Below, piece by piece: positions 1 to 64,000 of a DNA stretch of 64,000 bases. The position numbers were made by a program, and so were the translations under genes. The notes beneath the pieces are model-generated. The model was not told where the DNA came from. It ran no database searches and worked only from the letters and a program-made list of their open reading frames with translations. This DNA is from a virus, in the IMG/VR virus record IMGVR_UViG_3300043773_000401, positions 1 through 64,000 of that record; one strand, 5' to 3'. Positions within the stretch are counted from its first letter, which is position 1. Each line of letters starts with the position of its first letter.

Positions 1-1064
1 TGCATACCACAAGTAGTAACTTCTAAATAACTTGTATTATCTGGAGTAAAGTCTACCCTAGTATTAACAGTTATGTTTACATTAGAAAAGGTATATGTGT
101 AATAACCAGATACTAGTGTCCAACTAGCTGCAGTTAATGTTTGACCTGTAAGTCTAACTATAGAAGCTCCACCACCACCAGAATATTGTGGGATATTCAA
201 TGTACTACCTATTAACGTGGCAGCACCACTTGTTCCTGTAGTAGTAAGTGTTAATGCATCTTGTTTGCTATTAAAAGTGTTCCAATCTGTAGAAGATAAA
301 TATCCATCTTGAACAGCTCCTGATTGTGGCATACTTAAGTTAGGTGCAGTACCTCCTGTAGAAGCCATAGGTGCTGATGCTGTTACTGCAGTTACTGTTC
401 CACCACTAGATGGACTAGAGTTAGTTATTGTAAAGTTAGGGTAAGTACCAGTTATACCAATACCAGTTCCTGCTGTTAAAGCAACAGTCTGATCAGGAAG
501 AGTATTTTGTAATGTAAAACTAGGATATGTTCCTGTTACTGCTAGTCCAGAACCTGTAGTTCCTAAACTTACAACTTGATCTGGTGCTGTATTAGTAACA
601 GTAAATGTGCCAGATGTAGTTATAGGTCCTGGAGGAGATACACTTATACCAGTTCCTGCATCTACATCTATAGATGTTACAGTTCCTCCACTTGAAGGAG
701 ATGTATTACTAATGGTAAAATTAGGATATGTACCTGCAACTCCAATACCTGTACCAGCAGTTAGTGCTACTGTTTGATCTGGTAAAGTATTAGTAACTAT
801 ATTACCAGCTAAACTAATTCCTATTCCTGCAGTTAATCCGTCTTGCTTACTATTAAAGGTAGTCCAGTCAACTGCCGATAAATACCCGGAAGTTGCTCCT
901 GTTGCTTGAGTAATAGATATATCTGGTGTTGCTCCACCTGTAGAAGATAAAGGAGTAGTGGCAGTAACTGATGTAACTCCCCCACCACCTGATCCAGGTA
1001 GTAGTATCCCCCCGGTCAAGTAAGCTTTTTTTATTTTACCAGCTGAGTCAATTATTAAGACCAT
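1..1064 (-). CDS. Tail fibre/adhesin-like G/T/S-rich repeat protein (partial, runs off left edge; not in ORF track)
   Basis: Manual translation from ATG at 1064: MVLIIDSAGKIKKAYLTGG...; duplicated NTLPDQTVALTAGTGIGxxGTYPNFTI and GYLSxxDWxTFNSKQD repeats; no stop before position 1. Confidence 0.75.
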   Translation of the reverse strand, partial: MVLIIDSAGKIKKAYLTGGILLPGSGGGGVTSVTATTPLSSTGGATPDISITQATGATSGYLSAVDWTTFNSKQDGLTAGIGISLAGNIVTNTLPDQTVALTAGTGIGVAGTYPNFTISNTSPSSGGTVTSIDVDAGTGISVSPPGPITTSGTFTVTNTAPDQVVSLGTTGSGLAVTGTYPSFTLQNTLPDQTVALTAGTGIGITGTYPNFTITNSSPSSGGTVTAVTASAPMASTGGTAPNLSMPQSGAVQDGYLSSTDWNTFNSKQDALTLTTTGTSGAATLIGSTLNIPQYSGGGGASIVRLTGQTLTAASWTLVSGYYTYTFSNVNITVNTRVDFTPDNTSYLEVTTCGM

Positions 1065-1369
1065 GTTCCTACTATACTAATATCACAGGGTGCTGAAACA
1101 ACAACATTATAAAAGTCATTAGGTTTAAGTACTCTTAGGGTAGTATCATATAACTTATCCCCGGCAGCTAAACTTTCCCTAAGAATAACAGTACTAACAC
1201 TATTCCTTATAATAGATACTTCTACTGTACATGCTAATGCTGGATTAACAGGAACAAATGAAGCATTAGCTATATTAGCATCTTCATAGTTAACATCACC
1301 TACTAGAGATGGTGTACTAAATGCATAGTTAGTTGCTACCTGTTGATATTTAGAAAATGTACCTGCCAT
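1055..1369 (-). CDS. Hypothetical protein, probably virion-associated (beta-rich)
   Basis: 104 aa ORF translationally coupled to neighbours in the - strand operon. Confidence 0.65.
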   Translation of the reverse strand: MAGTFSKYQQVATNYAFSTPSLVGDVNYEDANIANASFVPVNPALACTVEVSIIRNSVSTVILRESLAAGDKLYDTTLRVLKPNDFYNVVVSAPCDISIVGTWS

Positions 1370-1665
1370 TAGTCTACATCTTTTTCTATGGTAGCATCCT
1401 TAGTAAGTAATACCATCAATTCATAATAAGGTATCCTTACTATAACTTCAGTACCAGAGTTTAATACTATAACTGAGAAATCTTCAGGGACTAATTTCTT
1501 AGGACCTGTATATGTATTAGACAACACTATATTTCTCATATCTGGTATGTCTAGGTCACATGCTTCTCTAACCATGAATATACTATTCATATTTAAGTTG
1601 ATTTTACATTGTACTAGGTATGAGTTATCATACTCTTCAAAAAATATAAGTGTGTCAGTAATCAT
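1369..1665 (-). CDS. Hypothetical protein
   Basis: 98 aa ORF, stop/start overlap with the next gene. Confidence 0.65.
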   Translation of the reverse strand: MITDTLIFFEEYDNSYLVQCKINLNMNSIFMVREACDLDIPDMRNIVLSNTYTGPKKLVPEDFSVIVLNSGTEVIVRIPYYELMVLLTKDATIEKDVD

Positions 1666-1666
1666 A

Positions 1667-2551
1667 CTATCCTTCTATTAAAGTTATCTCAAATTTAGGA
1701 AATCTTCCTTTCTTTTCATTAGTCCCTATAGAAAATTTTATCCAGGCACCACCTAAAGACGGAGCATTAAATCCTTTACTAACTTCCCACTGACTATCTT
1801 TACTATCTTTAAATGTAGACAACTGGATATGAGCTTGATCCTTAACTGTGTAGTTCATGTCAGCATTAAGAGATTTCTTAGTCCTATATACTACCCACTT
1901 CTGGTGAATATGACCATACACATATATATCAGCATCTATCATAGTCTGAGTCCGGCTAGTATTGATTACCCCCATAGTCACCGGAGCATTTCCCCCTAGT
2001 CCATGATTCCTATACATAAGTAAAGAAGCAGCCCCTTTAGTAATTTCTCCAGCACTAGTAAGCTGTTCAAACTGAAACTTAATAAACCCATCATATTGCT
2101 GATGTTGGATATTACTTCCGGTCTCTCTGTTTAACTCCTTGATAAGTTGCTTAGTCAGGTTACGTTCATGTCTCTGATTAACAGACTGCTCATGATTACC
2201 TTCACCTAGTATAGCAATGTTCTTAGCATAAGGCTTAAGAAAATCTACAGAGTCTTCTATAACAAGATCAAAGTAATTACCAAACTGAAACTCAGGCTTA
2301 ATATCTCCTTTAGTAGATCTTTTATCATACTTACCTCCCATCACATCAAACCAATCTCCATTATCTATAATAATAGCATTTCTTTCTACTGCCTGATCTA
2401 GTATTTCTTTAAGCTTTCGGGTATTACACTTCTTATTATCCTTGTGTACGTCAGAAGTAAGAAGCACCCACTGTGACCATTCTTTAGTATTCTTAAAAGG
2501 AACCCTAATAATTACACCATCATTCTTGGTCTCCCATGTCGGTTTTGCCAT
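1667..2551 (-). CDS. Calcineurin-like metallophosphoesterase
   Basis: Motifs SDVH, NGDWFD, GNHE, HG and GHIH in canonical order. Confidence 0.85.
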   Translation of the reverse strand: MAKPTWETKNDGVIIRVPFKNTKEWSQWVLLTSDVHKDNKKCNTRKLKEILDQAVERNAIIIDNGDWFDVMGGKYDKRSTKGDIKPEFQFGNYFDLVIEDSVDFLKPYAKNIAILGEGNHEQSVNQRHERNLTKQLIKELNRETGSNIQHQQYDGFIKFQFEQLTSAGEITKGAASLLMYRNHGLGGNAPVTMGVINTSRTQTMIDADIYVYGHIHQKWVVYRTKKSLNADMNYTVKDQAHIQLSTFKDSKDSQWEVSKGFNAPSLGGAWIKFSIGTNEKKGRFPKFEITLIEG

Positions 2552-2569
2552 AAATAATAATATCTACTG

Positions 2570-2601
2570 CTAATATACAACATCCCTAGATAACTACCAA
2601 A
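2570..2601 (-). promoter_or_regulatory. Bacteroidota sigmaA-like promoter for the - strand operon
   Basis: TTTG-N20-TATATTAG on the - strand (consensus TTTG-N19-21-TAnnTTTG, one mismatch), 18 nt upstream of ATG 2551. Confidence 0.5.
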
Positions 2602-2935
2602 TCTGAATGTTAATAAAGTGTTAGTAAGGGGTATAGGAATTATATATGTAGTAAAAAGAGAAGGGGTGGTAATTAACAACCCCCAGCAAAAAAATTCAGA
2701 GGGGGCTACCCCCATGGTTGTGGAGAGAGAGCAAGGGGTGGGTGGGGGTGTTGTAGAAAAAAAGCATGCTTGGCAAAGAAGATGTGTGTGATGTGAGAAG
2801 AAGAAGTGTGGTGTGCAGCAGGCAGGCAAGCAGAAGAAGTAGAAAGAGAGGAGCAAGCAGAGCAAGGGAAGATGTATATAGAATACTATACTATATATTA
2901 TATATACTATACCCGTTTGATTACTTAATACACAT

Positions 2936-3190
2936 ATGAAGAAACCAGAATTGCTTTTAATTCCTGTTGTATCATTTATAATAGGGATAGGATTAGGTGC
3001 AGGTGCTATGTTAGGTAGGTCATCTGCAGCACAAGTAACTACCAATGATGGTGTATGGACATTCATTGGAGATACTAATAACGGGGCTGAATGGAGAGTT
3101 ACTGATGATCAAGATAGTACATCAGTAGTTCATATATACCATAACGGCAAACTAGCAACATGGGTAGGGGAACCATGTAATTGCTATTAA
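2936..3190 (+). CDS. Small membrane-anchored/secreted early protein
   Basis: N-terminal hydrophobic segment; first + strand gene; motif variant ACCCGTTTG at 2911-2919. Confidence 0.6.
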   Translation: MKKPELLLIPVVSFIIGIGLGAGAMLGRSSAAQVTTNDGVWTFIGDTNNGAEWRVTDDQDSTSVVHIYHNGKLATWVGEPCNCY

Positions 3191-3252
3191 CTTATCTTCC
3201 CTTATATGTAATTCACATCAATAGTGCTAGGCAGCAATCCTGGTCGCAACTT

Positions 3253-3283
3253 ACAGAGCTAAACAATAATGCTCTGTTTTTTT
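3253..3283 (+). terminator. Intrinsic terminator
   Basis: ACAGAGC...GCTCTGT followed by a T-tract. Confidence 0.65.
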
Positions 3284-3292
3284 CTTTATAGT

Positions 3293-3303
3293 AAACCCTT
3301 TTG
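3293..3303 (+). promoter_or_regulatory. Early motif AAACCCTTTTG (copy 1)
   Basis: Exact motif ~20 nt upstream of ATG 3323. Confidence 0.7.
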
Positions 3304-3322
3304 TGTAAGTAATCTAATATAT

Positions 3323-3526
3323 ATGAACACACTAACAAAGAAACTAATGGTACTATTTGGTACTTTCTGTATTCCATTCTTGATAGTATGGATATCAGTT
3401 CTAATGACAGCATTTACTGTTAACTTCCGGGAAGTATTTGAGAGTCCTATCTTTTGGGGAATAACTGTAATATACTGGATAATCTGGTTCTGTTTTATAG
3501 GTTATTTAGTAGAAGATATTGAGTAA
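3323..3526 (+). CDS. Small two-TM membrane protein
   Basis: Two hydrophobic helices; start moved to 3323 (MNTLTKK), downstream of the motif. Confidence 0.7.
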   Translation: MNTLTKKLMVLFGTFCIPFLIVWISVLMTAFTVNFREVFESPIFWGITVIYWIIWFCFIGYLVEDIE

Positions 3527-3543
3527 GTGGTGTATTTAGGTTT

Positions 3544-3575
3544 GAGAGCATAGGTATATCCTGTGCTCTTTTTTT
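3544..3575 (+). terminator. Intrinsic terminator
   Basis: AGAGCATAGG/CCTGTGCTCT stem followed by a T-tract. Confidence 0.7.
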
Positions 3576-3582
3576 GTGAGTT

Positions 3583-3593
3583 AAACCCTTTTG
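3583..3593 (+). promoter_or_regulatory. Early motif AAACCCTTTTG (copy 2)
   Basis: Exact motif ~19 nt upstream of ATG 3612. Confidence 0.7.
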
Positions 3594-3611
3594 AATAACT
3601 AATACATCATT

Positions 3612-3902
3612 ATGCAGAAAATTAACATCAATGGTATTGAGCAGGAAGTACTCATGTTCACACCACAAATTAATGGGCAATTGGCCATTGTCCACCTATC
3701 CGTGCTACATAAGCTAACGGATCTATTACCAAAGGCTTCATTGGATACTATTAAATTCAGAATCACAAGTACTATACAGACTTGTACCTCAATAGATGGT
3801 ATCATAGAATTCATGAAGCAAGAAATAGCCTTCCAAGAAACTGTCAACTGCATTAGGCAGGTTAATGCTGAAGAGATTAACCCACAGCCTATTAACTGGT
3901 AG
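3612..3902 (+). CDS. Hypothetical early protein
   Basis: 96 aa ORF within a motif/terminator cassette. Confidence 0.65.
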   Translation: MQKININGIEQEVLMFTPQINGQLAIVHLSVLHKLTDLLPKASLDTIKFRITSTIQTCTSIDGIIEFMKQEIAFQETVNCIRQVNAEEINPQPINW

Positions 3903-3932
3903 AACATGTAGGGCTAACTATTAATTAACAAT

Positions 3933-3964
3933 GGGGGATGGGATAAATCCTGTCCCCTTTTTTT
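3933..3964 (+). terminator. Intrinsic terminator
   Basis: GGGGATGGGA/TCCTGTCCCC stem followed by a T-tract. Confidence 0.7.
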
Positions 3965-3975
3965 GTTTGTCTATG

Positions 3976-3986
3976 AAACCCTTTTG
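3976..3986 (+). promoter_or_regulatory. Early motif AAACCCTTTTG (copy 3)
   Basis: Exact motif ~19 nt upstream of ATG 4005. Confidence 0.7.
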
Positions 3987-4004
3987 CACACTCAAATAAA
4001 TCAT

Positions 4005-4211
4005 ATGGACACTACCACACTATTGTCAGTCATAGAACTGATAGAAAATCAGATTAGTAATCTTGAAGAAAGATTAATATCTAGGGATAAGACAGACCCT
4101 TTTATACTAGCAGAAAGAGAAGCAATCCATCAGTTAAGGTTATTAATGGACCATCTTCAATGTGAGATAGAAGGAAGACTCAACGGGTATGAAATGTATC
4201 TATCAGAGTAA
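4005..4211 (+). CDS. Small helical early protein
   Basis: Start moved to 4005 (MDTTT), downstream of the motif. Confidence 0.65.
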   Translation: MDTTTLLSVIELIENQISNLEERLISRDKTDPFILAEREAIHQLRLLMDHLQCEIEGRLNGYEMYLSE

Positions 4212-4216
4212 AAAAC

Positions 4217-4242
4217 AGAGATAGGTGTAACAGCCTATCTCT
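4217..4242 (+). terminator. Hairpin/terminator-like stem
   Basis: AGAGATAGG-tgtaacag-CCTATCTCT directly after the gene; weak T-tract. Confidence 0.5.
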
Positions 4243-4253
4243 TAACCCTTTTG
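4243..4253 (+). promoter_or_regulatory. Early motif TAACCCTTTTG (copy 4)
   Basis: 10/11 match ~20 nt upstream of ATG 4273. Confidence 0.65.
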
Positions 4254-4272
4254 TAAATTTAATACACACTAT

Positions 4273-4545
4273 ATGGATTTAATGTATGACATGCGTAGTT
4301 TTCACTACAATAAGTTAGGAAGACAATTCCTTACTACCAATAAGAATGTTATGAAAGTAGAAGCAGTTACTAATATCTCCGGGACAGTGTTTAGTCCTAC
4401 TACTAATATAGAGATAGGTAGAGAACAGTTCTATATCTTTAATACAGATACTTATGGTAGAAGAAGATTCAGGTTACAGTGGGAAACAGATACACTAATG
4501 TACTTTGCATCAGAAGACGGTTTCTCCTGTGTAGTCTATAAGTAG
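4273..4545 (+). CDS. Hypothetical early protein
   Basis: 90 aa ORF within a cassette. Confidence 0.6.
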   Translation: MDLMYDMRSFHYNKLGRQFLTTNKNVMKVEAVTNISGTVFSPTTNIEIGREQFYIFNTDTYGRRRFRLQWETDTLMYFASEDGFSCVVYK

Positions 4546-4562
4546 GGCTTCGGTCCTACTTT
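4541..4562 (+). terminator. Intrinsic terminator
   Basis: AGTAGGGC-TTCG-GTCCTACT-TT. Confidence 0.65.
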
Positions 4563-4575
4563 ATGGGCCTGTGTT

Positions 4576-4586
4576 AAACCCTTTTG
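4576..4586 (+). promoter_or_regulatory. Early motif AAACCCTTTTG (copy 5)
   Basis: Exact motif; followed by a structured ORF-less segment. Confidence 0.7.
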
Positions 4587-4589
4587 TAT

Positions 4590-4685
4590 TAGTAAGAGAG
4601 GTGTGACTTCGGTTATAAAGTTCAGAAGATAAGCATATTGCGGTATCTACTGTCCACATCTCTACCCTAATGGGTCTTTTTTTTT
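4590..4685 (+). ncRNA. Candidate small structured RNA (~95 nt)
   Basis: Lies between an early motif and hairpin ACCC-TAAT-GGGT + T9; closing stem 4597-4605/4655-4663, UUCG hairpin, second stem 4623-4652; no ORF. Confidence 0.5.
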
Positions 4686-4736
4686 GGTACTAATCACACA
4701 CCTGTGCACAGAGTAATTCTCTCTCCCTGTATACTT

Positions 4737-4747
4737 AAACCCTTTTG
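4737..4747 (+). promoter_or_regulatory. Early motif AAACCCTTTTG (copy 6)
   Basis: Exact motif followed by N6-GATAGTTTAATT; upstream of ATG 4789. Confidence 0.7.
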
Positions 4748-4788
4748 GTAACAGATAGTTTAATTTCATTTATTTAATTCATTTAATT

Positions 4789-5214
4789 ATGCCTCAAATT
4801 CTAAAAGCCTTTTATCTTAAGGCACAAAACAGCAAAACAGCAAAGAATGCTGACGGAACTCCAAAGACCTACTTTCACTATGTTGTAGACGGAACACCTG
4901 AACAGTTAGACCTCTATCGTGAGAGATGCTACAAGGGTATTTCTGAATGGGCACATGACCCTGAATATACAGGTGGCAAATTGTCCAATTTAGCAGGTAA
5001 TCCTATTTATCAAGATGCAGTAGCAAGCATTGATAATGTAGTAGATTTGATTATACCTGATGATGAAACCAAGCAGCCTTATATAGACTGGGATCATCAG
5101 AAGCGTATTACCTCATTAGCCAAGCAAGGTCTGATACAGATTACTACACCTACCAAGGTATCAAGGTCTGTCAGTACCAAGGTTGAAGAGACAGAAGAAC
5201 TTGACGGGCTATAA
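4789..5214 (+). CDS. Early protein with acidic LDGL tail, paralogue of 5538..5918
   Basis: YVVDGTPEQLDLYR vs YQVEGTAEELLAFR; both end in LDGL. Confidence 0.75.
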   Translation: MPQILKAFYLKAQNSKTAKNADGTPKTYFHYVVDGTPEQLDLYRERCYKGISEWAHDPEYTGGKLSNLAGNPIYQDAVASIDNVVDLIIPDDETKQPYIDWDHQKRITSLAKQGLIQITTPTKVSRSVSTKVEETEELDGL

Positions 5215-5222
5215 CAGCCAAA

Positions 5223-5257
5223 GAATGCCCTGCCTAACGGTAGGGTATTTCTTTTTT
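5223..5257 (+). terminator. Intrinsic terminator
   Basis: AATGCCCTGCC/GGTAGGGTATT stem followed by a T-tract. Confidence 0.7.
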
Positions 5258-5264
5258 ACAGCAG

Positions 5265-5361
5265 TGTCTCAACCCTAGAGAGACAAGGGCTCTACCGTAG
5301 AATGCGGGATACAGGGCTATAAAGGCTGTAAAATTGTCTTAGCCTTAGAGCTACAAGGCTT
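5265..5361. repeat. Pair of imperfect 27-bp direct repeats with internal dyad symmetry
   Basis: 5265-5291 TGTCTCAACCCTAGAGAGACAAGGGCT vs 5335-5361 TGTCTTAGCCTTAGAGCTACAAGGCTT (20/27 identical). Confidence 0.5.
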
Positions 5362-5483
5362 TGCTCAGAGAGATCCTTACCATCTTACAGTTATTGCTCT
5401 GAGAAAATTATAGATTTATAGTGTGTGCTCTCTCTGTTCTTCTCTCTCTTTCTCTTCCTCTCCCTCTCTCTCTTCTCCTACCC

Positions 5484-5494
5484 AAACCCTTTTG
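5484..5494 (+). promoter_or_regulatory. Early motif AAACCCTTTTG (copy 7)
   Basis: Exact motif followed by N6-GATAGTTTAATT; upstream of ATG 5538. Confidence 0.7.
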
Positions 5495-5537
5495 TAGTTG
5501 GATAGTTTAATTATAAAAGTATAAAAATCAAAGAGTT

Positions 5538-5918
5538 ATGAAAGGTTTATTTATTAATGATTACATGAAAAACAATGTTGTATACAATGTGTATCAAGTA
5601 GAAGGAACAGCTGAAGAGTTATTAGCATTTAGAAATACAGAGAGTGCTAAATCTACAGACCCAGAAACAGGCAAAGACTTGTGGTTTACTAGACAGTTTA
5701 ACGGCAATACTGTAGAACTTGCTATTAGTAAGAACAATAGAGTCTATGCTGACAATGGTGAACTACGTAGATTTGCTGATATGTGTGGTAGAATGGGTAC
5801 TGTAGGTGAACAAATGCTGATGAAAAAGATCAGTGAACTGTCTACTAAAAGACCTGTTAGAGCTATACAGAATGTAGTAGTTAATGATACTGCAGATGAT
5901 GTATTAGATGGGTTATAA
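5538..5918 (+). CDS. Early protein with acidic LDGL tail, paralogue of 4789..5214
   Basis: Shared N-terminal motif and C-terminal LDGL. Confidence 0.75.
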   Translation: MKGLFINDYMKNNVVYNVYQVEGTAEELLAFRNTESAKSTDPETGKDLWFTRQFNGNTVELAISKNNRVYADNGELRRFADMCGRMGTVGEQMLMKKISELSTKRPVRAIQNVVVNDTADDVLDGL

Positions 5919-6029
5919 TTTCATGTAAGTAACTGATAATGAGATAGTGATACACAGACTTATCCTATCTCATTGTCTTTACTAACTCACAACTTTTTTA
6001 ACTATTCAAAATAACTATACTATAATACT

Positions 6030-6269
6030 ATGGCTAAAGAATACTGGATACAGAGAGATGGTACTAAGATAGATATAGACTCTATGTCTCTTAGTCATCT
6101 TAGAAATACATTAAAGATGCTTGTTAGAAATGCTAACTATAAAAAACCTAAAGAAAGTCTTAAGTCTAAGATAGAACTTAAAGGTGATATGGCTTTAGAG
6201 TTTAATAACTCTTTCCCGGAAGATGAATATGATAACCTATTAGATGATGATGTATATGGATACTATTAA
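6030..6269 (+). CDS. Small phage hypothetical protein
   Basis: WIQRDG..IDIDSMS..HLRNTLKML-type small phage protein; acidic tail. Confidence 0.65.
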   Translation: MAKEYWIQRDGTKIDIDSMSLSHLRNTLKMLVRNANYKKPKESLKSKIELKGDMALEFNNSFPEDEYDNLLDDDVYGYY

Positions 6270-6465
6270 ATATGAGAGTGAAGATGAATACTATCAGAGA
6301 GTATGGACTATTAGACAAGAGAGACTTGAAGAATCCGGGTTGCCTGAATGGGTACTTGAGATGTATCAAGGTAGATATTCTGTAGAAATAGTTAAAGATC
6401 CTTTTGATACAGAACATCCTACACACTTTATAGGGGAACAAGATTTAGATATCTTACCCTTTTGA
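6256..6465 (+). CDS. Small acidic protein with SSB-like C-terminus (DLDILPF)
   Basis: Overlaps the previous stop; start at 6244 or 6256. Confidence 0.6.
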   Translation: MDTIKYESEDEYYQRVWTIRQERLEESGLPEWVLEMYQGRYSVEIVKDPFDTEHPTHFIGEQDLDILPF

Positions 6466-6484
6466 TGCTGATAATATGGCTAAG

Positions 6485-6521
6485 TAACCCTGACTCATTG
6501 TAGTTAGGGTTATTTTTTTTT
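6485..6521 (+). terminator. Intrinsic terminator
   Basis: TAACCCTGACT/AGTTAGGGTTA stem followed by T9. Confidence 0.75.
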
Positions 6522-6691
6522 GTGAAAACCAATTACATCTTATGAATATTGGTTACAGATTTATAAATTGATGATTTTTAATTATCCTATATCTGCAGGC
6601 ACACTCGTTCTTTTTATAATCCGAATTAACATTCAAGTCCTGCAGGTATTAGGGTATCTTAAGTAGTATAAACCAAATAAATATATAAATT

Positions 6692-7846
6692 ATGATTAGA
6701 GAAGTAATTTCACAGGGAAGTAAAACTAATGTTGAAGAATTGTTATCCCTACCATTTAAAGCAGGTAAGATTAAGTACTATCAAAGTGGTACAGCAGGTT
6801 ATAGAACAGTATCCTTTTATATGGATGATGATAAACTATGTATATCTGATAGGCATACACAAGTTTATATGGGTACTAAGAGTCTATATACTAAAAGTAA
6901 AGATTCTTTAGGATTTACCTTTGACTTTAAGACTAAGAAAGTAAAGAACTGGTTTGGTAAGTATTTAATGATAGATAACAATATGGTTAAAACTATTAGT
7001 AAGCATTACCGGGATATTGAGTGGGCATGTGATAATATGTCCTTATCCTTAATATCTTTTAAGCCAGCATTGTTTGCTAAAGTTCTTACCGGGAAGATTA
7101 CAAATCCCAGAGATCTTATAAAGCACTATCTTAAGTATCATGTTAAAGTTAATGTATCTCCAGAGTTACTATATCAGGCATATGCACAAAAGAATTTACA
7201 GTATAATGAAGTGATTGATATACTTCATAAACTTAAGTATCTTAAGAATCTTGACCATGCTCTTATAGATTACAGAAACTCTAACCTCAGAGATTTTGTT
7301 ACTGCCATCTTTGGTGCTGAAAAGTCTTCTATAAGTTATGATGCTCTTCATCTTGCTAAAATGCTTGACTATAAGGTAGATCATACTTGGTCTCAAAATA
7401 GATTAAAGGAAGAGCATGATAAATGGACTAAGGAAGTAATGCAGATAGAACTTGAGTCTTTAAAAGATGAAGTACTTGATTACCCGAAAGAAGTTTTATT
7501 ACAGGATGCTAACTTTAAGTTTAGTATAGTTAATAGTAAGAAAGACTTATTTCAGATAGGTAAGCATGAACATCATTGTATCTATACTAACTATTGGAAT
7601 AGAATCAAGGACAAAGAATATTTCTGTCTTCATGGTTATTATAATGATAAGAACTATACCATAGGCATACAAAAGGCATGGAATAGTGATGATTATGTAA
7701 TAGACCAGATTCAAAGCAAATATAATGGTGGTGCTCCTGATGAGTTGAAAGAATTTATGTATGAGACTATGAAACATCATGTCATGCAGGATTATTTCAA
7801 AAAGATTGCTAAGAAGCAACCTATTATGGTACCAAAGTTATGGTAA
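6692..7846 (+). CDS. PcfJ-like domain protein
   Basis: C-terminal LKEEHD...DLFQIG..EHHCIYT.Y...TI.I...IDQIQSKYN pattern typical of PcfJ. Confidence 0.7.
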   Translation: MIREVISQGSKTNVEELLSLPFKAGKIKYYQSGTAGYRTVSFYMDDDKLCISDRHTQVYMGTKSLYTKSKDSLGFTFDFKTKKVKNWFGKYLMIDNNMVKTISKHYRDIEWACDNMSLSLISFKPALFAKVLTGKITNPRDLIKHYLKYHVKVNVSPELLYQAYAQKNLQYNEVIDILHKLKYLKNLDHALIDYRNSNLRDFVTAIFGAEKSSISYDALHLAKMLDYKVDHTWSQNRLKEEHDKWTKEVMQIELESLKDEVLDYPKEVLLQDANFKFSIVNSKKDLFQIGKHEHHCIYTNYWNRIKDKEYFCLHGYYNDKNYTIGIQKAWNSDDYVIDQIQSKYNGGAPDELKEFMYETMKHHVMQDYFKKIAKKQPIMVPKLW

Positions 7847-7860
7847 CAGTTTAAAACAAC

Positions 7861-7885
7861 AGGTGGGTGAAAGTCCCACCTTTTT
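7861..7885 (+). terminator. Intrinsic terminator
   Basis: AGGTGGG-tgaaagt-CCCACCT-TTTT. Confidence 0.7.
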
Positions 7886-7915
7886 CATATTTATTAATCA
7901 TTAAACCTTAAAATT

Positions 7916-8191
7916 ATGGCAAGGCCAAAGAAAAAAAGTGTTGGTAGACCACGTAAAACTGCTAAGAAGATTGAACCTACAATTGATGTTAATGTTATTA
8001 ATGAACAGATACAGACAATTACAGGTCAGACATCATTGAACCACATGGTTATAACATTAGATGATCTACATGGTAAAATGCAATTCCATCTCAAGATGGT
8101 AAAAGAGCATGCCGGTGAGATCACAGATGCTGATATAACCTATTGTCAGAATCTCATTACAAGAATACTCATAAACAAATTTAACCTATGA
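7916..8191 (+). CDS. Basic protein with AT-hook-like motif
   Basis: MARPKKKSVGRPRK. Confidence 0.6.
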   Translation: MARPKKKSVGRPRKTAKKIEPTIDVNVINEQIQTITGQTSLNHMVITLDDLHGKMQFHLKMVKEHAGEITDADITYCQNLITRILINKFNL

Positions 8192-8574
8192 GAAAGTATT
8201 GGTTAATGGTTGTTACCTTAGTGCTTGGGTGGACATTGTCTGCCCAGGCCCAAAAGGTCTTAGAGTATACGTTTACTAGAAACTATCAGATTATGGAAGA
8301 TAATAGTTTACGGGATATGAGAACTGAAAAGAATACATACTATAGAATTGCTATATCTGATGACTATAATCATTTATCTTTCTATTGTCCTTCAGAAGAT
8401 ATTTACTTTTATAGCCCGGTGTTTAAATCTTACAAGTCTGATGATGGTGAGTCTCTATACCTTCATGTTAAGCCTGAAGATAAAACTTACATGTTTGTAA
8501 TTAATAGGACTGGAGTAACTAATATGTTCTTTGAATATAAGGGTATGATATTATGTAAAAGTTTTATAGAATGA
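8188..8574 (+). CDS. Secreted protein (Sec signal peptide)
   Basis: MRKYWLMVVTLVLGWTLSAQA|Q. Confidence 0.65.
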   Translation: MRKYWLMVVTLVLGWTLSAQAQKVLEYTFTRNYQIMEDNSLRDMRTEKNTYYRIAISDDYNHLSFYCPSEDIYFYSPVFKSYKSDDGESLYLHVKPEDKTYMFVINRTGVTNMFFEYKGMILCKSFIE

Positions 8575-9029
8575 AAAGTATAAGAGTGGATATAGATTTA
8601 AGTGTTATAGAGCAGCAACTTGCTGAGATTATTAAGAATGGTGATCCTGTTAGTGGAAGTAAACTGGCTAATCTTATTATATCTGGTTTTCATGGAGTTC
8701 CTAATGGTTATGTTACTTTGTTTCAAGCCATGAATGGATTTTATCCTAAACCATTATATAAGGTAGGTCAGGATATATATGTACATAAAGATGGATTATC
8801 TTCTTGGAAGTTCAATATTAAAGAGATGGAAGATCAAGGGATGTTTATCAAAGGTGATTACATTAAAGGTTCGGTGACAGCATTTCAACCTATGCAGTAT
8901 AATCAATATTCTGTTAAGTTAGAAGCAATTAATTCATCAGGTGATAAGAGAGTTTATGAAACAGATGTAAATGCTGAACAAATAAGTAGTGTATTAAATG
9001 ATGATGTTACACCTTTACCAGAACTTTAA
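8571..9029 (+). CDS. Hypothetical protein
   Basis: 152 aa, ATGA overlap. Confidence 0.7.
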   Translation: MKSIRVDIDLSVIEQQLAEIIKNGDPVSGSKLANLIISGFHGVPNGYVTLFQAMNGFYPKPLYKVGQDIYVHKDGLSSWKFNIKEMEDQGMFIKGDYIKGSVTAFQPMQYNQYSVKLEAINSSGDKRVYETDVNAEQISSVLNDDVTPLPEL

Positions 9030-9030
9030 T

Positions 9031-9117
9031 ATGAAAGATTCAGTTAAGAATGCTGCCTATTTTATTGCTGCATGGTTGATACTAGTGGGTATAGGACTAT
9101 TGGCTTTAGCCATATAG
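9031..9117 (+). CDS. 28-aa single-TM peptide (not in ORF track)
   Basis: MKDSVKNAAYFIAAWLILVGIGLLALAI*, starts 1 nt after the previous stop. Confidence 0.5.
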   Translation: MKDSVKNAAYFIAAWLILVGIGLLALAI

Positions 9118-9162
9118 TGCCATAAAAGTAAAAACAACATGCTCATAATATTTGGTTATTTC

Positions 9163-9170
9163 TATCTTTG
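9163..9170 (+). promoter_or_regulatory. Bacteroidota -7 box TATCTTTG
   Basis: TAnnTTTG 18 nt upstream of ATG 9189. Confidence 0.5.
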
Positions 9171-9188
9171 TATATATGTGTATATTTA

Positions 9189-9479
9189 ATGCTGTATCAA
9201 TTACCCAACGGAAGAACTGTCTATCTAACGGTTGAAGAATTCTTAGATCTGACAAAAGAAGAAGAACAATACTTAATCAGTATAGGTTATGGTGAAGTTA
9301 TCACTGATCCATGGTATGCTTCCCATTTATCCAAAGGTGAAATAAAGAATACAGACAATGATGATGATCTTGATATCACATACACAGAAGAAGATTTATC
9401 CAACTGTATAGATACTTCAGATGATTTCCTTGATGATCTACCAGATCTGAGTGATCTACTGGAGAACGCCCCAGAATAG
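9189..9479 (+). CDS. Highly acidic protein
   Basis: MLYQLPNGRTVYLTVEEFL followed by an Asp-rich C-terminal half. Confidence 0.7.
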   Translation: MLYQLPNGRTVYLTVEEFLDLTKEEEQYLISIGYGEVITDPWYASHLSKGEIKNTDNDDDLDITYTEEDLSNCIDTSDDFLDDLPDLSDLLENAPE

Positions 9480-9578
9480 TAATTTTAGTTTATTAATTTA
9501 TTCTCTTTGATGAAAGAACCACATCACTGAGATGTTTATCTATTGGTTCATATTGTATAATTGTTTAATTTTTATGTT

Positions 9579-10031
9579 ATGTCAAAAAGTGTAGTAGTTT
9601 TAGGAGAAGTAGGTAAGTCGCCTATTAATGTATCAGAGTCTAACTCAGAATTTGGGTATATCTTGGTACAACAGAAGAGAACATGGGTAGATAATACTGG
9701 ATGGGTAAGATCCAGAAATGTTACAGCACAAATACCGGGTGCAGTATCTGATTTAGAAGCTTTAGGTTATGAAAGTGGTATGGAAATTTCAGGAACTATT
9801 GTAGTTGTGGATTCCTTGACACCATTTAATACCCGTGAGCCACAGCGTGATCATAAACTTGCTGGTAAAACAGGTATTGTATGCTGTTTAGATGGTCAAC
9901 CTATTTATAGGAAGAATATCTATAAGCAAGACCCAAATGCTTTAGATCAGAAGATTCAGCACAATAACAATGAAGATATCCGTGCTGGTATTGTGAAGGC
10001 TAAGGCAGAAGATGAGAGTTTTTCTTTGTAG
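9579..10031 (+). CDS. Hypothetical protein, possible ssDNA-binding (beta-rich, acidic-aromatic tail)
   Basis: Ends EDESFSL; start moved to MSKSVV. Confidence 0.6.
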   Translation: MSKSVVVLGEVGKSPINVSESNSEFGYILVQQKRTWVDNTGWVRSRNVTAQIPGAVSDLEALGYESGMEISGTIVVVDSLTPFNTREPQRDHKLAGKTGIVCCLDGQPIYRKNIYKQDPNALDQKIQHNNNEDIRAGIVKAKAEDESFSL

Positions 10032-10054
10032 TTTTTCATGGTTTAAAGATGATG

Positions 10055-10080
10055 AAGGGAGTGTAACAGCTCCCTTTATT
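10055..10080 (+). terminator. Intrinsic terminator
   Basis: AAGGGAG-tgtaacag-CTCCCTT. Confidence 0.6.
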
Positions 10081-10105
10081 ATTTTAATTTATTAAATTTA
10101 TTTTT

Positions 10106-10510
10106 ATGTATAAAATTAAAACTGTAGATCCTGTTATATCTGATAACTATGTTTTCAGTAAAACACAGAATGAAATGTACAAGAAAGTCCTATGTGGACT
10201 TAACGGTATAGATGAGGGCACACTGAAAAGTATGACTCAAGAAGATAAAAGAGCCATTAAGAAAAGGCACAGTAAAGCACAGTATGTGCTGAATGTATGG
10301 AAGCAAGAGTTATCTGCCGAGATTGTTAATAATCTGGTGAAAACTTTGTTTCCAAAGAGCAGATTTTTTGCTGATTGTTTTGGTACTTACACAGATCCTT
10401 CTTACTTTAACACTTTGCAATTTAAGGACTTAGGTATATCCAAGGTTCAGATTGTGAATAAGTTAATTAAAGAAGGTTTATTACCAGAATACTTTTATCA
10501 GATAAAATGA
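10106..10510 (+). CDS. Hypothetical protein
   Basis: 134 aa ORF. Confidence 0.7.
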   Translation: MYKIKTVDPVISDNYVFSKTQNEMYKKVLCGLNGIDEGTLKSMTQEDKRAIKKRHSKAQYVLNVWKQELSAEIVNNLVKTLFPKSRFFADCFGTYTDPSYFNTLQFKDLGISKVQIVNKLIKEGLLPEYFYQIK

Positions 10511-10932
10511 AGCTGAAAGAATGTTATAGTTGCCATAAAGAGACAGTGATTTGGAAGAATCACAATGGGAAGAAGTATTGCAAAGCTTGCTGGGGTTGCC
10601 ATCCTGAGAGTAAGGTTACACAAAAACCAAAGAAGCAGTACACTATTCCCAAGGTCTCTGGCAAAAAAGCAAAACTAGATAGACTCTATACCACTATGCG
10701 TAAGAAGTTCTTAGATTTGTATCCTATATGTCAGGCTAATCTAGATTGTTGCAGTACTAAAGCTACTGATATACATCATAAAGCTGGTAGAGGTAAGTTC
10801 TATTTAGATACCACTACCTGGATTGCAGTATGTAGAGAATGCCATACATGGATAGAATTAAATAGTGAAAAAGCAAAAGAATTAGGATTAAGTATAAGTA
10901 GATTAACAAAAGAATCAAATGAAGAAAACTAA
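10507..10932 (+). CDS. Zn-ribbon plus HNH-like nuclease protein
   Basis: CYSC, CKAC, then C..C..DIHHKAGR...VCRECH. Confidence 0.7.
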   Translation: MKLKECYSCHKETVIWKNHNGKKYCKACWGCHPESKVTQKPKKQYTIPKVSGKKAKLDRLYTTMRKKFLDLYPICQANLDCCSTKATDIHHKAGRGKFYLDTTTWIAVCRECHTWIELNSEKAKELGLSISRLTKESNEEN

Positions 10933-12019
10933 AGATGAAATACAGCAAGATGCTCTTGAGTATATTAAGAAGAAAACCAGGATAGGTATTGCTGTAAGTA
11001 TGGGTGTTGGTAAAACTCTTATAGGTTTAAAGCATTTTGATTATCTTACTGAAGGTATATTCCTGGATCATGTAAAATTACTGGTTGTAGCACCTAAGAG
11101 ATCTATATTTAAGAGTTGGAAAGATGATGCTAAAACTTTTAACTTAGAACACATTCTTAACCGGATAGAGTTTACTACATATCTTAGTCTACCAAAGTTA
11201 GACCTTAGTAATTACTATGCTATATGTCTTGATGAGTGTCATAGTCTTAAAGATACTCACGATGATGGTCTACGTAACTATAAAGGTTTTATCCTTGGTA
11301 TGACGGGAACCCCACCTAAGTCAGGTAGTTCAGAGAAAGGTATGATGGTTGCAAAGTATTGTCCTATAGACTATTATTATATTACTGATAATGCTATAGA
11401 AGATAAGATATTAAACAACTATCAGATATATGTACATTCTATACCTTTAAGTGGTGCAAGAAACATAGAAGTTAAAACCAAGAATGGTGGTAAGTTCTAT
11501 AGGTCTGAAAAAGAAACTTATAAGTACTGGACAGATAGAATAGAAAACTCTAGTAGTAAAAAGGATCTACAGATCTGCCGGGTTATGAGAATGAAAGCCA
11601 TGATGGAGTTTAAGTCTAAGGAACAAGTAGCTACTAATATCTTATCTAACTCAGAAAACAAGTGTATACTATTTGCTAATACACAAGACCAGGCAGATAG
11701 ATTATGTGAGTTTAGTTATCATAGTGGTAATTCAAGTTCAGAAAATAACTTAGAAGACTTTAAACAAGGAACTATTAAACAACTATCTTGTGTGTTACAG
11801 CTTAATGAAGGTGTTAATATACCTAATCTTAAGGAAGGTATTATAATGCATAGTTATGGTAATGAACGTAAACTTGCTCAAAGGATTGGTAGATTGTTAA
11901 GATTGAATCCTGAAGATACAGCAATAGTTCATATATTGTGCTTTAAAAATACGGTAGATACATTGTGGGTTACTAATGCTTTAGAAGATTTTGATGACAA
12001 TAAAATAATATGGTTATGA
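10919..12019 (+). CDS. Superfamily 2 (DExH) helicase
   Basis: MGVGKT, LDECH, TGT, LNEGVN, QRIGRLLR. Confidence 0.9.
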   Translation: MKKTKDEIQQDALEYIKKKTRIGIAVSMGVGKTLIGLKHFDYLTEGIFLDHVKLLVVAPKRSIFKSWKDDAKTFNLEHILNRIEFTTYLSLPKLDLSNYYAICLDECHSLKDTHDDGLRNYKGFILGMTGTPPKSGSSEKGMMVAKYCPIDYYYITDNAIEDKILNNYQIYVHSIPLSGARNIEVKTKNGGKFYRSEKETYKYWTDRIENSSSKKDLQICRVMRMKAMMEFKSKEQVATNILSNSENKCILFANTQDQADRLCEFSYHSGNSSSENNLEDFKQGTIKQLSCVLQLNEGVNIPNLKEGIIMHSYGNERKLAQRIGRLLRLNPEDTAIVHILCFKNTVDTLWVTNALEDFDDNKIIWL

Positions 12020-12249
12020 ATGCAAGAAGTATATCAAGAGACATTATAGATCATTTTGAAGGTGCATGTCGTGTATGTGACATAAAAGATATAGAGAATG
12101 AAGTATTTAACACTCTAGGAGATGATACTTCTATATCTGACTATAACTTAGTTATGGAATATGTACTAGATGGTCTAGACTTATGTGATAATTGTAAAGA
12201 AGAAGATATCTATGACAACTATGAAGATGAGTACCAAGACAGAGATTGA
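12010..12249 (+). CDS. Small acidic protein with two CxxC motifs
   Basis: CRVC, CDNC; coupled to neighbours. Confidence 0.55.
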   Translation: MVMNARSISRDIIDHFEGACRVCDIKDIENEVFNTLGDDTSISDYNLVMEYVLDGLDLCDNCKEEDIYDNYEDEYQDRD

Positions 12250-12496
12250 GTCAGCAATAGATGAATTGCTTGAACCTGCTAAATGTATAGTGTTATACAA
12301 TGATGATGTAAATACATTCTTTCATGTAATGATGTGTTTAATAGTATATTGTGAGCATGAACAAGAACAAGCAGAACAAGCTACTTTAATAGTACATAAT
12401 AATGGTAAGTGTGCAGTTAAAACTGGCTCCTTTGATGAACTAAAACCTAGATGTGAAGCCCTATTAGAAAATGGATTAACAGCAAAAATAGAATGA
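12227..12496 (+). CDS. clpS: ClpS-like N-degron adaptor
   Basis: IVLYNDDVNTF..V...L..YC.H..EQAEQ...VHNNGKC.VK.G. Confidence 0.85.
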   Translation: MSTKTEIESAIDELLEPAKCIVLYNDDVNTFFHVMMCLIVYCEHEQEQAEQATLIVHNNGKCAVKTGSFDELKPRCEALLENGLTAKIE

Positions 12497-12924
12497 AAAT
12501 AGTAGAGATTTACACAGATGGTAGTTGCACTCCCAATCCAGGTCCAGGTACCTGTGCTTATGCAATAATAGAGAAAGATACTGTAGTTAGACAAGAGATC
12601 TTTTCTTCTGAAGATGCAACAAATAATATCATGGAGATGACTGCTGTAGTGAAAGCCTTGGAGTATTGTCTTAGACATCATAAAGACTCAAGGATTTATA
12701 TTCATACAGATAGTCAGTATATACAACTGGGGATATCAGAATGGCTTCCTAAATGGAAAGCTAATAACTGGAAGACTTCTGCTAAGAAACCAGTGTCAAA
12801 TAAAGAGTTATGGAATCAGATAGATGATCTTAATTCACAGCTTAAAGTTAGTTTCCAATGGGTTAGAGGTCACTCTGACAACAAGTGGAACAACTATGTA
12901 GATAAATTATGTAAAACCAAATAA
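12493..12924 (+). CDS. rnhA: Ribonuclease HI
   Basis: YTDGSC..NPGPG, TNN.ME, TDSQY, WVRGH, N..VD. Confidence 0.93.
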   Translation: MKIVEIYTDGSCTPNPGPGTCAYAIIEKDTVVRQEIFSSEDATNNIMEMTAVVKALEYCLRHHKDSRIYIHTDSQYIQLGISEWLPKWKANNWKTSAKKPVSNKELWNQIDDLNSQLKVSFQWVRGHSDNKWNNYVDKLCKTK

Positions 12925-12932
12925 AGCAGAGT

Positions 12933-13319
12933 ATGACACAGTCCTTTAAAAGAGTAGAAAAAAGAATGCATAGCATTCAGAAACATTTAATTAATTCACC
13001 TGAGAAGAGTTATTACTTATTATCTCGTAATGTAGGTGGTAATTCTAGATTATACAAGTGGTTGAAAGATAATGGCATCACCAAGAAAGGTCACAATGGA
13101 TTTATTATATGGAGTCCTGCAGTTCCTGTATCTGGTGTGTTAATCAACAAGTATCTAGAGTATAACAGACAAGCAACAGAAGCATCCAAAGCATCTTCTA
13201 ATAAGGTACCTACTAAGAAGGTGACAAGAACTAGAAAGTCAAAGAAGACAACAACTCCCACTAAAGAGTGGTCTAGAGAAGTAAGTTTATTCTGGGGTCT
13301 AATAAAGTTTAAGATATGA
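12933..13319 (+). CDS. Basic hypothetical protein
   Basis: 128 aa, ends VSLFWGLIKFKI. Confidence 0.65.
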   Translation: MTQSFKRVEKRMHSIQKHLINSPEKSYYLLSRNVGGNSRLYKWLKDNGITKKGHNGFIIWSPAVPVSGVLINKYLEYNRQATEASKASSNKVPTKKVTRTRKSKKTTTPTKEWSREVSLFWGLIKFKI

Positions 13320-13780
13320 AACTAGAACTTATTCCTAACTATGTAGATGCTGCATTTGAACAAGAAGTTCTTAAGCTGGTACCTAAGATAGATAAGAAGA
13401 ATTCTAATGGAGTTAATCAGACATTAAGGTGGGGTTCTAATAATGGACCCTACCGAGTGTCTAACATATCTACAGATATACCAGAGATATTCTTACCTTT
13501 TAAGGATAAGTTTGAGTTTAACATGGTAGGTATCAATGAGTATCATCCTGGTCAATTAATAGACTGGCATATAGATCATGTATCAGGTGGAGAACAGATA
13601 AGATTAATTAGTTTACTATCTGAAGCAGATCTAAAGTTTAAAAGGGATAATCATATAGTATCTTATACATTACCTAGATATTCATATTGTATGTTTGAAG
13701 GAGAACTAAGATGGGGATATAAGCATAGTCTTTATGCTCCTGAATATAGAGTGTCTGTAGTATTTAGAAATATAATTTAA
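13316..13780 (+). CDS. AlkB-like 2OG-Fe(II) oxygenase
   Basis: NEY..GQ.I.WHID (HxD), KHS (distal His), RVSVVFR. Confidence 0.8.
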   Translation: MKLELIPNYVDAAFEQEVLKLVPKIDKKNSNGVNQTLRWGSNNGPYRVSNISTDIPEIFLPFKDKFEFNMVGINEYHPGQLIDWHIDHVSGGEQIRLISLLSEADLKFKRDNHIVSYTLPRYSYCMFEGELRWGYKHSLYAPEYRVSVVFRNII

Positions 13781-13781
13781 A

Positions 13782-13900
13782 GGTTAGTCCTGTGGCGGAA
13801 TGGTAGACGCAATAGATGGTTATAGCACTATGGGTAAAAAAGTACACTGAGTGTGGTCACTATAATGACAGCCCTTACAGGTTCAAATCCTTGTCCTGAC
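13782..13900 (+). ncRNA. tRNA-like RNA with expanded branched variable region (possibly a pseudo-tRNA)
   Basis: Leu-type D arm TGGCGGAATGGTAGACGC, T arm ACAGGTTCAAATCCT(T)GT, 66-nt structured middle, imperfect acceptor stem. Confidence 0.65.
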
Positions 13901-13941
13901 GGAGTAAGTAGGTAGAGAGAATAGAAATATTCTCTTTATCT

Positions 13942-13973
13942 TTTGCTTTTTAAATAAAAGGTTCGTATATTTG
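13942..13973 (+). promoter_or_regulatory. Bacteroidota sigmaA promoter of the HNH gene
   Basis: TTTG-N20-TATATTTG, exact consensus. Confidence 0.65.
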
Positions 13974-13993
13974 TGACTACAAAACATAAGTGT

Positions 13994-14401
13994 ATGGAAA
14001 GATTTTTTGACAAGATAAATAAAACAGAAAAGTGCTGGTTATGGACTGCTGGAAGTAGAGGTAAAACTGGTTATGGAGCTTTTAAACTAAATGGTAAAGT
14101 CATAGATGCTCATAGAGTTTCTTATGAATTACATAAAGGAGAAATACCAAAAAATATGTATGTATGTCATACTTGTGATAACAGAAAATGTGTTAATCCT
14201 GAACATTTATTTTTAGGAACAGCTAAAGATAATCATCAAGATGCTGTTGATAAAGGTAGAGTTATATTAGGATGGAATACTGAAAAATTAAAAAAACATC
14301 CTAGTAGAGGTGCTTATTTAAGAGGCTGCAGATGTGAAGAATGTAAAGCTATCAATAATATGATGGTTAAAAGATATAGGGACAGATTAAAGAGTAAATA
14401 A
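13994..14401 (+). CDS. HNH homing endonuclease
   Basis: CWLW...GYG...AHRVSY...[21 protein letters not shown]. Confidence 0.9.
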
Positions 14402-14428
14402 TCCTGTCCTGACCACTAAAATAAAGTT

Positions 14429-14629
14429 ATGTATAAAAGATTTAAACTAACAAAGAAGTACTACTTAACATTTCATGTGTTTCCTAAAACAGCTAAGGAA
14501 GTATCTACAGTATATCATACTGGTATAAGAAAGTGGATGACTGATGATAGTTATAACCATTCTATTGTATTAGGGACATTTAGGATAATATTTAGTATTG
14601 AAAATCAATTATTTAATACAAGCATATGA
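14429..14629 (+). CDS. Hypothetical protein
   Basis: Tightly packed small ORF. Confidence 0.55.
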   Translation: MYKRFKLTKKYYLTFHVFPKTAKEVSTVYHTGIRKWMTDDSYNHSIVLGTFRIIFSIENQLFNTSI

Positions 14630-14826
14630 TAAAATTTGATAGATATAAAGATAATCTAAGACAATTAGATGACAGTATATACTCTTATAATACAGAGGTA
14701 GCACATATAGATGATACACATAGGAGAGTTTATGAACTAGGTTACTGGAGTAGAACTACCCGGAAACATGTGAGCTATGTAGCTGATCACTATGGTTATG
14801 AGTTAGTTAAATATCTAGAAGAATAA
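14626..14826 (+). CDS. Small phage hypothetical protein
   Basis: IYSYNTEVA...YWSRTTRKH pattern. Confidence 0.65.
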   Translation: MIKFDRYKDNLRQLDDSIYSYNTEVAHIDDTHRRVYELGYWSRTTRKHVSYVADHYGYELVKYLEE

Positions 14827-14828
14827 CT

Positions 14829-15071
14829 ATGATACCAGCAAAAGAAAAAGCATTAGAATTATTTATTACATATAGATATGCATTATCAATACCTAATGCA
14901 CCATTAGGTGAACATAAGGATCAAATAGCAAAAGTATTTGCATTAATAGTAGTAAATGAGATAATTGAAGAGTTATCAGGAATGTGGTGTCATTATGGTA
15001 ATATAGAATCTCAAATAGAAGAAAGACAGAGTTATTGGTTAGAAGTTAAACAAGAAATAGAAAAGCTATGA
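14829..15071 (+). CDS. Small phage hypothetical protein
   Basis: PAKEKALEL...YWLEVKQEIEKL type. Confidence 0.65.
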   Translation: MIPAKEKALELFITYRYALSIPNAPLGEHKDQIAKVFALIVVNEIIEELSGMWCHYGNIESQIEERQSYWLEVKQEIEKL

Positions 15072-15454
15072 ATAAAGAATTTATATCTTATGAACAAGCC
15101 CTAGCATTAAAAGAACTAGGGTTTGATGAAGAATGTTTAGGATGGTATCCTAATAATGCGGCAGCCTTATCATTAGATGGTGTTTATATTGGTAAACCTT
15201 CTATAGGTAGTTATAAACTACTTGCTTATGCACCACTTAAACAACAAGTATTTAGATGGTTCAGAGATGAACATGACTTATTTGGGAATATAGATTTACA
15301 CGTTTCTACTCCTGCTCATTGGTATGTTAGAATAGATAATATGACAGATAATGATTACTTGTATCATTCTGAAGATGAGGACTTAAAATGGTTTACTTAT
15401 GAAGAAGCAGAATCAGCAGCTATTGATAAACTTATAGAACTAGTTAAAGCATGA
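15068..15454 (+). CDS. Phage hypothetical protein
   Basis: EFISYEQALALKELGFDE.C...APL.QQVFRWFR type. Confidence 0.7.
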   Translation: MNKEFISYEQALALKELGFDEECLGWYPNNAAALSLDGVYIGKPSIGSYKLLAYAPLKQQVFRWFRDEHDLFGNIDLHVSTPAHWYVRIDNMTDNDYLYHSEDEDLKWFTYEEAESAAIDKLIELVKA

Positions 15455-15681
15455 GTAAGCTAAGAATTATCCAGGAAAAAATAAAATTTAAGGATCCTAT
15501 CTATAAGGTACAGGTAAAAAAATGGTATGGATGGAGAACAGAACAAGATATAAATATAACACCTGGTGGTGGTGTATCTTATTATGACATGACCTTTAAG
15601 ACTATTGAAGAAGCTGAACATTATATAATTTATTTTTATTCTAAATCAACAATTAGTGTAGTAAAAACTTTTAACTTATGA
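15451..15681 (+). CDS. Hypothetical protein
   Basis: ATGA-coupled small ORF. Confidence 0.6.
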   Translation: MSKLRIIQEKIKFKDPIYKVQVKKWYGWRTEQDINITPGGGVSYYDMTFKTIEEAEHYIIYFYSKSTISVVKTFNL

Positions 15682-15956
15682 AACAGACAGAATATATAGA
15701 ATTAACATTTGGAGAACAACTTGTTGGATTATCTCATAATCCTTCAGGTAATGAAAATGTACTAAAAGCAAAAAAGCTATGTGCAGAGCTTGCTGACTTA
15801 TTAAATGATACTTATAATAATCCTTATAATTATAATGAAAATAAGAATATAGCACCTGGATACAATGACCCTTTAAAAGAAACTTTATTTCAACATGCTA
15901 TAGGAGAAATACTTAATGCACAGATGAATGTAGTAAAGGTATTAACTTTTGAATAA
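15678..15956 (+). CDS. Helical-hairpin protein, Acb2/Tad1-like nucleotide-sponge candidate
   Basis: TFGEQLVGLSHNPSG...K...AELAD...AI.EI.NAQMNVVK. Confidence 0.5.
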   Translation: MKQTEYIELTFGEQLVGLSHNPSGNENVLKAKKLCAELADLLNDTYNNPYNYNENKNIAPGYNDPLKETLFQHAIGEILNAQMNVVKVLTFE

Positions 15957-15960
15957 TAAT

Positions 15961-16173
15961 ATGAAACAAACAGCAGTACAGTTTTTAATAGAATATATGA
16001 CTGAAAACTTCTATTTAACAGATCAGTCATTAGAACAGTTTGATATAGCTAAAGAAATGCATAAAGAGCAGATCATGGATGCTTATGGTCAAGGTGTAGC
16101 TGATGAAGCAGGAGAAATACTTGATGCTACAAAAGATGCAGTAGATTATTATAGAAGAACTTATAACAAATAA
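15961..16173 (+). CDS. Small phage hypothetical protein
   Basis: MKQTAV...AKEMHKEQIMDAY type. Confidence 0.65.
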   Translation: MKQTAVQFLIEYMTENFYLTDQSLEQFDIAKEMHKEQIMDAYGQGVADEAGEILDATKDAVDYYRRTYNK

Positions 16174-16183
16174 ATTAAAACCA

Positions 16184-16555
16184 ATGAAAAAGTTACTATT
16201 TTTAGCAATGTTCCTATATGGAACGGTATATGCACAGAGAACTATTACCTGTGATGCAATCAGATTTTATACAAAAGCTCCGGGTCAATCATCTTATACA
16301 TATGATGGGACATTAGATAAGCTTACTATGTTCTTTGTACCAGAACCTTTTAATTACATAGAACTGATTACTACAAACGGTATTACCAGATATGATGTTA
16401 TGGATACTATTGTATCAGGATCATCAGTATTTTATACAGTAATGAATAAGGAAAGTAGAAATGTATATGATGTTACCTTAACTGATATACAGGTAGTTTT
16501 CTTCAATGTAGAAGATGGTGCAGATAAAATGATGTCGTTTAAAATTAAAGATTAA
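16184..16555 (+). CDS. Secreted protein (Sec signal peptide)
   Basis: MKKLLFLAMFLYGTVYA|Q. Confidence 0.65.
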   Translation: MKKLLFLAMFLYGTVYAQRTITCDAIRFYTKAPGQSSYTYDGTLDKLTMFFVPEPFNYIELITTNGITRYDVMDTIVSGSSVFYTVMNKESRNVYDVTLTDIQVVFFNVEDGADKMMSFKIKD

Positions 16556-16559
16556 AGTT

Positions 16560-16826
16560 ATGACAGAAAAAGATATTATAAACTTAGGTTTTAAGAAACA
16601 TCTAGTACAAGCAGATGAAAGTGGTGATAAACCATATTACTTTTATGAGTATGACATTTTTACAAGTAAAGGTGAATACACTTATTGTGCATTACTTACA
16701 CCGGCAAATGATGAAGTTAAAGATGAAGACGGTTGGACTGTAATTATCTTTGATTATGATCTTAAAGTAGATAATGTTCAGGATGTTAAAGACTTAATCC
16801 GAATTCTTGAAAAAGCAGCAGGATGA
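16560..16826 (+). CDS. Hypothetical protein
   Basis: 88 aa packed ORF. Confidence 0.65.
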   Translation: MTEKDIINLGFKKHLVQADESGDKPYYFYEYDIFTSKGEYTYCALLTPANDEVKDEDGWTVIIFDYDLKVDNVQDVKDLIRILEKAAG

Positions 16827-17419
16827 AATACAATTTAATTAAAACAGATGACTATCTACTTGTTGTAGATGATTCAGAGATTAAAGAAGGAGATTATTGC
16901 ACTACATATTTGAATATTATTGATGTAGGAAAAATTCATAATTCATACACTATTTTTCATCCAACAACCAAAGAACATCTAAATGACTTGAAGTCTTGTA
17001 AAAAAGTCATAACCCATTTACCACTAAACAATTCTCCTATACTTGAAGGTGTAGATTTATTACCACCATTAGAAGATGATGTTGAGAAGTTGGCTTGGGA
17101 ATTATTTGGCAATGATTATAATGCAAGAGCAAGATACAAAGATGGCTACAACAAAGCCAAAGAGAAGTATAGATTCACAGAGGAGGATATTGCCAAAGCA
17201 ATAACTTATGGTTGGGATTTAAGTCATTATCATAGACTTAATACTGAAGAAAAGTTATTAAAAATGCAAAGAGATTTTATTAAATCTTTATCACAACCAA
17301 AGATGCCTATTGCTTTTGAAGTAGATGAGGATTACTATGGTGGAGAAGTAAAATGGAAGATAAACACCACAACTAATTCAGATGGTAAGAAAGTATGGGT
17401 AGGTAAATACATTTATTAA
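16823..17419 (+). CDS. Hypothetical protein
   Basis: 198 aa, ATGA overlap. Confidence 0.7.
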   Translation: MKYNLIKTDDYLLVVDDSEIKEGDYCTTYLNIIDVGKIHNSYTIFHPTTKEHLNDLKSCKKVITHLPLNNSPILEGVDLLPPLEDDVEKLAWELFGNDYNARARYKDGYNKAKEKYRFTEEDIAKAITYGWDLSHYHRLNTEEKLLKMQRDFIKSLSQPKMPIAFEVDEDYYGGEVKWKINTTTNSDGKKVWVGKYIY

Positions 17420-17421
17420 TT

Positions 17422-17745
17422 ATGAAACAGATAACTAAGAAGCTAATTAAAGCTAAACATTTATTCTGGATATACTTCTACAAGGTTATGAGTAAACTAG
17501 TAGGTATGGAAAGATGTAAAAAAAGAGAACCTCTTAAACCTATGGGTATAGGTAAGAGTATTTATCCACCTGATTATACTCCAATTCAGAAAAGAACTTT
17601 TAGTGATGGTACAGAAGAATACTTTATTCCTGTAGATGCACAAAAGAGAATGGATGAAGCATGGAAGAAGATGGGTATAGACTTAATTAACCCAGAAGGT
17701 ACATCAATGATTACTAAAATTAAAAAGGATGACAAAGAGATATAG
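17422..17745 (+). CDS. Hypothetical protein
   Basis: 107 aa packed ORF. Confidence 0.6.
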   Translation: MKQITKKLIKAKHLFWIYFYKVMSKLVGMERCKKREPLKPMGIGKSIYPPDYTPIQKRTFSDGTEEYFIPVDAQKRMDEAWKKMGIDLINPEGTSMITKIKKDDKEI

Positions 17746-18049
17746 AAGCACTGGTTTTGTATTAGGAAATTACTGGGGAGGAGGACAAGGTTCCTATCCC
17801 GCAAGAAAGTTTGAAGCAGATACTAAAGAAGAGTTGTTAAGAATGAATCTTGAAGCTCTTGCAGATGGTAGTTTAGATTCTGGTATGGGTTATGAAAAAC
17901 TACTAGGTGCTGCACTAGAGATATGTACTATTACCACATTAGATGTAGAAGGTAAAGAGTTTGTGAATAAAGAATATGAAGATAAAGTTATAGGTGATAT
18001 GACTGAAGAACAGACAGATTTCTTATTAGAACAGTTATATTTATCTTAG
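17729..18049 (+). CDS. Hypothetical protein
   Basis: 106 aa, GNYWGGGQGSYPA motif. Confidence 0.65.
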   Translation: MTKRYRSTGFVLGNYWGGGQGSYPARKFEADTKEELLRMNLEALADGSLDSGMGYEKLLGAALEICTITTLDVEGKEFVNKEYEDKVIGDMTEEQTDFLLEQLYLS

Positions 18050-18055
18050 AAATTA

Positions 18056-18063
18056 TATCTTTG
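18056..18063 (+). promoter_or_regulatory. Bacteroidota -7 box TATCTTTG
   Basis: TAnnTTTG 15 nt upstream of ATG 18079. Confidence 0.5.
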
Positions 18064-18078
18064 TAAAAAATCAATATC

Positions 18079-18306
18079 ATGACTGGTACATTACACGCAT
18101 TAGATTCTAAAATAATAGTAAAAACTGTAGAACCTTTTACTTTTGAGATTGTAAGTTATCCCTTACATCCATTAGAAACTGGACATCTAGCTCTTAATGG
18201 AGTAAATGGTGTTCCTGTAGAGTTCCAAGTAATAGAGCTAGAAGGAATTAAATTTGCTACTCTAAATGAAAGATCTGCTCAGGTATACTATAAAGTGGGT
18301 AGCTGA
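18079..18306 (+). CDS. Hypothetical protein
   Basis: 75 aa ORF after a promoter. Confidence 0.55.
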   Translation: MTGTLHALDSKIIVKTVEPFTFEIVSYPLHPLETGHLALNGVNGVPVEFQVIELEGIKFATLNERSAQVYYKVGS

Positions 18307-18457
18307 GAACTTATCTATTCCTTTCTGGATAGTAGGTCATGTTCATCTTTCCCTCAATGTTTACAATGATATCCATGAGCTTATAGCTTCTGTTGGCATG
18401 AATGTTATAGTGGCTATAGGCTTCTGGTTAGGTTATAAAGATTCTAAAAATAAATGA
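18266..18457 (+). CDS. Small membrane protein
   Basis: Two hydrophobic segments. Confidence 0.55.
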   Translation: MKDLLRYTIKWVAENLSIPFWIVGHVHLSLNVYNDIHELIASVGMNVIVAIGFWLGYKDSKNK

Positions 18458-18458
18458 T

Positions 18459-18638
18459 ATGAATAAAGAATTAAATACAATATTACTAGCAGCAATAATA
18501 ATTTATTTATTTGTTGGTGAGTTTTTATCTTTTCTATTCTGGTTTGAGTATGCTCAGACACATGGATTCTTTAATACTTTATTTATAGGATTCTTTGTAT
18601 CACAATTTAAAGGTCTTTTCTGGCCCTTTTTTATTTAA
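18459..18638 (+). CDS. 59-aa two-TM membrane protein (not in ORF track)
   Basis: MNKELNTILLAAIIIYLFVGEFLSFLFWF...KGLFWPFFI*. Confidence 0.55.
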   Translation: MNKELNTILLAAIIIYLFVGEFLSFLFWFEYAQTHGFFNTLFIGFFVSQFKGLFWPFFI

Positions 18639-18658
18639 AAATAGTTATCTTTATAATT

Positions 18659-18916
18659 ATGAAAATTGAAAAGAAGGCTAAAAAGTTAATAGATTCATGG
18701 TATAAGTTAACCAAGAACTATGATATGGCATTGCATTGTGCATTGTGGGAAGCAGAGTATAATATGCATCTAGCTCCTTGTAAAGTTAAGGCTGTCTTAG
18801 TTGTTAAGCATCTAAGAGAGTTATTGTCTAACCAAACAAATAGTAATGAGAAAATGTATACTACTGATATCACTCCTTTCCCTTTCTTCTCCGGTATTTC
18901 TTCAACCAAGTCATAA
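18659..18916 (+). CDS. Hypothetical protein
   Basis: N-terminus resembles 14829..15071 (EKKAKKL...ALHCAL). Confidence 0.5.
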   Translation: MKIEKKAKKLIDSWYKLTKNYDMALHCALWEAEYNMHLAPCKVKAVLVVKHLRELLSNQTNSNEKMYTTDITPFPFFSGISSTKS

Positions 18917-19274
18917 GGAAGTTTATACTGAACTTCTTAAGCACAATATCTTAAACCCCTTTGTAGTTTTACAGCAATGTATAGCTGAAACAGGGTGTGG
19001 TAGTCAAGGTGTAGGCAAGACTAAAAATAACTTATTTGGTTTTAAAAATAAATCAGGTTATAAACATTATAAGAACTGGAAAGAATCTGTAAAAGACTAT
19101 GCTATATGGCAGTGTAAATGGTATGATAAACATCTTCAAGAGAAACATACACCATATGATGAGTGTGATTATTACCACTTTCTATGGACCTATGGATATG
19201 TAGATGGGATATCATGTTCAAGCAGAAGCATGAAGTATGTAGAGTATATCAAAAAAATGAGACCAAGAATATGA
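18846..19274 (+). CDS. Glucosaminidase/lysozyme-fold peptidoglycan hydrolase with signal peptide
   Basis: QCIAETG...NNLFG...Y..W.ESVKDY (GH73-like). Confidence 0.75.
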   Translation: MRKCILLISLLSLSSPVFLQPSHKEVYTELLKHNILNPFVVLQQCIAETGCGSQGVGKTKNNLFGFKNKSGYKHYKNWKESVKDYAIWQCKWYDKHLQEKHTPYDECDYYHFLWTYGYVDGISCSSRSMKYVEYIKKMRPRI

Positions 19275-19645
19275 AACCATTAATTACTGTAGAGCTTATT
19301 AGAACTGAGAATGGTCTAGAGCTTGCAACAAACACAGATCAGATTGAGTATGATATGTTTGTAAAGAGTATCCCTATGGGTACTAAGATACAACAGACTT
19401 TAGAGATTGCTAAAGATGATCATAGTTATGCTCAAATAAGTAAATTACATGCTGGTATTAGAGAATTAGCAGCAGAAACCGGATCTACATTTGAAGAAAT
19501 GAAAGATCAAGTAAAGCTTAGAGCTGGTTTAGTTACTCCAGATGGAACACCTAAATCATTTGCTAAGTGTTCAAAGGATGAACTATCTCAGGCTATTCAG
19601 ACTTTGATTCGGTTGGGGGAGTTTGTTGGGCTGTCCCTGTATTAG
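19271..19645 (+). CDS. NinB-like hypothetical protein
   Basis: Q.SKLHA.IRELA.ETG..FEEMK...KSFAKCSKDELS.AI. Confidence 0.55.
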   Translation: MKPLITVELIRTENGLELATNTDQIEYDMFVKSIPMGTKIQQTLEIAKDDHSYAQISKLHAGIRELAAETGSTFEEMKDQVKLRAGLVTPDGTPKSFAKCSKDELSQAIQTLIRLGEFVGLSLY

Positions 19646-19910
19646 TAATAGTAATCTTCTTAGTTTTCTTTTGCTCAACAGCAGCTTGAGAAAGCATACC
19701 AGAAATATAGAGAAGGGTCTCCATGTGATATTCAATAGAGTTTTCTTTGATATCCTTGCCTTCTCTGACTTTCTTGGATATTTCAATAAGCTTAACAGGG
19801 TCTGTTTCTTTAAGACCAGATAAGGCTAATTGATTTAGTCTCATGAAGACTGCACCACTAAGAGTTACTGTTATTTCTGATTCAGGATCAACTGCATCAT
19901 ATTCTTGCAT
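19593..19910 (-). CDS. Hypothetical protein on the opposite strand
   Basis: 105 aa, fills the gap between + genes; own - strand TATATTTG box. Confidence 0.65.
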   Translation of the reverse strand: MQEYDAVDPESEITVTLSGAVFMRLNQLALSGLKETDPVKLIEISKKVREGKDIKENSIEYHMETLLYISGMLSQAAVEQKKTKKITITNTGTAQQTPPTESKSE

Positions 19911-19925
19911 AGTACAAAATTTTTA

Positions 19926-19933
19926 CAAATATA
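19926..19933 (-). promoter_or_regulatory. Bacteroidota -7 box on the - strand
   Basis: CAAATATA (rc TATATTTG) 15 nt upstream of ATG 19910. Confidence 0.5.
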
Positions 19934-20478
19934 TGAAAAATAAGAAAAAAACCATAGAGGATATAGATTCAGACATGGCTGGATTAAAGAGAAAGCTTTC
20001 TTTACTTAGTAAAACTGTAGTCAATCTTAAAGCAGAGCTTGACCTATTGAAAGGACAGAAGTCTAAGATGGTACTAGCAACTCTAGAAGATCTTAAAAGA
20101 AAAAATATAGTAGCATATACTATTGAAGATGTGAGAGAAGCTGCTAATGATTGGCTAAGAGCAATAGGAGAAACTGAACTAGTACAATCTGAGAGTAGAA
20201 GACTAAACATAAAGATAGCTAGGCATGTGTCTTGGATAATACTAAGAGATATGGGATATTCTACAATTGCAATTGGTGAAGCATATAATAATAATCACTC
20301 AACTGTTGTAGTAGCAGTGACTAGAGCTAGAGAGTTAGTAAGTATTAATGATATAACATATGTTAATGCTTATAAAGGTATAAAACAAATATTAGAAGTA
20401 TATTATGGTGACGGAGATAAACATACAGCAGATAAGGGAGAAGGTATATCAAAACTTAAAGAGTCATGGGTGGCATAA
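19933..20478 (+). CDS. Coiled coil plus DnaA C-terminal (domain IV)-like HTH protein
   Basis: ARHVSWIILRDMGYSTIAIGEAYNNNHSTVVVA resembles RQIAMYL..SL..IG..F.RDHTTV.HA. Confidence 0.7.
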   Translation: MKNKKKTIEDIDSDMAGLKRKLSLLSKTVVNLKAELDLLKGQKSKMVLATLEDLKRKNIVAYTIEDVREAANDWLRAIGETELVQSESRRLNIKIARHVSWIILRDMGYSTIAIGEAYNNNHSTVVVAVTRARELVSINDITYVNAYKGIKQILEVYYGDGDKHTADKGEGISKLKESWVA

Positions 20479-21115
20479 TGCACTTAAAGGATTTGTACTA
20501 AGTGATGATTTTGATAAGATTATTCTCCAGTTAGTAGATGAAGCAAATGATAATAAGAGATTTACTCCACCTCTTAAGTATGCATTTAAAGCTTTTGAAG
20601 CATGTGACTTTGATAAACTCAGAGTAGTTATTATAGGACAAGACCCTTACCCGCAGCTAGGAGTAGCAGATGGTATAGCATTCTCATGTAGTTTAACTAA
20701 TGATCCACAGCCTTCATTGAAATATATCTTTAAAGATATTGAGAAGAATCTCTATCCAGATGGTTATGTGTGGGATCCTAATTTAGAAAGATGGGCTGAT
20801 CAAGGTGTATTATTACTTAATACTGCATTGACTACTACAATAAATAAACCAGGTACTCATCAGAATATCTGGAAAACATTTATTGTATACTTACTAGACT
20901 ATCTAGCATGGAATAATCCAGGGTTGGTATATGTATTTATGGGTAAGAAAGCACAAGAATATATGGCATTGATACCAGATAATGTTCATAAGTTAACTTG
21001 CTCACATCCAGCTAGTGCCGCATATAATAATCTAGAAGAATGGGATTCAGGAAATATATTCAAGAGAATTAATGATATTTGCATAAGTATAAATGGTAAT
21101 CCAATAAACTGGTAA
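20405..21115 (+). CDS. ung: Uracil-DNA glycosylase (family 1)
   Basis: IIGQDPYP, GIAFS, WADQGVLLLN, SHP. Confidence 0.92.
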   Translation: MVTEINIQQIREKVYQNLKSHGWHNALKGFVLSDDFDKIILQLVDEANDNKRFTPPLKYAFKAFEACDFDKLRVVIIGQDPYPQLGVADGIAFSCSLTNDPQPSLKYIFKDIEKNLYPDGYVWDPNLERWADQGVLLLNTALTTTINKPGTHQNIWKTFIVYLLDYLAWNNPGLVYVFMGKKAQEYMALIPDNVHKLTCSHPASAAYNNLEEWDSGNIFKRINDICISINGNPINW

Positions 21116-21116
21116 C

Positions 21117-21704
21117 ATGGAACAGATATATAAGATACTACTAGCAAATAACATAACTCCAAATGAGTTATTTCTGATGTGGATGATTAAAAATGGTAAG
21201 CCTCTTACTAAAATGAATACTCACTTAGAGGTAAGAAATTTGCAGAACAATGAATTACTACAACCAGAGAGTGTAGTGCTCACTGAGAAAGCAAATTTCA
21301 TACTAAGTGAAGTAGAACAGATGGTTAAGAAGACAGTAACTAAGATACCAGAGCAAATATCATCAGATGATATAGATGCTAGAATTAAAACTTATCTGTC
21401 TATATGGCCACAAAGAGTATTACCAAGTGGTAAACCTGCTAGAGTATCAGCTAAAGTTATTAAAGATAGTTTTAAATGGTTCTTTACTAACTATGATTAT
21501 TCATGGCAGGTTATTCTTGCAGCTACCCAGATGTATATTGATAAACAAGAGAATGATAACTACCGGGCTTGCAGAACATCACAGTATTTTATAGTAAAGA
21601 CTACACCAGAAAAGATTAAGGAATCTGTACTGGCAGATTATTGTGAATTAGTTCTAGCAGGAGGGGATGAAGACTTGCCATATTTCAGAGAAAAAGTAGT
21701 TTAA
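21117..21704 (+). CDS. Hypothetical replication-associated protein
   Basis: 195 aa, directly upstream of DnaB. Confidence 0.65.
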   Translation: MEQIYKILLANNITPNELFLMWMIKNGKPLTKMNTHLEVRNLQNNELLQPESVVLTEKANFILSEVEQMVKKTVTKIPEQISSDDIDARIKTYLSIWPQRVLPSGKPARVSAKVIKDSFKWFFTNYDYSWQVILAATQMYIDKQENDNYRACRTSQYFIVKTTPEKIKESVLADYCELVLAGGDEDLPYFREKVV

Positions 21705-21708
21705 TAAA

Positions 21709-21739
21709 TTTGTTTTTTCCATGTATATGGCTATCTTTG
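21709..21739 (+). promoter_or_regulatory. Bacteroidota sigmaA promoter
   Basis: TTTG-N19-TATCTTTG upstream of the helicase gene. Confidence 0.65.
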
Positions 21740-21759
21740 TATATTAAGTCAAAAAACAC

Positions 21760-22743
21760 ATGAGTTTAAAGCAAGTCTCAGAAAGAGATGTATGGGTAAA
21801 TACACTCAAGTATATCCAAAAGAGAAAGAAAGGTGAGGTTAAAAGTATCAAGACTCCCTGGTCTAAGTTTAATGATGCAACACTAGATGGTTTAGAGCTC
21901 AATTCAATGATTGTAATTGCAGCAAGACCAGGTACAGGTAAAACTTTTATTAAAGATCAACTAATCAATGAAGCTATTACTATTAATAAGGATATCCCTT
22001 TTAATGTACTAGAGTTTCAGTTTGAGATGGTTGATAAAGCAGCTAAGTCAAGAGAGCTTAGCTTTGCACTAGGATTAAACTACAAGAAGATTAATAGTGT
22101 AGGATCTCCATTATCAGATGCTGAATATGAGAGATGTAAAGACTATGCTAAGAGTAGGATTAGTTCTATAAATAGAAAGTATGTATTTGAACCTTGTACT
22201 GTCAATGAGATTAAAGAAGAAGTAGAGCACTGGTTTGAGGCTAATGCTAGAGAAGAAAATGGTGAGAAGGTATATGTACCTGGTATCATTACTCTAGATC
22301 ACTCATTCTTAGTGAAGCTAGCTCCATATGAGAAAGATAAGATGGAGACTCTATATAATCTAGGTGAGGTTATTACACAGACTAAGAGAAAGTATCCTGC
22401 AATATGGATTGTGCTTAGCCAGCTTAACAGAAATGTAGATAAGCCAGAGAGAAGTGAAGAAGGAAAGATAGGTAACTATATTCTAGACTCAGATATCTTT
22501 GGTGCAGATGCCTTGGTTCAACATGCAGATCTTGTAGTAGGTTTTAACAGACCTTCTAAAAGAAACATTAGAATCTATGGACCAGATAAGTTTATAATTG
22601 AGAGTGACAATATACTCGTTGCTCACTTCTTAAAGGTAAGATTTGGTGATACCCGTATAAGCTTTTTCAGGGCAGACTTTGAGAATCTCAGAATACATGA
22701 GATAGAGCCCCCACCAAGACAAGAGAAAATTTCACTTAAATAA
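21760..22743 (+). CDS. dnaB: DnaB-like replicative helicase
   Basis: AARPGTGKT, FEM, LDH, LSQLNR, K.RFG. Confidence 0.9.
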   Translation: MSLKQVSERDVWVNTLKYIQKRKKGEVKSIKTPWSKFNDATLDGLELNSMIVIAARPGTGKTFIKDQLINEAITINKDIPFNVLEFQFEMVDKAAKSRELSFALGLNYKKINSVGSPLSDAEYERCKDYAKSRISSINRKYVFEPCTVNEIKEEVEHWFEANAREENGEKVYVPGIITLDHSFLVKLAPYEKDKMETLYNLGEVITQTKRKYPAIWIVLSQLNRNVDKPERSEEGKIGNYILDSDIFGADALVQHADLVVGFNRPSKRNIRIYGPDKFIIESDNILVAHFLKVRFGDTRISFFRADFENLRIHEIEPPPRQEKISLK

Positions 22744-22750
22744 ATAGAGT

Positions 22751-23299
22751 ATGTTAAAAACAAAAGAAGTAGGTCTAACTGCAGAACAAAAGAAGATAAA
22801 GTTAGCCGAGCTTAAGCGTTTTCATCAGACTAAGTTTGATGTACTAGGAGTTAAAGACCCCTTGTTCATACCAAAGATGGCTTACAAGCCTACTGGTAAG
22901 GATGATAAGGTAGTTAGTTTCTTCCCTAGTGAGCTTAAGAAAGGGCAAGACATTTATACTGAGTTTGTCAGCAGAGAGTATGACCCAGAAGATCTTCCAG
23001 AAAGAAGATTATGGAAATGGAGATACAATCCATATTGGGAAACTGAGTATGAAACAGTACAACATGATGCCCAAGGTAATGTAAGGTATCTAATACCTGT
23101 ACTAGAGTTGTTTCCTGTAGGACTGAATATTATACCTGCAGAGACAGCACAGATGAAAATGTTTGATAATTTAGTAGATTCAACAGATGGTGTTAATGCA
23201 CCTATTACAGAAATGACAATACTGGATTTTGCAGCTATTATGCTTAAGCAACCAGTAAGTAGTAAAGAATGGTTAAATAATATAATAAGAGGTAAATGA
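22751..23299 (+). CDS. Hypothetical protein
   Basis: 182 aa in the replication operon. Confidence 0.7.
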   Translation: MLKTKEVGLTAEQKKIKLAELKRFHQTKFDVLGVKDPLFIPKMAYKPTGKDDKVVSFFPSELKKGQDIYTEFVSREYDPEDLPERRLWKWRYNPYWETEYETVQHDAQGNVRYLIPVLELFPVGLNIIPAETAQMKMFDNLVDSTDGVNAPITEMTILDFAAIMLKQPVSSKEWLNNIIRGK

Positions 23300-24048
23300 G
23301 TAAGATAACACTTCCAACAGGTATAGAACCTGCATCAATTAAAAGTCCTAAGAACTTAATAATCTTTTCTAAGCCTAAGGTAGGTAAGACTACATTACTG
23401 GCAGGATTAGACAATTGTTTGTTGCTAGATTTAGAACAAGGTTCAGACTATGTTGCTGCAATGAAAATCCAGGCTAACTCTGTAGATGAAATTAAGGAAA
23501 TTGGTAAAGCTATCAAAGAAGCTAACTATCCTTATAAGTATATTGCAGTTGATACTATAACAGCACTAGAAGAAATTTGTGTAGGCTATGCTGAAGAATT
23601 ATATTCTAAGAGCTCTATGGGTATGAATTGGTTTAAATCTGGAGGTGGTAAAGAAAAGTATGGTAGTATCCTTAACATGCCTAATGGTGCAGGGTATCCA
23701 TGGCTTAGAGATGCCTTTGTTAAAGTAGTTAACTATATCAGGACTTGGGCTCCTCATATAATTTTACTTGGTCACATTAAAGATGTCCAGTTAGATAAAG
23801 CAGGTGCAGAATTTAACACAATGGATTTGGATTTGACAGGAAAAATTAAGAGAATTGCAAGCTCAAAGTCTGATGCTATTGGTTACCTATACAGAAAAGG
23901 TAATAAAAACATCCTTAGTTTCAAGACTTCTGATGAAGTAGCATGTGGTGCAAGACCAGATCACTTAAAGAATCAGGAGATTGTTATCTCTGAGGTTGAA
24001 GAAAATGGTAATATAAAAGTATATTGGGACAAAGTATTTATTGATTAA
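23296..24048 (+). CDS. AAA_24/Sak4-like P-loop ATPase (recombination)
   Basis: SKPKVGKTT, LDLEQG, AVDTIT, LLGH. Confidence 0.8.
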   Translation: MSKITLPTGIEPASIKSPKNLIIFSKPKVGKTTLLAGLDNCLLLDLEQGSDYVAAMKIQANSVDEIKEIGKAIKEANYPYKYIAVDTITALEEICVGYAEELYSKSSMGMNWFKSGGGKEKYGSILNMPNGAGYPWLRDAFVKVVNYIRTWAPHIILLGHIKDVQLDKAGAEFNTMDLDLTGKIKRIASSKSDAIGYLYRKGNKNILSFKTSDEVACGARPDHLKNQEIVISEVEENGNIKVYWDKVFID

Positions 24049-24061
24049 ATTTTAAATAGTT

Positions 24062-24766
24062 ATGATTAACACATTAGATGTAAATGTAGAGTTAGGTTCA
24101 GGTGGTGGACCGAGTAAAGTATTAGAATATGGTAACCATGAAGTTACTGTAGTAAAAGTAATATTAGATGAAAATAGGTTTCAACCAGATTCTTATTTCC
24201 TAAAGTTTATTGTAGAAGGCCCAGATATGGGAGATGATTTCCAAGGTTTACTATTTGATAAGAATGATCCTAGTCTAGGAAGACACCGTGGTCAAGTAGG
24301 ATGGGTTAAAGCTAATCAATATGCTTTTGCAGATAAGAATGAAGGTGGTTTAGTAATTAAAAGAGATCAAGAGATCTTGAAATATATTAAATTGCTTGCA
24401 CTAGAATGTGAAGCAGGTGATTGGTTTATTGCACAAAATGGTAAGCATAGCACTATCCAGGAGTTTATCCAAGCAGTAAATGAATCTAAGTTCTTTAAAG
24501 ATAAACCACTTAGAGTTTGTATTGGTTCTAGAAGGTATGAGAGCAAAGGTTATATGAATAATGACTTGTTCTTAACCAGATGGACTAAGAAGAATAAACC
24601 ATTTGAGTCTGTATCTGTACCAGCAAGTGAGTCTATGATTCCTGTATTTAATGAAACAGAACATGTCTATACTAAGAAAGAAAAAGAAGTTTCTGGATTC
24701 AGCAGTGATGGAAGAGTAGAAGAGAAGAAAGTAAGCACCAAGTCTGGTGATGATTTTGACCTGTAA
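24062..24766 (+). CDS. Probable single-stranded DNA-binding protein
   Basis: Follows the Sak4-like ATPase; acidic tail GDDFDL. Confidence 0.55.
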   Translation: MINTLDVNVELGSGGGPSKVLEYGNHEVTVVKVILDENRFQPDSYFLKFIVEGPDMGDDFQGLLFDKNDPSLGRHRGQVGWVKANQYAFADKNEGGLVIKRDQEILKYIKLLALECEAGDWFIAQNGKHSTIQEFIQAVNESKFFKDKPLRVCIGSRRYESKGYMNNDLFLTRWTKKNKPFESVSVPASESMIPVFNETEHVYTKKEKEVSGFSSDGRVEEKKVSTKSGDDFDL

Positions 24767-24781
24767 TATTTATTATAATCA

Positions 24782-24810
24782 GGGGGAGTAAGAGATTGCT
24801 CCCCTTTATT
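24782..24810 (+). terminator. Intrinsic terminator
   Basis: GGGGAGTAA/TTGCTCCCC-TTT. Confidence 0.6.
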
Positions 24811-24819
24811 ATTTGTACT

Positions 24820-25791
24820 ATGATCTATACTAGCAATGTCATACTATCAACTGATGAAATACCATCTACATGGATATTTGAGTACTATGCTCAATTACCA
24901 TATAAACTGGTAGGACAGTCAGCAAAGATTAAATCAATCTTTAACCCGAAAGATACAAACCCATCTCTAGTATTCTATGTAAAAGATGGTCAGTATAAGT
25001 TTAGAGATTTTTCAGCAGATATATCTGGTAATAAAGTATCCTTTGTAAAGAAACTACTAGAGAAGCAACTAAATAGAGAGATACCAATTAAAGATATTGA
25101 ATGTAAAATTATAGCAGACTATGTAGAGTATCTAGAAAATCATGATCATGAAGATATAAAGCTAGTAGAAGAAGAAAAGTGGAAGATTGTAGATTACAAA
25201 ACTAGAAGCTGGTACATGTATGATGCTAAGTACTGGACTGAATATGGTATAGGTTCTGATGTACTAGAGTTCTTTAATGTCAAGCCTCTGAAGAGTATTA
25301 TTATGAATAGAGGAATTGAGTATCTAGAAATATCTAGAGTCATGAGCTATGCATATACTCAGAAAGATGGCAGTATATACAAATTATATGTACCACTAGA
25401 TAATAAAGAGAAAAGATTCAAGAACTTTAATTCTAAGTATATCCAGGGTATGGATCAACTAAGTTATTCTAAACCTAATCTGGTTATATGCTCATCACTA
25501 AAAGATGCTATGGCTCTATATAGTTTTGGACTAGATCTAGATGTAATTGCACCAAACTCAGAAACTACTTTGATCTCACCAAGTATAATGGATACTCTAA
25601 AGAGTAGCTATCAAAGAATATGTATCTTATTTGACAATGATGATACCGGTAGAGCAGCTACAGCTAAATACCAAAAGAAGTATAATACTGAGTCTCTATA
25701 CCTACCCATAGAGAAAGATATATCAGATGCTGTAAAAGCACATGGTAGAGATACAATTAAACAAGAATTTATTAAAATTTTCAACACATGA
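24820..25791 (+). CDS. dnaG: DnaG-like DNA primase
   Basis: N-terminal SIFNP.D..PSL..FRDFS domain; TOPRIM SLKD and FDNDDTG. Confidence 0.8.
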   Translation: MIYTSNVILSTDEIPSTWIFEYYAQLPYKLVGQSAKIKSIFNPKDTNPSLVFYVKDGQYKFRDFSADISGNKVSFVKKLLEKQLNREIPIKDIECKIIADYVEYLENHDHEDIKLVEEEKWKIVDYKTRSWYMYDAKYWTEYGIGSDVLEFFNVKPLKSIIMNRGIEYLEISRVMSYAYTQKDGSIYKLYVPLDNKEKRFKNFNSKYIQGMDQLSYSKPNLVICSSLKDAMALYSFGLDLDVIAPNSETTLISPSIMDTLKSSYQRICILFDNDDTGRAATAKYQKKYNTESLYLPIEKDISDAVKAHGRDTIKQEFIKIFNT

Positions 25792-26219
25792 GTTGGATAT
25801 ATAACAGAGTGGAGTTTACTCCCGAGATGATTCCTGATGGAGCTATTGGCTTTGTATACTTAATGAGTGCCATTGTAGATGGTAAGTCAGTACTATACAT
25901 AGGCAAGAAGAACTTTTATACTGAGAAAAAGACTAAGCTTAAGAAGACTGAAAAACCAAATGACAAGAGGATGAAAGATTATAAGCTGGTCAAGAAATTA
26001 AACTATCAAAACTATTTCAGCAGCAATGATGTTCTTAAAGAAGCTCACAAGAAAGGAATTCAAATTAAACGGGAGATACTCCATATCTGTTATTCTAAGA
26101 CAGAACTTACTTACATGGAGACTAAACTCCAGTTTGTATATGGAGTACTAGAAAACTCAGATTACTTAAATGGTAACATACTAGGTAAATTTTATAAGCA
26201 AAATGGTAAATTGGGATGA
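25788..26219 (+). CDS. GIY-YIG-like nuclease
   Basis: GFVYLM...LYIGKK...Y.SSN...REIL...E...YLN.NI. Confidence 0.7.
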   Translation: MSWIYNRVEFTPEMIPDGAIGFVYLMSAIVDGKSVLYIGKKNFYTEKKTKLKKTEKPNDKRMKDYKLVKKLNYQNYFSSNDVLKEAHKKGIQIKREILHICYSKTELTYMETKLQFVYGVLENSDYLNGNILGKFYKQNGKLG

Positions 26220-26541
26220 TTTAAAAATCAATCTCTGTACATACTTATACATCCATCAAGACATAGCCTACAATACTGTAGAGTTTCATTTTAATGTAAA
26301 TACTAATTATTATAATGAGCCATATATTTCTGTGGTTTCAGTATATCCTGGTTATATGTCTGATTCTAAAACTACAGGATACATAGTAGATATTTTAATA
26401 GACTATATGAAATACTCAGATGATGAGATAAATAAAGGCTATGTAATGATTGATAAAGACGGTAATGTTGAGATATGGTTGTTTCAGGAAGATAAAAAAC
26501 AAAAAGTAAAATCTTTTAATATAAAAGAATATGGTACATAA
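26203..26541 (+). CDS. Hypothetical protein
   Basis: 112 aa packed ORF. Confidence 0.55.
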   Translation: MVNWDDLKINLCTYLYIHQDIAYNTVEFHFNVNTNYYNEPYISVVSVYPGYMSDSKTTGYIVDILIDYMKYSDDEINKGYVMIDKDGNVEIWLFQEDKKQKVKSFNIKEYGT

Positions 26542-26863
26542 TGCAATGATACTAGAACTATTAGATCTAGGTGCTGTAAAAGCAGTAATAAATTACTCTG
26601 GAGGTGGAGATTCTGGAGCTGTAGATGAAGTAGAATTTCGTGATGCTAATGATAATGTTCTAAAACTAGATGATAGACGTGAAGAAATAGAAGATATGGT
26701 ATATCCTTTATTAAATACACTAGAAGACTGGTGGAATAATGAAGGAGGATATGGACTAATGGTTCTTGATCTAAGAACAGGTGAGTATCATATTGAGAAC
26801 ACTATCTATATCCAACATACTGAAGAGTTTACACATACTGGAACTTTAGAATTAAAAGAATGA
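26531..26863 (+). CDS. DUF6878-like protein
   Basis: YSGGGDSG...WWNNEGGYG (family name recalled, not searched). Confidence 0.6.
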   Translation: MVHNAMILELLDLGAVKAVINYSGGGDSGAVDEVEFRDANDNVLKLDDRREEIEDMVYPLLNTLEDWWNNEGGYGLMVLDLRTGEYHIENTIYIQHTEEFTHTGTLELKE

Positions 26864-27231
26864 GTCATCCTGTAGAGCATGCTAAATCCTCTGTAAGAAA
26901 ATGGGGAGGATCTGTAGAAGATTACCTACCAATACATGAATGGTTTGATGAAACCAAATCTTGGTATGGACATAGTTTACATAGGATGTTTAGACATCAC
27001 TCAGAAGGAATATTTGAGTGTGAAAGAGTATTTGGTAAATACATTATCAATTCAGTAGGTAAGAGAATATACACTAGGTATGTAGGAGAACAGCATGTAA
27101 AAGAAGATTGCTATAACTATATACCTTCTGCTAAAGAATGGATATTGAATATGAATAATCCAACAGAATGGATGCTAAGAACTATTAAAATAGAAAAAGA
27201 AAATGACAAAGACCAAACTAACACCAACTGA
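26860..27231 (+). CDS. DUF6915-like His-rich protein
   Basis: HP..HA.SS.RKWGG...YLPIHEWFD...HR..RHHSEG...EQHVKED. Confidence 0.65.
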   Translation: MSHPVEHAKSSVRKWGGSVEDYLPIHEWFDETKSWYGHSLHRMFRHHSEGIFECERVFGKYIINSVGKRIYTRYVGEQHVKEDCYNYIPSAKEWILNMNNPTEWMLRTIKIEKENDKDQTNTN

Positions 27232-27607
27232 TTATCATAGTATGGTTAACTTGCTTAACTCTACAGATAAAGAAAATACTACAGTAGTATTATCTATACT
27301 AGAAAATCTAGATTTTACTGCTAACTTACCGTATATATTACTTTTGTTAAAGAGAATGAACAGACAAGATAGGGAAAAGATAGATGAGTATTCTAATCTT
27401 TGGAAGAATCTAAATAACATAGGTATTCAAACCAGTAATCCTATTAGAATGGCATTAATATTTCAGAAGATAAAACATCATGTAGATAGAGAAGCTGTAG
27501 AGTTTGTAATGAATGAAGGCTTTATTAATGATGTATTAAAGCATTTACAAGACTGGGGATTTGATTTCATAGATGAAGTAGATATAACTTTAAAACTTAG
27601 AGAATGA
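27203..27607 (+). CDS. Helical protein, paralogue of the C-terminal domains of 29972 and 31038
   Basis: SMVNLLNSTDKENTTVVLSILENLD motif. Confidence 0.7.
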   Translation: MTKTKLTPTDYHSMVNLLNSTDKENTTVVLSILENLDFTANLPYILLLLKRMNRQDREKIDEYSNLWKNLNNIGIQTSNPIRMALIFQKIKHHVDREAVEFVMNEGFINDVLKHLQDWGFDFIDEVDITLKLRE

Positions 27608-28782
27608 ATCTAAATGAGAATCTAGCAAAGGTCAGTAAAGATCTTATGCTTAAAGAGCCCTTCTATGGTTTATATCTATTGATGCTGAATAAGCATTGGT
27701 CAGATAAAGTACCAACAGCAGGTGTGTATATGAAAGGTATTAACTATCAAATTGATATTAATGCTGAGTTCTGGAATAGTCTAGAACACAACCATAAGAT
27801 AGGTCTTCTAAAGCATGAGCTATTGCATATTGCATTCTTTCATTTACTTAGAAGAGATGAGTTTCCAAATAAACAACTAGCTAATATTGCCATGGACTTG
27901 GAGATTAACCAGTATATAGATAGCCAGTATCTACCAGAAGGTGGTATGACACTTGAATTGTTTAAGGATCTTAATCTAGAACCAAAGAAAGGTACAAGAT
28001 ATTATTATGATAAGCTTCAACAAGAAGTAGATAATAATCAAAAGATTCAGAAGATCCTGCAAGCTATGGGTGATGGAGAGGCTAGAGATGGAGATGGTAC
28101 TCTAGTTCCTAACCACGACTGGGAAGCATTTGATGAGTTATCTGATGCTGAGAAGAAATTACTTGGTAGTCAGACAGACTTTCACTTAAAGCAACTAGCA
28201 GATGCTATGAGTAAAGGTAGAGGTACTATACCAGGAGAGCTATCTGATTATATTGCTAAACTTCTTAATCCTGAACCTGCTAAGTTTGATTGGAAAGGTT
28301 ATCTTAGAAGATTTGCAGGTGGATCTATTAAAGTATATACTAAGAAACTTAGAAGAAAGATAAACAGGAGATATGAAGAGAATCCTGGTTTGAAGATTAA
28401 ACCAAAGAGACATGTCCTTGTAGCAATAGATACTTCTGGTTCTGTAAGCAATGATGAGCTTGTAGAATTCATGAATGAGATACATCATATACATAAAACA
28501 GGATCTGATATTACAGTAGTACAGTGTGATACAGCCATTAGTAGTATATTACCCTATAAACCAAATTGTGATATTACAATTAAAGGTAGAGGAGGAACTG
28601 ATTTTGATCCGGTAATTGAGTATTTTAATGCTAACTTAAATAAATATACATGTCTTATTTATCTGACTGATGGTGAAGCACCAGCACCAGATCCTAAGCC
28701 TAAAGGTAAGACATTGTGGGCACTATCTAGTATTTCAAAAGAGGTAGATCATCTACCAGGAGTTACAATTAAATTAAATTAA
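27604..28782 (+). CDS. Metallopeptidase plus vWA domain protein (DUF2201-like)
   Basis: HELLH, NIAMDLEIN; MIDAS DTSGS, GRGGT, TDG. Confidence 0.88.
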   Translation: MNLNENLAKVSKDLMLKEPFYGLYLLMLNKHWSDKVPTAGVYMKGINYQIDINAEFWNSLEHNHKIGLLKHELLHIAFFHLLRRDEFPNKQLANIAMDLEINQYIDSQYLPEGGMTLELFKDLNLEPKKGTRYYYDKLQQEVDNNQKIQKILQAMGDGEARDGDGTLVPNHDWEAFDELSDAEKKLLGSQTDFHLKQLADAMSKGRGTIPGELSDYIAKLLNPEPAKFDWKGYLRRFAGGSIKVYTKKLRRKINRRYEENPGLKIKPKRHVLVAIDTSGSVSNDELVEFMNEIHHIHKTGSDITVVQCDTAISSILPYKPNCDITIKGRGGTDFDPVIEYFNANLNKYTCLIYLTDGEAPAPDPKPKGKTLWALSSISKEVDHLPGVTIKLN

Positions 28783-28789
28783 ACACATT

Positions 28790-29965
28790 ATGGCACAAGT
28801 AAATTTGAACATTGACGAACTAAAGACATTCTTTGGACACATTGTAAAGAATAATCAGCACATACAAGCAGAAGGTAAAGTACCTGTTGCAGTAAATATA
28901 GAAGGTGAAGCGGGTATTGGTAAGACTAGTAGTATATTACAGCTCTCTAAGGAGTTGAACATGAGTATGGTTAAGTTATCTTTATCTCAGATAGAGGAGA
29001 TAGGTGACTTAGTGGGTTTTCCAGTTAAGGAGTTTGAGATGATTAAGGAAGATGGTACTACTGCTTGGGTTCAAGAATCTACTATGCCTATGTACATACA
29101 AAGTAAGTACAAGCCAACTGGAGAAAAGAGAATGACACATGCTGCTCCTGAGTGGATTCAGGGTAAGGAAGAAGGTGGGTTCTTGATCTTAGATGACTAT
29201 ACTCGTGCTGATCAAAGATTCATGCAGGCATGTATGGAGATCATAGATCGTCAAGAATATATCTCTTGGAAGTTACCTAAGAACTGGCATGTTATCTTAA
29301 CTTCTAATCCAGATAATGGTAACTATCTTGTTACTAGCTTGGATGATGCTCAGAAGACTAGGTTTATTACAGTAAATCTAACATTTGATATTGATTGCTG
29401 GGCTCGTTGGGCTGAGTCTGCTAATATAGATTCTAGATGTATTAACTTCTTATTGATGCATCCAGATCTAGTTACAGAGAAGACTAATGCTAGGAGTATT
29501 ACTACATTCTTTAACTCAATTAGTTCTATACCAGATTTCCAGGAGAATCTACCATTGATCCAAATGATTGGTGAAGGTTCTGTAGGAGCTGAGTTCAGTA
29601 CTATGTTTACTATGTTTATCAATAATAGATTGGATAAAATGATACATCCTAAGGATATCATTAATAATCCAAACTGGGCATATGTAAAAGGTGAGTTGCT
29701 AAACTCTATTGGTAAAGATGATTCTTATCGTGCAGACATTGCTAGTGTGATGACTACTAGAACTATCAACTATGCATTGAATTATGCAGAAAAGAATACT
29801 GTAGATCAGAAGATCATTGATAGAATCATAGCTCTTACTACAGATGAAGATGTATTTACTAATGATCTTAAGTATTATATTATCAAGGGTATTGTAAATG
29901 GTAACAAGACTAAGTTTACCAAGCTTATGATGAACCCTGAAGTTGTGAAAATGGCAGTAAAATAA
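28790..29965 (+). CDS. MoxR-like AAA+ ATPase
   Basis: GEAGIGKT, GDLVGFP, LDDYTRA, TSNP, LDDAQKTRF. Confidence 0.85.
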   Translation: MAQVNLNIDELKTFFGHIVKNNQHIQAEGKVPVAVNIEGEAGIGKTSSILQLSKELNMSMVKLSLSQIEEIGDLVGFPVKEFEMIKEDGTTAWVQESTMPMYIQSKYKPTGEKRMTHAAPEWIQGKEEGGFLILDDYTRADQRFMQACMEIIDRQEYISWKLPKNWHVILTSNPDNGNYLVTSLDDAQKTRFITVNLTFDIDCWARWAESANIDSRCINFLLMHPDLVTEKTNARSITTFFNSISSIPDFQENLPLIQMIGEGSVGAEFSTMFTMFINNRLDKMIHPKDIINNPNWAYVKGELLNSIGKDDSYRADIASVMTTRTINYALNYAEKNTVDQKIIDRIIALTTDEDVFTNDLKYYIIKGIVNGNKTKFTKLMMNPEVVKMAVK

Positions 29966-29971
29966 TAGCCT

Positions 29972-31036
29972 ATGGGATTATATTTATTTCCCACTGTAGA
30001 TATGACAAAGATGGCAAAGCTTCGTTTCTTACGGGCTTTGCCTTATCTACATAGTGGTAATAGTAGTAATAGTTTAACTTTATTGTTTGTTGCAGATAAA
30101 ATTGAGAATGTTAAAAAGATAGAAGACATTTTCACAGGAACAAAAGGTACAATAAAGAAAGGAGATAAAGTTTATATTTTACCAGCATGTAAGATACCGG
30201 GATATAAACTAAAAGAATATGCTAAAACAGTAGGAGCTACAATCACTAGTAACTATGAAAAAGCTACAGTAATAGTTGGAACATCTGGATACAGAGGTAG
30301 ATCAGAGTTTAGAGATACTCCTATAAAGTCTATGGTTACTAACTTTGGATATTATATTAAAGAGTTTAAAACTGAAAATCTTCGTACTTATATAGAAAAT
30401 AATAAAGTACTAAAAGAGTTATCAATCATAGGACATAACCTAGATGAGTATGAATCTTTTGTTACTAATATGAGATTCCAGGATAGCTTAATGGGGGATC
30501 ATGCATTTGCAATTACACCACTAGGAGCAGATATACTATACAATATCTTTGCTAATAAAGTAACAGTGATATCAGAAGATGAACTAGTTAAAGATATAGC
30601 TCCAACTGGTATACTTACAGATGAGATGGTAGCATCACTAAAAGAAATGTTTAAATCTTATGATGAATCTAATCACAAAATAGCTCAAGAGATTTTGTAT
30701 AACTGTGATGTAGAGAATTCTATTTATAATATCTATAAGTTAGTAAGAGACGTTGGTGTCTGGAAGCTTATGGATAATAGAAATAAGAATGCTAAACTAT
30801 TTGCAGAGAGATGTAGTATTTATAAATTACAGGATGCAGATGCATATAAGATTATTAAACTCTTAAATGAAAATTATCCTGAACAGCTGACAACAGAAGT
30901 ATTCAATGAATTACTAGCAGGTGCAGCTAAAAGATATATGAGACATATAACTGACTCAGAAATATTTACAGTAGAGGTAAAACTATCTGATAAGTTTAAC
31001 AAGTTTAACCCAGAATTCACTTTTAAAATTCCTTAG
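29972..31036 (+). CDS. BRCT-like plus shared helical domain protein
   Basis: KLKEYAKTVGATITSNYEKATVIV; SLKEMFKSYDESNHKIAQEILYNCD. Confidence 0.65.
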   Translation: MGLYLFPTVDMTKMAKLRFLRALPYLHSGNSSNSLTLLFVADKIENVKKIEDIFTGTKGTIKKGDKVYILPACKIPGYKLKEYAKTVGATITSNYEKATVIVGTSGYRGRSEFRDTPIKSMVTNFGYYIKEFKTENLRTYIENNKVLKELSIIGHNLDEYESFVTNMRFQDSLMGDHAFAITPLGADILYNIFANKVTVISEDELVKDIAPTGILTDEMVASLKEMFKSYDESNHKIAQEILYNCDVENSIYNIYKLVRDVGVWKLMDNRNKNAKLFAERCSIYKLQDADAYKIIKLLNENYPEQLTTEVFNELLAGAAKRYMRHITDSEIFTVEVKLSDKFNKFNPEFTFKIP

Positions 31037-31037
31037 T

Positions 31038-32102
31038 ATGTTTAAAGAAATGTTTTATTTAACTCAAGTAACTTCAACAAGTAATACACTTGTACTTGAT
31101 AAGTATATGGTTAATGATTTTAAAGTAGAGTATGATAGTGATGGTGATTTAGAACCTGACACATCAGAATTAAATAGAAATAATATTAACTTTAAAAAAG
31201 AAATAGATATTAATAGTATTAAAACTATTTATCTTAGTTCTCATTGTGGTGCTCCTAGAGTTAAAGTTAGAGAGTGGGCAGAGAAGAATAATATAAAACT
31301 AGTAAGAGATGCTAGTAAAGCAGATGCTTGTTTCTATTCAGAAAAAGATTATGATTGTGCAAGTAGATTATATTGTCAGGTTTTGAGTAAACAATTACTT
31401 ATTAAACTACTCACTAGTTCAGTAAATAAACATAGTAATACTATAGAAATTATTAGAACTATTCAGAACATGCATGATGTAGAATACTTCTTTACTAATA
31501 GAACTGTGTTTTATAATAATCCATTACTAGTAAACGGTAAAGAATCTAAAACCTGGACTTGTCAATATGTATATGACCAAGATGCTTATGAATCTGTAAG
31601 TCATTTACTAATTGCTGATAATATTTATCATGTAGATGTACTAAATAAATTTATTAACAATGGTGTGGTGATAAATAGAGAAATGTATAATTCACTATGC
31701 TTAATGTTTGATAGTGAGGATCCTAGTAATCATGTGGTTGCTATGGAGATTATGGCAAATTCTGATTTTGAGAAAAGTGCACTATATTTGTACAGGTTAT
31801 TCATGCATTATGTTAATAATAAAATTTATAATAGAAAGGAAAGAAACCATGTAAACTTTAAGAATTTAGTAAAGTGGATGAATAAAGGTACATATCATGA
31901 AGATGATACAGCTGAATTCTTAATTGAAAAAGGTTTGTTTACTCAGTCTGTGGCAGATGAATTACTAGGAATATTTAAAGAGGATAAAGATAGATATATG
32001 ACAATGAACTCTCTTACTTTTACTGATATAGATTTTACTGATGATATAAAGAGTAAGATAATTCTAGATCCTGTAGTAGAAGAAAAATTAGAACAACTAT
32101 GA
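31038..32102 (+). CDS. BRCT-like plus shared helical domain protein (paralogue of 29972)
   Basis: KVREWAEKNNIKLVRDASKADACF; SLCLMFDSEDPSNHVVAMEIMANSD. Confidence 0.65.
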   Translation: MFKEMFYLTQVTSTSNTLVLDKYMVNDFKVEYDSDGDLEPDTSELNRNNINFKKEIDINSIKTIYLSSHCGAPRVKVREWAEKNNIKLVRDASKADACFYSEKDYDCASRLYCQVLSKQLLIKLLTSSVNKHSNTIEIIRTIQNMHDVEYFFTNRTVFYNNPLLVNGKESKTWTCQYVYDQDAYESVSHLLIADNIYHVDVLNKFINNGVVINREMYNSLCLMFDSEDPSNHVVAMEIMANSDFEKSALYLYRLFMHYVNNKIYNRKERNHVNFKNLVKWMNKGTYHEDDTAEFLIEKGLFTQSVADELLGIFKEDKDRYMTMNSLTFTDIDFTDDIKSKIILDPVVEEKLEQL

Positions 32103-33166
32103 TAAACACAGAAGTTAATGCTATTAGACTAGAAGAAGAATTTTATGGTAGGTATCACTACTTTAGTTATTCAGCAATTAACAGACTGTTATTCTCACCT
32201 AAGTTATTTTACAATCACTATATTCTTGGTGAAAGAGAAGATAAATTAGAATCTCATTTGATAGAGGGCAAGGTTATCCATTGCCTTCTATTAGATAGAG
32301 ATAAGTTTGAAGAGCAGTTTGCATTGTCACCGGATAAACTTCCAACTGATAGTGTGAAGACTGTAATAGATAGAGTATATAACTATCATATGCAGCAAGT
32401 TAAAGAAGGCTTCTCAGTAGAGACTGCCACATTAGATTATTATGCAGATATAATTTTACAGACTCTAGTAGAAGTAAACTTGCATCAAGCATTAACAGAT
32501 GATAAGAAAGCAGATAAAGAAGGGGTCCAAAAGACCGGAGACCAAAAGAGATTAGAGAAAGTTATAACAGATCAAACAGCTAGTTACTTTGAGTTCTTAA
32601 AGATAAAAGAAAAGAGAGACATAATAGATCAAGCAACGTATAATAAATGTATGGATATTGTTTCTATACTGGAGCAAGATCCTAAAGTAAGAATGTTACT
32701 GAATCTTGATGATGATGGGAGAACTACATTTAATGAGTATCCATTATCCTTTGAATCTAAAGCTCACGGTTTTGGGTTTAAAGGTATAGTAGATAATTTC
32801 TCTATAGACTTTGCTCACCGCAAGATTTATATTAATGACCTAAAGACATCTGCCAAGTCAATTGATAAGTTTCCTGAAAGTGTAGAATATTACAAGTACA
32901 ATCTCCAAGCTATTATGTATGTCAGATTAGTATCATGGTATATAGAGAATCATTTTGGTATTGATGTAGATGGTACATGGACTATAGACTTACATTTTGT
33001 AGTAATAGATCCGTACAAGCAGGTCTATGCTTACAAAGTATCTGATGATACTATGGTTAGATGGTTAGATGAGTTCTCTGATGTACTTAAGAAGGTTCAG
33101 TGGCATTATGACAACAGAAGATATGACTTACCCTATAGTTTAGCTGTTGATAACTTAACACTGTAA
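32099..33166 (+). CDS. PD-(D/E)XK exonuclease (RecE/Cas4-like)
   Basis: SYSAI, G.VIH, NE, KGIVD...INDLKT, Y.LQA.MY. Confidence 0.8.
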   Translation: MINTEVNAIRLEEEFYGRYHYFSYSAINRLLFSPKLFYNHYILGEREDKLESHLIEGKVIHCLLLDRDKFEEQFALSPDKLPTDSVKTVIDRVYNYHMQQVKEGFSVETATLDYYADIILQTLVEVNLHQALTDDKKADKEGVQKTGDQKRLEKVITDQTASYFEFLKIKEKRDIIDQATYNKCMDIVSILEQDPKVRMLLNLDDDGRTTFNEYPLSFESKAHGFGFKGIVDNFSIDFAHRKIYINDLKTSAKSIDKFPESVEYYKYNLQAIMYVRLVSWYIENHFGIDVDGTWTIDLHFVVIDPYKQVYAYKVSDDTMVRWLDEFSDVLKKVQWHYDNRRYDLPYSLAVDNLTL

Positions 33167-33173
33167 ATACCAT

Positions 33174-33743
33174 ATGAGCAAAATTAAGGACTTATATCGG
33201 AACTATTTTCAAAAGTCTAGGATATTTTTATATCCAGCATTAGACATAAAGAAGGGTAATAGTGTTACTCCTATTGAAACCTATATATCTTGGAAAGGAT
33301 ATGTAGAACAAACAGACCGGAGGTTAATCTGTCTCTATCATCTAAGAAATGATGTAGAATATAGAACCTTTGAGAAATCCAAGTTACTAAAGAGTAGTTT
33401 ATTTGAAGACTTTAGAGAAGTAGAGGGTGGTAAAGGAGTGTATATATTTAACTATGACATGTATAGTAAAGACTGGCAGCATTTTCTGAATGGTGAGTAT
33501 TCTAAATTTAGTTTCCCACTAAAGAAGAAGATCAGAGACTTTATAGGCTCAGCATCTAGTAACTCTGTATATGTAGATAGTTATTTGTATCCTGAGAAGT
33601 ATTATAGAATATATGCAGATATACTTGGTGTAGATGAAGATACTCTTAGATCTACTGGGCAATTATGTGATAAACCAGATTTTAACAAAGAATTGTTAGA
33701 AATATCTGTAAAAGATTTGCAAATAAATAAAATTATCACTTAA
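33174..33743 (+). CDS. Hypothetical protein
   Basis: 189 aa ORF. Confidence 0.7.
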   Translation: MSKIKDLYRNYFQKSRIFLYPALDIKKGNSVTPIETYISWKGYVEQTDRRLICLYHLRNDVEYRTFEKSKLLKSSLFEDFREVEGGKGVYIFNYDMYSKDWQHFLNGEYSKFSFPLKKKIRDFIGSASSNSVYVDSYLYPEKYYRIYADILGVDEDTLRSTGQLCDKPDFNKELLEISVKDLQINKIIT

Positions 33744-33748
33744 ATTTG
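33716..33748 (+). promoter_or_regulatory. Bacteroidota sigmaA promoter
   Basis: TTTG-N21-TAAATTTG upstream of ATG 33772. Confidence 0.55.
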
Positions 33749-33771
33749 TGCTCTATTAAAAACCAAAGTAT

Positions 33772-34170
33772 ATGAATTCAATGATGTTAGTATCTGGTAC
33801 ATTCCAGAACATCCCAACTTTTAGAATGATCCCATTAACTAAAGAGTGTCCATATGTAGAGGCATACTATAATCCTATGTATAATGTACTAGGTATTGTA
33901 TCTCTAAATAAGAAAGCAGCTTTACATCTTACTAATAAGTTAGATGATAATGGAGATCCTATATTGAGAAAGGATTTTAAAGCTAGAGAAGAACAGAAGC
34001 AATCTCCTTATAAACAACACAAGGTTACCTTGGAAAACTATGAAGAATTCTTTATTACAAATAGAGATGAGATCAAGTGGTTTATTGAGAAGTTTGCAGC
34101 TAACATGAATGAATTTGACTATAGTAAATATCTTACTAGTATTGCAGCAGAAGAAGTTCCTGCTCCATAA
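33772..34170 (+). CDS. Hypothetical protein
   Basis: 132 aa ORF. Confidence 0.7.
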   Translation: MNSMMLVSGTFQNIPTFRMIPLTKECPYVEAYYNPMYNVLGIVSLNKKAALHLTNKLDDNGDPILRKDFKAREEQKQSPYKQHKVTLENYEEFFITNRDEIKWFIEKFAANMNEFDYSKYLTSIAAEEVPAP

Positions 34171-34207
34171 CTGGTATTAAATTAATGTGTTTGGCGACTG
34201 ATAACTA

Positions 34208-34230
34208 GGGGGTAGAAATATCCCCTTTTT
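34208..34230 (+). terminator. Intrinsic terminator
   Basis: GGGGG-tagaaata-TCCCC-TTTTT. Confidence 0.55.
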
Positions 34231-34272
34231 ATTTAATTATAACGGGGAGACAGCTTAACTGAATAAAACATT

Positions 34273-36267
34273 ATGGAGAAAAAGTCACATTGGGTAATGG
34301 ACTATGAGACTTTATTGAATTGCTTTGTAGCTGTATTTGAGCACTATAAAGAAGATGAGATAAAGATATTTGTAGTATCCAGACTAAGAAATGATATAAA
34401 GGAGCTATACAAGTTCCTAGAAAGAAACAAGGCTAATAGAGAGTATCACATATCTTTCAATGGTTTAGGATTTGACTCACAGATAACTGAGTTTATACTA
34501 AATAACAAGAAGAGTTTTATAGAAGGTGATCCTCAATATATTGCCAACATGATCCATGAGAAAGCTAATGAGATAATATCATCTCAAGAACGTGGAGAAT
34601 TTTTAGAGTTTAGTGAAGGCAAGCTTAGCATCCCACAGATTGATGTATTTAAACTTAATCACTGGGATAATCCAGCAAAGAGATCTAGTCTAAAGTGGAT
34701 ACAATATAGTATGGATTGGTATAATATTCAAGAGATGCCTATCCATCATAGTAGTTATATAGATAAAATGAAAGATCTAGAAACTATTATTGGTTATTGT
34801 ATTAATGATGTTAGGTCTACTAAACAGATATATAACCTATCAAAAGATTTGGTAGGACTTAGAAAAGCATTAACAGAACAATACAATCTTAAACTTTATA
34901 GTGCATCTGAACCAAGGATAGCTAAAGAGATATTCCTGGAGTTGTTATGTAGAGATCTTAAACTTCCTAAGTATGATGTAAGACAATACAGAACTAATAG
35001 AAGCAAGATAAAAGTAAAAGATATAATATTACCTTATATAAAATTTAGAACCCCGGAGTTTCAGAGTATCCTAGAAAACTTTAACAAGTTAGTTATTGAT
35101 CCACAGAATACTAAGGGAGGATTCAAGTATTCAATTACTCACAAGAAAGTAAGAACTGATTTTGGTCTAGGTGGTGTTCATGGTGCAAAGGAAGCAGGAG
35201 AATATGCAGCAAGTGAAGATATGATAATCATGACTTCAGATGTTACTAGCTTCTATCCTAACCTAGCTATTAGAAATAAATGGGCTCCAGCACACTTATC
35301 TAAAGATGTATTTTGTCAGTTGTATGAATGGTTCTTTGAGGAAAGAAAAAAGATACCCAAGAAAGATCCAAGAAATTATGTATACAAGATTATATTGAAT
35401 TCAACTTATGGTTTGAGCAATGACCGTAATAGTTTTCTATATGATCCAGAGTTTACAATGAAGATTACCATTAATGGTCAATTGAGTCTGATGATGTTGT
35501 ATGAGATGTTGTCTACAGGTATCCCAGAGTCTAAGCCTTTGATGCAGAATACAGATGGTCTAGAGATGATAATCCCAAGACAGTACAAAGAGAAGTATCT
35601 AGAGATATGCAAAGAGTGGGAAGATATGACTCAGCTACAATTAGAGCATGATGAGTATCAGAAACTATTCTTAGCAGATGTGAATAATTATATTGCTGTA
35701 AATAACTACAAGGAAGTATCTAAAGAAGTGTATGAGGAAGTAAAATCTAGCAGCCCTCATTATCTATTCAAGGAAGAATCTAGTAAATATTTCTATGCAG
35801 CTACTAAATGTAAAGGTAGATTTGAGTTTCATGGTCTGCCGTTACACAAGAATAAAAGCTATCTAGTAATTAGAAAAGCAGTATATAACTATTTTGTTCA
35901 TAGTATAGCTCCTACAGATTATCTAGAACAGAATAGAAATATTTATGATTATTGTGCTGGTGTAAAAATAAAAGGAGACTGGCACTTTCAAAGTATATGT
36001 TACAAGAATGGCAAGCTTATAGAGCAGGATCTACAGAACATCTTAAGATATTATATATCTGATAATGGATGTAAGATTCTTAAGAAGCACAAAACTGATA
36101 ATAGAGTTATCCAATTAGAAAGTGGTAACTGGTTACAGACAGTGTTTAATACTCTAGAGAAGAAGCCATGGGAAGAATATCATATTAATCTTGATTACTA
36201 TATGAAAGAGATTAATAAGGAGATTCACAATATCACAATTAGTAAAAATCAATTAAAATTATTTTAG
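34273..36267 (+). CDS. polB: Family B DNA polymerase with 3'-5' exonuclease
   Basis: DYET, FNGLGFD, YC.ND; DVTSFYPN, KIILNSTYG, NTDG. Confidence 0.92.
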   Translation: MEKKSHWVMDYETLLNCFVAVFEHYKEDEIKIFVVSRLRNDIKELYKFLERNKANREYHISFNGLGFDSQITEFILNNKKSFIEGDPQYIANMIHEKANEIISSQERGEFLEFSEGKLSIPQIDVFKLNHWDNPAKRSSLKWIQYSMDWYNIQEMPIHHSSYIDKMKDLETIIGYCINDVRSTKQIYNLSKDLVGLRKALTEQYNLKLYSASEPRIAKEIFLELLCRDLKLPKYDVRQYRTNRSKIKVKDIILPYIKFRTPEFQSILENFNKLVIDPQNTKGGFKYSITHKKVRTDFGLGGVHGAKEAGEYAASEDMIIMTSDVTSFYPNLAIRNKWAPAHLSKDVFCQLYEWFFEERKKIPKKDPRNYVYKIILNSTYGLSNDRNSFLYDPEFTMKITINGQLSLMMLYEMLSTGIPESKPLMQNTDGLEMIIPRQYKEKYLEICKEWEDMTQLQLEHDEYQKLFLADVNNYIAVNNYKEVSKEVYEEVKSSSPHYLFKEESSKYFYAATKCKGRFEFHGLPLHKNKSYLVIRKAVYNYFVHSIAPTDYLEQNRNIYDYCAGVKIKGDWHFQSICYKNGKLIEQDLQNILRYYISDNGCKILKKHKTDNRVIQLESGNWLQTVFNTLEKKPWEEYHINLDYYMKEINKEIHNITISKNQLKLF

Positions 36268-36268
36268 T

Positions 36269-37114
36269 ATGCCAACAAAAATTGGATGGTCAACAAGGGG
36301 ATATATAGAAAGTATCCCCTTACCTAATCATGGTAGCACTTATACAGTAATACCACACAAAGACGTAATAGAAAAAGTATATGAGACATTTGCTGCTAAT
36401 AACTTAGTAGTAGAGAAAGAACTTTACCGTGTAACACTTAATGGTAATGTAGCTTCTGCAGTATATCATTTAAAGTCAGATTTAATAGATGATCCAGAGT
36501 TAGGTTTAATCTTCTTCTGGCTTAATAGTTATGATAAGTCTAGAGCATTTACATGTTCAGTAGGAGCATATAATAAAAATAAAGATGTGTATTATATCAA
36601 AGGAGATATATCATCTTGGGTTAGAAGACACAGAGGTGAAGCTGATAAAGAGTATGGTCTAAATATAACTAATCAGATAGACATAGCTAATGATTACTTC
36701 ACTGCAATTATTAAGGACAGAAATAGCATGATGCGGGTAAAAGTATCTGAAAAGGATATTGCTCATATTATGGGAGAAGCTTACTTTACTCATGAAATAT
36801 TATCTACTGATCAAGCAACAGGATTTATTAATTTAAGTAAAGATAAGAATTCTATCTTTAATAAAACAGAAACTTTGTGGGAATTATATACTAAGATTAG
36901 TTTCTGTATAAAGTCCTCACACCCAAGTAAATGGTTCAATAATCAGTGTAACTTACATGATTTAGTAATGACAAATTATTGTAAATTATCAACAAATGAT
37001 GATCAACTTCCAGGTCAATTATCTATATTTGATGTGATTGAGGATACTACTGAGTTAGTTCCTGAATTAGAAACTCAAAAAGATTATTTTGATTTAACTG
37101 ATTATGGCCTTTAA
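36269..37114 (+). CDS. DUF932-like protein
   Basis: TYTVIPH...LNSYDKSRAF....G...RRHRG. Confidence 0.55.
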   Translation: MPTKIGWSTRGYIESIPLPNHGSTYTVIPHKDVIEKVYETFAANNLVVEKELYRVTLNGNVASAVYHLKSDLIDDPELGLIFFWLNSYDKSRAFTCSVGAYNKNKDVYYIKGDISSWVRRHRGEADKEYGLNITNQIDIANDYFTAIIKDRNSMMRVKVSEKDIAHIMGEAYFTHEILSTDQATGFINLSKDKNSIFNKTETLWELYTKISFCIKSSHPSKWFNNQCNLHDLVMTNYCKLSTNDDQLPGQLSIFDVIEDTTELVPELETQKDYFDLTDYGL

Positions 37115-37403
37115 AACAGGACAATTAATAGTATGTGTAGATGATAGCATTCCTCCTACTGCAGTTCTTAATAGCTTTAGTAGCTGGATTAAGAAGAATG
37201 CTATCTATACAGTAAGAGAGTTTAAGTTTATGTCTCTATTAGGAGAGTATGCAGTATACTTAAAAGAGATAGAAAATGATCCAATCTATATTGAGCAACT
37301 AGGTACTAAAGTAGAGCCCGGTTACAGAGCATCTAGATTTAGACCTTTAGAGGAAATACTACAAGAAGATTTGGATGTTATAGAACAAGAAGTATCTTTG
37401 TAA
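37104..37403 (+). CDS. Phage hypothetical protein
   Basis: G..IVCVDD...YTVR...Y.ASRFRPL type. Confidence 0.65.
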   Translation: MAFKTGQLIVCVDDSIPPTAVLNSFSSWIKKNAIYTVREFKFMSLLGEYAVYLKEIENDPIYIEQLGTKVEPGYRASRFRPLEEILQEDLDVIEQEVSL

Positions 37404-37415
37404 AAACTAACAAAA

Positions 37416-38057
37416 ATGATAATAGGTTTAAGTGGCAGAATGGGTTCTGGTAAGGACACAGCTGCAGTAATTATGATGAAGCTACTCTATGATTTAAACA
37501 ATGAAGAGTGGCACAACAAGAAGTTTGCTAACAAGTTAAAGTTAGTAACGGCTATCTTAACAGGAACTCCTTTACACTATCTAGAGAGTCAAGAGATCAA
37601 AGCTATGGAGATGCCAGATTGCTGGGACTATAACTATGATCTTATTGATCATGATAATCAACAGATTATAGGTAGAGGTATAGTAAAACTAGAAGATAGA
37701 AGAAAGAAATATACTTATAGAGAGTTCTTACAAAGAGTAGGAACAGAAGCTATGAGAAATGGTATTCATCAGAATGTGTGGGTTAATGCCTTGTTTGCAG
37801 ATTATGATGAGGAAGAAAATAAAAGTAAGTGGATTATCTCTGATGTAAGATTCAAGAATGAAGCTGAAGCTGTAAAGCAACTAGGAGGTATTATTATCCG
37901 TATAGAAAGAGATCTACCAGAAGTAGAGAATAGCAATCATCCTTCAGAGCATGACTTAGATAACTGGGAGTTTGACTATACAGTTACTAATAATGGTACT
38001 AAAGATGAACTAGCTGAGAAATTAAAAGAGATCTTGTTACAAGCAAAGATTCTATAA
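37416..38057 (+). CDS. Deoxynucleoside monophosphate kinase
   Basis: IIGLSGRMGSGKDT, FA..LK, REFLQ.VGTE..R, ISDVRF.NE, HPSE. Confidence 0.9.
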   Translation: MIIGLSGRMGSGKDTAAVIMMKLLYDLNNEEWHNKKFANKLKLVTAILTGTPLHYLESQEIKAMEMPDCWDYNYDLIDHDNQQIIGRGIVKLEDRRKKYTYREFLQRVGTEAMRNGIHQNVWVNALFADYDEEENKSKWIISDVRFKNEAEAVKQLGGIIIRIERDLPEVENSNHPSEHDLDNWEFDYTVTNNGTKDELAEKLKEILLQAKIL

Positions 38058-38079
38058 TAATTGTTCGTGTGTTTGGATT

Positions 38080-38115
38080 AAAGGGTAGGTTTTGATAGCC
38101 TACCCTTTTTTCTTT
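38080..38115. terminator. Bidirectional terminator between the convergent blocks
   Basis: AAAGGGTAGG/CCTACCCTTT stem flanked by A and T tracts. Confidence 0.8.
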
Positions 38116-41100
38116 TTATCTATTTCTTATAGATGTAATAGTTTTAAGATATTCTTCTGGAGATAGTGTACTACCTGTAAATCCATAAGTAGATAATATA
38201 TCTTTTAGAACTTTAGGTGAACCTTCTTTCTGCCATTCATATGGTCCAACATCTCTTTTATAGAATGCTCTTTCATCACCTGTAGCTAATCTATAAAGAT
38301 CTGTAATTGCATCTGACCATTTTTCTACTGTAGCACCTATTGCAATTGATTCTAACTTTGCCATGTTTAATAATTCTCTTCTTCCTAGTATAGGATTAAA
38401 GAGTTCATTCTCACTTCTTACCTGGATCATCATAAGTAGTGCATGGTTTTCTAACCATCCTTTTAAGTTAAACTCATATCTGTCATCTTCAGGAGCAAAT
38501 AAAAACGGCATAGGTCCACTCTTTTCTCTAAGCTTTCTGTATCTGTCTTCATCATCTGGGTCATAACCAAATAAGAATGGTAATAAAGCAATCATACCAT
38601 ATAGAGTAAACATCTCTACAAACATTCTAAAGGTAAGTAGTTTTTCTCTAGTATCCATCATGTGTCTATACTGACCTTGAGTTCTTATTAGTCGGTATAT
38701 ATTTCTCATACCTTCTAAGTACCATCCCATATCTGTATCAGTAGCTGCTACATTATATCTAGGCATTGGATCCCATACATTACCTCTAAACTGAAAACGT
38801 GACATTAATATTCTTGTGATGAATCTCTTTAAGAAGGCAACAAATCTGTATAGTAGATATCTTTGAGCATCTGGGTTTTCAAATGCAGAGTTACCACCAG
38901 CTACTTTATTCTGTACATCATGCATTCTATTAATGAAGGTTTTATATTTCGTACCACCAATACCCCATTCTTTATCTATACCATCTCTTAATTTGATTTG
39001 GTTTTTATCATCTAGTACCCAAGCCTCCATGTATGGTATCATTTTCTTTACCCCATTCTCAGTAATCTCTACCATTTGACCATACATCATAGCACCATAT
39101 ACTGATAGAGCAGACTGAAGTTCTAACCACTTTCTTGTATTAAGAAGAACACCTTGATAGTTCATTACATCTTTTAGTAATGTTCTAGTTATTCTCTCAT
39201 CCATTTTACTTTCATATCTACCCTGAGATGGATCAAATATTTCTACCTTCTGAAGTTCTAAACTATGTGGACCACGGTTATAAATATTCATGGATAGCTG
39301 TAACATGGTCTTAGAAGCCCATGCATTACCCTTAGCTAGATCTTTTGTGTTATAGTATTTACCACCAACACCTTCTAAGAATGCTTGGTATTGAGCTCCA
39401 AAGTTATTCTTTAATGCAGAAGGTACGTTAAGTGCAAAGAATCCCATACTAGCTCTTCTGAATAAGAAGTCAGAGAACTTATTTAATCCCTGCCATTCTG
39501 CAGTAGGACCAGCTTGTAATACTCCTTCAAATTCTCTTTCAAATAAGTTATCTATTACTTTAGCTCTCAGGTTCTCTCCTTTCTTGTTTAAGAATACCAT
39601 ACGTCCTAGATTTTTAAAAGCACTTTTGTAGAACCTGGACATATCTTTATTTTTCTTAGGAGCATTAGTGTTAGGATCTTTAACTGCTTCTTGTATACCT
39701 TTAGCAAAAGGAAGCATCTTAAGTTTAACCTTATGTTTTTCTCCAGAGAGCATGTATCTCATCACACTATTAATAACATTTAGAGATACTATTTCATGAT
39801 CAATATAGTTCTTACCATCTATAGGTACACGGGTATCATTTTCATCAAACATATCCATGTTAGTCATTACTACCTCATCTTCAAAGTTCTGACCATTTAA
39901 GTAGCCATCTTTGGTAGCCGTGAATATATTTTTGATAGACTCCCATATATTCTTAACTGTCTTTCTAGTACCATTTAATTGGAATGTTTCTAGTGATCCC
40001 ATTCTATATCTAGGTACATCCAAGTATAGTTTTGCATTTAAGCTTAATCCTTCCTGGTACTTTAGATAGAAGTCAGTAAGTTTCTGTAAAGCTTCAAAGT
40101 AATTTCTTTTTGAAGGATCTTCTTTAAGCTCATAATACTTCTCATTGATATATCTTAGATGTTCATTAGGATCAGATGGATCAAATTCTTCAGGATAAGC
40201 TTGTCTATAAGCTATCATGTCTTCTTTATTCTTAGGAAGCCATTGACCTCTGTTATCTATAGTTTTATAGACAGTTCTTTCAGTATTAGCATATGCTTCA
40301 TTCTCTACTCTTTTCTTAAACTTAAGACTAGGAACTCTATAGATAGTTTGTTCTACACCATTCTCATCTAAGATAACAGTAGATTCTTTATATTTATTAT
40401 CAGTAGGTTCAGTATAACTATAAGCATTTCTTCTTACTACTTGTTTTTTATATCCTTTAGATTTCTTATCATACTTTCTAGCAACTCTATGAGTCTTATT
40501 AAACCATGCTCTCAGATTTTCATTACCTGGTAATTGTATAAATGATAATTGTTTACCTTCACTTTCATATCTAGGAGTAATGATAGCTTTTTCAAAAGCA
40601 TCTAACAATCCTTTTTCATAAAGCTTATCTACATCTGTAATAGTTTCACCTAGATCATTAGTAAAGATTTCATATAAAATAGTTCTTAACTGGAATGGTT
40701 GACTAGGATCATCTTGTATGTTCTTTAACTGAGCAGCAAATTGATTTAGATAATAGTTACTTGGTTTAATAGTTTCTAAATCTTCAAGTTCTTTAAATAA
40801 AGATTCTAAAGCTAGTTTTTCTTCATCAGTTAAACCATTTTTAGCTTGACCAGAGTCTTTAAAGTCTTGCATTTTTTGTTCATACATCTCTAGTCTTTCT
40901 ATCTCTTCATCTGTTAGAAGAGCAGATGACATTTGATTTAGATCATAATAATCTCTAGCTTCTGCTTTAGTAAGACCATTACTTGTCAGCTTCTCATCTT
41001 TAAGTTTTTCTAACTGATCTTCAATTTGATTTAACTCTTCTAGTGCTTCAGGACTAAGAGAATCTAGATTAAGCTGTCTGTTATCATCTCTATTACCAGA

Positions 41101-44100
41101 AATAATGTTTGCTCTTCTCCTATATAAGTCAGATATTTCTTTATCTACATCACTAGGTATATTAATCTTATCAGTAAGAATTTTAATAGCATTTAAGATT
41201 CTATTCTTTTCAGCATAGAACTCTTCTTTAATTTTTACTACACTATTAGCTCTTAACCATTGTTCTTTCTTAATATCAAATTGTTCTTTAGTAATCTTAC
41301 CAGAATTTAATTCATAGGTAAGTTTCTCTAGGAAGCTAGAAAAGGCAGCTTGGAATGCACCAGGACGGTCTACATATTTATAGTATTGTCTGGATTTAGT
41401 TCTATATTCAATAAGTCTTTCTGCTATCTTAAGATCTGCACCTTTTTTATCAGTACCATCTGGATATGTAAGAGAGAATAACTGATTGTATTGATCCCAT
41501 GCATCCTCTATAGTTTTCATTTCTACAAAGTCATTAGGATCATCTACTTTCTGAGATAGACTATTAATATTGTTAAGAGCTTCATCTTTAAGTCTCTTAG
41601 CTTCTTGACCAATAGAGTCCTGGAAGAGTTTATTTAAGTCATAGATTTCTCTAGCAAAAGGCTCATAGAAGTATTTTCTTTGCCACTTCTCAAACTCAGC
41701 TTCCATCTTTCTATATGTGCTATAGTCTCCTCTACTTTTAGCTTTTAGTTTTTCTTCTTCTAGTTTATTCTCCCATTCTTTAAGATCATGTCTCCAGTTT
41801 TTATTAGCATTTAAGAAAGTATGTACTTTTCTTTTTTGAAATACTCCTTTCTCATCTACAAAACCATCATCATCTAAGAATGTAAGTATATTACCTAGCT
41901 CTCTAATATTATTAGGGTTGAAGCCTAACTTCTCTAAGATAGGTAGCATCTCAGTAGCAAACTCATTATAGTATCTCTGAGCATTGTTAAGAGCATCTAT
42001 ATAGTTATCTTTGATATACTTTGCTAATCCAAATACTGTAGGATCTTGATTATACATATATCCTTCTAAGTATGAGTTTAAGAAGTTAGCATCATTTAAC
42101 TCACCACCTAGTAGCTTTTTAATTTTATCTTTAATCTGACCATTAGCATCTTTAAGAGTTATATTTGCATACTCATCTTCATAGCTCTTTATTAACCATG
42201 CAGGTTGATTAGTTGACTTAGCAAGATCTATTAGTCTTTTGTATTTCTCATCTATAGCCTCTTGTATAGGACCAAGGATTTCTTCATAGGTTTCAGAAGT
42301 AGTTTCAGTAACTATTTCATTAACTCTTTCTTTAATTCTTCCTACCTTTTCCCCAATTCTAATAACTAAATCATATGTAGCATTCTTATCACTGAGTCTT
42401 TTAGTTACACCATCTACAGTGTACTCAGCATTTCTCATGACTTCTTTTAGTTCAGTAATCATGTTTTCCCAGCTCATAATGATTTTGTTATAGTTCATTA
42501 TCTTAGCAAGGGTATCTTTATTATCTACTGAATCAAAGTCTGTATTAAAATAATTATCCAGCTTCTCTGCCATTATCTCAATCTGGACAAGAGTATTGAT
42601 AACTGCATCTGCTCGGTTCTTAGCTTGTGTTACATCATTTTCTATTTCTTCTAGTTTATCTTCTAGAAGGTTCTGATACTTAGATAAGTTCTTAGTAATA
42701 ATACTATACTGAGCTTCACCAAACTGATCTCTGAATAATTTTGCAATCTCTTTATAGTCTTTATTAAATCTTAACTCTTGAATATGTCTTCTAGTTCTTT
42801 CATATACAATGTTAGCTGCTTGTTGTGCAGTACTGTTCTTAGTTCTTCTATCTACTAACCGGGTAAGTTCTTCTACTTCCTGCTCAGTATTTTTAAAGAA
42901 CATAGCTTCAGTATCTGTTTCTGCAGTAAGCTGGGATAGAGCAAATCTATTACCTTCAACTAACATGTTAGCTAGTGTATCTAGTGAAGTATCTACATCT
43001 AGTGTAGAAACATTTACTTTACCAAATAACTGTCTAAGCATTTTCTTTATAGCTGCCAAGATATCTTTGATTACTTTAGCAAAGCCTTTTTCAATAGGTG
43101 CATTCTGACTTTTAAGGGTTGCCATCCTTCCTAATGCAGTCACTATTACTTCCTCCATAAATGCTGGAGTACCTTCTACTAATTCTTGATATTCAGTCTT
43201 TACATAATCTATAATATCTGGGCTATTAGCTTCTAGACTATCATATAAGTTTTCAAATAACTGTGGGTTACCTTTTCTAATAGCTCTTACTAGTGGGTGA
43301 GAAAACTCATGGAATACCATTTCCATAGTTAGTCTTTCTCCTACAAAGAATACAGTATCACCATAGTAGAAAGCTGGTTCACCATTATACTTATCACCAA
43401 GCATTTGCTTAGCTCTTTCAGCTGTAACTAGTTCATAGTTAACACCTAGGTTAACCATTAACATTTCAGCAAGCTGGGTTAAGTTAGCTGTAGCATTAGC
43501 ATTGTCTACTACTTCTGCAGTTTTAACTGATGTTTCACCAACATCTGGGTTATTACTTCTTTCTGGATTGGTAATTAAAGCTACTTCTTCTATACTTTCC
43601 ACTACTTGATTAGCTTGTTCAAGTTTAGATAATATTACATCTCCTGTTTTATCTTTTTTATTATCTTCTTGATCTCTTCTATATCTTTCTTCGGCAGTTT
43701 GTCTTGTTGATACATCATCAACATCCCTTTGAATATCCCTAGAAGTGTCTCTTTTGACTTCGTCTCCTTCGAAGCTTTCTGATAAATTTCTTGTATTGGA
43801 CTTGTCATATTCTATTTTAAGTTTTACAAATGTATCAAAATGTTTTTTATAAACAGATCTAAATAATCCTTCATATAAAGCATACTTACCAGTGCCATAT
43901 ATTTTACCATATAATATACCTAAAGCAGTTGTAAAATTAGCTCCTTCACCACTTACTGTAGTATGATTAATTTCATGAATTGTTACATGAAGAGCTACGC
44001 CAACTGCTTCTTCTAAAGATTTAACATCAAATGCTAAAGGATTAACAAATATAGCATTAATTATTTTTCTAATATGTATTCCTGCATATTGTTTATCTAT

Positions 44101-45852
44101 AGATACACCAGCAAAAAACTTTTCATCTATAGATTTTAATTTTTTATATTCATATCCTAATTCATTACCAGCAAATCTTACCATGTCTAGTACTACAGAT
44201 CCAAAGTCAGAAAAGAATTCTGCAGCACCTGGAGTATTTAAGTAATCAACATTTGTATTATTATGATATTGTGGAAGAGCCGGATTAAAATCAGTAGTTA
44301 CAATAGCTTCTACTGCTTCTATTTCTTTTTCAGCTTTAAAAGATGTATCATAATCTTTTTCAGTACTTACTTCTAATTTTCCTGTTTCTGCATTTTTTAC
44401 ACCCTTTTCTGATATTATGAGTTTAATTACTTTTCTTACTTCTTCTTCTGCTGATTCTAAACCTTTTTCTATTCTCCTTCTTTTATTTTCCTCTATAGTT
44501 TTTTCTACATCAGCATAAAGTTTAGATCTTTCTTCTGGTGTAAGTACTTTATTAGGATCTACTTTTGGTAAACCTGTGATATTACTAAAAACAGCTTTTG
44601 CATCTTTTTCTGCTTCTCCACTTGCATACTTCTTTAAGTAATTATTTAATGCTTTTATATCATTTTTAACTGTATTTTTGAAGCCTTCTCTTTGATTATT
44701 AAAAGGATATTGTTCTGATGTGGATGCTACAGATGGTTTAATATTTACAACTATATCATAGGGAATATTTTCCCAATCTCTAAAACTAAAAGATGTTTCA
44801 AACTGATATATTCCTGAAGATAATATTTTATGACTAGGGTATTCTTTTTTTTCAGTACTCATGTAAAGATCAGCAGTACCCCATGAAAATTCTAATTTAG
44901 AAAATAATGGAGGTAGTACTTCTTCAGTTATATTTTTACCTAGTGGAAGAACTTTAGTATTTGTTTTATCTCCTTTAACCCAAGTAAAGTTAACATTAAG
45001 ATCACCTATTAAAGGTTTATCTAATATATCAAATCTTTCATATGGTGTTGATGAATACTCTCCTGGAAAATCAATAGATCTTTTTACTCCTTCTGCTGTA
45101 GTATATGATTCTGGTATTTTTACTTCAACAAAACTACCATTAGGTTCTGTTGTTTGTTCTGTTGTAATTAAAAAATCATCATTATAAAGTTGTATAGCTG
45201 TAGCATTGATAGATGTTTTAATACCATCTCTTATTGTAACTACTCTAACATATTCTGAACCAAGTAAAAATTGTACTTTTGCTAATCCAAATCCACCACT
45301 TCTTTCTGAAACATCAAGACCTTCTTTATTAGTTCCACCTATAGATAAAAATGCATTTTTAACAATGTCAGGTGTCATACCTATACCATCATCTTGAATA
45401 GATATTGTCCTGTTATTATAATCTACTGTAATATTGAGATTCCCAGTTGTTGTATTTCCAGTAATATTCATTCTTGCCTTAATTGCATCAAAACTATTTT
45501 GTAATAATTCTTTTATAGCAACTTGGGCTAATGGTTTATTATACATAGTTGGACCTAAAAGCATTAATAACTGTTGTTTATTAACTCCTATAGATCCTTT
45601 TTCAGATTGCATTAACTCTCCAGTAAGACCACCTAATTTTGATATATCTTGTATTTGAGGTTTTGCAAAAGCTATAACCTCTGGCATTTTTGTAAGTACC
45701 TTAGCTACAACATCTTCTGGGTTTCTAAAAGTACCATACTCTAGATAATCTCTTTTTGCTTCAAATTCTGCAGTAATAACACCAGCATCCTTAAGTGCTT
45801 GAACTATAGCTATATAGTCTGGGTTAGATGTATTTATACAATCTCTTCTCAT
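38116..45852 (-). CDS. Giant virion-ejected polyvalent protein with GHKL ATPase and two zincin motifs
   Basis: KELLQNSFDA/QDDGIGM/GGFGLA; HEINH; HEFSH; long helical C-terminus; start probably 45852 (TAATG overlap) rather than 45870. Confidence 0.8.
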   Translation of the reverse strand: MRRDCINTSNPDYIAIVQALKDAGVITAEFEAKRDYLEYGTFRNPEDVVAKVLTKMPEVIAFAKPQIQDISKLGGLTGELMQSEKGSIGVNKQQLLMLLGPTMYNKPLAQVAIKELLQNSFDAIKARMNITGNTTTGNLNITVDYNNRTISIQDDGIGMTPDIVKNAFLSIGGTNKEGLDVSERSGGFGLAKVQFLLGSEYVRVVTIRDGIKTSINATAIQLYNDDFLITTEQTTEPNGSFVEVKIPESYTTAEGVKRSIDFPGEYSSTPYERFDILDKPLIGDLNVNFTWVKGDKTNTKVLPLGKNITEEVLPPLFSKLEFSWGTADLYMSTEKKEYPSHKILSSGIYQFETSFSFRDWENIPYDIVVNIKPSVASTSEQYPFNNQREGFKNTVKNDIKALNNYLKKYASGEAEKDAKAVFSNITGLPKVDPNKVLTPEERSKLYADVEKTIEENKRRRIEKGLESAEEEVRKVIKLIISEKGVKNAETGKLEVSTEKDYDTSFKAEKEIEAVEAIVTTDFNPALPQYHNNTNVDYLNTPGAAEFFSDFGSVVLDMVRFAGNELGYEYKKLKSIDEKFFAGVSIDKQYAGIHIRKIINAIFVNPLAFDVKSLEEAVGVALHVTIHEINHTTVSGEGANFTTALGILYGKIYGTGKYALYEGLFRSVYKKHFDTFVKLKIEYDKSNTRNLSESFEGDEVKRDTSRDIQRDVDDVSTRQTAEERYRRDQEDNKKDKTGDVILSKLEQANQVVESIEEVALITNPERSNNPDVGETSVKTAEVVDNANATANLTQLAEMLMVNLGVNYELVTAERAKQMLGDKYNGEPAFYYGDTVFFVGERLTMEMVFHEFSHPLVRAIRKGNPQLFENLYDSLEANSPDIIDYVKTEYQELVEGTPAFMEEVIVTALGRMATLKSQNAPIEKGFAKVIKDILAAIKKMLRQLFGKVNVSTLDVDTSLDTLANMLVEGNRFALSQLTAETDTEAMFFKNTEQEVEELTRLVDRRTKNSTAQQAANIVYERTRRHIQELRFNKDYKEIAKLFRDQFGEAQYSIITKNLSKYQNLLEDKLEEIENDVTQAKNRADAVINTLVQIEIMAEKLDNYFNTDFDSVDNKDTLAKIMNYNKIIMSWENMITELKEVMRNAEYTVDGVTKRLSDKNATYDLVIRIGEKVGRIKERVNEIVTETTSETYEEILGPIQEAIDEKYKRLIDLAKSTNQPAWLIKSYEDEYANITLKDANGQIKDKIKKLLGGELNDANFLNSYLEGYMYNQDPTVFGLAKYIKDNYIDALNNAQRYYNEFATEMLPILEKLGFNPNNIRELGNILTFLDDDGFVDEKGVFQKRKVHTFLNANKNWRHDLKEWENKLEEEKLKAKSRGDYSTYRKMEAEFEKWQRKYFYEPFAREIYDLNKLFQDSIGQEAKRLKDEALNNINSLSQKVDDPNDFVEMKTIEDAWDQYNQLFSLTYPDGTDKKGADLKIAERLIEYRTKSRQYYKYVDRPGAFQAAFSSFLEKLTYELNSGKITKEQFDIKKEQWLRANSVVKIKEEFYAEKNRILNAIKILTDKINIPSDVDKEISDLYRRRANIISGNRDDNRQLNLDSLSPEALEELNQIEDQLEKLKDEKLTSNGLTKAEARDYYDLNQMSSALLTDEEIERLEMYEQKMQDFKDSGQAKNGLTDEEKLALESLFKELEDLETIKPSNYYLNQFAAQLKNIQDDPSQPFQLRTILYEIFTNDLGETITDVDKLYEKGLLDAFEKAIITPRYESEGKQLSFIQLPGNENLRAWFNKTHRVARKYDKKSKGYKKQVVRRNAYSYTEPTDNKYKESTVILDENGVEQTIYRVPSLKFKKRVENEAYANTERTVYKTIDNRGQWLPKNKEDMIAYRQAYPEEFDPSDPNEHLRYINEKYYELKEDPSKRNYFEALQKLTDFYLKYQEGLSLNAKLYLDVPRYRMGSLETFQLNGTRKTVKNIWESIKNIFTATKDGYLNGQNFEDEVVMTNMDMFDENDTRVPIDGKNYIDHEIVSLNVINSVMRYMLSGEKHKVKLKMLPFAKGIQEAVKDPNTNAPKKNKDMSRFYKSAFKNLGRMVFLNKKGENLRAKVIDNLFEREFEGVLQAGPTAEWQGLNKFSDFLFRRASMGFFALNVPSALKNNFGAQYQAFLEGVGGKYYNTKDLAKGNAWASKTMLQLSMNIYNRGPHSLELQKVEIFDPSQGRYESKMDERITRTLLKDVMNYQGVLLNTRKWLELQSALSVYGAMMYGQMVEITENGVKKMIPYMEAWVLDDKNQIKLRDGIDKEWGIGGTKYKTFINRMHDVQNKVAGGNSAFENPDAQRYLLYRFVAFLKRFITRILMSRFQFRGNVWDPMPRYNVAATDTDMGWYLEGMRNIYRLIRTQGQYRHMMDTREKLLTFRMFVEMFTLYGMIALLPFLFGYDPDDEDRYRKLREKSGPMPFLFAPEDDRYEFNLKGWLENHALLMMIQVRSENELFNPILGRRELLNMAKLESIAIGATVEKWSDAITDLYRLATGDERAFYKRDVGPYEWQKEGSPKVLKDILSTYGFTGSTLSPEEYLKTITSIRNR

Positions 45853-48800
45853 TATAGACCTGTTAAACATTTAATTATATAATCTGCCACGTCTTGGTCA
45901 GTAACCTCTATAGGGGGCTGAGCCATTGCTTTTTCCTCACCACTAAGATAATATCCTGGGTTAACATATCCAAAAGATTCGTATAGTCTTTTTGATATAT
46001 GTGTAAACAACTCTCTGTTATACTTATTAGGTGAGTCTTTAAGATAAGTGCCGTACCCTTCTGGGTTTAGATTAACTACTGCTCCTGCTTTGTTTAGGTT
46101 TACTAACTTATCTATATCCTCATCAATTAATCCTTTAGCTTTTTCTAATGATTCGGTACTAGATATCTTATAAGAGTATGCTGGTAAACTAACTTCTTCT
46201 ATTATAGGAGTTTCAGTTACAGTTACATCTGTAAATTCTGATACATCTGATAAATCTTTTTCTGGTTTATAAAGTTTAGATACATCAAATCCTAATTCAG
46301 CCAACCTTTGTTCATTCTCAGAACCTTTTTCAAGATTTGTTCCAATACTTAATAAACCTTTCTTAAATTGAGTACGGTCTATTCTTCTACCACTTGTTAA
46401 GTCCTCTATATTACCTGTTGACTCAATTAAATAGAATTTAAGATTATGACCAGGTATGATAACTTTGTAACCTACTTCATCTTCAGCTTCACGTCTTATT
46501 AAATTTCCATCATTATCTACTATTTCTCTACTTAAAGATATTTTTTCAGGGATAGGACTTATTACATAGCTTGGTACACGACCTTGAATAAATACTTGTT
46601 GGTCACGTTTTGTATTATAAGATGTCCATAGTTCTTCTGCTTTTTTCTGAAGCTCTTGTTTTTTTTCTTTAATCTCTGGAGTTATTTCAAATACTCCACC
46701 TGTTAATATTTCAATTTTTTCTCCTTTACCTTCATTATTAACAAAATAAGTATATTCTTTTTCTCCACTAAGTAATACTACTCTATAACCTAATTTAGTT
46801 TTACTAAATGATTTAAGTTCAAGTTCTGATTCTGAATCACTTTTAACAAAGTAAACTTCAATATCATCACCTTTTTCAAATAGTCTTGTATTTTCTCTTA
46901 GGTTTGTTAGTTCATTTATTGTACTATTAAGTTCTTCTATTGTATCTTTTAAAGATAATTCTTTAACTGGAGTTGTTATAACTGGTTTCTTTGCACCTGG
47001 TTTTTTAGAAAGTTCAGCTAGTTGTTCAGATTGAGTAAGACCTCTTAATGTTCTTAGTCCTAATAAATTAGCTTTAGATAGTTTAGTCCAGTTTTTAGGA
47101 TCTACTAGTGTATTATCCCATTGACCTTCAGGTCTAGCTTTAGATGTAGGTACTACTGATGAGTTTACTAAGTAATAGTTATTTACATTAGCTGATATAG
47201 CTTTAGCAGTTTCTACTGCTTTGTTTGGATCAAAATAGAATAAGTTTACATTATTCTTTCCTGGGATCGGAGTAGTTTGTACTTCTGCAGTTACTATTGC
47301 TGTAGGTTGATCTAGTCCTCTTAGAATAGATGCTGCCTGTTGACCAAAGATTCTATAGTCTCTTAAACGGTCTCTCTTTTCAATGTTAGTATATGCATTA
47401 ACTCTATTAAACTTATCAAAGTATAGCTTTAACATTTCTTCATTTAGATTCTTAGAGTAGAATGCTATAGGTTTCTCTAGTATTTTATCAATAGCTTCAG
47501 TAGGAACAATACTATTAAGTGAGAATCTAGATGCATTGTTTAACCCAGCCTGTAAGAAAGAGTATATAGGAAGCATTGTAAATACATCACTAATAAACTT
47601 ATTAGCTGCTGGATCATTAGGTACTTTAACTACTGTTGGATCTGAAAGCTTAATAATATTATTGTTGTATTTATTCTTTTCATCTTGATCTAGTGAAGCC
47701 TTGTTGATCATTATGTTCTTTATTCTTGAAGCTTCATCTCTACCAGGACCCCAGTTAGACTCAATTACATTAAGTACACTGTATGTATCTGCTAGTTCAG
47801 GATAGTTTTGTTTAATGTAGTTTAACTTGTTAGCTAATGCATGACGGCTATAGAACATGAAGTTCACATTACCTATGTTTTCTAAAGCTTTATTTCTTAA
47901 GAATACTTCATAGCCGGTAGCTAATGCTTCTTCTTGAGATCTACCAGTAGCAACTAAATCATCTACAATAATCTTATATTCAATACTTTTGTATGTACCT
48001 TCAGAATATAGTGAGTCAATAGATGGATAAATGCTTCTTAGTACTTCTCTCTCCATTACAAACTTAACATACTCTTCACTAGTAGTAATATAGTTAGCAG
48101 GGATTGTAGCTAGATTAATAGCAAGTTCTCTTTGTGTACCATCTGTTTCATCTTGCACTGTATATTTATAGTCAGCTGACTTAATATATGCTTTAGATTG
48201 AAACTCATTAACTAGCTTAGCTCTGTTTACATAAAGAACATTATCTTTTACAAATGCACCATACTGAAGATAAGGAGCATCTTTAATTGTAACATCATAA
48301 GATAGAGCTCTACTCTTATATTCCTTACCAGTAGTATTAGTATTAAGAATGGTGTTCTGAAATACAAATAACATGAAGTCATTAACAAAGTTATCCATGT
48401 AGCTCTCAACTGTAGGGAAATAACTAGAATCAACTTTATTATAAATAGTAGGATCAGCCATCTTTTTCTTTATGAAAGTCTCCATAGTTTCACTTCTCCT
48501 AAGCTTGAATAATCTAGTTACTAAAGCTCTTAATGCATCTTCAGCATTAAATGGAGATACAGGGCTATCACTTATGATTCTTTCAATAGGTCTTTGTGGT
48601 AATCTTCCACTAGCTAATAATTTCTCTATCTTAATATCTCTATTGTATAATTCAAATATTGATCCAATGTTGATAACATCAAAGTCAGTATTAGCAGATA
48701 CTTTTCTTACTGCTTCAGACATCTCCTGGATTTGTAAGTAATGCATTAAGAACATCATCTGTTGGTTAAGAACCTTATTCTTATCTGCTTTTATTTTTTC

Positions 48801-51800
48801 TTTCCAGTTATCTTCATTCTCACCTCTTTCAGTAGCTGTATCTTTAATAGTCTGTAAAAGGTTATTATTATCAAACATCTCTGCCCAGTTCTCATCCATA
48901 GAGAACATAGCTTGACCTTCATTACCTAGTGCTAGCCAATACTGTGGAGTACGTAATGACTCCATATATTGGTTGTATTTATTATTTACAGTTTTTCTGA
49001 AGATCTCTTCATTTTCATTATCTTGTATATCAATAAAACTATCTCTAAGAATATCTAGTATCTCTTTTCTTTCAGGACTAGCATAAGTAGTATTAAGTAG
49101 ATTCTGTAATAATGATACAAAGTCTCTTCCTTCACTAGCTAGAGTTCTATTAAATACATTTTTGTATATACCCTTATTCATTAGGTATGAAAATGCATTT
49201 TGATTTACTTGAGATATATTTCTAGGTATAAACTGATCTGGTACAATTGTTCTAGCATATGGACCAGTTAGAAGATCTTTAGTTCTAGTATACTCTCTGA
49301 TAAGTGGTTGTGATACAAAGTATATAGCGGTCTTTAAGTCTACACCTGCCTGTACTAAAAATAGAATAACAGGAGATACTTTTTTGTTACCTTGTAAGTA
49401 ATAGATGTAAGGATTCTTTGCAGCATCTACCCATCCATTCATAAGCTGAGATATCTGTTCTGCAATATTTCTTTCAAAGTTAGCATCAAATATTCCTGCT
49501 AATGATATTGCAGGTTGTCCATCAACCATGATAGAATTATAAGCAGGCATTAAAAGTCTTTGAGTGTAGCTAGATTTACCAGATGCACTTTGTCCAACAG
49601 GTAGTAAATACATGCCTGATGAGTTAAACTGTACATTAGTAACATTATTCTTAGCACCAATACCTAATGTTTCTTTACTTACAGAGTTTACTTCTCTCAT
49701 GTGATAGTTCACATCTGGTTCAATAATCTTAGTAGGTATAATACCTTTCTTGGCAGGCTTAGAGAACACAGTGCTCTTACTATTGAAGTTACCCATTACA
49801 AACATCTGAAGACCATCTTTCTCATCTTCAGCAAGTGGTTGTGTATAGTAAGTATCATTAGGAGTAATAAGCTTAGTATAACTATCTTTGCTAAGAAGAA
49901 TTTCTCTCATAGCTTTAATCAAGTCATTCTGTATACCATTATAAGAATACTGATCAATCTTAGTTCTTACTTCTTCTAGTGAATCTAAGATTGGTTTTCT
50001 TGCAGCTGTCCAGGCATCTAATATATTGTTATAGTCTTTAGAACCCGTAACAATTGATTTAATAAACTTACCTTGACTAGTAATATAATCTTCAGTAAGA
50101 CTAATTAGGCTTTCATGAATACTATCTAATTCTTCATCAGTACTAGCTGTAAGTCCTCTAGTAATCAATTGCTTTTTACTGTCTTTGAATTCTTTTCTGA
50201 ATTCTTTTATCTTAGCTTTATCTTCAGGAGTGAATACATAATCAAACTTCTTAAGCTGCTCATTAAAGTCTTCATCAACTTTATCTAGTTTAGCTTTAAG
50301 ATCTTCTCTAGATTTTTGTAGGTCATCTATAGACTCAGTAATATCAACATCTTCAACTAACTTAGGAGCTCCTTTTTCCATTCTATAAGAAGGCATAAGG
50401 ATTGTAAGTTTATCAATATCAAAGTCACCACCTGATTTAGCAACTATCTCTGATGGTAGAATAATAATGTTACCTGCAGATTCTGGTAAGAACTCATATA
50501 CTTCCATAACATCCATCTGAGCAAAACCTTGAACAGGAATACGTACTCCTAATAGAGTAATCATATCTCTATTTTCTTTTAACCAGTCTTCTTGTTTAAT
50601 AAGAATATTGAGAGCTTTGAATGTAGATACATTATTTTCTTCAGCATATTTTATTACGGATGGAAGCTTAAGTAACTTCTTAAAGCTGCCAGTTAAAGCA
50701 ACTTTAATTTTCATAGCTGCTGTAGTGCCATCTTCTTTAGAGTAGTAATATGGTAAGTCATTAGTACCGGTTGTACCTTTCCATTTATTATACTCTTCTT
50801 CTGTAGGTTTACGGAATCCAGATCTTTTAAGTTCTGTAGGTTCATATCCAGAAGATGCTACTTGGATAAGAGCTTCACCATGAAGTTTAGGTTTAACTAA
50901 TCTCTTCATGATTAAAGATGCTATTGCATTTTCTATTTCAGTAGCTTGTAAAGATGCAGATAGATCACGTTGAATACCATTACCATCTGTTGTAGCTGCA
51001 ATATAGTTTACAATGTGATTAGGAAGACCTTTATTATCTAAGTGTCTTCTTATCTTAGTTACAAACTTTTCAAAATTACCATCTTTAATATCATATACTT
51101 TTTTACCATTCTCATATGAGATAGTAAAGCCAAATTCTTCAGCAAGATTCTTTTCTAATCTGGCAGCTAATTTGTTAAGTACTTTTAGATAGTTACTGTA
51201 TAATTTATATTTTTCAAACTTAAGTTTTTCATTCTCTGCTAAAGCTTCCCATTCATCTATTGTACCAGTATATCCAACAGGTACACCATTCTCCATCAAA
51301 CCTAATGGTATTAACTTCTTAAGCTGTGTAGATAAAGTTACTTTACCTTTAAACTCACTACCAGTTTCTAACTGATGTTTAAAATACTGAGGATAAACTG
51401 GATTTACTGTAAACTTATAATCAACATTAATAGTAGCTAATTGAGTTGTTTCAGTATCATAGAATTTATCATAAGCTGGTTTACCATTTTCAGTTCTAGA
51501 AGTAATAGATACCATCTTAGAACCAGATATATATGTAGAGTAGTGAACATTCTGTTCTACCATTCTATTATGGAATGATTCTAACTTAGTTCCTTTTATT
51601 ACTGCAGGGTTAAGTGGTGTTAGTGAGAACTTATGAAATCCAAATACTGGGAAACCTTCTGTTGCTAATGGTCCCCACATCTGCATTTTAAGTGTTGGGA
51701 AGAAGTAATTAAATGTCTTAGTATCTACATTCTTACCTGATAAGATAAGATCATATATACGTTGATGAGATGGTGTCCAGATACCAAGACCTTCCATAAC

Positions 51801-54800
51801 TATTCTTATACCTGGGAATGAGATATAACCTTGACCATCAGCCTCATTCATTTCTTCATAGTTCTTAAGATCTCTTTCAGCTCTTCTTTTAGCTTCCTCT
51901 AGCTCAATACCTTGTTCTAAACTTTCTTTTAGTTTAGCAGCATACATTGTATCATAGTAGATAGATCTTACATTAACATCTTCTACAATAGCTGTATTTA
52001 TAACACCATTATATGTTGGAATTGCTGCAGGTCTATTACCAGTAAATACAGGAGAATTTATATAACTTCCAATAACATTCTTATGAACATTGATATAAGT
52101 TTCAAAACCAGGATCTGTTCTCATGAAGTTTCCAGTAGACTGAATACCTGTGTTTCTTTTATGAAACTCATTCTTAGAATGATTATAGTTTATAAAATCA
52201 CCATAGAAGAAGAATACTGATTCTAAGTTATGTATTAATTGGTTAACATAGAAAGCATTTGCAATAGCTTGTTTATTTTCACTATCATTTGATATACCTA
52301 TTTGTTTACCAAATGATTGTGTACGGTATCTATTAAATAAAGTATTAGCAGTCTTATTAGATATACCACCCATTAACTTTGCTATGCCTGTGTTGAACAG
52401 ACTTAGTTTAGCATCAAAGTAGGTTAATAAATCCTCAGCTATTAGACCTTGTATATCAGCTCCTTTAGTTGCAAAGAATTTATCTACATCTGCTTGAGCT
52501 ACATTATTATCTTTGATAGCTTTTTTAATAGCTGCCATAGTATCTTCACTAAGCATATCTTTGAAGTCAACAAAGTCAGCACCTACTTCAGATATTCTTT
52601 GTCCACCAATAACAGCATTGTATTCAGTAAACCTACTTGGATTAGGATCATTATTAATAGCTGTCATATATATAATCCTACTAATCTCATTGTATACTTT
52701 AGGTAACATGATATTAGTTACATTATTTTTCCAGCTTAGATCAGTGTCATCAAGTTTACTTAAGAATCTAGCAGGGTGAATATAAAACTTATCAGTGACT
52801 ACAGAACCAGATAATTTATCTATATCTACATATAGTTTCTCGGGCCCTGTTCTATATGTACTAGACTTATCACCAGCTTGAAGAGTGCTAGTAAATCCTC
52901 TTTGCATGAATGTTTCTATATCAGATAAAATTCTTGTAGAGTTATCTGCACTAAAAGACTCAATACCCATTAAGAATATATCATGCTCATCAACTAATCT
53001 AGCACCAGATAAGTTCTCAATAACTAGTTTATTATCTCCTCTCTTATTACCGTTCTTCTCAAATAAGCTAGACATCCAAGTATGATTTTTTAACATTGGA
53101 TTTCTAGACTTATCTAAGTGTGACATGTGAGGCATGGCTAGTAACTGTGATAAGTTGCTTACAGCATTAACCGGGTTAATCATCATAGTAAGAGACATGT
53201 TCTGAGAGTGCACATACTGCATATTATTCTCAGCTGTCATAACCATAAAGGATACATTCTTACCAGAGAAATCATTCTCAATATTGGCTATCTCATTGAA
53301 TGCTGTATTCTCATCTCTAAATAAAGATGATGCTACATTCTTATCATTTATAAAACGGATAACATCTTTACTTCTATCTAGCTCTTTGTTATAACCTAGA
53401 GCTTTACCTAGAGCATATGCAATGTTTCTTAATTTCTTAGACTTACTTAGGGCATCTCTAACTTCTCTGCTATCTGTAAGGATTACACCAAAGTTATATA
53501 ATGTTTGGTATGCATCTTTAGTAAGAGCTTTTTCTATATCACTTACTGCAGGATATGCAGATCTTAAAGCATTAGTATTAAGGTATCTTCCTTGTGAGTC
53601 AATAACTATATAAGGATGTCCTGTAGATAAGTAGAAAGCATCATCTATTCTTCTCTTAGTCTGGAATACATTTCTACCAGATGTAGTCACTGTTGATTCA
53701 AATGTACCCTCAGCATTGTTATATGCTAGAGTAGTTCTGATAAGTTGAATATTAGTGATATTAAATGCACTTTGTACTACACTTAATAATGTTTGTTCAC
53801 TCTGATCAGGGCTATCAGGATTACCTAAATAGCTTAAGAACTGTCTTACTTTAGCTCCAAGTCTAGTTTTTTCTTTAGCCTTTTCATTTAAGCGGGTTAA
53901 GATATCTGTAAGACCTAAGTTGTCTTCAAGTAAGTTAGCAAAGTCAAACCAGTTATTACCTAGACTATCTAGTTTTTCAAAACCTAATTCATCAGTAACA
54001 ACATTACCAGATGCATCATAGTCATTAATGAAAGATAGAATCCTATTAATTTCTGGTGCTGCCATATCAGATAATGATTTCTCATTACCTCTTTTATCAT
54101 ATGTAGTACTTTCATCTTTTGATTCTTCTTCTAGACTTAGTTTCTCATCAGCTGTTAAGAACTTAGTCTTCATTATATAGTAAGGAACTACTCCTTTCTT
54201 AGAATCTGCAGGACTCTCTTCATTTTCACCAAAGTTCTTTACTGTCCAATCTAACAGATCAGCTTTATAGTTTAGAGCTTGTAGTTCTTTAACCTGGTCT
54301 ATAGTAAGTTTATCTGTATCTTTAAACTTAGTTTGTATCTCATATAATACTAAGTTACGGTTAGCTTGAAGTTCTGCTTTTACCCTTTTAAGTACTACAT
54401 TAAGAGACTCTTTATTAGATAAAAGTACAGTAGAAAACTTCTTAGTTTGACCAAGTAAGTTATAGCTAGCAACTAACTTAGCAATGATTGAGTTAATAGA
54501 TGTAACTATCTTTTCTGAATCTTCATAAGACAGTTCTTCTTTTTCATCTACACTTAGGTTCTCAATAGTCTTATTATAAACTAGAGCTGAGTTAGACTGA
54601 CGGAATGTATATTGATTTAGATTACCAACATACAAATTGTCATACATCTCTTTAACCATTGGTATAGAGTAAGGATCTATCATAACATCTTCTATGTTTG
54701 TACCATAGAATAATGCTGTTAAGAAATCCCATATCTTTTGGAACATTGATTTTCTAACTGGTGATTTAATAGTTCTCTTACCACCAGACATAGCAAACTT

Positions 54801-57185
54801 TCTAAAGTCTTCAGCTAAGAATTCACTAGGATCTACTGAAGGGAATTGTTTTCTTACTTCAGCATGTAGTGCTTCTTTCTGTGCAGGAGTTAAGAAGCTT
54901 TCTTCAAATCCATGCCATGCTTCATGATATATATCTGTATAGTCTGATCCTTTGTATAAAGTAATAGCATTAGATACCCATGATGCTACAGCATTAGGGT
55001 TACTTGTATTTACTGCATTGAATGCTTCTGTTACTGGCCACAAACTATTGAATGTAGTAGTAACAGTTTTAGCTTCACCTGTTTTAGGATCTATCTTTTT
55101 AACTGTAACTTTTTTAGTCTTAGCCCAAGCTTCAGCTGCATTAACTTTTTCTTGTAGTTCTTCTGCTGAGAGTTTTTCATTGAGAGCTTTCTGACTTCCA
55201 GTTTTATACTTAATGTTCTTTAAGATATCTAGGTCATTCTGTAAAGCTTCTACATTTAACTCTATAGGTTTTTCTTCTGCGGCTTCAGGAGTACGGATAG
55301 CTTCTACTTCTTCAGTAAGTGGTATAAATGATAAGTATCCATTAAGAGCCATTAACCTACCATTCTTAACTTCTAGTCTAGTATATGTATTAGCTTTAAC
55401 CCAATCTTTATAGGGCATAAAGTTAGATACAAGTGTTACCTGACCATCAACTGTTTTAAGTGAGAAGTCATTTACACTGATATCAGACTGAGCTAAATAT
55501 TTACCATTAAGATTTTGTATTTCTTTTACTAGTAGAGTATACTTACCATCTTTAAATAATAGACCATCAGAAGTATAAGGTTTAATAATCATAGACTTAT
55601 CTCCTGTCTTAGTAAGTACATAGTTAGTATTATCTAGTTTAAATAACATAGACATACCTTTCTTGATACCTAAGGCTTTATCCATCTTAGCATCATAGAA
55701 AGTATAACCGTCCCCGGAGAATAAACTAACATGGTTAGCTTTAATGCTAGCATCTAGTTGATTGTTTATTTCAGGATTTAGAGTAGGTAAAGAAGTTGTC
55801 TTATCAAAGCTTTCAAATACTGGAAGCTTGCTATATTGTTTAACATTTACTTCTTTAGGATATTGAAACTGTCCTTTTAGACGGTTGTATAAGATATCTC
55901 TAGTAGCAGGATCAAATCTATTATATGTAGTACCGTCTATTGTGATCTCTGTATCAGTCATGTCATCATAGTTGATACCTTCTTTTCTAGAGAATACAAA
56001 TAGGTTTAGTAATTTGATAATTGCATATGGACTTAACTGTTTACCAGTCTCATCATATACTGGAGTAGTTACTAAAGTAACAATATCATTTATCTTAGCA
56101 TCAGATAATGGTTGAGTTTGTACTTCAATAGGTTCATCCATGTATGGTACTTGGATATATACTTTACCTTCAGTGTCTGGAGTAGTAGGATTAAATACTT
56201 CTGCAATCTCTGTAAAGTAAGTTTTCTTATCTGTAAAGTTCCTAAGCCCCTTACTACCACCTATGATTTTAGATTTAACTCTTGCACCTGGGTTCTTAAG
56301 AATATGATTAATGATAAGATCTAATGTTTCTTCATCACGTTGATAAATCTCATTAGCTTCAGCCAGTGCTTGCTCAGGTGTAAGATATGGTTTATCTCTA
56401 AGAATAGTCTTAGCAAACTCTTGAGGTGTTTGTCTTTTAGTAGGATCTTGTGTTCTTACGTCAAAGAATTCTATGCGGGCAGATGGTTCAGATATATCTA
56501 CTATCTCATTATTACTATTGAAATATAAAGCATTACCATCAACATCAGTTAGTACATTTACTATTCTGTCTTCAGTACCTGCTGGCATTTCATAGTTTGG
56601 TATCTCAGATAGCATACTCATGGTTAAGTATATACCACCAGGTACAACTTCTGTCTCAGAGCTGTCATTATTAGACTTCTCTATTATACCAAGGATGTTA
56701 TTGATTACTTTGTATTTAGGATCTTCAGGATCTGTCTGTGCTCCTGTTGTAGTAAATAAATTACTAGGTCTTCTGCTTAATGGAACTCTTACTATTTTCT
56801 TGCCAATAATAGCTTGTACAGATGGGCTTTCTGGTCTTTCTGTAAATACGGGCTCATCTTTTTTAGTAGCAATGTTAAGTATCTTAGATAGAAAGTCAGG
56901 ATCTTTTTCAATCTTATCTCTTAGCTCTATAAGCTTAGCTGCATGTGGGGCAATACTATCGGATATAGTTTTATCACTAAGTAAGCTAATTAATGCAGAT
57001 GGAGTATTATAGGTATAGAATAATGCATATTGTGGATTAGTACCAAATTCTATAAAGTTATTATAGACATGTCTTAAGAATGTTTCTGGATTAGTTATCC
57101 CTACATTCTTTACAGTCTTATATATACTGTTACGTAATTTAGCTTTTATCTGAGGTAATTGTTCATCTGAAAATCCACAAAACAT
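45852..57185 (-). CDS. Virion DNA-dependent RNA polymerase (crAss-like) with N-terminal zincin
   Basis: RIPVQG...GGDFDIDKL catalytic DxDxD (~50410-50432); EADGQGY second barrel motif; YHEAWH. Confidence 0.88.
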   Translation of the reverse strand: MFCGFSDEQLPQIKAKLRNSIYKTVKNVGITNPETFLRHVYNNFIEFGTNPQYALFYTYNTPSALISLLSDKTISDSIAPHAAKLIELRDKIEKDPDFLSKILNIATKKDEPVFTERPESPSVQAIIGKKIVRVPLSRRPSNLFTTTGAQTDPEDPKYKVINNILGIIEKSNNDSSETEVVPGGIYLTMSMLSEIPNYEMPAGTEDRIVNVLTDVDGNALYFNSNNEIVDISEPSARIEFFDVRTQDPTKRQTPQEFAKTILRDKPYLTPEQALAEANEIYQRDEETLDLIINHILKNPGARVKSKIIGGSKGLRNFTDKKTYFTEIAEVFNPTTPDTEGKVYIQVPYMDEPIEVQTQPLSDAKINDIVTLVTTPVYDETGKQLSPYAIIKLLNLFVFSRKEGINYDDMTDTEITIDGTTYNRFDPATRDILYNRLKGQFQYPKEVNVKQYSKLPVFESFDKTTSLPTLNPEINNQLDASIKANHVSLFSGDGYTFYDAKMDKALGIKKGMSMLFKLDNTNYVLTKTGDKSMIIKPYTSDGLLFKDGKYTLLVKEIQNLNGKYLAQSDISVNDFSLKTVDGQVTLVSNFMPYKDWVKANTYTRLEVKNGRLMALNGYLSFIPLTEEVEAIRTPEAAEEKPIELNVEALQNDLDILKNIKYKTGSQKALNEKLSAEELQEKVNAAEAWAKTKKVTVKKIDPKTGEAKTVTTTFNSLWPVTEAFNAVNTSNPNAVASWVSNAITLYKGSDYTDIYHEAWHGFEESFLTPAQKEALHAEVRKQFPSVDPSEFLAEDFRKFAMSGGKRTIKSPVRKSMFQKIWDFLTALFYGTNIEDVMIDPYSIPMVKEMYDNLYVGNLNQYTFRQSNSALVYNKTIENLSVDEKEELSYEDSEKIVTSINSIIAKLVASYNLLGQTKKFSTVLLSNKESLNVVLKRVKAELQANRNLVLYEIQTKFKDTDKLTIDQVKELQALNYKADLLDWTVKNFGENEESPADSKKGVVPYYIMKTKFLTADEKLSLEEESKDESTTYDKRGNEKSLSDMAAPEINRILSFINDYDASGNVVTDELGFEKLDSLGNNWFDFANLLEDNLGLTDILTRLNEKAKEKTRLGAKVRQFLSYLGNPDSPDQSEQTLLSVVQSAFNITNIQLIRTTLAYNNAEGTFESTVTTSGRNVFQTKRRIDDAFYLSTGHPYIVIDSQGRYLNTNALRSAYPAVSDIEKALTKDAYQTLYNFGVILTDSREVRDALSKSKKLRNIAYALGKALGYNKELDRSKDVIRFINDKNVASSLFRDENTAFNEIANIENDFSGKNVSFMVMTAENNMQYVHSQNMSLTMMINPVNAVSNLSQLLAMPHMSHLDKSRNPMLKNHTWMSSLFEKNGNKRGDNKLVIENLSGARLVDEHDIFLMGIESFSADNSTRILSDIETFMQRGFTSTLQAGDKSSTYRTGPEKLYVDIDKLSGSVVTDKFYIHPARFLSKLDDTDLSWKNNVTNIMLPKVYNEISRIIYMTAINNDPNPSRFTEYNAVIGGQRISEVGADFVDFKDMLSEDTMAAIKKAIKDNNVAQADVDKFFATKGADIQGLIAEDLLTYFDAKLSLFNTGIAKLMGGISNKTANTLFNRYRTQSFGKQIGISNDSENKQAIANAFYVNQLIHNLESVFFFYGDFINYNHSKNEFHKRNTGIQSTGNFMRTDPGFETYINVHKNVIGSYINSPVFTGNRPAAIPTYNGVINTAIVEDVNVRSIYYDTMYAAKLKESLEQGIELEEAKRRAERDLKNYEEMNEADGQGYISFPGIRIVMEGLGIWTPSHQRIYDLILSGKNVDTKTFNYFFPTLKMQMWGPLATEGFPVFGFHKFSLTPLNPAVIKGTKLESFHNRMVEQNVHYSTYISGSKMVSITSRTENGKPAYDKFYDTETTQLATINVDYKFTVNPVYPQYFKHQLETGSEFKGKVTLSTQLKKLIPLGLMENGVPVGYTGTIDEWEALAENEKLKFEKYKLYSNYLKVLNKLAARLEKNLAEEFGFTISYENGKKVYDIKDGNFEKFVTKIRRHLDNKGLPNHIVNYIAATTDGNGIQRDLSASLQATEIENAIASLIMKRLVKPKLHGEALIQVASSGYEPTELKRSGFRKPTEEEYNKWKGTTGTNDLPYYYSKEDGTTAAMKIKVALTGSFKKLLKLPSVIKYAEENNVSTFKALNILIKQEDWLKENRDMITLLGVRIPVQGFAQMDVMEVYEFLPESAGNIIILPSEIVAKSGGDFDIDKLTILMPSYRMEKGAPKLVEDVDITESIDDLQKSREDLKAKLDKVDEDFNEQLKKFDYVFTPEDKAKIKEFRKEFKDSKKQLITRGLTASTDEELDSIHESLISLTEDYITSQGKFIKSIVTGSKDYNNILDAWTAARKPILDSLEEVRTKIDQYSYNGIQNDLIKAMREILLSKDSYTKLITPNDTYYTQPLAEDEKDGLQMFVMGNFNSKSTVFSKPAKKGIIPTKIIEPDVNYHMREVNSVSKETLGIGAKNNVTNVQFNSSGMYLLPVGQSASGKSSYTQRLLMPAYNSIMVDGQPAISLAGIFDANFERNIAEQISQLMNGWVDAAKNPYIYYLQGNKKVSPVILFLVQAGVDLKTAIYFVSQPLIREYTRTKDLLTGPYARTIVPDQFIPRNISQVNQNAFSYLMNKGIYKNVFNRTLASEGRDFVSLLQNLLNTTYASPERKEILDILRDSFIDIQDNENEEIFRKTVNNKYNQYMESLRTPQYWLALGNEGQAMFSMDENWAEMFDNNNLLQTIKDTATERGENEDNWKEKIKADKNKVLNQQMMFLMHYLQIQEMSEAVRKVSANTDFDVINIGSIFELYNRDIKIEKLLASGRLPQRPIERIISDSPVSPFNAEDALRALVTRLFKLRRSETMETFIKKKMADPTIYNKVDSSYFPTVESYMDNFVNDFMLFVFQNTILNTNTTGKEYKSRALSYDVTIKDAPYLQYGAFVKDNVLYVNRAKLVNEFQSKAYIKSADYKYTVQDETDGTQRELAINLATIPANYITTSEEYVKFVMEREVLRSIYPSIDSLYSEGTYKSIEYKIIVDDLVATGRSQEEALATGYEVFLRNKALENIGNVNFMFYSRHALANKLNYIKQNYPELADTYSVLNVIESNWGPGRDEASRIKNIMINKASLDQDEKNKYNNNIIKLSDPTVVKVPNDPAANKFISDVFTMLPIYSFLQAGLNNASRFSLNSIVPTEAIDKILEKPIAFYSKNLNEEMLKLYFDKFNRVNAYTNIEKRDRLRDYRIFGQQAASILRGLDQPTAIVTAEVQTTPIPGKNNVNLFYFDPNKAVETAKAISANVNNYYLVNSSVVPTSKARPEGQWDNTLVDPKNWTKLSKANLLGLRTLRGLTQSEQLAELSKKPGAKKPVITTPVKELSLKDTIEELNSTINELTNLRENTRLFEKGDDIEVYFVKSDSESELELKSFSKTKLGYRVVLLSGEKEYTYFVNNEGKGEKIEILTGGVFEITPEIKEKKQELQKKAEELWTSYNTKRDQQVFIQGRVPSYVISPIPEKISLSREIVDNDGNLIRREAEDEVGYKVIIPGHNLKFYLIESTGNIEDLTSGRRIDRTQFKKGLLSIGTNLEKGSENEQRLAELGFDVSKLYKPEKDLSDVSEFTDVTVTETPIIEEVSLPAYSYKISSTESLEKAKGLIDEDIDKLVNLNKAGAVVNLNPEGYGTYLKDSPNKYNRELFTHISKRLYESFGYVNPGYYLSGEEKAMAQPPIEVTDQDVADYIIKCLTGL

Positions 57186-57202
57186 ATTCTATAGTATTTT
57201 AA

Positions 57203-60200
57203 TTATAAACCACAATCACTTGGTAGATCAGAGTCATCTGGATCAGCTGGTCCATTAGGGAAGTCTGAATCATCTTTTGATATACCATCTTTAGTTTCTG
57301 AATCAAATTTAATATTTTTTCCTGAAGCTTGCTTCATTTTAGTCTCAATTAATTCAGAAAGAAACTTAGTATCTATTGTTACCATATTTTTTGCTCTTTC
57401 CGCAATGTATTCAGCAACCTTATCTTTTATCTCTGTAAGTTTAGCAATATCACCTTCGGCTTCTCTTACTTGTTTAGCAAAGTCAAGTATCATTTGAGAG
57501 TCAGCTTTACTAACTTGCATAGCCTCAGTAACTTCTGCTTGACCAGTTAATACATTAGCTAGGTTATTAGAGCTTGCTACACCACCTATTCTAATTACTT
57601 TTTGTTTTTTAGTAGGTACAAATACTGATTCAGCTGCTCTATATTTTGCTAGTGTACTAGTAATTTCTTCTGGAGTGTTACCTCTAACAGCCATATGATT
57701 CATAAAGTCTTGATCTTCAGAAGATATAAACAATACATCTAGAGCTTTCTTATATGTAGGAGTATCTATAAAAGCATATGTTCCTGTAAGTATGATCTTA
57801 TCTGGGTTATCTGCTTTAAGTTCTTTCATTTTACGGAATGCTTCAGAATAGAAGGTCTTGTTCTTAAGTGCACCAGTGGCAAGTCTATCATAGATAGCTT
57901 TACCTATATTATTTCTTTCTAGGTCAGTAAGTACATCTCCTGTTTGTTCTTCTATCAAGTCAGCTAGTACTTGATCCATATCTATAATAAGACCAGGGAA
58001 CATTCTTCCTAGTGTAGTTTTACCAGTACCCGGAGTAGCATATATAATTTTACCTATATACTCTGGCTTAATAGCTACTTCAGTTGTACCTTGAGTACCA
58101 GTTACTGGCTTAGTTTCTAAAGCATCTAGTTCTGCATCATATTTAGCATTGATTTTATTAATTACTTCTTGTTCTGTTTTAGCTTCTATTTTTTCTACAA
58201 TATTCCAATTAGTAACTCCATCAAAACTTGGAGGATAATATAACATAGCATATCCTGTAATACGTTTTGCACCTGTTTTAACATCTGTTTTTGTTTGAGG
58301 AACTACTTTACTTAAACTTCTTTTTTGTCTTAATTTAATACTTTCTTTTAATGTTTCTATTTCAGCTTTTTTATCTTGTATATCAGTAGTAGGAGTAACA
58401 GGTACTGGTCCTTTATTATATATTTCTAGGATCTGATCACTAGTAAGTGCTGTTACCTGTTCTGCTGTAAGACCATAAGCTTCTGGAGATTTCTCAAGTG
58501 CTAGTCTAGCTTCTACTACTATTGGGGTTTCTGTAACCTCTGTAACTTCTGGTTTAGGTATACCAAGTATTTGGAAGATATCTCTTGAGCTATCTATAAT
58601 AATAGTCTTATCATCAGCTTTATCAGGATTAGAACTTCTTTTAACAGATGTATAAGATCTAGTTTTAATATCAAATGTAGCTTCTAAAGGAAGTACTAAT
58701 ATTCTTTTAACTTCTATACCTGTTCTTTGCTTAAGTAATTCTCTATATGCATTAAGTTGTATCTCATCAGCTTTAGTCTTATCAGGAGTGTTAAATCTGT
58801 TTACTCCTTCTTCTGTAGTTTTAAGGTCAATGATAAATACTTCTCCCTCACTATTTACTGCAAGCATGTCTATAGTACCAGCTCTCTTACCTTTAATCTC
58901 ACCATATAATGTAGGTACATTAGTAAGAAGTACAAATCCTTTTTTCTTTAATGTAACACGGATATCTTTAAGTACTACATATAGTTGTTTATAAAACTCT
59001 GGTGTTGTATTAAGGTTAGAGAAGTCTTCTCTTGTTTCAGGATTAGATGAATTTCTTTTTTGCTCTAATAATTCCATAGCTTTTCTATAGAATTGATCTA
59101 GAGATGTAATAGTAGAATCTGGATCTAAGTATTCTCTAAGAAGGTCATCTATATGTGTACCTCTAGCAGTAGCTGCTTTAAGTTTGTTGGCTGTACCTTT
59201 GAACTCTGGTTTAAGATCTGATACTCTACCATACTCATTATCATCTTCATCAACATATACACTTTTAACTTTACCATCAGCATCTGTTATAGTTTTAAGT
59301 TGTAAAGGTTTGCTAGTAAGAGGTAGTAATCTTTTCTTTATATCCATCATGATAACACTTCTCTTTGTAGCTACTTCTGAGCTAGGTTCAAAGATCATAT
59401 TATCAATAATTGTATTCTGGTCTTCTTCAGGCATTTTAGATATCTGGTCTTCAGAATATCCTAGATCTTTTAGAAGTTCTACTTTCTCAGCTGGGGTCAG
59501 AGAAAGAATCTCACCTGGTGTAGGTTCTTCCATCTTCTGAGTTCTTAATGCATATCTTTGTAAAAGAGGTGGGATATTAGGAGAGCTCTTATAAAACTCT
59601 ACATAATCTGAAGCTCCATTTGCCATTGCTTCTGCCTGCATCTCTGCAAGTAGATCATTAGGTAAAGTATCAAACTCTTCATTCTTAATAGCATTGGTAA
59701 GATTTTCTACAGATGTTACATCTAGTTTAGTTACTATTCCACCGGGAGATGGAGCAGCAAATATTCTAGAACTAATAATATCTACAGCTTCTTTTACTAA
59801 AGAGCCATCTATATCACCTCTTATTAATTCTCTTAGTACTTGTTTAAATGCATCAAATAGTTCTTGGAATAAAGATTTATATGCAGGCTTAGTACTTTTA
59901 ATTAATGCTAGTAATGCTTGGAATCTAGGATTAGTCATAGCCTCCGTCATAAACTCTTCAGGAGTAGACAATCCTAATGGTTTTATCTGATATAATGCAG
60001 CATATTTTTCTTTGTTTTCTTCTAAGGCAAACCAGTTATTAGCATTCTCAAACATTCTATCAATCTCTTCTTTAAAAGCAGAGTCTTTAGAATATTCTGT
60101 AGTTAATATAGATTTAAGAACTTCACGGATAATAACTCTCTCCATAGGAGTATTAGCATTATTAAATTCTGCTGCTCCATATCTTAAGTCTATTTGTATA

Positions 60201-63200
60201 CCAGTTGCAACTCCTGTAGTTCCTGGTTGTGTTAATCCAGTAACAAAGTTTACAGTTGTATCTGGTCTTACTATAGGTATAAGTAGTCTTGCAAGTAATG
60301 CTTCTCCTTCTGTAGCTTGTGGACTAGCTAGTATTGCAGCTAGTACATCCTTAGCACTTTTAGCAGTAGATACTTTAGGGTCAACACCAAATGTAGCAGC
60401 TAACTGAGCTAGAGTTCTGGTATCTGAAGCATCTTTTGTAGCAAAACTTTCATCAAATTCACCAGCAGGTCTTCTTTCAATAATAGTCTTTTGCATTAAA
60501 GGTCTGCCTATTTCACGTTCATGTTCAGCAATAAGCTCTAATGCTTTATTATATTTTTCAATTATAGCAGGATCATTAGATGCAGCATTTACTTCTACAT
60601 AATCACCTTTATCTATATCTGCTGGTATTAGTAAAAACTTAGGCATTCTACCTGCTCTGAAGTCAGCTACACTATCTGGGTCTAAGAACATTCCATTATC
60701 AAATAGTTTCTGGAAAAATTTATTAGTAGATAGTATCTTTTTAAATTCTAAGTAGCCTTCTTTAAGATATGTTTTACGATTAGCAGCTACATCTTTTAAT
60801 ATGTTAGATAGTCTTTCTACATGCTCAGCAAAGTTTCTAGGATTAGATAAAATGTTTACTGCCGTTACAGCAGACCTTTGATCTTGTTTAAGAGCATAGA
60901 AGTCAATTAGTTTTTGTAAGCTTTCTTCTAGGTTATCATCTAGTAATGACTCATCTTCTTTAGCTGCCAATTCTTTCATGTAACCAAAGTAAGCTTCTTT
61001 TAAATTGGCTACTGAGTTATTAAGAAGCTCATTATCTTTTTCTGTTTCATAGTCTAAGAATTCTTCTCTTGTCATAGAAAGAATCTTATCATATTCTTGA
61101 GTCTGCTCAGTTAGTCTTTGCTCTAATGCACTAATATAGCTTTTATTAGCTTCAATAGCATCTTCTATTTCTTTTCTTTTAACTGGATCAGTTTCTGTTT
61201 CTAAGTCTACTTCTAACTCATCAATTATAAGATTAGCTTGATCTATATCCTGAGTAATTTCTTTTGATGTAGTTTCTCTTTGTTCAGATAGTTTTGTTCT
61301 GAATTCTTCATCTGTTTTATATTTCTCAGATAATTCAGCAGCACGGGTATCTTTTGATTCTAATCTAGCTCTTATATCAGATAGTGATTTGATAGAGTTA
61401 TACATTTTAGATAATCTATCATACTTAGCTTGTTTTTCTTTAGCTTGTTTTTTCTGTTCAGCTGTAGCTTCCTTAGATGAATAAGCACTTATCTCTGAAG
61501 ATAGAATACCTAGTTCATTAGATATGAAACCTAAATCAAAAAGAATACTTACATCGGTAGCTTTAATTTTTTTACCACCAGGACTAGCAACTACTTCATT
61601 AAGCATTGTTTCCATCCTATCAGCTATTCTTTCAATATTATAGTTATTGAATGTAAAGTGTAATCTAGCTATATCATATGCTCTTCCTGTTATATTATCT
61701 TTAGGAAAATCATATCTACCATATTTGTTATTAAAGTAGTTCCAGTTACTTATATACTTCTCAGCATTAGTAATAGTATTTTCTAATCTTTTTCTAACAT
61801 TAGCACCATCTTCTTGTTCTGGTTTTGCTTCAATTGCTTGTAAGAGTTCATCATCAGTTAGATCTCTTAAACTTTTGAGCTGATCTAAGATTATATCTGC
61901 TTTATCATTAGCTAGTAATGTATGTATATGAAGTGCAAGAGAAGCATCTTTACCATCATGGAATCTTTTTGCATCACCTAGTTCTGCAGCTGTCTGCATT
62001 TCTAATGCTAGATTCCTTTGTTCTAAAGCATTCTGTTCTATAAGAGAGAAGATCTCTTGAGGTGTTGAGCCACTCTTTTGCATCTCAACAGCATTCATTG
62101 CTTCTATAAGATTATCTAAAGCTTTATCTCTAGCTTCTTTTTCTTTCTTAAGAGCTTCTTTGTTTTGTATTTCTACTCCTAAAATCTTATCAGGTCCATA
62201 CTTTTGATAAATAGAAACAGGTGCTTCAAAAACTACTTTTTGAGTAACTTGTGATAAACCACCCATTAATAAACCAGATAGGAATACATCTAATCCTTGT
62301 GCAGACATTTGACTTTCTACACCAGCACCAAATGCTTTTAACATAATTTCTTTATTACCAGCTAGCTGAGGATTCTTGTATATAGATGAGTAGTAATCTT
62401 TTATTGCTACTGATACTCCTTCTTGATAAAGTTCTTGTACACCCTCAATATAATTAGCTGCACCATATCTTAATAGTCCACCAGTTCCAGCTAATCCAGC
62501 TTGTTTATAAAAAGCTCTTTTAGTTAAAAGTCCTAATCCTCTTTCATATGCTTTATAGGCATCAGTACCTAGTTTTTTCCAATCATTATTTTTAAGAATT
62601 ATTTTACCAGCTGTTTGTAATCTAGTAAAGTTAAATCCTTTTAATGCTTTATCTAATACAAGCTTATTGCTATATAAGATAGCAGGTATATTGGCTAGTG
62701 TTGTTTTATCACCAGCAGTCTTAGCATTTTGATATATTTCTTTTGCAGCATCACTTTCAGCATCTGGTATTCTTCCATTCTGTTGATAGTATTCATGCAT
62801 GAGTTTATCAAACTGATCTTTTTGTACAAATCCACCTTCTAGTTTAGCTTCATCAAAAGCAGCATTAATCATCCTCATATCTCTATAGAATGCACCAAAG
62901 CCTTTTCTTAACATTGCTGCATCAGATAGTTTATCTACATGTTTTAGTTGATTAAAACCTCTTATATAATCTGTTGTTTGTTCTAAAGGGTTAAAAAAGT
63001 CTAGAGCAGCTCTACCAGCTCCTGCTCCAAATGCTTTAGCTCCTGCAAAAAAGTTTCTAGCAGTAGATACATCTCTAAGAGTATGTACAGTTTGTTTTAA
63101 GGACTTAACTCCTTTTACATAATCTAATACTTTAGATATTTCATTACCTAATCTAAATACATTTTGTCCAGTTTTAGCTGCTGCAAATCCACTAGCTCCA

Positions 63201-63934
63201 CCACCAGTAGCAAAAGACACACCCATTAAAGCTACTTCTTCAAGAAGTATTTCTGTTAATATACCAGCTGTATATGCAAAGTTACCTACTAAGTTAGTAA
63301 AGAAAGCACCTGTCCCTCCTCTTGATGAGTTAGCTATGGACATTGCTTTTTCCATCTTCTCAGCATTTTTGATATCACCAGCTAAACTATAGTCTCCCCA
63401 GTTTTCAAAGTTACCTACAATTGCATCTTGCCATAGGGTACCCCATTGACCAGTCATTCTAGAAAAATCATCTGCCCAGCTAGAGTTAGCATTATATAAT
63501 GATTCATTATCTCTGAATGGTGAAAAGCCAAGTTCTTTAAACTTTGGATGATGATAATATCTATTATAATTCAAACCATACATTGAGCCATTAAAGCTTA
63601 TTGGTTTGAAAGCTGCCATCTCATCTTGATAAGCAGCACCATTTCTTAACTTATCTGCAAATAAAGATACACGTTTATCAGCAGGCATATTTAATGATCT
63701 AGCTGGATTAGGACCAGTCATTACATTACCTGATAAATAATTTTGAATATTTACTGATTTCTCAAACCCATTTGGTACAGCATTTTTTAATGCAGAGGTA
63801 AGAGCATAAGTATTTTTCTCATTTTCATATTGCTGATTAAACTCACTAGTTACATCCTGAACTATCTTAGTAGCTTCATCCTTATTTTTGTAATATGAAT
63901 TCCAGTCAAAATTTTGTAAAGGATTTTCTGGCAT
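57203..63934 (-). CDS. Giant virion-ejected protein with Gly-rich hydrophobic N-region, PD-(D/E)XK nuclease and P-loop kinase-like domains
   Basis: RGTHID...AGTIDML...IIDLKT...QLNAY; YATPGTGKTT...IIDMD; adjacent to the vRNAP gene. Confidence 0.8.
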   Translation of the reverse strand: MPENPLQNFDWNSYYKNKDEATKIVQDVTSEFNQQYENEKNTYALTSALKNAVPNGFEKSVNIQNYLSGNVMTGPNPARSLNMPADKRVSLFADKLRNGAAYQDEMAAFKPISFNGSMYGLNYNRYYHHPKFKELGFSPFRDNESLYNANSSWADDFSRMTGQWGTLWQDAIVGNFENWGDYSLAGDIKNAEKMEKAMSIANSSRGGTGAFFTNLVGNFAYTAGILTEILLEEVALMGVSFATGGGASGFAAAKTGQNVFRLGNEISKVLDYVKGVKSLKQTVHTLRDVSTARNFFAGAKAFGAGAGRAALDFFNPLEQTTDYIRGFNQLKHVDKLSDAAMLRKGFGAFYRDMRMINAAFDEAKLEGGFVQKDQFDKLMHEYYQQNGRIPDAESDAAKEIYQNAKTAGDKTTLANIPAILYSNKLVLDKALKGFNFTRLQTAGKIILKNNDWKKLGTDAYKAYERGLGLLTKRAFYKQAGLAGTGGLLRYGAANYIEGVQELYQEGVSVAIKDYYSSIYKNPQLAGNKEIMLKAFGAGVESQMSAQGLDVFLSGLLMGGLSQVTQKVVFEAPVSIYQKYGPDKILGVEIQNKEALKKEKEARDKALDNLIEAMNAVEMQKSGSTPQEIFSLIEQNALEQRNLALEMQTAAELGDAKRFHDGKDASLALHIHTLLANDKADIILDQLKSLRDLTDDELLQAIEAKPEQEDGANVRKRLENTITNAEKYISNWNYFNNKYGRYDFPKDNITGRAYDIARLHFTFNNYNIERIADRMETMLNEVVASPGGKKIKATDVSILFDLGFISNELGILSSEISAYSSKEATAEQKKQAKEKQAKYDRLSKMYNSIKSLSDIRARLESKDTRAAELSEKYKTDEEFRTKLSEQRETTSKEITQDIDQANLIIDELEVDLETETDPVKRKEIEDAIEANKSYISALEQRLTEQTQEYDKILSMTREEFLDYETEKDNELLNNSVANLKEAYFGYMKELAAKEDESLLDDNLEESLQKLIDFYALKQDQRSAVTAVNILSNPRNFAEHVERLSNILKDVAANRKTYLKEGYLEFKKILSTNKFFQKLFDNGMFLDPDSVADFRAGRMPKFLLIPADIDKGDYVEVNAASNDPAIIEKYNKALELIAEHEREIGRPLMQKTIIERRPAGEFDESFATKDASDTRTLAQLAATFGVDPKVSTAKSAKDVLAAILASPQATEGEALLARLLIPIVRPDTTVNFVTGLTQPGTTGVATGIQIDLRYGAAEFNNANTPMERVIIREVLKSILTTEYSKDSAFKEEIDRMFENANNWFALEENKEKYAALYQIKPLGLSTPEEFMTEAMTNPRFQALLALIKSTKPAYKSLFQELFDAFKQVLRELIRGDIDGSLVKEAVDIISSRIFAAPSPGGIVTKLDVTSVENLTNAIKNEEFDTLPNDLLAEMQAEAMANGASDYVEFYKSSPNIPPLLQRYALRTQKMEEPTPGEILSLTPAEKVELLKDLGYSEDQISKMPEEDQNTIIDNMIFEPSSEVATKRSVIMMDIKKRLLPLTSKPLQLKTITDADGKVKSVYVDEDDNEYGRVSDLKPEFKGTANKLKAATARGTHIDDLLREYLDPDSTITSLDQFYRKAMELLEQKRNSSNPETREDFSNLNTTPEFYKQLYVVLKDIRVTLKKKGFVLLTNVPTLYGEIKGKRAGTIDMLAVNSEGEVFIIDLKTTEEGVNRFNTPDKTKADEIQLNAYRELLKQRTGIEVKRILVLPLEATFDIKTRSYTSVKRSSNPDKADDKTIIIDSSRDIFQILGIPKPEVTEVTETPIVVEARLALEKSPEAYGLTAEQVTALTSDQILEIYNKGPVPVTPTTDIQDKKAEIETLKESIKLRQKRSLSKVVPQTKTDVKTGAKRITGYAMLYYPPSFDGVTNWNIVEKIEAKTEQEVINKINAKYDAELDALETKPVTGTQGTTEVAIKPEYIGKIIYATPGTGKTTLGRMFPGLIIDMDQVLADLIEEQTGDVLTDLERNNIGKAIYDRLATGALKNKTFYSEAFRKMKELKADNPDKIILTGTYAFIDTPTYKKALDVLFISSEDQDFMNHMAVRGNTPEEITSTLAKYRAAESVFVPTKKQKVIRIGGVASSNNLANVLTGQAEVTEAMQVSKADSQMILDFAKQVREAEGDIAKLTEIKDKVAEYIAERAKNMVTIDTKFLSELIETKMKQASGKNIKFDSETKDGISKDDSDFPNGPADPDDSDLPSDCGL

Positions 63935-63936
63935 GA

Positions 63937-64000
63937 TTACTTATTTAAGTATTGGTTTATATCATATGAAACATTCTTATTATTTCTAAGAGCCATCTTA
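63937..64000 (-). CDS. 3' end of an upstream structural-operon gene (partial)
   Basis: Open frame ...KMALRNNKNVSYDINQYLNK* ending 2 nt before ATG 63934. Confidence 0.55.
   Translation of the reverse strand, partial: KMALRNNKNVSYDINQYLNK

Follow-up and report, generated by a model that had tools for sequence, protein, structure and literature searches.

Along one arm of a phage genome, a short motif recurs in front of a series of small protein genes, and one of its copies is followed by a stretch that encodes no recognisable protein. This raises the question of what the unit headed by that copy, here called cassette 5, would produce. An initial annotation, made from the letters of the DNA, had proposed that the unit carries a structured small RNA in place of a protein gene. 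The locus was examined within a window consisting of the first 64 kb of a 114,817-nt IMG/VR virus record (G+C 32%).

The minus strand of the window contains giant ORFs of 2584, 3777 and 2243 aa, located after the replication genes. Membership of the Crassvirales was judged by a giant virion-module protein carrying the DFDxD motif of RNA polymerases (RNAPs) and by homology to crAss-like RNAPs. The 3777-aa ORF (45852-57185, minus strand) carries DFDID at residue 2254, and tblastn with its core yielded 78 phage records, the matches listed being crAss-like, at 23-30% identity. The phage is therefore, as judged from these sequence features, a divergent crAss-like phage. Its leftward genes (3-3066) end where the rightward non-structural arm begins, and the motif array is located at this junction. 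At the genome ends (1-150 versus 114,650-114,817), the first ~150 nt are repeated near the end of the record with a few mismatches. Although nominally linear, the assembly is probably circular or terminally redundant, its closure falling within a repetitive tail-fibre-like gene.

The motif AACCCTTTTG is present in exactly seven copies in the whole 114,817-nt genome, all of them on the plus strand between 3294 and 5494. When up to one mismatch was allowed, the window yielded 11 matches against 4.1 ± 2.0 expected (0 of 100 shuffles). Six of the seven copies are followed, 18-43 nt downstream, by the ATG of an ORF of 67-141 aa. Specifically, copies 1-4 lie 18-19 nt upstream of the ATG of ORFs of 67, 96, 68 and 90 aa, while copies 6 and 7 lie 42-43 nt upstream of ORFs of 141 and 126 aa, and a second box, GATAGTTTAATT, is common to these last two cassettes. 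In cassettes 0-4 the ATG is found 16-19 nt past the motif, and cassettes 0, 1, 2 and 4 have a semi-conserved TAAT box 6 nt past it (at 2927, 3310, 3600 and 4260), the corresponding letters in cassette 5 being TAAG (4593-4596). This box and the constant spacing to the ATG suggest that the early mRNAs would have very short leaders or none.

A scan of the array region revealed no sigma70-like sites coinciding with the motif copies, and a role for the TTTG of the motif as a host -33 element was ruled out by the ATG being only 18-19 nt away in copies 1-4. The motif was therefore treated as a phage-specific start signal, and from its position we infer that AAACCCTTTTG is a candidate early promoter of the phage. 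Most motif copies are also closely preceded by a hairpin and a T run; the early region holds 8 terminator-like sites against 1.5 expected, and the terminator hairpins of the other cassettes have 11-14 bp. Together, these elements delimit a row of small units, of which cassette 5, as the initial annotation had recognised, is the one without an ORF.

A number of further elements were observed in and around the array. A variant of the motif, ATACCCGTTTG, occurs in the 2910-3190 region, 16 nt upstream of an ATG at 2936 that opens an 84-aa plus-strand ORF. This ORF overlaps a minus-strand ORF (2512-3066, 184 aa, no family), and because of the overlap they are probably not both genes. A one-mismatch copy, TACCCTTTTG, in the 6455-6520 region overlaps the end of ORF 6244-6465 and is directly followed by an ATG frame of 3 codons and by a terminator (14-bp stem and T9) that is the strongest in the region; it may form a second start/stop pair without cargo, or be due to chance. 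The proteins of cassettes 6 (4789-5214) and 7 (5538-5918) are weakly similar (pairwise E 0.015), sharing V-[DE]-GT-x-E-x-L and both ending in LDGL, and may be diverged paralogues. Directly past the 126-aa ORF of cassette 7 there is a long, near-perfect hairpin (5925-5986; MFE -25.1 kcal/mol, z -5.2), with a T6 run 18 nt further on; by stability it is in the top ten of the 67-nt windows of the genome, and it is probably an internal terminator or a processing site. Motif copy 7 is directly preceded by a pure pyrimidine (CT) tract of ~45 nt, with which an ORF-less gap (5251-5484) ends, and motif copy 6 is preceded by a shorter CT-rich stretch, as well as by a palindrome, CTGTGCACAG, which is unique yet expected by chance.

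The features that delimit cassette 5 are the following.

4540-4564, plus strand: end of the upstream cassette-4 ORF (stop codon TAG at 4543-4545) and a UUCG-loop hairpin, read directly from the sequence.
4576-4586, plus strand: motif copy 5, AAACCCTTTTG, made up of an A at 4576 and AACCCTTTTG at 4577-4586.
4587-4596, plus strand: A/T-rich stretch TATTAGTAAG, read directly and resembling the N6-TAAT box of cassettes 0, 1, 2 and 4 (TAAG here).
4597-4663, plus strand: predicted structured core of 67 nt (MFE -18.7 kcal/mol), closed by a basal helix, P1.
4603-4632, plus strand: GTG micro-ORF of 9 codons (MTSVIKFRR, then stop), from frame translation, with its start 16 nt past the motif.
~4638, plus strand: TTG frame of 10 codons, from frame translation.
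4670, plus strand: ATG frame of 7 codons, from frame translation.
4664-4685, plus strand: mini-hairpin ACCC-UAAU-GGGU (4664-4667/4672-4675), a C and T9 (4677-4685), the putative terminator and RNA 3′ end.
4688-4703, plus strand: two 7-nt complements, TACTAAT (to 4588-4594) and CACACCT (to the 5′ strand of P1, 4599-4605), present only in read-through transcripts.
4737-4747, plus strand: motif copy 6, heading the next cassette with its 141-aa ORF (4789-5214).

Upstream of these boundaries, the cassette-4 hairpin has the arms AAGTAGG/CCTACTT, extended as GTAGGGC-UUCG-GUCCUAC, and is followed by TTTAT only; this terminator is weak and may let transcription run on into cassette 5. Motif copy 5 is part of a 13-nt sequence, TTAAACCCTTTTG, that is identical in copy 6. 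The A/T-rich stretch directly behind it (4587-4596) would be either an unpaired 5′ tail of the predicted RNA or still part of the promoter. There follow ~90 nt without a plus-strand ORF of more than 10 codons, and then the 4-bp hairpin and T9. The ORF-less stretch of ~95 nt that the initial annotation had described held up in that no plus-strand ORF of at least 20 aa was found within 4546-4788. On the minus strand the region is overlapped by two ORFs (32 and 35 aa), both of which are absent from a collection of 15 billion proteins. The hairpin with T9 at the end of the unit is likewise present, although its T run, at 4677-4685, does not quite reach the end coordinate that the annotation had implied. 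No other cassette terminator has a T run as long as this T9. Its hairpin has 4 bp (three of them G-C) and was unlisted by a scan requiring at least 5 pairs, while the 9-bp P1 ends 13 nt before the T run.

Because the missing ORF could in principle be a very short one, we considered a micro-protein gene, in which a peptide of 9-10 residues would be made from the GTG at 4603-4632 (MTSVIKFRR) or from the TTG frame at ~4638. Although this GTG, at 16 nt past the motif, falls within the 16-19-nt range of the ATG codons of cassettes 0-4, the other cassettes all start with ATG and have products of 67-141 aa. The GTG would moreover lie buried within P1, any stretch of 100 nt can be expected to contain such a 9-codon frame by chance alone, and the frame has no comparative support. 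We therefore regard a micro-protein as very unlikely.

The fold of the region was predicted with ViennaRNA from the single sequence. The closing stem that had been drawn by hand at 4597-4605/4655-4663 was reproduced as P1 (AGAGGUGUG/CACAUCUCU), a helix of 9 bp including one G.U pair, with pair probabilities of 0.72-1.0. The CAG-a-AGATA...TATCT-a-CTG stem with its inner GCA/TGC pairing also reappeared, as a bulged distal arm of 3+5+3 bp at 4623-4652 (CAG-a-AGAUA-a-GCA...UGC-gg-UAUCU-a-CUG; pair probabilities 0.65-1.0). The third element of the hand-drawn fold, a GAC-UUCG-GTT hairpin, fared less well, as it shares G4605 with P1 and thus clashes with it, the variant containing GAC-UUCG-GUU reaching -15.4 versus -18.7 kcal/mol for the MFE structure (3.3 kcal/mol worse). 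The MFE structure favours a third arm formed by ACUU/AAGU (4606-4609/4618-4621), but at a worth of only 1.3 kcal/mol this arm is marginal. The predicted core resembles a bent hairpin, interrupted by an asymmetric internal segment of 17 nt, more than it does a firm three-way junction.

Compared with dinucleotide shuffles, the 67-nt core, whose ends were picked by eye to fit the stem, had a z of -3.18 (1 of 200 shuffles), while its reverse strand folded more weakly (z -2.11). This strand asymmetry extends to the G.U pair in P1 and to the T9, which is on the plus strand only; the G.U pair and the T9 both fit a plus-strand RNA. Across the genome, 0.9% of all 67-nt windows had an equal or lower MFE, or 1.5% after GC correction. 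The most stable 67-nt windows of the 64 kb, as found in a sliding-fold survey, were located at 32236-32317, 13396-13492, 38071-38142 and 10021-10112, all on the plus strand. As modelled, the structure of cassette 5 is above chance and not exceptional for this genome. What is unusual about the site is its context, in which an intact motif resembling a promoter and a T9 enclose no ORF, and the fold alone would not single it out.

The strength of the fold further depends on where the transcript would begin. A transcript spanning 4587-4685 had a z of -2.27 and one spanning 4594-4685 a z of -3.10, so that any start at 4587-4596 retains the fold, and with a start at ~4594-4596 the transcript would begin right at the base of P1. 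However, the 16-19-nt spacing between motif and ATG in the coding cassettes is also compatible with transcription beginning at the ATG or just ahead of it, yielding leaderless messages. An equivalent start in cassette 5, at +17 to +20 (~4603-4606), would leave the 5′ strand of P1 untranscribed, and the remaining 80-nt RNA (4606-4685; z -0.94) is not unusually folded. The interpretation as a non-coding RNA therefore hinges on the 5′ end, because a start at ~4603-4606 abolishes P1.

The main rival explanation is that cassette 5 is an empty cassette, in which a promoter and a terminator were left behind after loss of an ORF or recombination between repeat units. Any RNA made would then be a by-product, with the unit serving at most to insulate the adjacent transcription units. 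The first 10 nt past the motif are similar to the corresponding leaders in the coding cassettes, and the GTG discussed above occupies the position at which a start codon would be expected. The core, mini-hairpin and T9 can also be read as one oversized terminator, comparable to the 11-14-bp hairpins elsewhere in the array, and the fold is no outlier in the genome. Moreover, another long ORF-less stretch is present nearby, a gap of 234 nt (5251-5484) between the cassette-6 terminator and motif copy 7; its fold is not unusual (z -0.24) and it has no Rfam match. Because this gap is non-coding and apparently unstructured, non-coding DNA in this region need not be functional. The array itself is built like the T4-type PeSL cassettes, in which recombination deletes, inserts and swaps small genes (PMC2839356). 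However, recombination between two motif copies would delete a whole unit instead of leaving 90 nt of unique sequence, no paralogue of the cassette-5 segment exists elsewhere in the genome, and no frame within it resembles a protein remnant. Furthermore, motif and T9 are both perfect, which one would not expect of a defunct unit in a compact phage genome, except after a recent loss. The intact putative promoter and intact T9 around a unit without cargo argue that its transcription has been maintained, and we consider an empty cassette possible but on the whole unlikely.

The short terminator hairpin raises another explanation, namely that cassette 5 is a cis-acting leader or attenuator. The weak 4-bp terminator would then leak into the 141-aa gene (4789-5214), with the amount of read-through being set by the structure and by its pairings with 4688-4703. 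Two perfect 7-nt complements are indeed found immediately past the T9, one of which would compete with P1, and the terminator of cassette 4 upstream is weak as well. However, these complements cross one another, and chance alone would give ~0.26 matches of this kind (our own estimate), which makes them a weak signal. In the 214-nt read-through context the RNA had a z of only -0.63, and its centroid kept only the P1/P3 fold. Moreover, an exact motif copy of its own precedes the 141-aa gene, 51 nt past the T9, so that a leader would be unneeded, and neither ligand-binding nor leader-peptide logic was found. A leader or attenuator function thus appears improbable.

With regard to known RNA classes, Rfam 15 gave 0 matches at the gathering threshold in the whole window, 0 matches at E <=1 in 2800-6800, and in 4400-4900 only matches with E >=2.3, none of them on 4587-4690. 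This Infernal/Rfam-type search bore out the initial impression that no known ribozyme or riboswitch is involved, and the hammerhead and other known ribozymes as well as riboswitches were rejected for lack of a family match. A tRNA-like RNA was rejected since ARAGORN detected no tRNA or tmRNA in the window. In the case of crAss001, a TROVE protein is encoded among the early genes (PMC8375218). No match to TROVE (PF05731) was found in the 114.8-kb genome, with controls being positive, and a Y RNA was rejected as there was neither a match to the Y RNA model nor a TROVE partner in the phage.

A ToxI-like antitoxin would be recognised by tandem direct repeats of ~34-36 nt upstream of an endoribonuclease toxin gene. 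Since 4587-4690 contains no tandem repeats and the downstream 141-aa protein belongs to no family, this candidate was rejected too. The initial annotation had suggested a decoy, an antitoxin mimic or an anti-defence RNA, a suggestion that gained no backing from the locus, where no tandem repeats, toxin-like or RNA-binding neighbour or TROVE partner was found. Antisense targets were sought at the start regions of 152 phage ORFs, where the complementarity of cassette 5 did not exceed that of shuffled RNAs (-34.6 versus -35.2 ± 2.8 kcal/mol).

The proteins on either side of cassette 5 were examined for a possible partner and for relatives of the locus. The upstream 90-aa protein has a confident all-beta model (pLDDT 93) and matches only uncharacterised phage proteins. 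The model of the downstream 141-aa protein is unusable (pLDDT 41), with matches in the structure atlas below 0.85 and no match to ToxN, AbiQ or any other Pfam or PHROG family, and a toxin-like or RNA-binding partner was thus not found among these neighbours. Both proteins have close relatives at the protein level, with identities of 86-88% (90-aa protein) and 96-100% (141-aa protein), and a more distant pair (39% and 76%) is encoded on one 6.3-kb contig. The neighbourhood is therefore, by these protein comparisons, conserved in a small population of phages.

The DNA of these relatives was sought in viral, metagenome and genome collections, with the two flanking proteins and alignments of each as queries, and none was recovered. 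Exact-pattern scans of viral contigs for the element, and for the motif combined with the GATAGTTTAAT box, yielded no match, while the pattern of motif, N19-20 and ATG gave only single chance matches in viral contigs and no locus with a motif array. Searches of GenBank phages by megablast, blastn and tblastn likewise yielded no DNA of these relatives, and the only locus that was reached via the 90-aa family, from a distant phage, lacked both the motif and the element.

Taken together, we tentatively favour, at somewhat less than even confidence, the explanation that in cassette 5 this divergent crAss-like phage has a self-contained early transcription unit yielding a small non-coding RNA instead of an mRNA. 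A polymerase reading AAACCCTTTTG would start within ~10 nt past the motif (4587-4596). The injected virion RNA polymerase would be the most likely enzyme, given that the motif is no host promoter and occurs only at the head of the rightward non-structural arm. Transcription would be halted at the U9 tract (4677-4685), producing an RNA of ~90-100 nt. During transcription this RNA would fold into the 67-nt bent hairpin, consisting of a 9-bp basal helix, the 17-nt asymmetric segment and an 11-bp bulged distal arm, followed by the small 3′ hairpin and a U tail. Because no phage antisense target, repeat or feature of a known family was found, the RNA would be expected to act by its shape and not by base pairing, namely as a decoy or regulator that binds a protein of the host or the phage early in infection. 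This action through shape, be it as protein ligand or as decoy, is above all a guess.

A non-coding early stretch has a precedent among crAss-like phages. [quoted passage not shown] These early non-coding transcripts, whose function is unknown, are insensitive to rifampicin like the other early genes, all of which are transcribed by the injected RNAP without a common upstream motif (10.1101/2020.03.07.982082). Cassette 5 would likewise be a non-coding stretch in the rightward early module of a crAss-like phage. However, the ORF-free stretch of phi14:2 (2905-4601) measures ~1.7 kb versus the ~95-nt unit described here, and a comparison of cassette 5 with the phi14:2 early region revealed no sequence similarity. 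Moreover, whereas no common motif was found upstream of the phi14:2 early transcripts, cassette 5 is headed by a sharp 11-nt motif, and it is known here from sequence alone.

The array also recalls the PeSL cassettes of T4-type phages, in which repeated units of a promoter and a stem-loop drive the gain, loss and swapping of small genes (PMC2839356). In the same manner, the repeated start signals and terminators described here box small ORFan early genes, which would provide a route to an empty or RNA-only slot. However, PeSL promoters are strong sigma70-like host promoters, whereas the motif of this phage is not sigma70-like and lies too near the ATGs to serve as a -33 element, and PeSLs are regulatory DNA that has not been proposed to constitute RNA genes. 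The relation to PeSLs is therefore one of analogy and not of membership.

The order of elements predicted for cassette 5 is also that of type III toxin-antitoxin systems with their RNA antitoxins (ToxI, and the pseudo-ToxI mimics of phages), which comprise a promoter, a structured RNA, an intrinsic terminator and a protein gene. However, ToxI has tandem repeats and a toxin gene, whereas cassette 5 is without repeats and the downstream 141-aa gene has its own motif copy. With respect to virulent phages more generally, lytic phages commonly yield non-coding RNA candidates, most of which arise by premature termination in 5′UTRs or by processing of 3′UTRs (PMC10914365). The candidates from phiKZ, PAK_P3, LUZ19 and others are ~90-210 nt long, bounded by a start site and a terminator, conserved within their genus and of unknown function (PMC10914365). 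Whereas these Pseudomonas phage RNAs were found by transcript mapping and Northern blotting, cassette 5 is a free-standing unit that was predicted from its sequence.

[quoted passage not shown] Cassette 5 is a plausible and cheaply testable candidate for a phage small RNA, and a short ORF-less unit behind an exact copy of a candidate start signal is a convenient test object for early transcription. The 5′ end of its RNA would locate the start site, while the 3′ end would show whether the polymerase obeys terminators made of a hairpin and a U run. Deletion of cassette 5 would in turn test whether early phage RNAs matter. Should the unit prove to be an empty slot, it would document PeSL-like turnover of cassettes in the Crassvirales. 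A more far-reaching possibility, which we consider a long shot, is that the virion RNAP makes a dedicated structured RNA of ~95 nt among its first products, that this RNA serves as a decoy against a host defence or RNA-processing factor, and that such "RNA cassettes" may recur in other crAss-like phages. If true, this decoy reading would amount to an RNA-based function in immediate-early takeover or anti-defence in the Crassvirales.

Follow-up and report, generated by a model that had tools for sequence, protein, structure and literature searches.

Five contiguous genes in the replication region of an uncultured phage raise the question of what an ATPase and a peptidase-bearing vWA protein have to do with the three genes that flank them (here termed A, B and C). 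The window (the whole stretch of DNA that was analysed, 64,000 nucleotides) belongs to the 114,817-bp (~115 kb) genome of a crAss-like, aquatic phage. All five ORFs are present on the + strand and abut or overlap (Table 1), which bears out the contiguity claimed from the letters alone. The stop codon of A overlaps the start codon of the vWA gene, and the ATPase gene starts 7 nt after the vWA gene ends. The block sits between the primase and the DNA polymerase, in the same + strand run as the replication genes and far from the structural genes. In relatives, its genes are split by homing endonucleases, as is the DNA polymerase gene. Our preferred answer, to which we give a probability of about 0.5, is that A, B and C are one family whose common unit is a small alpha-solenoid (ARM/HEAT-like) domain, with a BRCT-like domain in front of it in B and C, and that the five genes form one functional block within the DNA-replication module, with A, B and C as dedicated partners (adaptors or clients) of the ATPase/vWA pair.

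Table 1. Features of the five-gene block and its neighbours (window coordinates)
Feature	Position (nt)	Strand	Residues	Remarks
DUF6878 gene	26531..26863	+		Pfam PF21798, E 2e-10; upstream neighbour of the block
DUF6915 gene	26860..27231	+		Pfam PF21866, E 2e-40; upstream neighbour, 3' end overlaps start of A
A	27203..27607	+	134 aa	
A, helical domain	27212-27541	+	4-113	Free-standing
Zincin metallopeptidase-vWA gene (DUF2201_N + DUF2201)	27604..28782	+		N4 gp25-like; Pfam, phrog_1314
vWA gene, HELLH	27814-27828	+	71-75	
vWA gene, MIDAS DTSGS	28429-28443	+	276-280	
AAA_5/MoxR-like ATPase gene	28790..29965	+		N4 gp24-like; phrog_1297, E 7e-36
ATPase, Walker A GEAGIGKTS	28904-28930	+	39-47	
ATPase, Walker B DD	29192-29197	+	135-136 (LILDD at 131-136)	
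B	29972..31036	+	354 aa	
B, BRCT-like segment	30140-30298	+	57-109	
B, helical-domain core	30605-30823	+	212-284	Core profile E 2e-11
C	31038..32102	+	354 aa	
C, BRCT-like domain	31206-31661	+	57-208	
C, helical domain	31665-31994	+	210-319	
PD-(D/E)XK nuclease gene	32099..33166	+		Pfam PDDEXK_1, phrog_412; downstream neighbour, start overlaps stop of C

The two central genes belong to known families. The vWA protein matches DUF2201_N (PF13203, 62.9 bits, cut-off 23.2) and DUF2201 (PF09967, 69.6 bits, cut-off 26.4), the two Pfam domains of DUF2201 zincin-vWA proteins, and in tblastn an "N4 gp25-like protein". The HExxH peptidase that had been proposed for it is confirmed as HELLH: H71, E72 and H75 are invariant in 18 orthologues, as are the MIDAS residues D276, S278, S280, T332 and D356. 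In the ATPase, residues G39, G42, G44, K45, T46, S47, D135 and D136 are invariant in 15 orthologues. The Pfam models AAA_5 (19.7 bits, E 9e-4, cut-off 22) and AAA_3 (17.3 bits, cut-off 27) score below their cut-offs. With a profile of the 15 orthologues, the AAA domains of Midasin are the best match of solved structure (2e-13) and CobS follows at 0.02, these matches covering the Walker A region only (positions 25-78). The tblastn matches of the ATPase are MoxR-like ATPases of N4-like phages and cyanophages. Judged by these similarities, the two proteins are assigned to the N4 gp24/gp25 type of pair.

In phage N4, gp24 (ATPase) and gp25 (vWFA protein) are among the 14 listed conserved core genes of N4-like phages, Schitoviridae (PMC4193335). 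The families are the same, an AAA_5-like ATPase and a DUF2201_N/DUF2201 zincin-vWA protein, with tblastn identities of 23-29% in alignments that take in most of the vWA protein and roughly half of the ATPase. The position among early/middle, replication-side genes is also shared, and in phage Pollock the ATPase gene is likewise split by a homing endonuclease. There are, however, differences. N4-like phages have the ATPase gene followed by the vWA gene, whereas the order is reversed in the present phage, which is crAss-like; and no relative of A, B or C is detectable near the Pollock pair.

Three lines of evidence establish that A, B and C share a helical domain, as had been noticed from the sequence. 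BLASTP aligns B with C (55 aa, 44% identity, E 2e-7) and A with C (67 aa, 30% identity, E 3e-5), while A against B gave no match. A core-domain profile from which all window sequences were left out recovers C (1e-30), B (2e-11) and A (2e-8), and beyond these three it finds no window ORF at E <= 0.01; the whole genome contains exactly three copies of the domain. Finally, hhalign of 21 A orthologues against 27 C-family proteins (probability 97.3%, E 1.6e-11) pairs residues 4-113 of A with residues 210-319 of C. The shared unit is thus a domain of ~110 residues, of which A is a free-standing copy; a common unit had been recognized correctly, but at 44 aa it was drawn too short. The AlphaFold model of A (pLDDT 89.5) has seven helices. 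It matches ARM/HEAT repeat proteins at Z <= 5.4, and residues 211-290 of C match such proteins at Z 5-5.9, both in a range that is common for any helical protein. Pfam holds no model for the family, and a literature search found no paper on it. It is present in 434 IMG/VR contigs (uncultured viruses) and comprises no fewer than 1,489 clusters when grouped at 50% identity. The family is phage-specific: among 185,579 species genomes it occurs in only one, and there on a 118-kb phage-like contig.

B and C also have an N-terminal segment in common, which the sequence-only reading called BRCT-like. The sharing is firm: against a profile of the segment to which the window contributed no sequence, B scores 2e-14 and C 8e-15. 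The likeness to BRCT is only moderately supported. Only one Pfam family, BRCT, matches more than a single member of the A/B/C family, and it does so weakly (3 of 27 proteins, best E 0.079); none of the window's proteins reaches its threshold. Residues 57-208 of the AlphaFold model of C (pLDDT 75) match more than 10 BRCT structures, with 69-80 residues aligned at an rmsd of 2.3-4.0 A; the Z scores (5.0-6.4) fall short of a safe fold match. Structural neighbours from the Atlas are richer in BRCT proteins, but at TM < 0.35. A bacterial protein of like layout does exceed the Pfam BRCT cut-off (23.5 bits, cut-off 21.3), its resemblance to C being one of layout. The predicted fold of C aligns to BRCT scaffolds (TopBP1/Rad4, PTIP, BARD1, Dbf4), which likewise have a BRCT-like domain followed by a protein-binding helical region. 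It differs from them in that the sequence similarity is marginal (Pfam E >= 0.079) and that a single BRCT-like domain is present rather than a tandem pair. The long form of B is rare: only one other long B was found among relatives (locus L085), most B-bearing relatives have a 160-aa form without the N-terminal part, and in a tree the window's long B clusters with these short forms. The window's C has no acidic tail; in ~65% of C orthologues such a tail is present, tipped by [FIL][DE]WF.

The association of the family with the pair is very regular, with one to three members joined to the pair throughout. In the window's clade, the ATPase gene is directly upstream of C in 151 of 151 loci, or in 108 of 108 distinct evaluable loci after removal of duplicates. 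The vWA gene is present in 102 of 103 loci, the lone exception (L123) being an in-frame vWA-ATPase fusion, and A is present in 69 of 78. For comparison, the upstream neighbours are found in 55 (DUF6878, most loci of this clade) and 50 (DUF6915) of 80 loci. Since the block lies inside a conserved replication module, synteny by itself proves little, and adjacency within the clade is confounded by descent. A second lineage, with an ATPase of 37% identity to the window-clade consensus (hhalign), is more informative. Its replication genes are reshuffled relative to the window's clade (DnaB-x-vWA-ATPase-C-like-paralogue-x-Sak4-x-x-GIY-primase), and it has no adjacent PD-(D/E)XK nuclease, no DUF6878 gene and no DUF6915 gene. 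The vWA gene, the ATPase gene, a C-like gene and a second gene of paralogue size are nevertheless together in all 10 loci that show all four positions, and the second gene matches the domain profile in 8 of these.

The closest cellular copy of the pair is encoded in a Bacteroidota genome (G048; vWA 2e-84, ATPase 2e-81). It lies downstream of two LRR proteins bearing the A/B/C-domain signature, one of which, ~30 residues ahead of the signature, has a BRCT domain that is significant in Pfam. When all 5.4 Mb of this genome were scanned in six frames, the sole significant match of the domain profile (E 0.0015) was one LRR gene, two genes from the pair. The scores are weak: the profile match has 21 bits, and in hhalign the 531-aa protein reaches a probability of 40% while the 1156-aa protein gives no significant match. 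The signature is here fused to LRR, TPR and WGR domains, and the island that carries the locus also encodes an integrase, a SUKH protein and an OLD-family nuclease; replication genes are absent beside the pair and the signature proteins.

The rearranged second lineage and the single bacterial locus support a functional link of A, B and C with the pair, and together with the loci of the window's clade they support the view that the five genes behave as a unit. In the phage loci the domain does not stray from the pair. The pair, for its part, is widespread without A, B or C, in N4-like and other phages: no relative was detected beside it in Pollock, Alteromonas phage AD45-P1 or Moorella phage MTATph1, so that the family is no general requirement of the pair. 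Evolutionary rates are also consistent with a partner role. A and C evolve ~4x faster (Kimura distances 1.10 and 1.25) than the ATPase (0.29) and the vWA protein (0.35), which we count in favour of partners because adaptors of conserved machines often behave in this way.

The alternative that survives best, which we consider unlikely, is that A, B and C are replication or recombination accessories, e.g. a scaffold for the PD-(D/E)XK exonuclease, the Sak4-like annealase, the SSB-like protein and the polymerase, and adjoin the pair merely through common membership of the conserved module. The nuclease gene follows C in 100 of 113 loci, and a metagenomic protein (P0169, one cluster, without the ATPase) is a natural fusion of C and the nuclease. 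An assembly error or a frameshift across the two overlapping genes could also explain this fusion. BRCT domains are characteristically found in proteins of DNA repair and replication, and the acidic C tail with its [FIL][DE]WF resembles the tails of SSB-like (DDFDL) and DUF932-like (PDFF) neighbours. In addition, the background-corrected distance correlation of C, a noisy test, reaches 0.31 for the nuclease and 0.41 for the primase, against -0.01 for the ATPase and 0.14 for the vWA protein. An accessory role fits less well, however, with the second lineage, where the C-like gene and its paralogue still directly follow the ATPase gene although Sak4 and the primase have changed position and no nuclease lies next to them. 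It also fits less well with the bacterial locus, where pair and signature proteins occur without replication genes, and with A, which is on the far side of the pair from the nuclease.

The sequence-only reading had suggested another function, possibly an anti-defence one; in its full form, the paralogues would direct the ATPase/protease against immune proteins of the host. We regard this as improbable. A and C are indeed the fastest-evolving genes of the module, and the nearest cellular pairs are beside LRR proteins (as on the Bacteroidota island); at locus L210 the pair is beside an FtsH-like protease. This resembles the vWA-MoxR ternary conflict systems of multicellular bacteria (Kaur, Iyer, Aravind 2020, PMC7159879), which combine a vWA-MoxR core with extra diversifying proteins; the nearest cellular pairs likewise adjoin LRR/TPR-rich proteins. 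The phage genes are, however, core genes that no locus lacks and that always have the same place among the replication genes, and they are homing-endonuclease targets like the polymerase; anti-defence genes, by contrast, tend to be accessory and to vary in their location. PADLOC gave no match for A, vWA, ATPase, B or C, and no known anti-defence domain was found in them. Unlike the conflict systems, the block has no effector domains and is set in a lytic phage's replication module; among the genes from 26531 to 34170, Pfam and PHROG gave no Peptidase_M41 match (no FtsH-type third component) and no beta-propeller family. The related idea that variable parts select the targets is a poor fit for the phage proteins, as A and short B hardly exceed the domain and the extra part of C is a conserved BRCT-like domain. 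It suits the single bacterial locus better, with its fusions of the signature to LRR, TPR and WGR.

Least probable of all is a virion-assembly chaperone/protease, with A, B and C unrelated or themselves assembly factors: such a role in assembly or processing was proposed for the pair of group 2.2 jumbo phages by Iyer et al. 2021, who also cite a need for MoxR-vWA in archaeal virus tail assembly (PMC7824862), but the present block is remote from the structural genes, the N4 pair are middle genes (PMC4193335), and BRCT-like partners do not point to capsid or tail work. The jumbo-phage pair is similar in that a MoxR ATPase is joined by a vWA protein with an N-terminal metallopeptidase; it differs in that no partner family was named for it, whereas here the pair is in a replication module with proposed dedicated, paralogous partners.

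A partner role for A, B and C is in line with related machines. MoxR ATPases work with vWA partners on dedicated clients (PMC7159879). RavA-ViaA, CoxD-CoxE, CbbQ-CbbO and Midasin/Rea1 share with the phage pair an AAA_5-clade ATPase and a vWA protein with a complete MIDAS motif. They differ in that the phage vWA protein has an N-terminal zincin protease, and in that the proposed partners here are BRCT-like/alpha-solenoid proteins rather than UBL domains or metabolic enzymes. The MIDAS domain of Midasin grips small adaptor domains of its clients, and this is the logic that we propose for A, B and C. The AAA_5 (MoxR/Midasin-type) ATPase would be the motor, and its partner would be the zincin protease joined to the vWA domain, both with intact motifs. 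The common helical domain may contact this machine or may link the paralogues to each other. At replication or recombination intermediates, the BRCT-like domain would bring the complex to DNA ends or phosphorylated proteins, and the machine would there spend ATP to remodel, and perhaps cut, a protein. The homology, the domain composition, the intact catalytic motifs and the conserved linkage are shown by the data; the physical contact, the direction (adaptor or substrate) and the target are what we infer in this scheme.

It is tempting to go further and to see in the 110-residue domain a dedicated docking module for DUF2201-type vWA/MoxR machines in phages and bacteria alike, with the BRCT-like part aiming the machine at proteins on replicating or broken DNA; we hold this extension to be doubtful. 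If true, A, B and C would be the first adaptors to be identified for the N4 gp24/gp25-type core pair, and the block would be to phages what the DNA-directed zincin protease Spartan/Wss1, paired with the AAA+ unfoldase p97/Cdc48, is to eukaryotes.

The pair recurs in N4-like phages, jumbo phages, cyanophages and a large aquatic crAss-like group. A partner family that is always beside it in the loci examined is a first concrete handle on this pair. A, B and C can serve as bait for pull-downs, and the predicted DNA- or phosphoprotein-directed domain points to a site of action. They give a testable link of the pair to replication rather than to virion assembly.

The virus record that holds the window comprises 114,817 bp (96% complete according to CheckV) and has a GC content of ~32%. 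A long run of genes on the plus strand is followed by three giant ORFs on the minus strand. The crAss-like reading of the genome agrees with the structural neighbours of protein A in BFVD, which are three uncharacterised, C-sized phage proteins, one of them from a 'CrAss-like virus'. When 50,697 phage records were searched by tblastn with B, C, the 2243-aa giant protein and the family's most typical member (metagenomic protein P0057), there were zero matches, and blastn of the region was likewise negative; accordingly, no cultured relative is known. A DNA-replication module extends from 21.7 to 37.1 kb. Within it, the paralogues A, B and C are contiguous with a gene pair coding for a zincin-vWA protein and a MoxR-like ATPase. 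With a probability of about 0.5, these five genes form a functional block, in which an N4 gp24/gp25-type remodelling/protease machine and lineage-specific BRCT-like/alpha-solenoid partners act on replication/recombination proteins. The partners would be adaptors or clients of the ATPase/protease machine.

Features of the replication module (in gene order) and of related loci
Sequence	Position	Strand	Feature
Window			DnaB-like helicase
Window			gene without assigned function
Window			Sak4-like AAA_24 protein
Window	24062-24766		234-aa SSB-like protein
Window			Toprim primase
Window	25788-26219		SegE-like GIY-YIG protein
Window			gene without assigned function
Window			DUF6878
Window			DUF6915
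Window	27203-27607	+	A
Window	27604-28782		zincin-vWA protein
Window	28790-29965		ATPase
Window	29972-31036	+	B
Window	31038-32102	+	C
Window			PD-(D/E)XK nuclease
Window			two genes without assigned function
Window	34273-36267		DNA polymerase (phrog_1252)
Window	36250-36264		C-terminal QLKLF of the polymerase
Window	36269-37114		DUF932-like protein
L053	583-1332		homing endonuclease ORF (split gene)
L011	4593-5447		homing endonuclease ORF (split gene)
L057	1065-1850, 2491-3237, 9444-10118		homing endonuclease ORFs (split genes)
L123	2593-4953		vWA-peptidase/ATPase fusion
L197 (G048:C28)	98000-117000		cellular island with the pair
L210	3120-6479	-	FtsH-like neighbour of a cellular pair

In 58 of 80 related loci, the SegE-like GIY-YIG gene keeps its location behind the primase. 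Such constancy is not typical of homing endonucleases, and the protein may be a domesticated nuclease.

The sequence-only reading had connected A, B and C by an alignment of 44 residues. This relationship is confirmed and is stronger than claimed. In a profile-profile comparison of A orthologues with the C family, residues 4-113 of A align to residues 210-319 of C (hhalign, E 1.6e-11). Thus, the shared unit is a whole domain of ~110 residues, which in A stands alone. Its conserved face reads M-x-x-S-x-D-x-x-N ... A-x-x-I. Pairwise BLASTP links B to C (E 2e-7) and A to C (E 3e-5). A domain profile built from metagenomic relatives alone scores C (1e-30), B (2e-11) and A (2e-8); no other window ORF reaches E <= 0.01, and the genome has exactly three copies of the domain. 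The N-terminal segment attributed to both B and C is also real (profile E 2e-14 and 8e-15, respectively). In the domain tree, the A, B and C types are separate, and the long B of the window clusters with the short (160-aa) B of other phages; the three therefore diverged long ago and did not arise by recent duplication. A search for longer versions of C with fused parts was negative.

The AlphaFold model of C (pLDDT 75) has an alpha/beta domain (residues 57-208), which aligns to many BRCT structures (Rad4/TopBP1, PTIP, Mdb1, BARD1, Dbf4, Sir4; Z 5.0-6.4), and a helical domain (residues 211-290), which aligns to ARM/HEAT repeats (Z 5-5.9). Pfam BRCT is the sole family matched by more than one C-family member, and only weakly. 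In the ESM Atlas, BRCT proteins are over-represented among the structural neighbours, but at TM < 0.35, too low to be informative. Because the structure scores are moderate and the Pfam matches weak, we refer to the N-terminal domain as BRCT-like and not as BRCT. Foldseek of C against the PDB gave no match. The model of A is confident (seven helices, pLDDT 89.5) and matches generic alpha-solenoids alone (Z <= 5.4); for the shared domain, VIA-align returned generic helical matches only.

The pair itself is well conserved. In the vWA protein, DUF2201_N and DUF2201 are both above threshold, and the HELLH and DTSGS/T/D MIDAS residues are invariant among 18 orthologues. It is matched in 451 phage records (tblastn), including the 'N4 gp25-like protein' of LUZ7. 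The ATPase has Walker motifs that are invariant among orthologues and resembles 'MoxR-like ATPase' genes of N4-like phages, cyanophages and AR9/PBS1; its orthologue profile matches Midasin (2e-13) and CobS. An assignment as clamp loader (phrog_168, E 4e-7) was rejected, as the matches to phrog_1297 (E 7e-36) and to Midasin/CobS are far stronger. N4 gp24 and gp25 belong to the 14-gene core of N4-like phages; the published list gives gp24 as 'unknown' and describes gp25 by no more than its vWFA domain (PMC4193335). Iyer et al. proposed that this architecture serves jumbo phages as an assembly chaperone (PMC7824862).

The C family lacks a Pfam domain. A word search found 56 metagenomic relatives, and a full HMMER scan 1,489 clusters at 50% identity. 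The family is present in 434 confirmed IMG/VR contigs. Among 185,579 species genomes, a single one contains it, in a phage-like contig of 118 kb that was binned with a Chitinophagaceae MAG. As against 1,489 clusters in the family, genomic context was evaluated at ~175 loci, taken from IMG/VR, a single MAG and a small number of metagenome contigs. The proposed co-occurrence of the domain with the pair was upheld at these loci. Among ~160 of them, the ATPase gene is directly upstream of C in all 151 evaluable cases, and in 108 of 108 when duplicate C sequences are removed. A vWA gene is upstream in 102 of 103 loci, the exception being an in-frame vWA-ATPase fusion of 786 aa (L123; junction ...VIKLE-QIQLNIDELK...). 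A is present in 69 of 78 loci and a short B in 7 of 78. As synteny extends here over the entire replication module, linkage counts alone cannot tell function from descent.

Alternatively, A, B and C may be replication accessories that are functionally unconnected with the pair, a reading that is less probable than the functional block but still a serious rival. Several observations fit this alternative. A metagenomic protein of 700 aa (P0169) consists of a C-type part (residues 40-315), an acidic linker and a PD-(D/E)XK nuclease (382-696), the latter matching the nuclease of the window with E 3e-82. About 65% of the C orthologues have an acidic C-terminal stretch tipped by [FIL][DE]WF, whereas C of the window is devoid of the acidic tail and ends ...EEKLEQL. 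The SSB-like protein has an acidic tail ending ...SGDDFDL (FSLD or FNLD in most relatives), and the DUF932-like protein an acidic C-terminal stretch (PDFF in relatives). Judged by their sequences, both are docking tails like the SSB C-terminus, and the [FIL][DE]WF tip on most C orthologues is of this kind too. The nuclease fusion and the acidic tails are predicted to tie C to replisome-style peptide docking. The polymerase ending (L[STK]LF in relatives) fits QLxLF, which we take to be the bacterial beta-clamp-binding motif, and suggests that the sliding clamp of the host serves the phage polymerase. In a mirror-tree analysis of 34 genomes, C co-varies slightly more with nuclease and primase than with the ATPase, while A co-varies more with the ATPase, but the signal is noisy and A/C distances are near saturation. 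Finally, the pair adjoins A, B and C here but occurs without a detectable relative of these in N4-like and other phages; its neighbour genes in phages Pollock, AD45-P1 and Moorella phage MTATph1 showed no homology to A, B or C (HMM, hhalign).

A functional block is favoured by lineage 2, a divergent phage group in which vWA, ATPase and paralogue genes stay together despite reordered replication genes, which is evidence beyond synteny. This lineage (L172-L186) came to light through another contig of the MAG and 15 additional loci from IMG/VR, and its ATPase has 37% identity to the consensus of the window's clade. The gene order is DnaB-x-vWA-ATPase-C-like (277 aa)-second paralogue (~230 aa)-x-Sak4-x-x-GIY-primase. 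The polymerase is sited elsewhere, and an adjacent PD-(D/E)XK nuclease, DUF6878, DUF6915 and A are all absent from these loci. The vWA, ATPase and C-like genes and a second paralogue-sized gene are together in 10 of 10 loci showing all four positions, and this last gene has a domain-profile match in 8 of them. The C-like proteins have 266-278 aa (ending ...NFSWKQ in L171/L172).

A cellular genome also argues against mere replication accessories. In a vWA profile search covering 401 Bacteroidota genomes, the closest cellular pair was that of G048, located on a contig of 267 kb with two LRR proteins encoded upstream of it. One of these (531 aa) has the helical signature at residues 229-286; the other (1156 aa) has WGR, TPR and LRR regions, a Pfam-significant BRCT domain (680-734), the signature (765-820) and more LRRs. 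When all 5.4 Mb of G048 were scanned in six frames with the domain profile, the 531-aa gene was the one significant match (E 0.0015; next-best E 0.84). It is located two genes from the pair, which is very unlikely to be due to chance, although the scores are modest and this is 1 genome out of 401 of its order. In hhalign, the 531-aa protein reached a probability of 40%, and the 1156-aa protein had no significant match to the C family. Metagenome relatives of the bacterial ATPase yielded no further domain matches, on contigs too short to show partners.

The G048 island (L197) codes for the WGR-TPR-LRR-BRCT-LRR protein, the LRR protein and the two members of the pair, ATPase and vWA-peptidase. 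Next come genes of the AHSA1-like, nitroreductase and AraC types and those for a tyrosine integrase, an immunity-type SUKH protein and a nuclease of the OLD family (AAA_15 + TOPRIM). The island may represent a conflict system of cells that employs the same pair. In L210, another cellular ATPase-vWA pair adjoins a 1120-aa FtsH-like protein (receiver domain, AAA and Peptidase_M41), which recalls the FtsH-ternary vWA-MoxR systems (PMC7159879).

The anti-defence role considered in the sequence-only reading is improbable. In several relatives, homing endonuclease ORFs of the GIY-YIG/NUMOD1 or LAGLIDADG type interrupt the genes for the ATPase, the vWA protein and the polymerase; they probably represent mobile introns in core genes. 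In Pollock, an N4-like phage, the gp24 ATPase gene is interrupted by a gene for an HNH endonuclease. Homing elements favour conserved, indispensable genes. That the pair is split like the polymerase gene thus speaks for a core function over an accessory one. A role in virion assembly is more doubtful still, both roles being less likely than a functional block or replication accessories.

For the functional block, which we prefer, the ATPase/vWA pair was already known, while the partner family represented by A, B and C is new.
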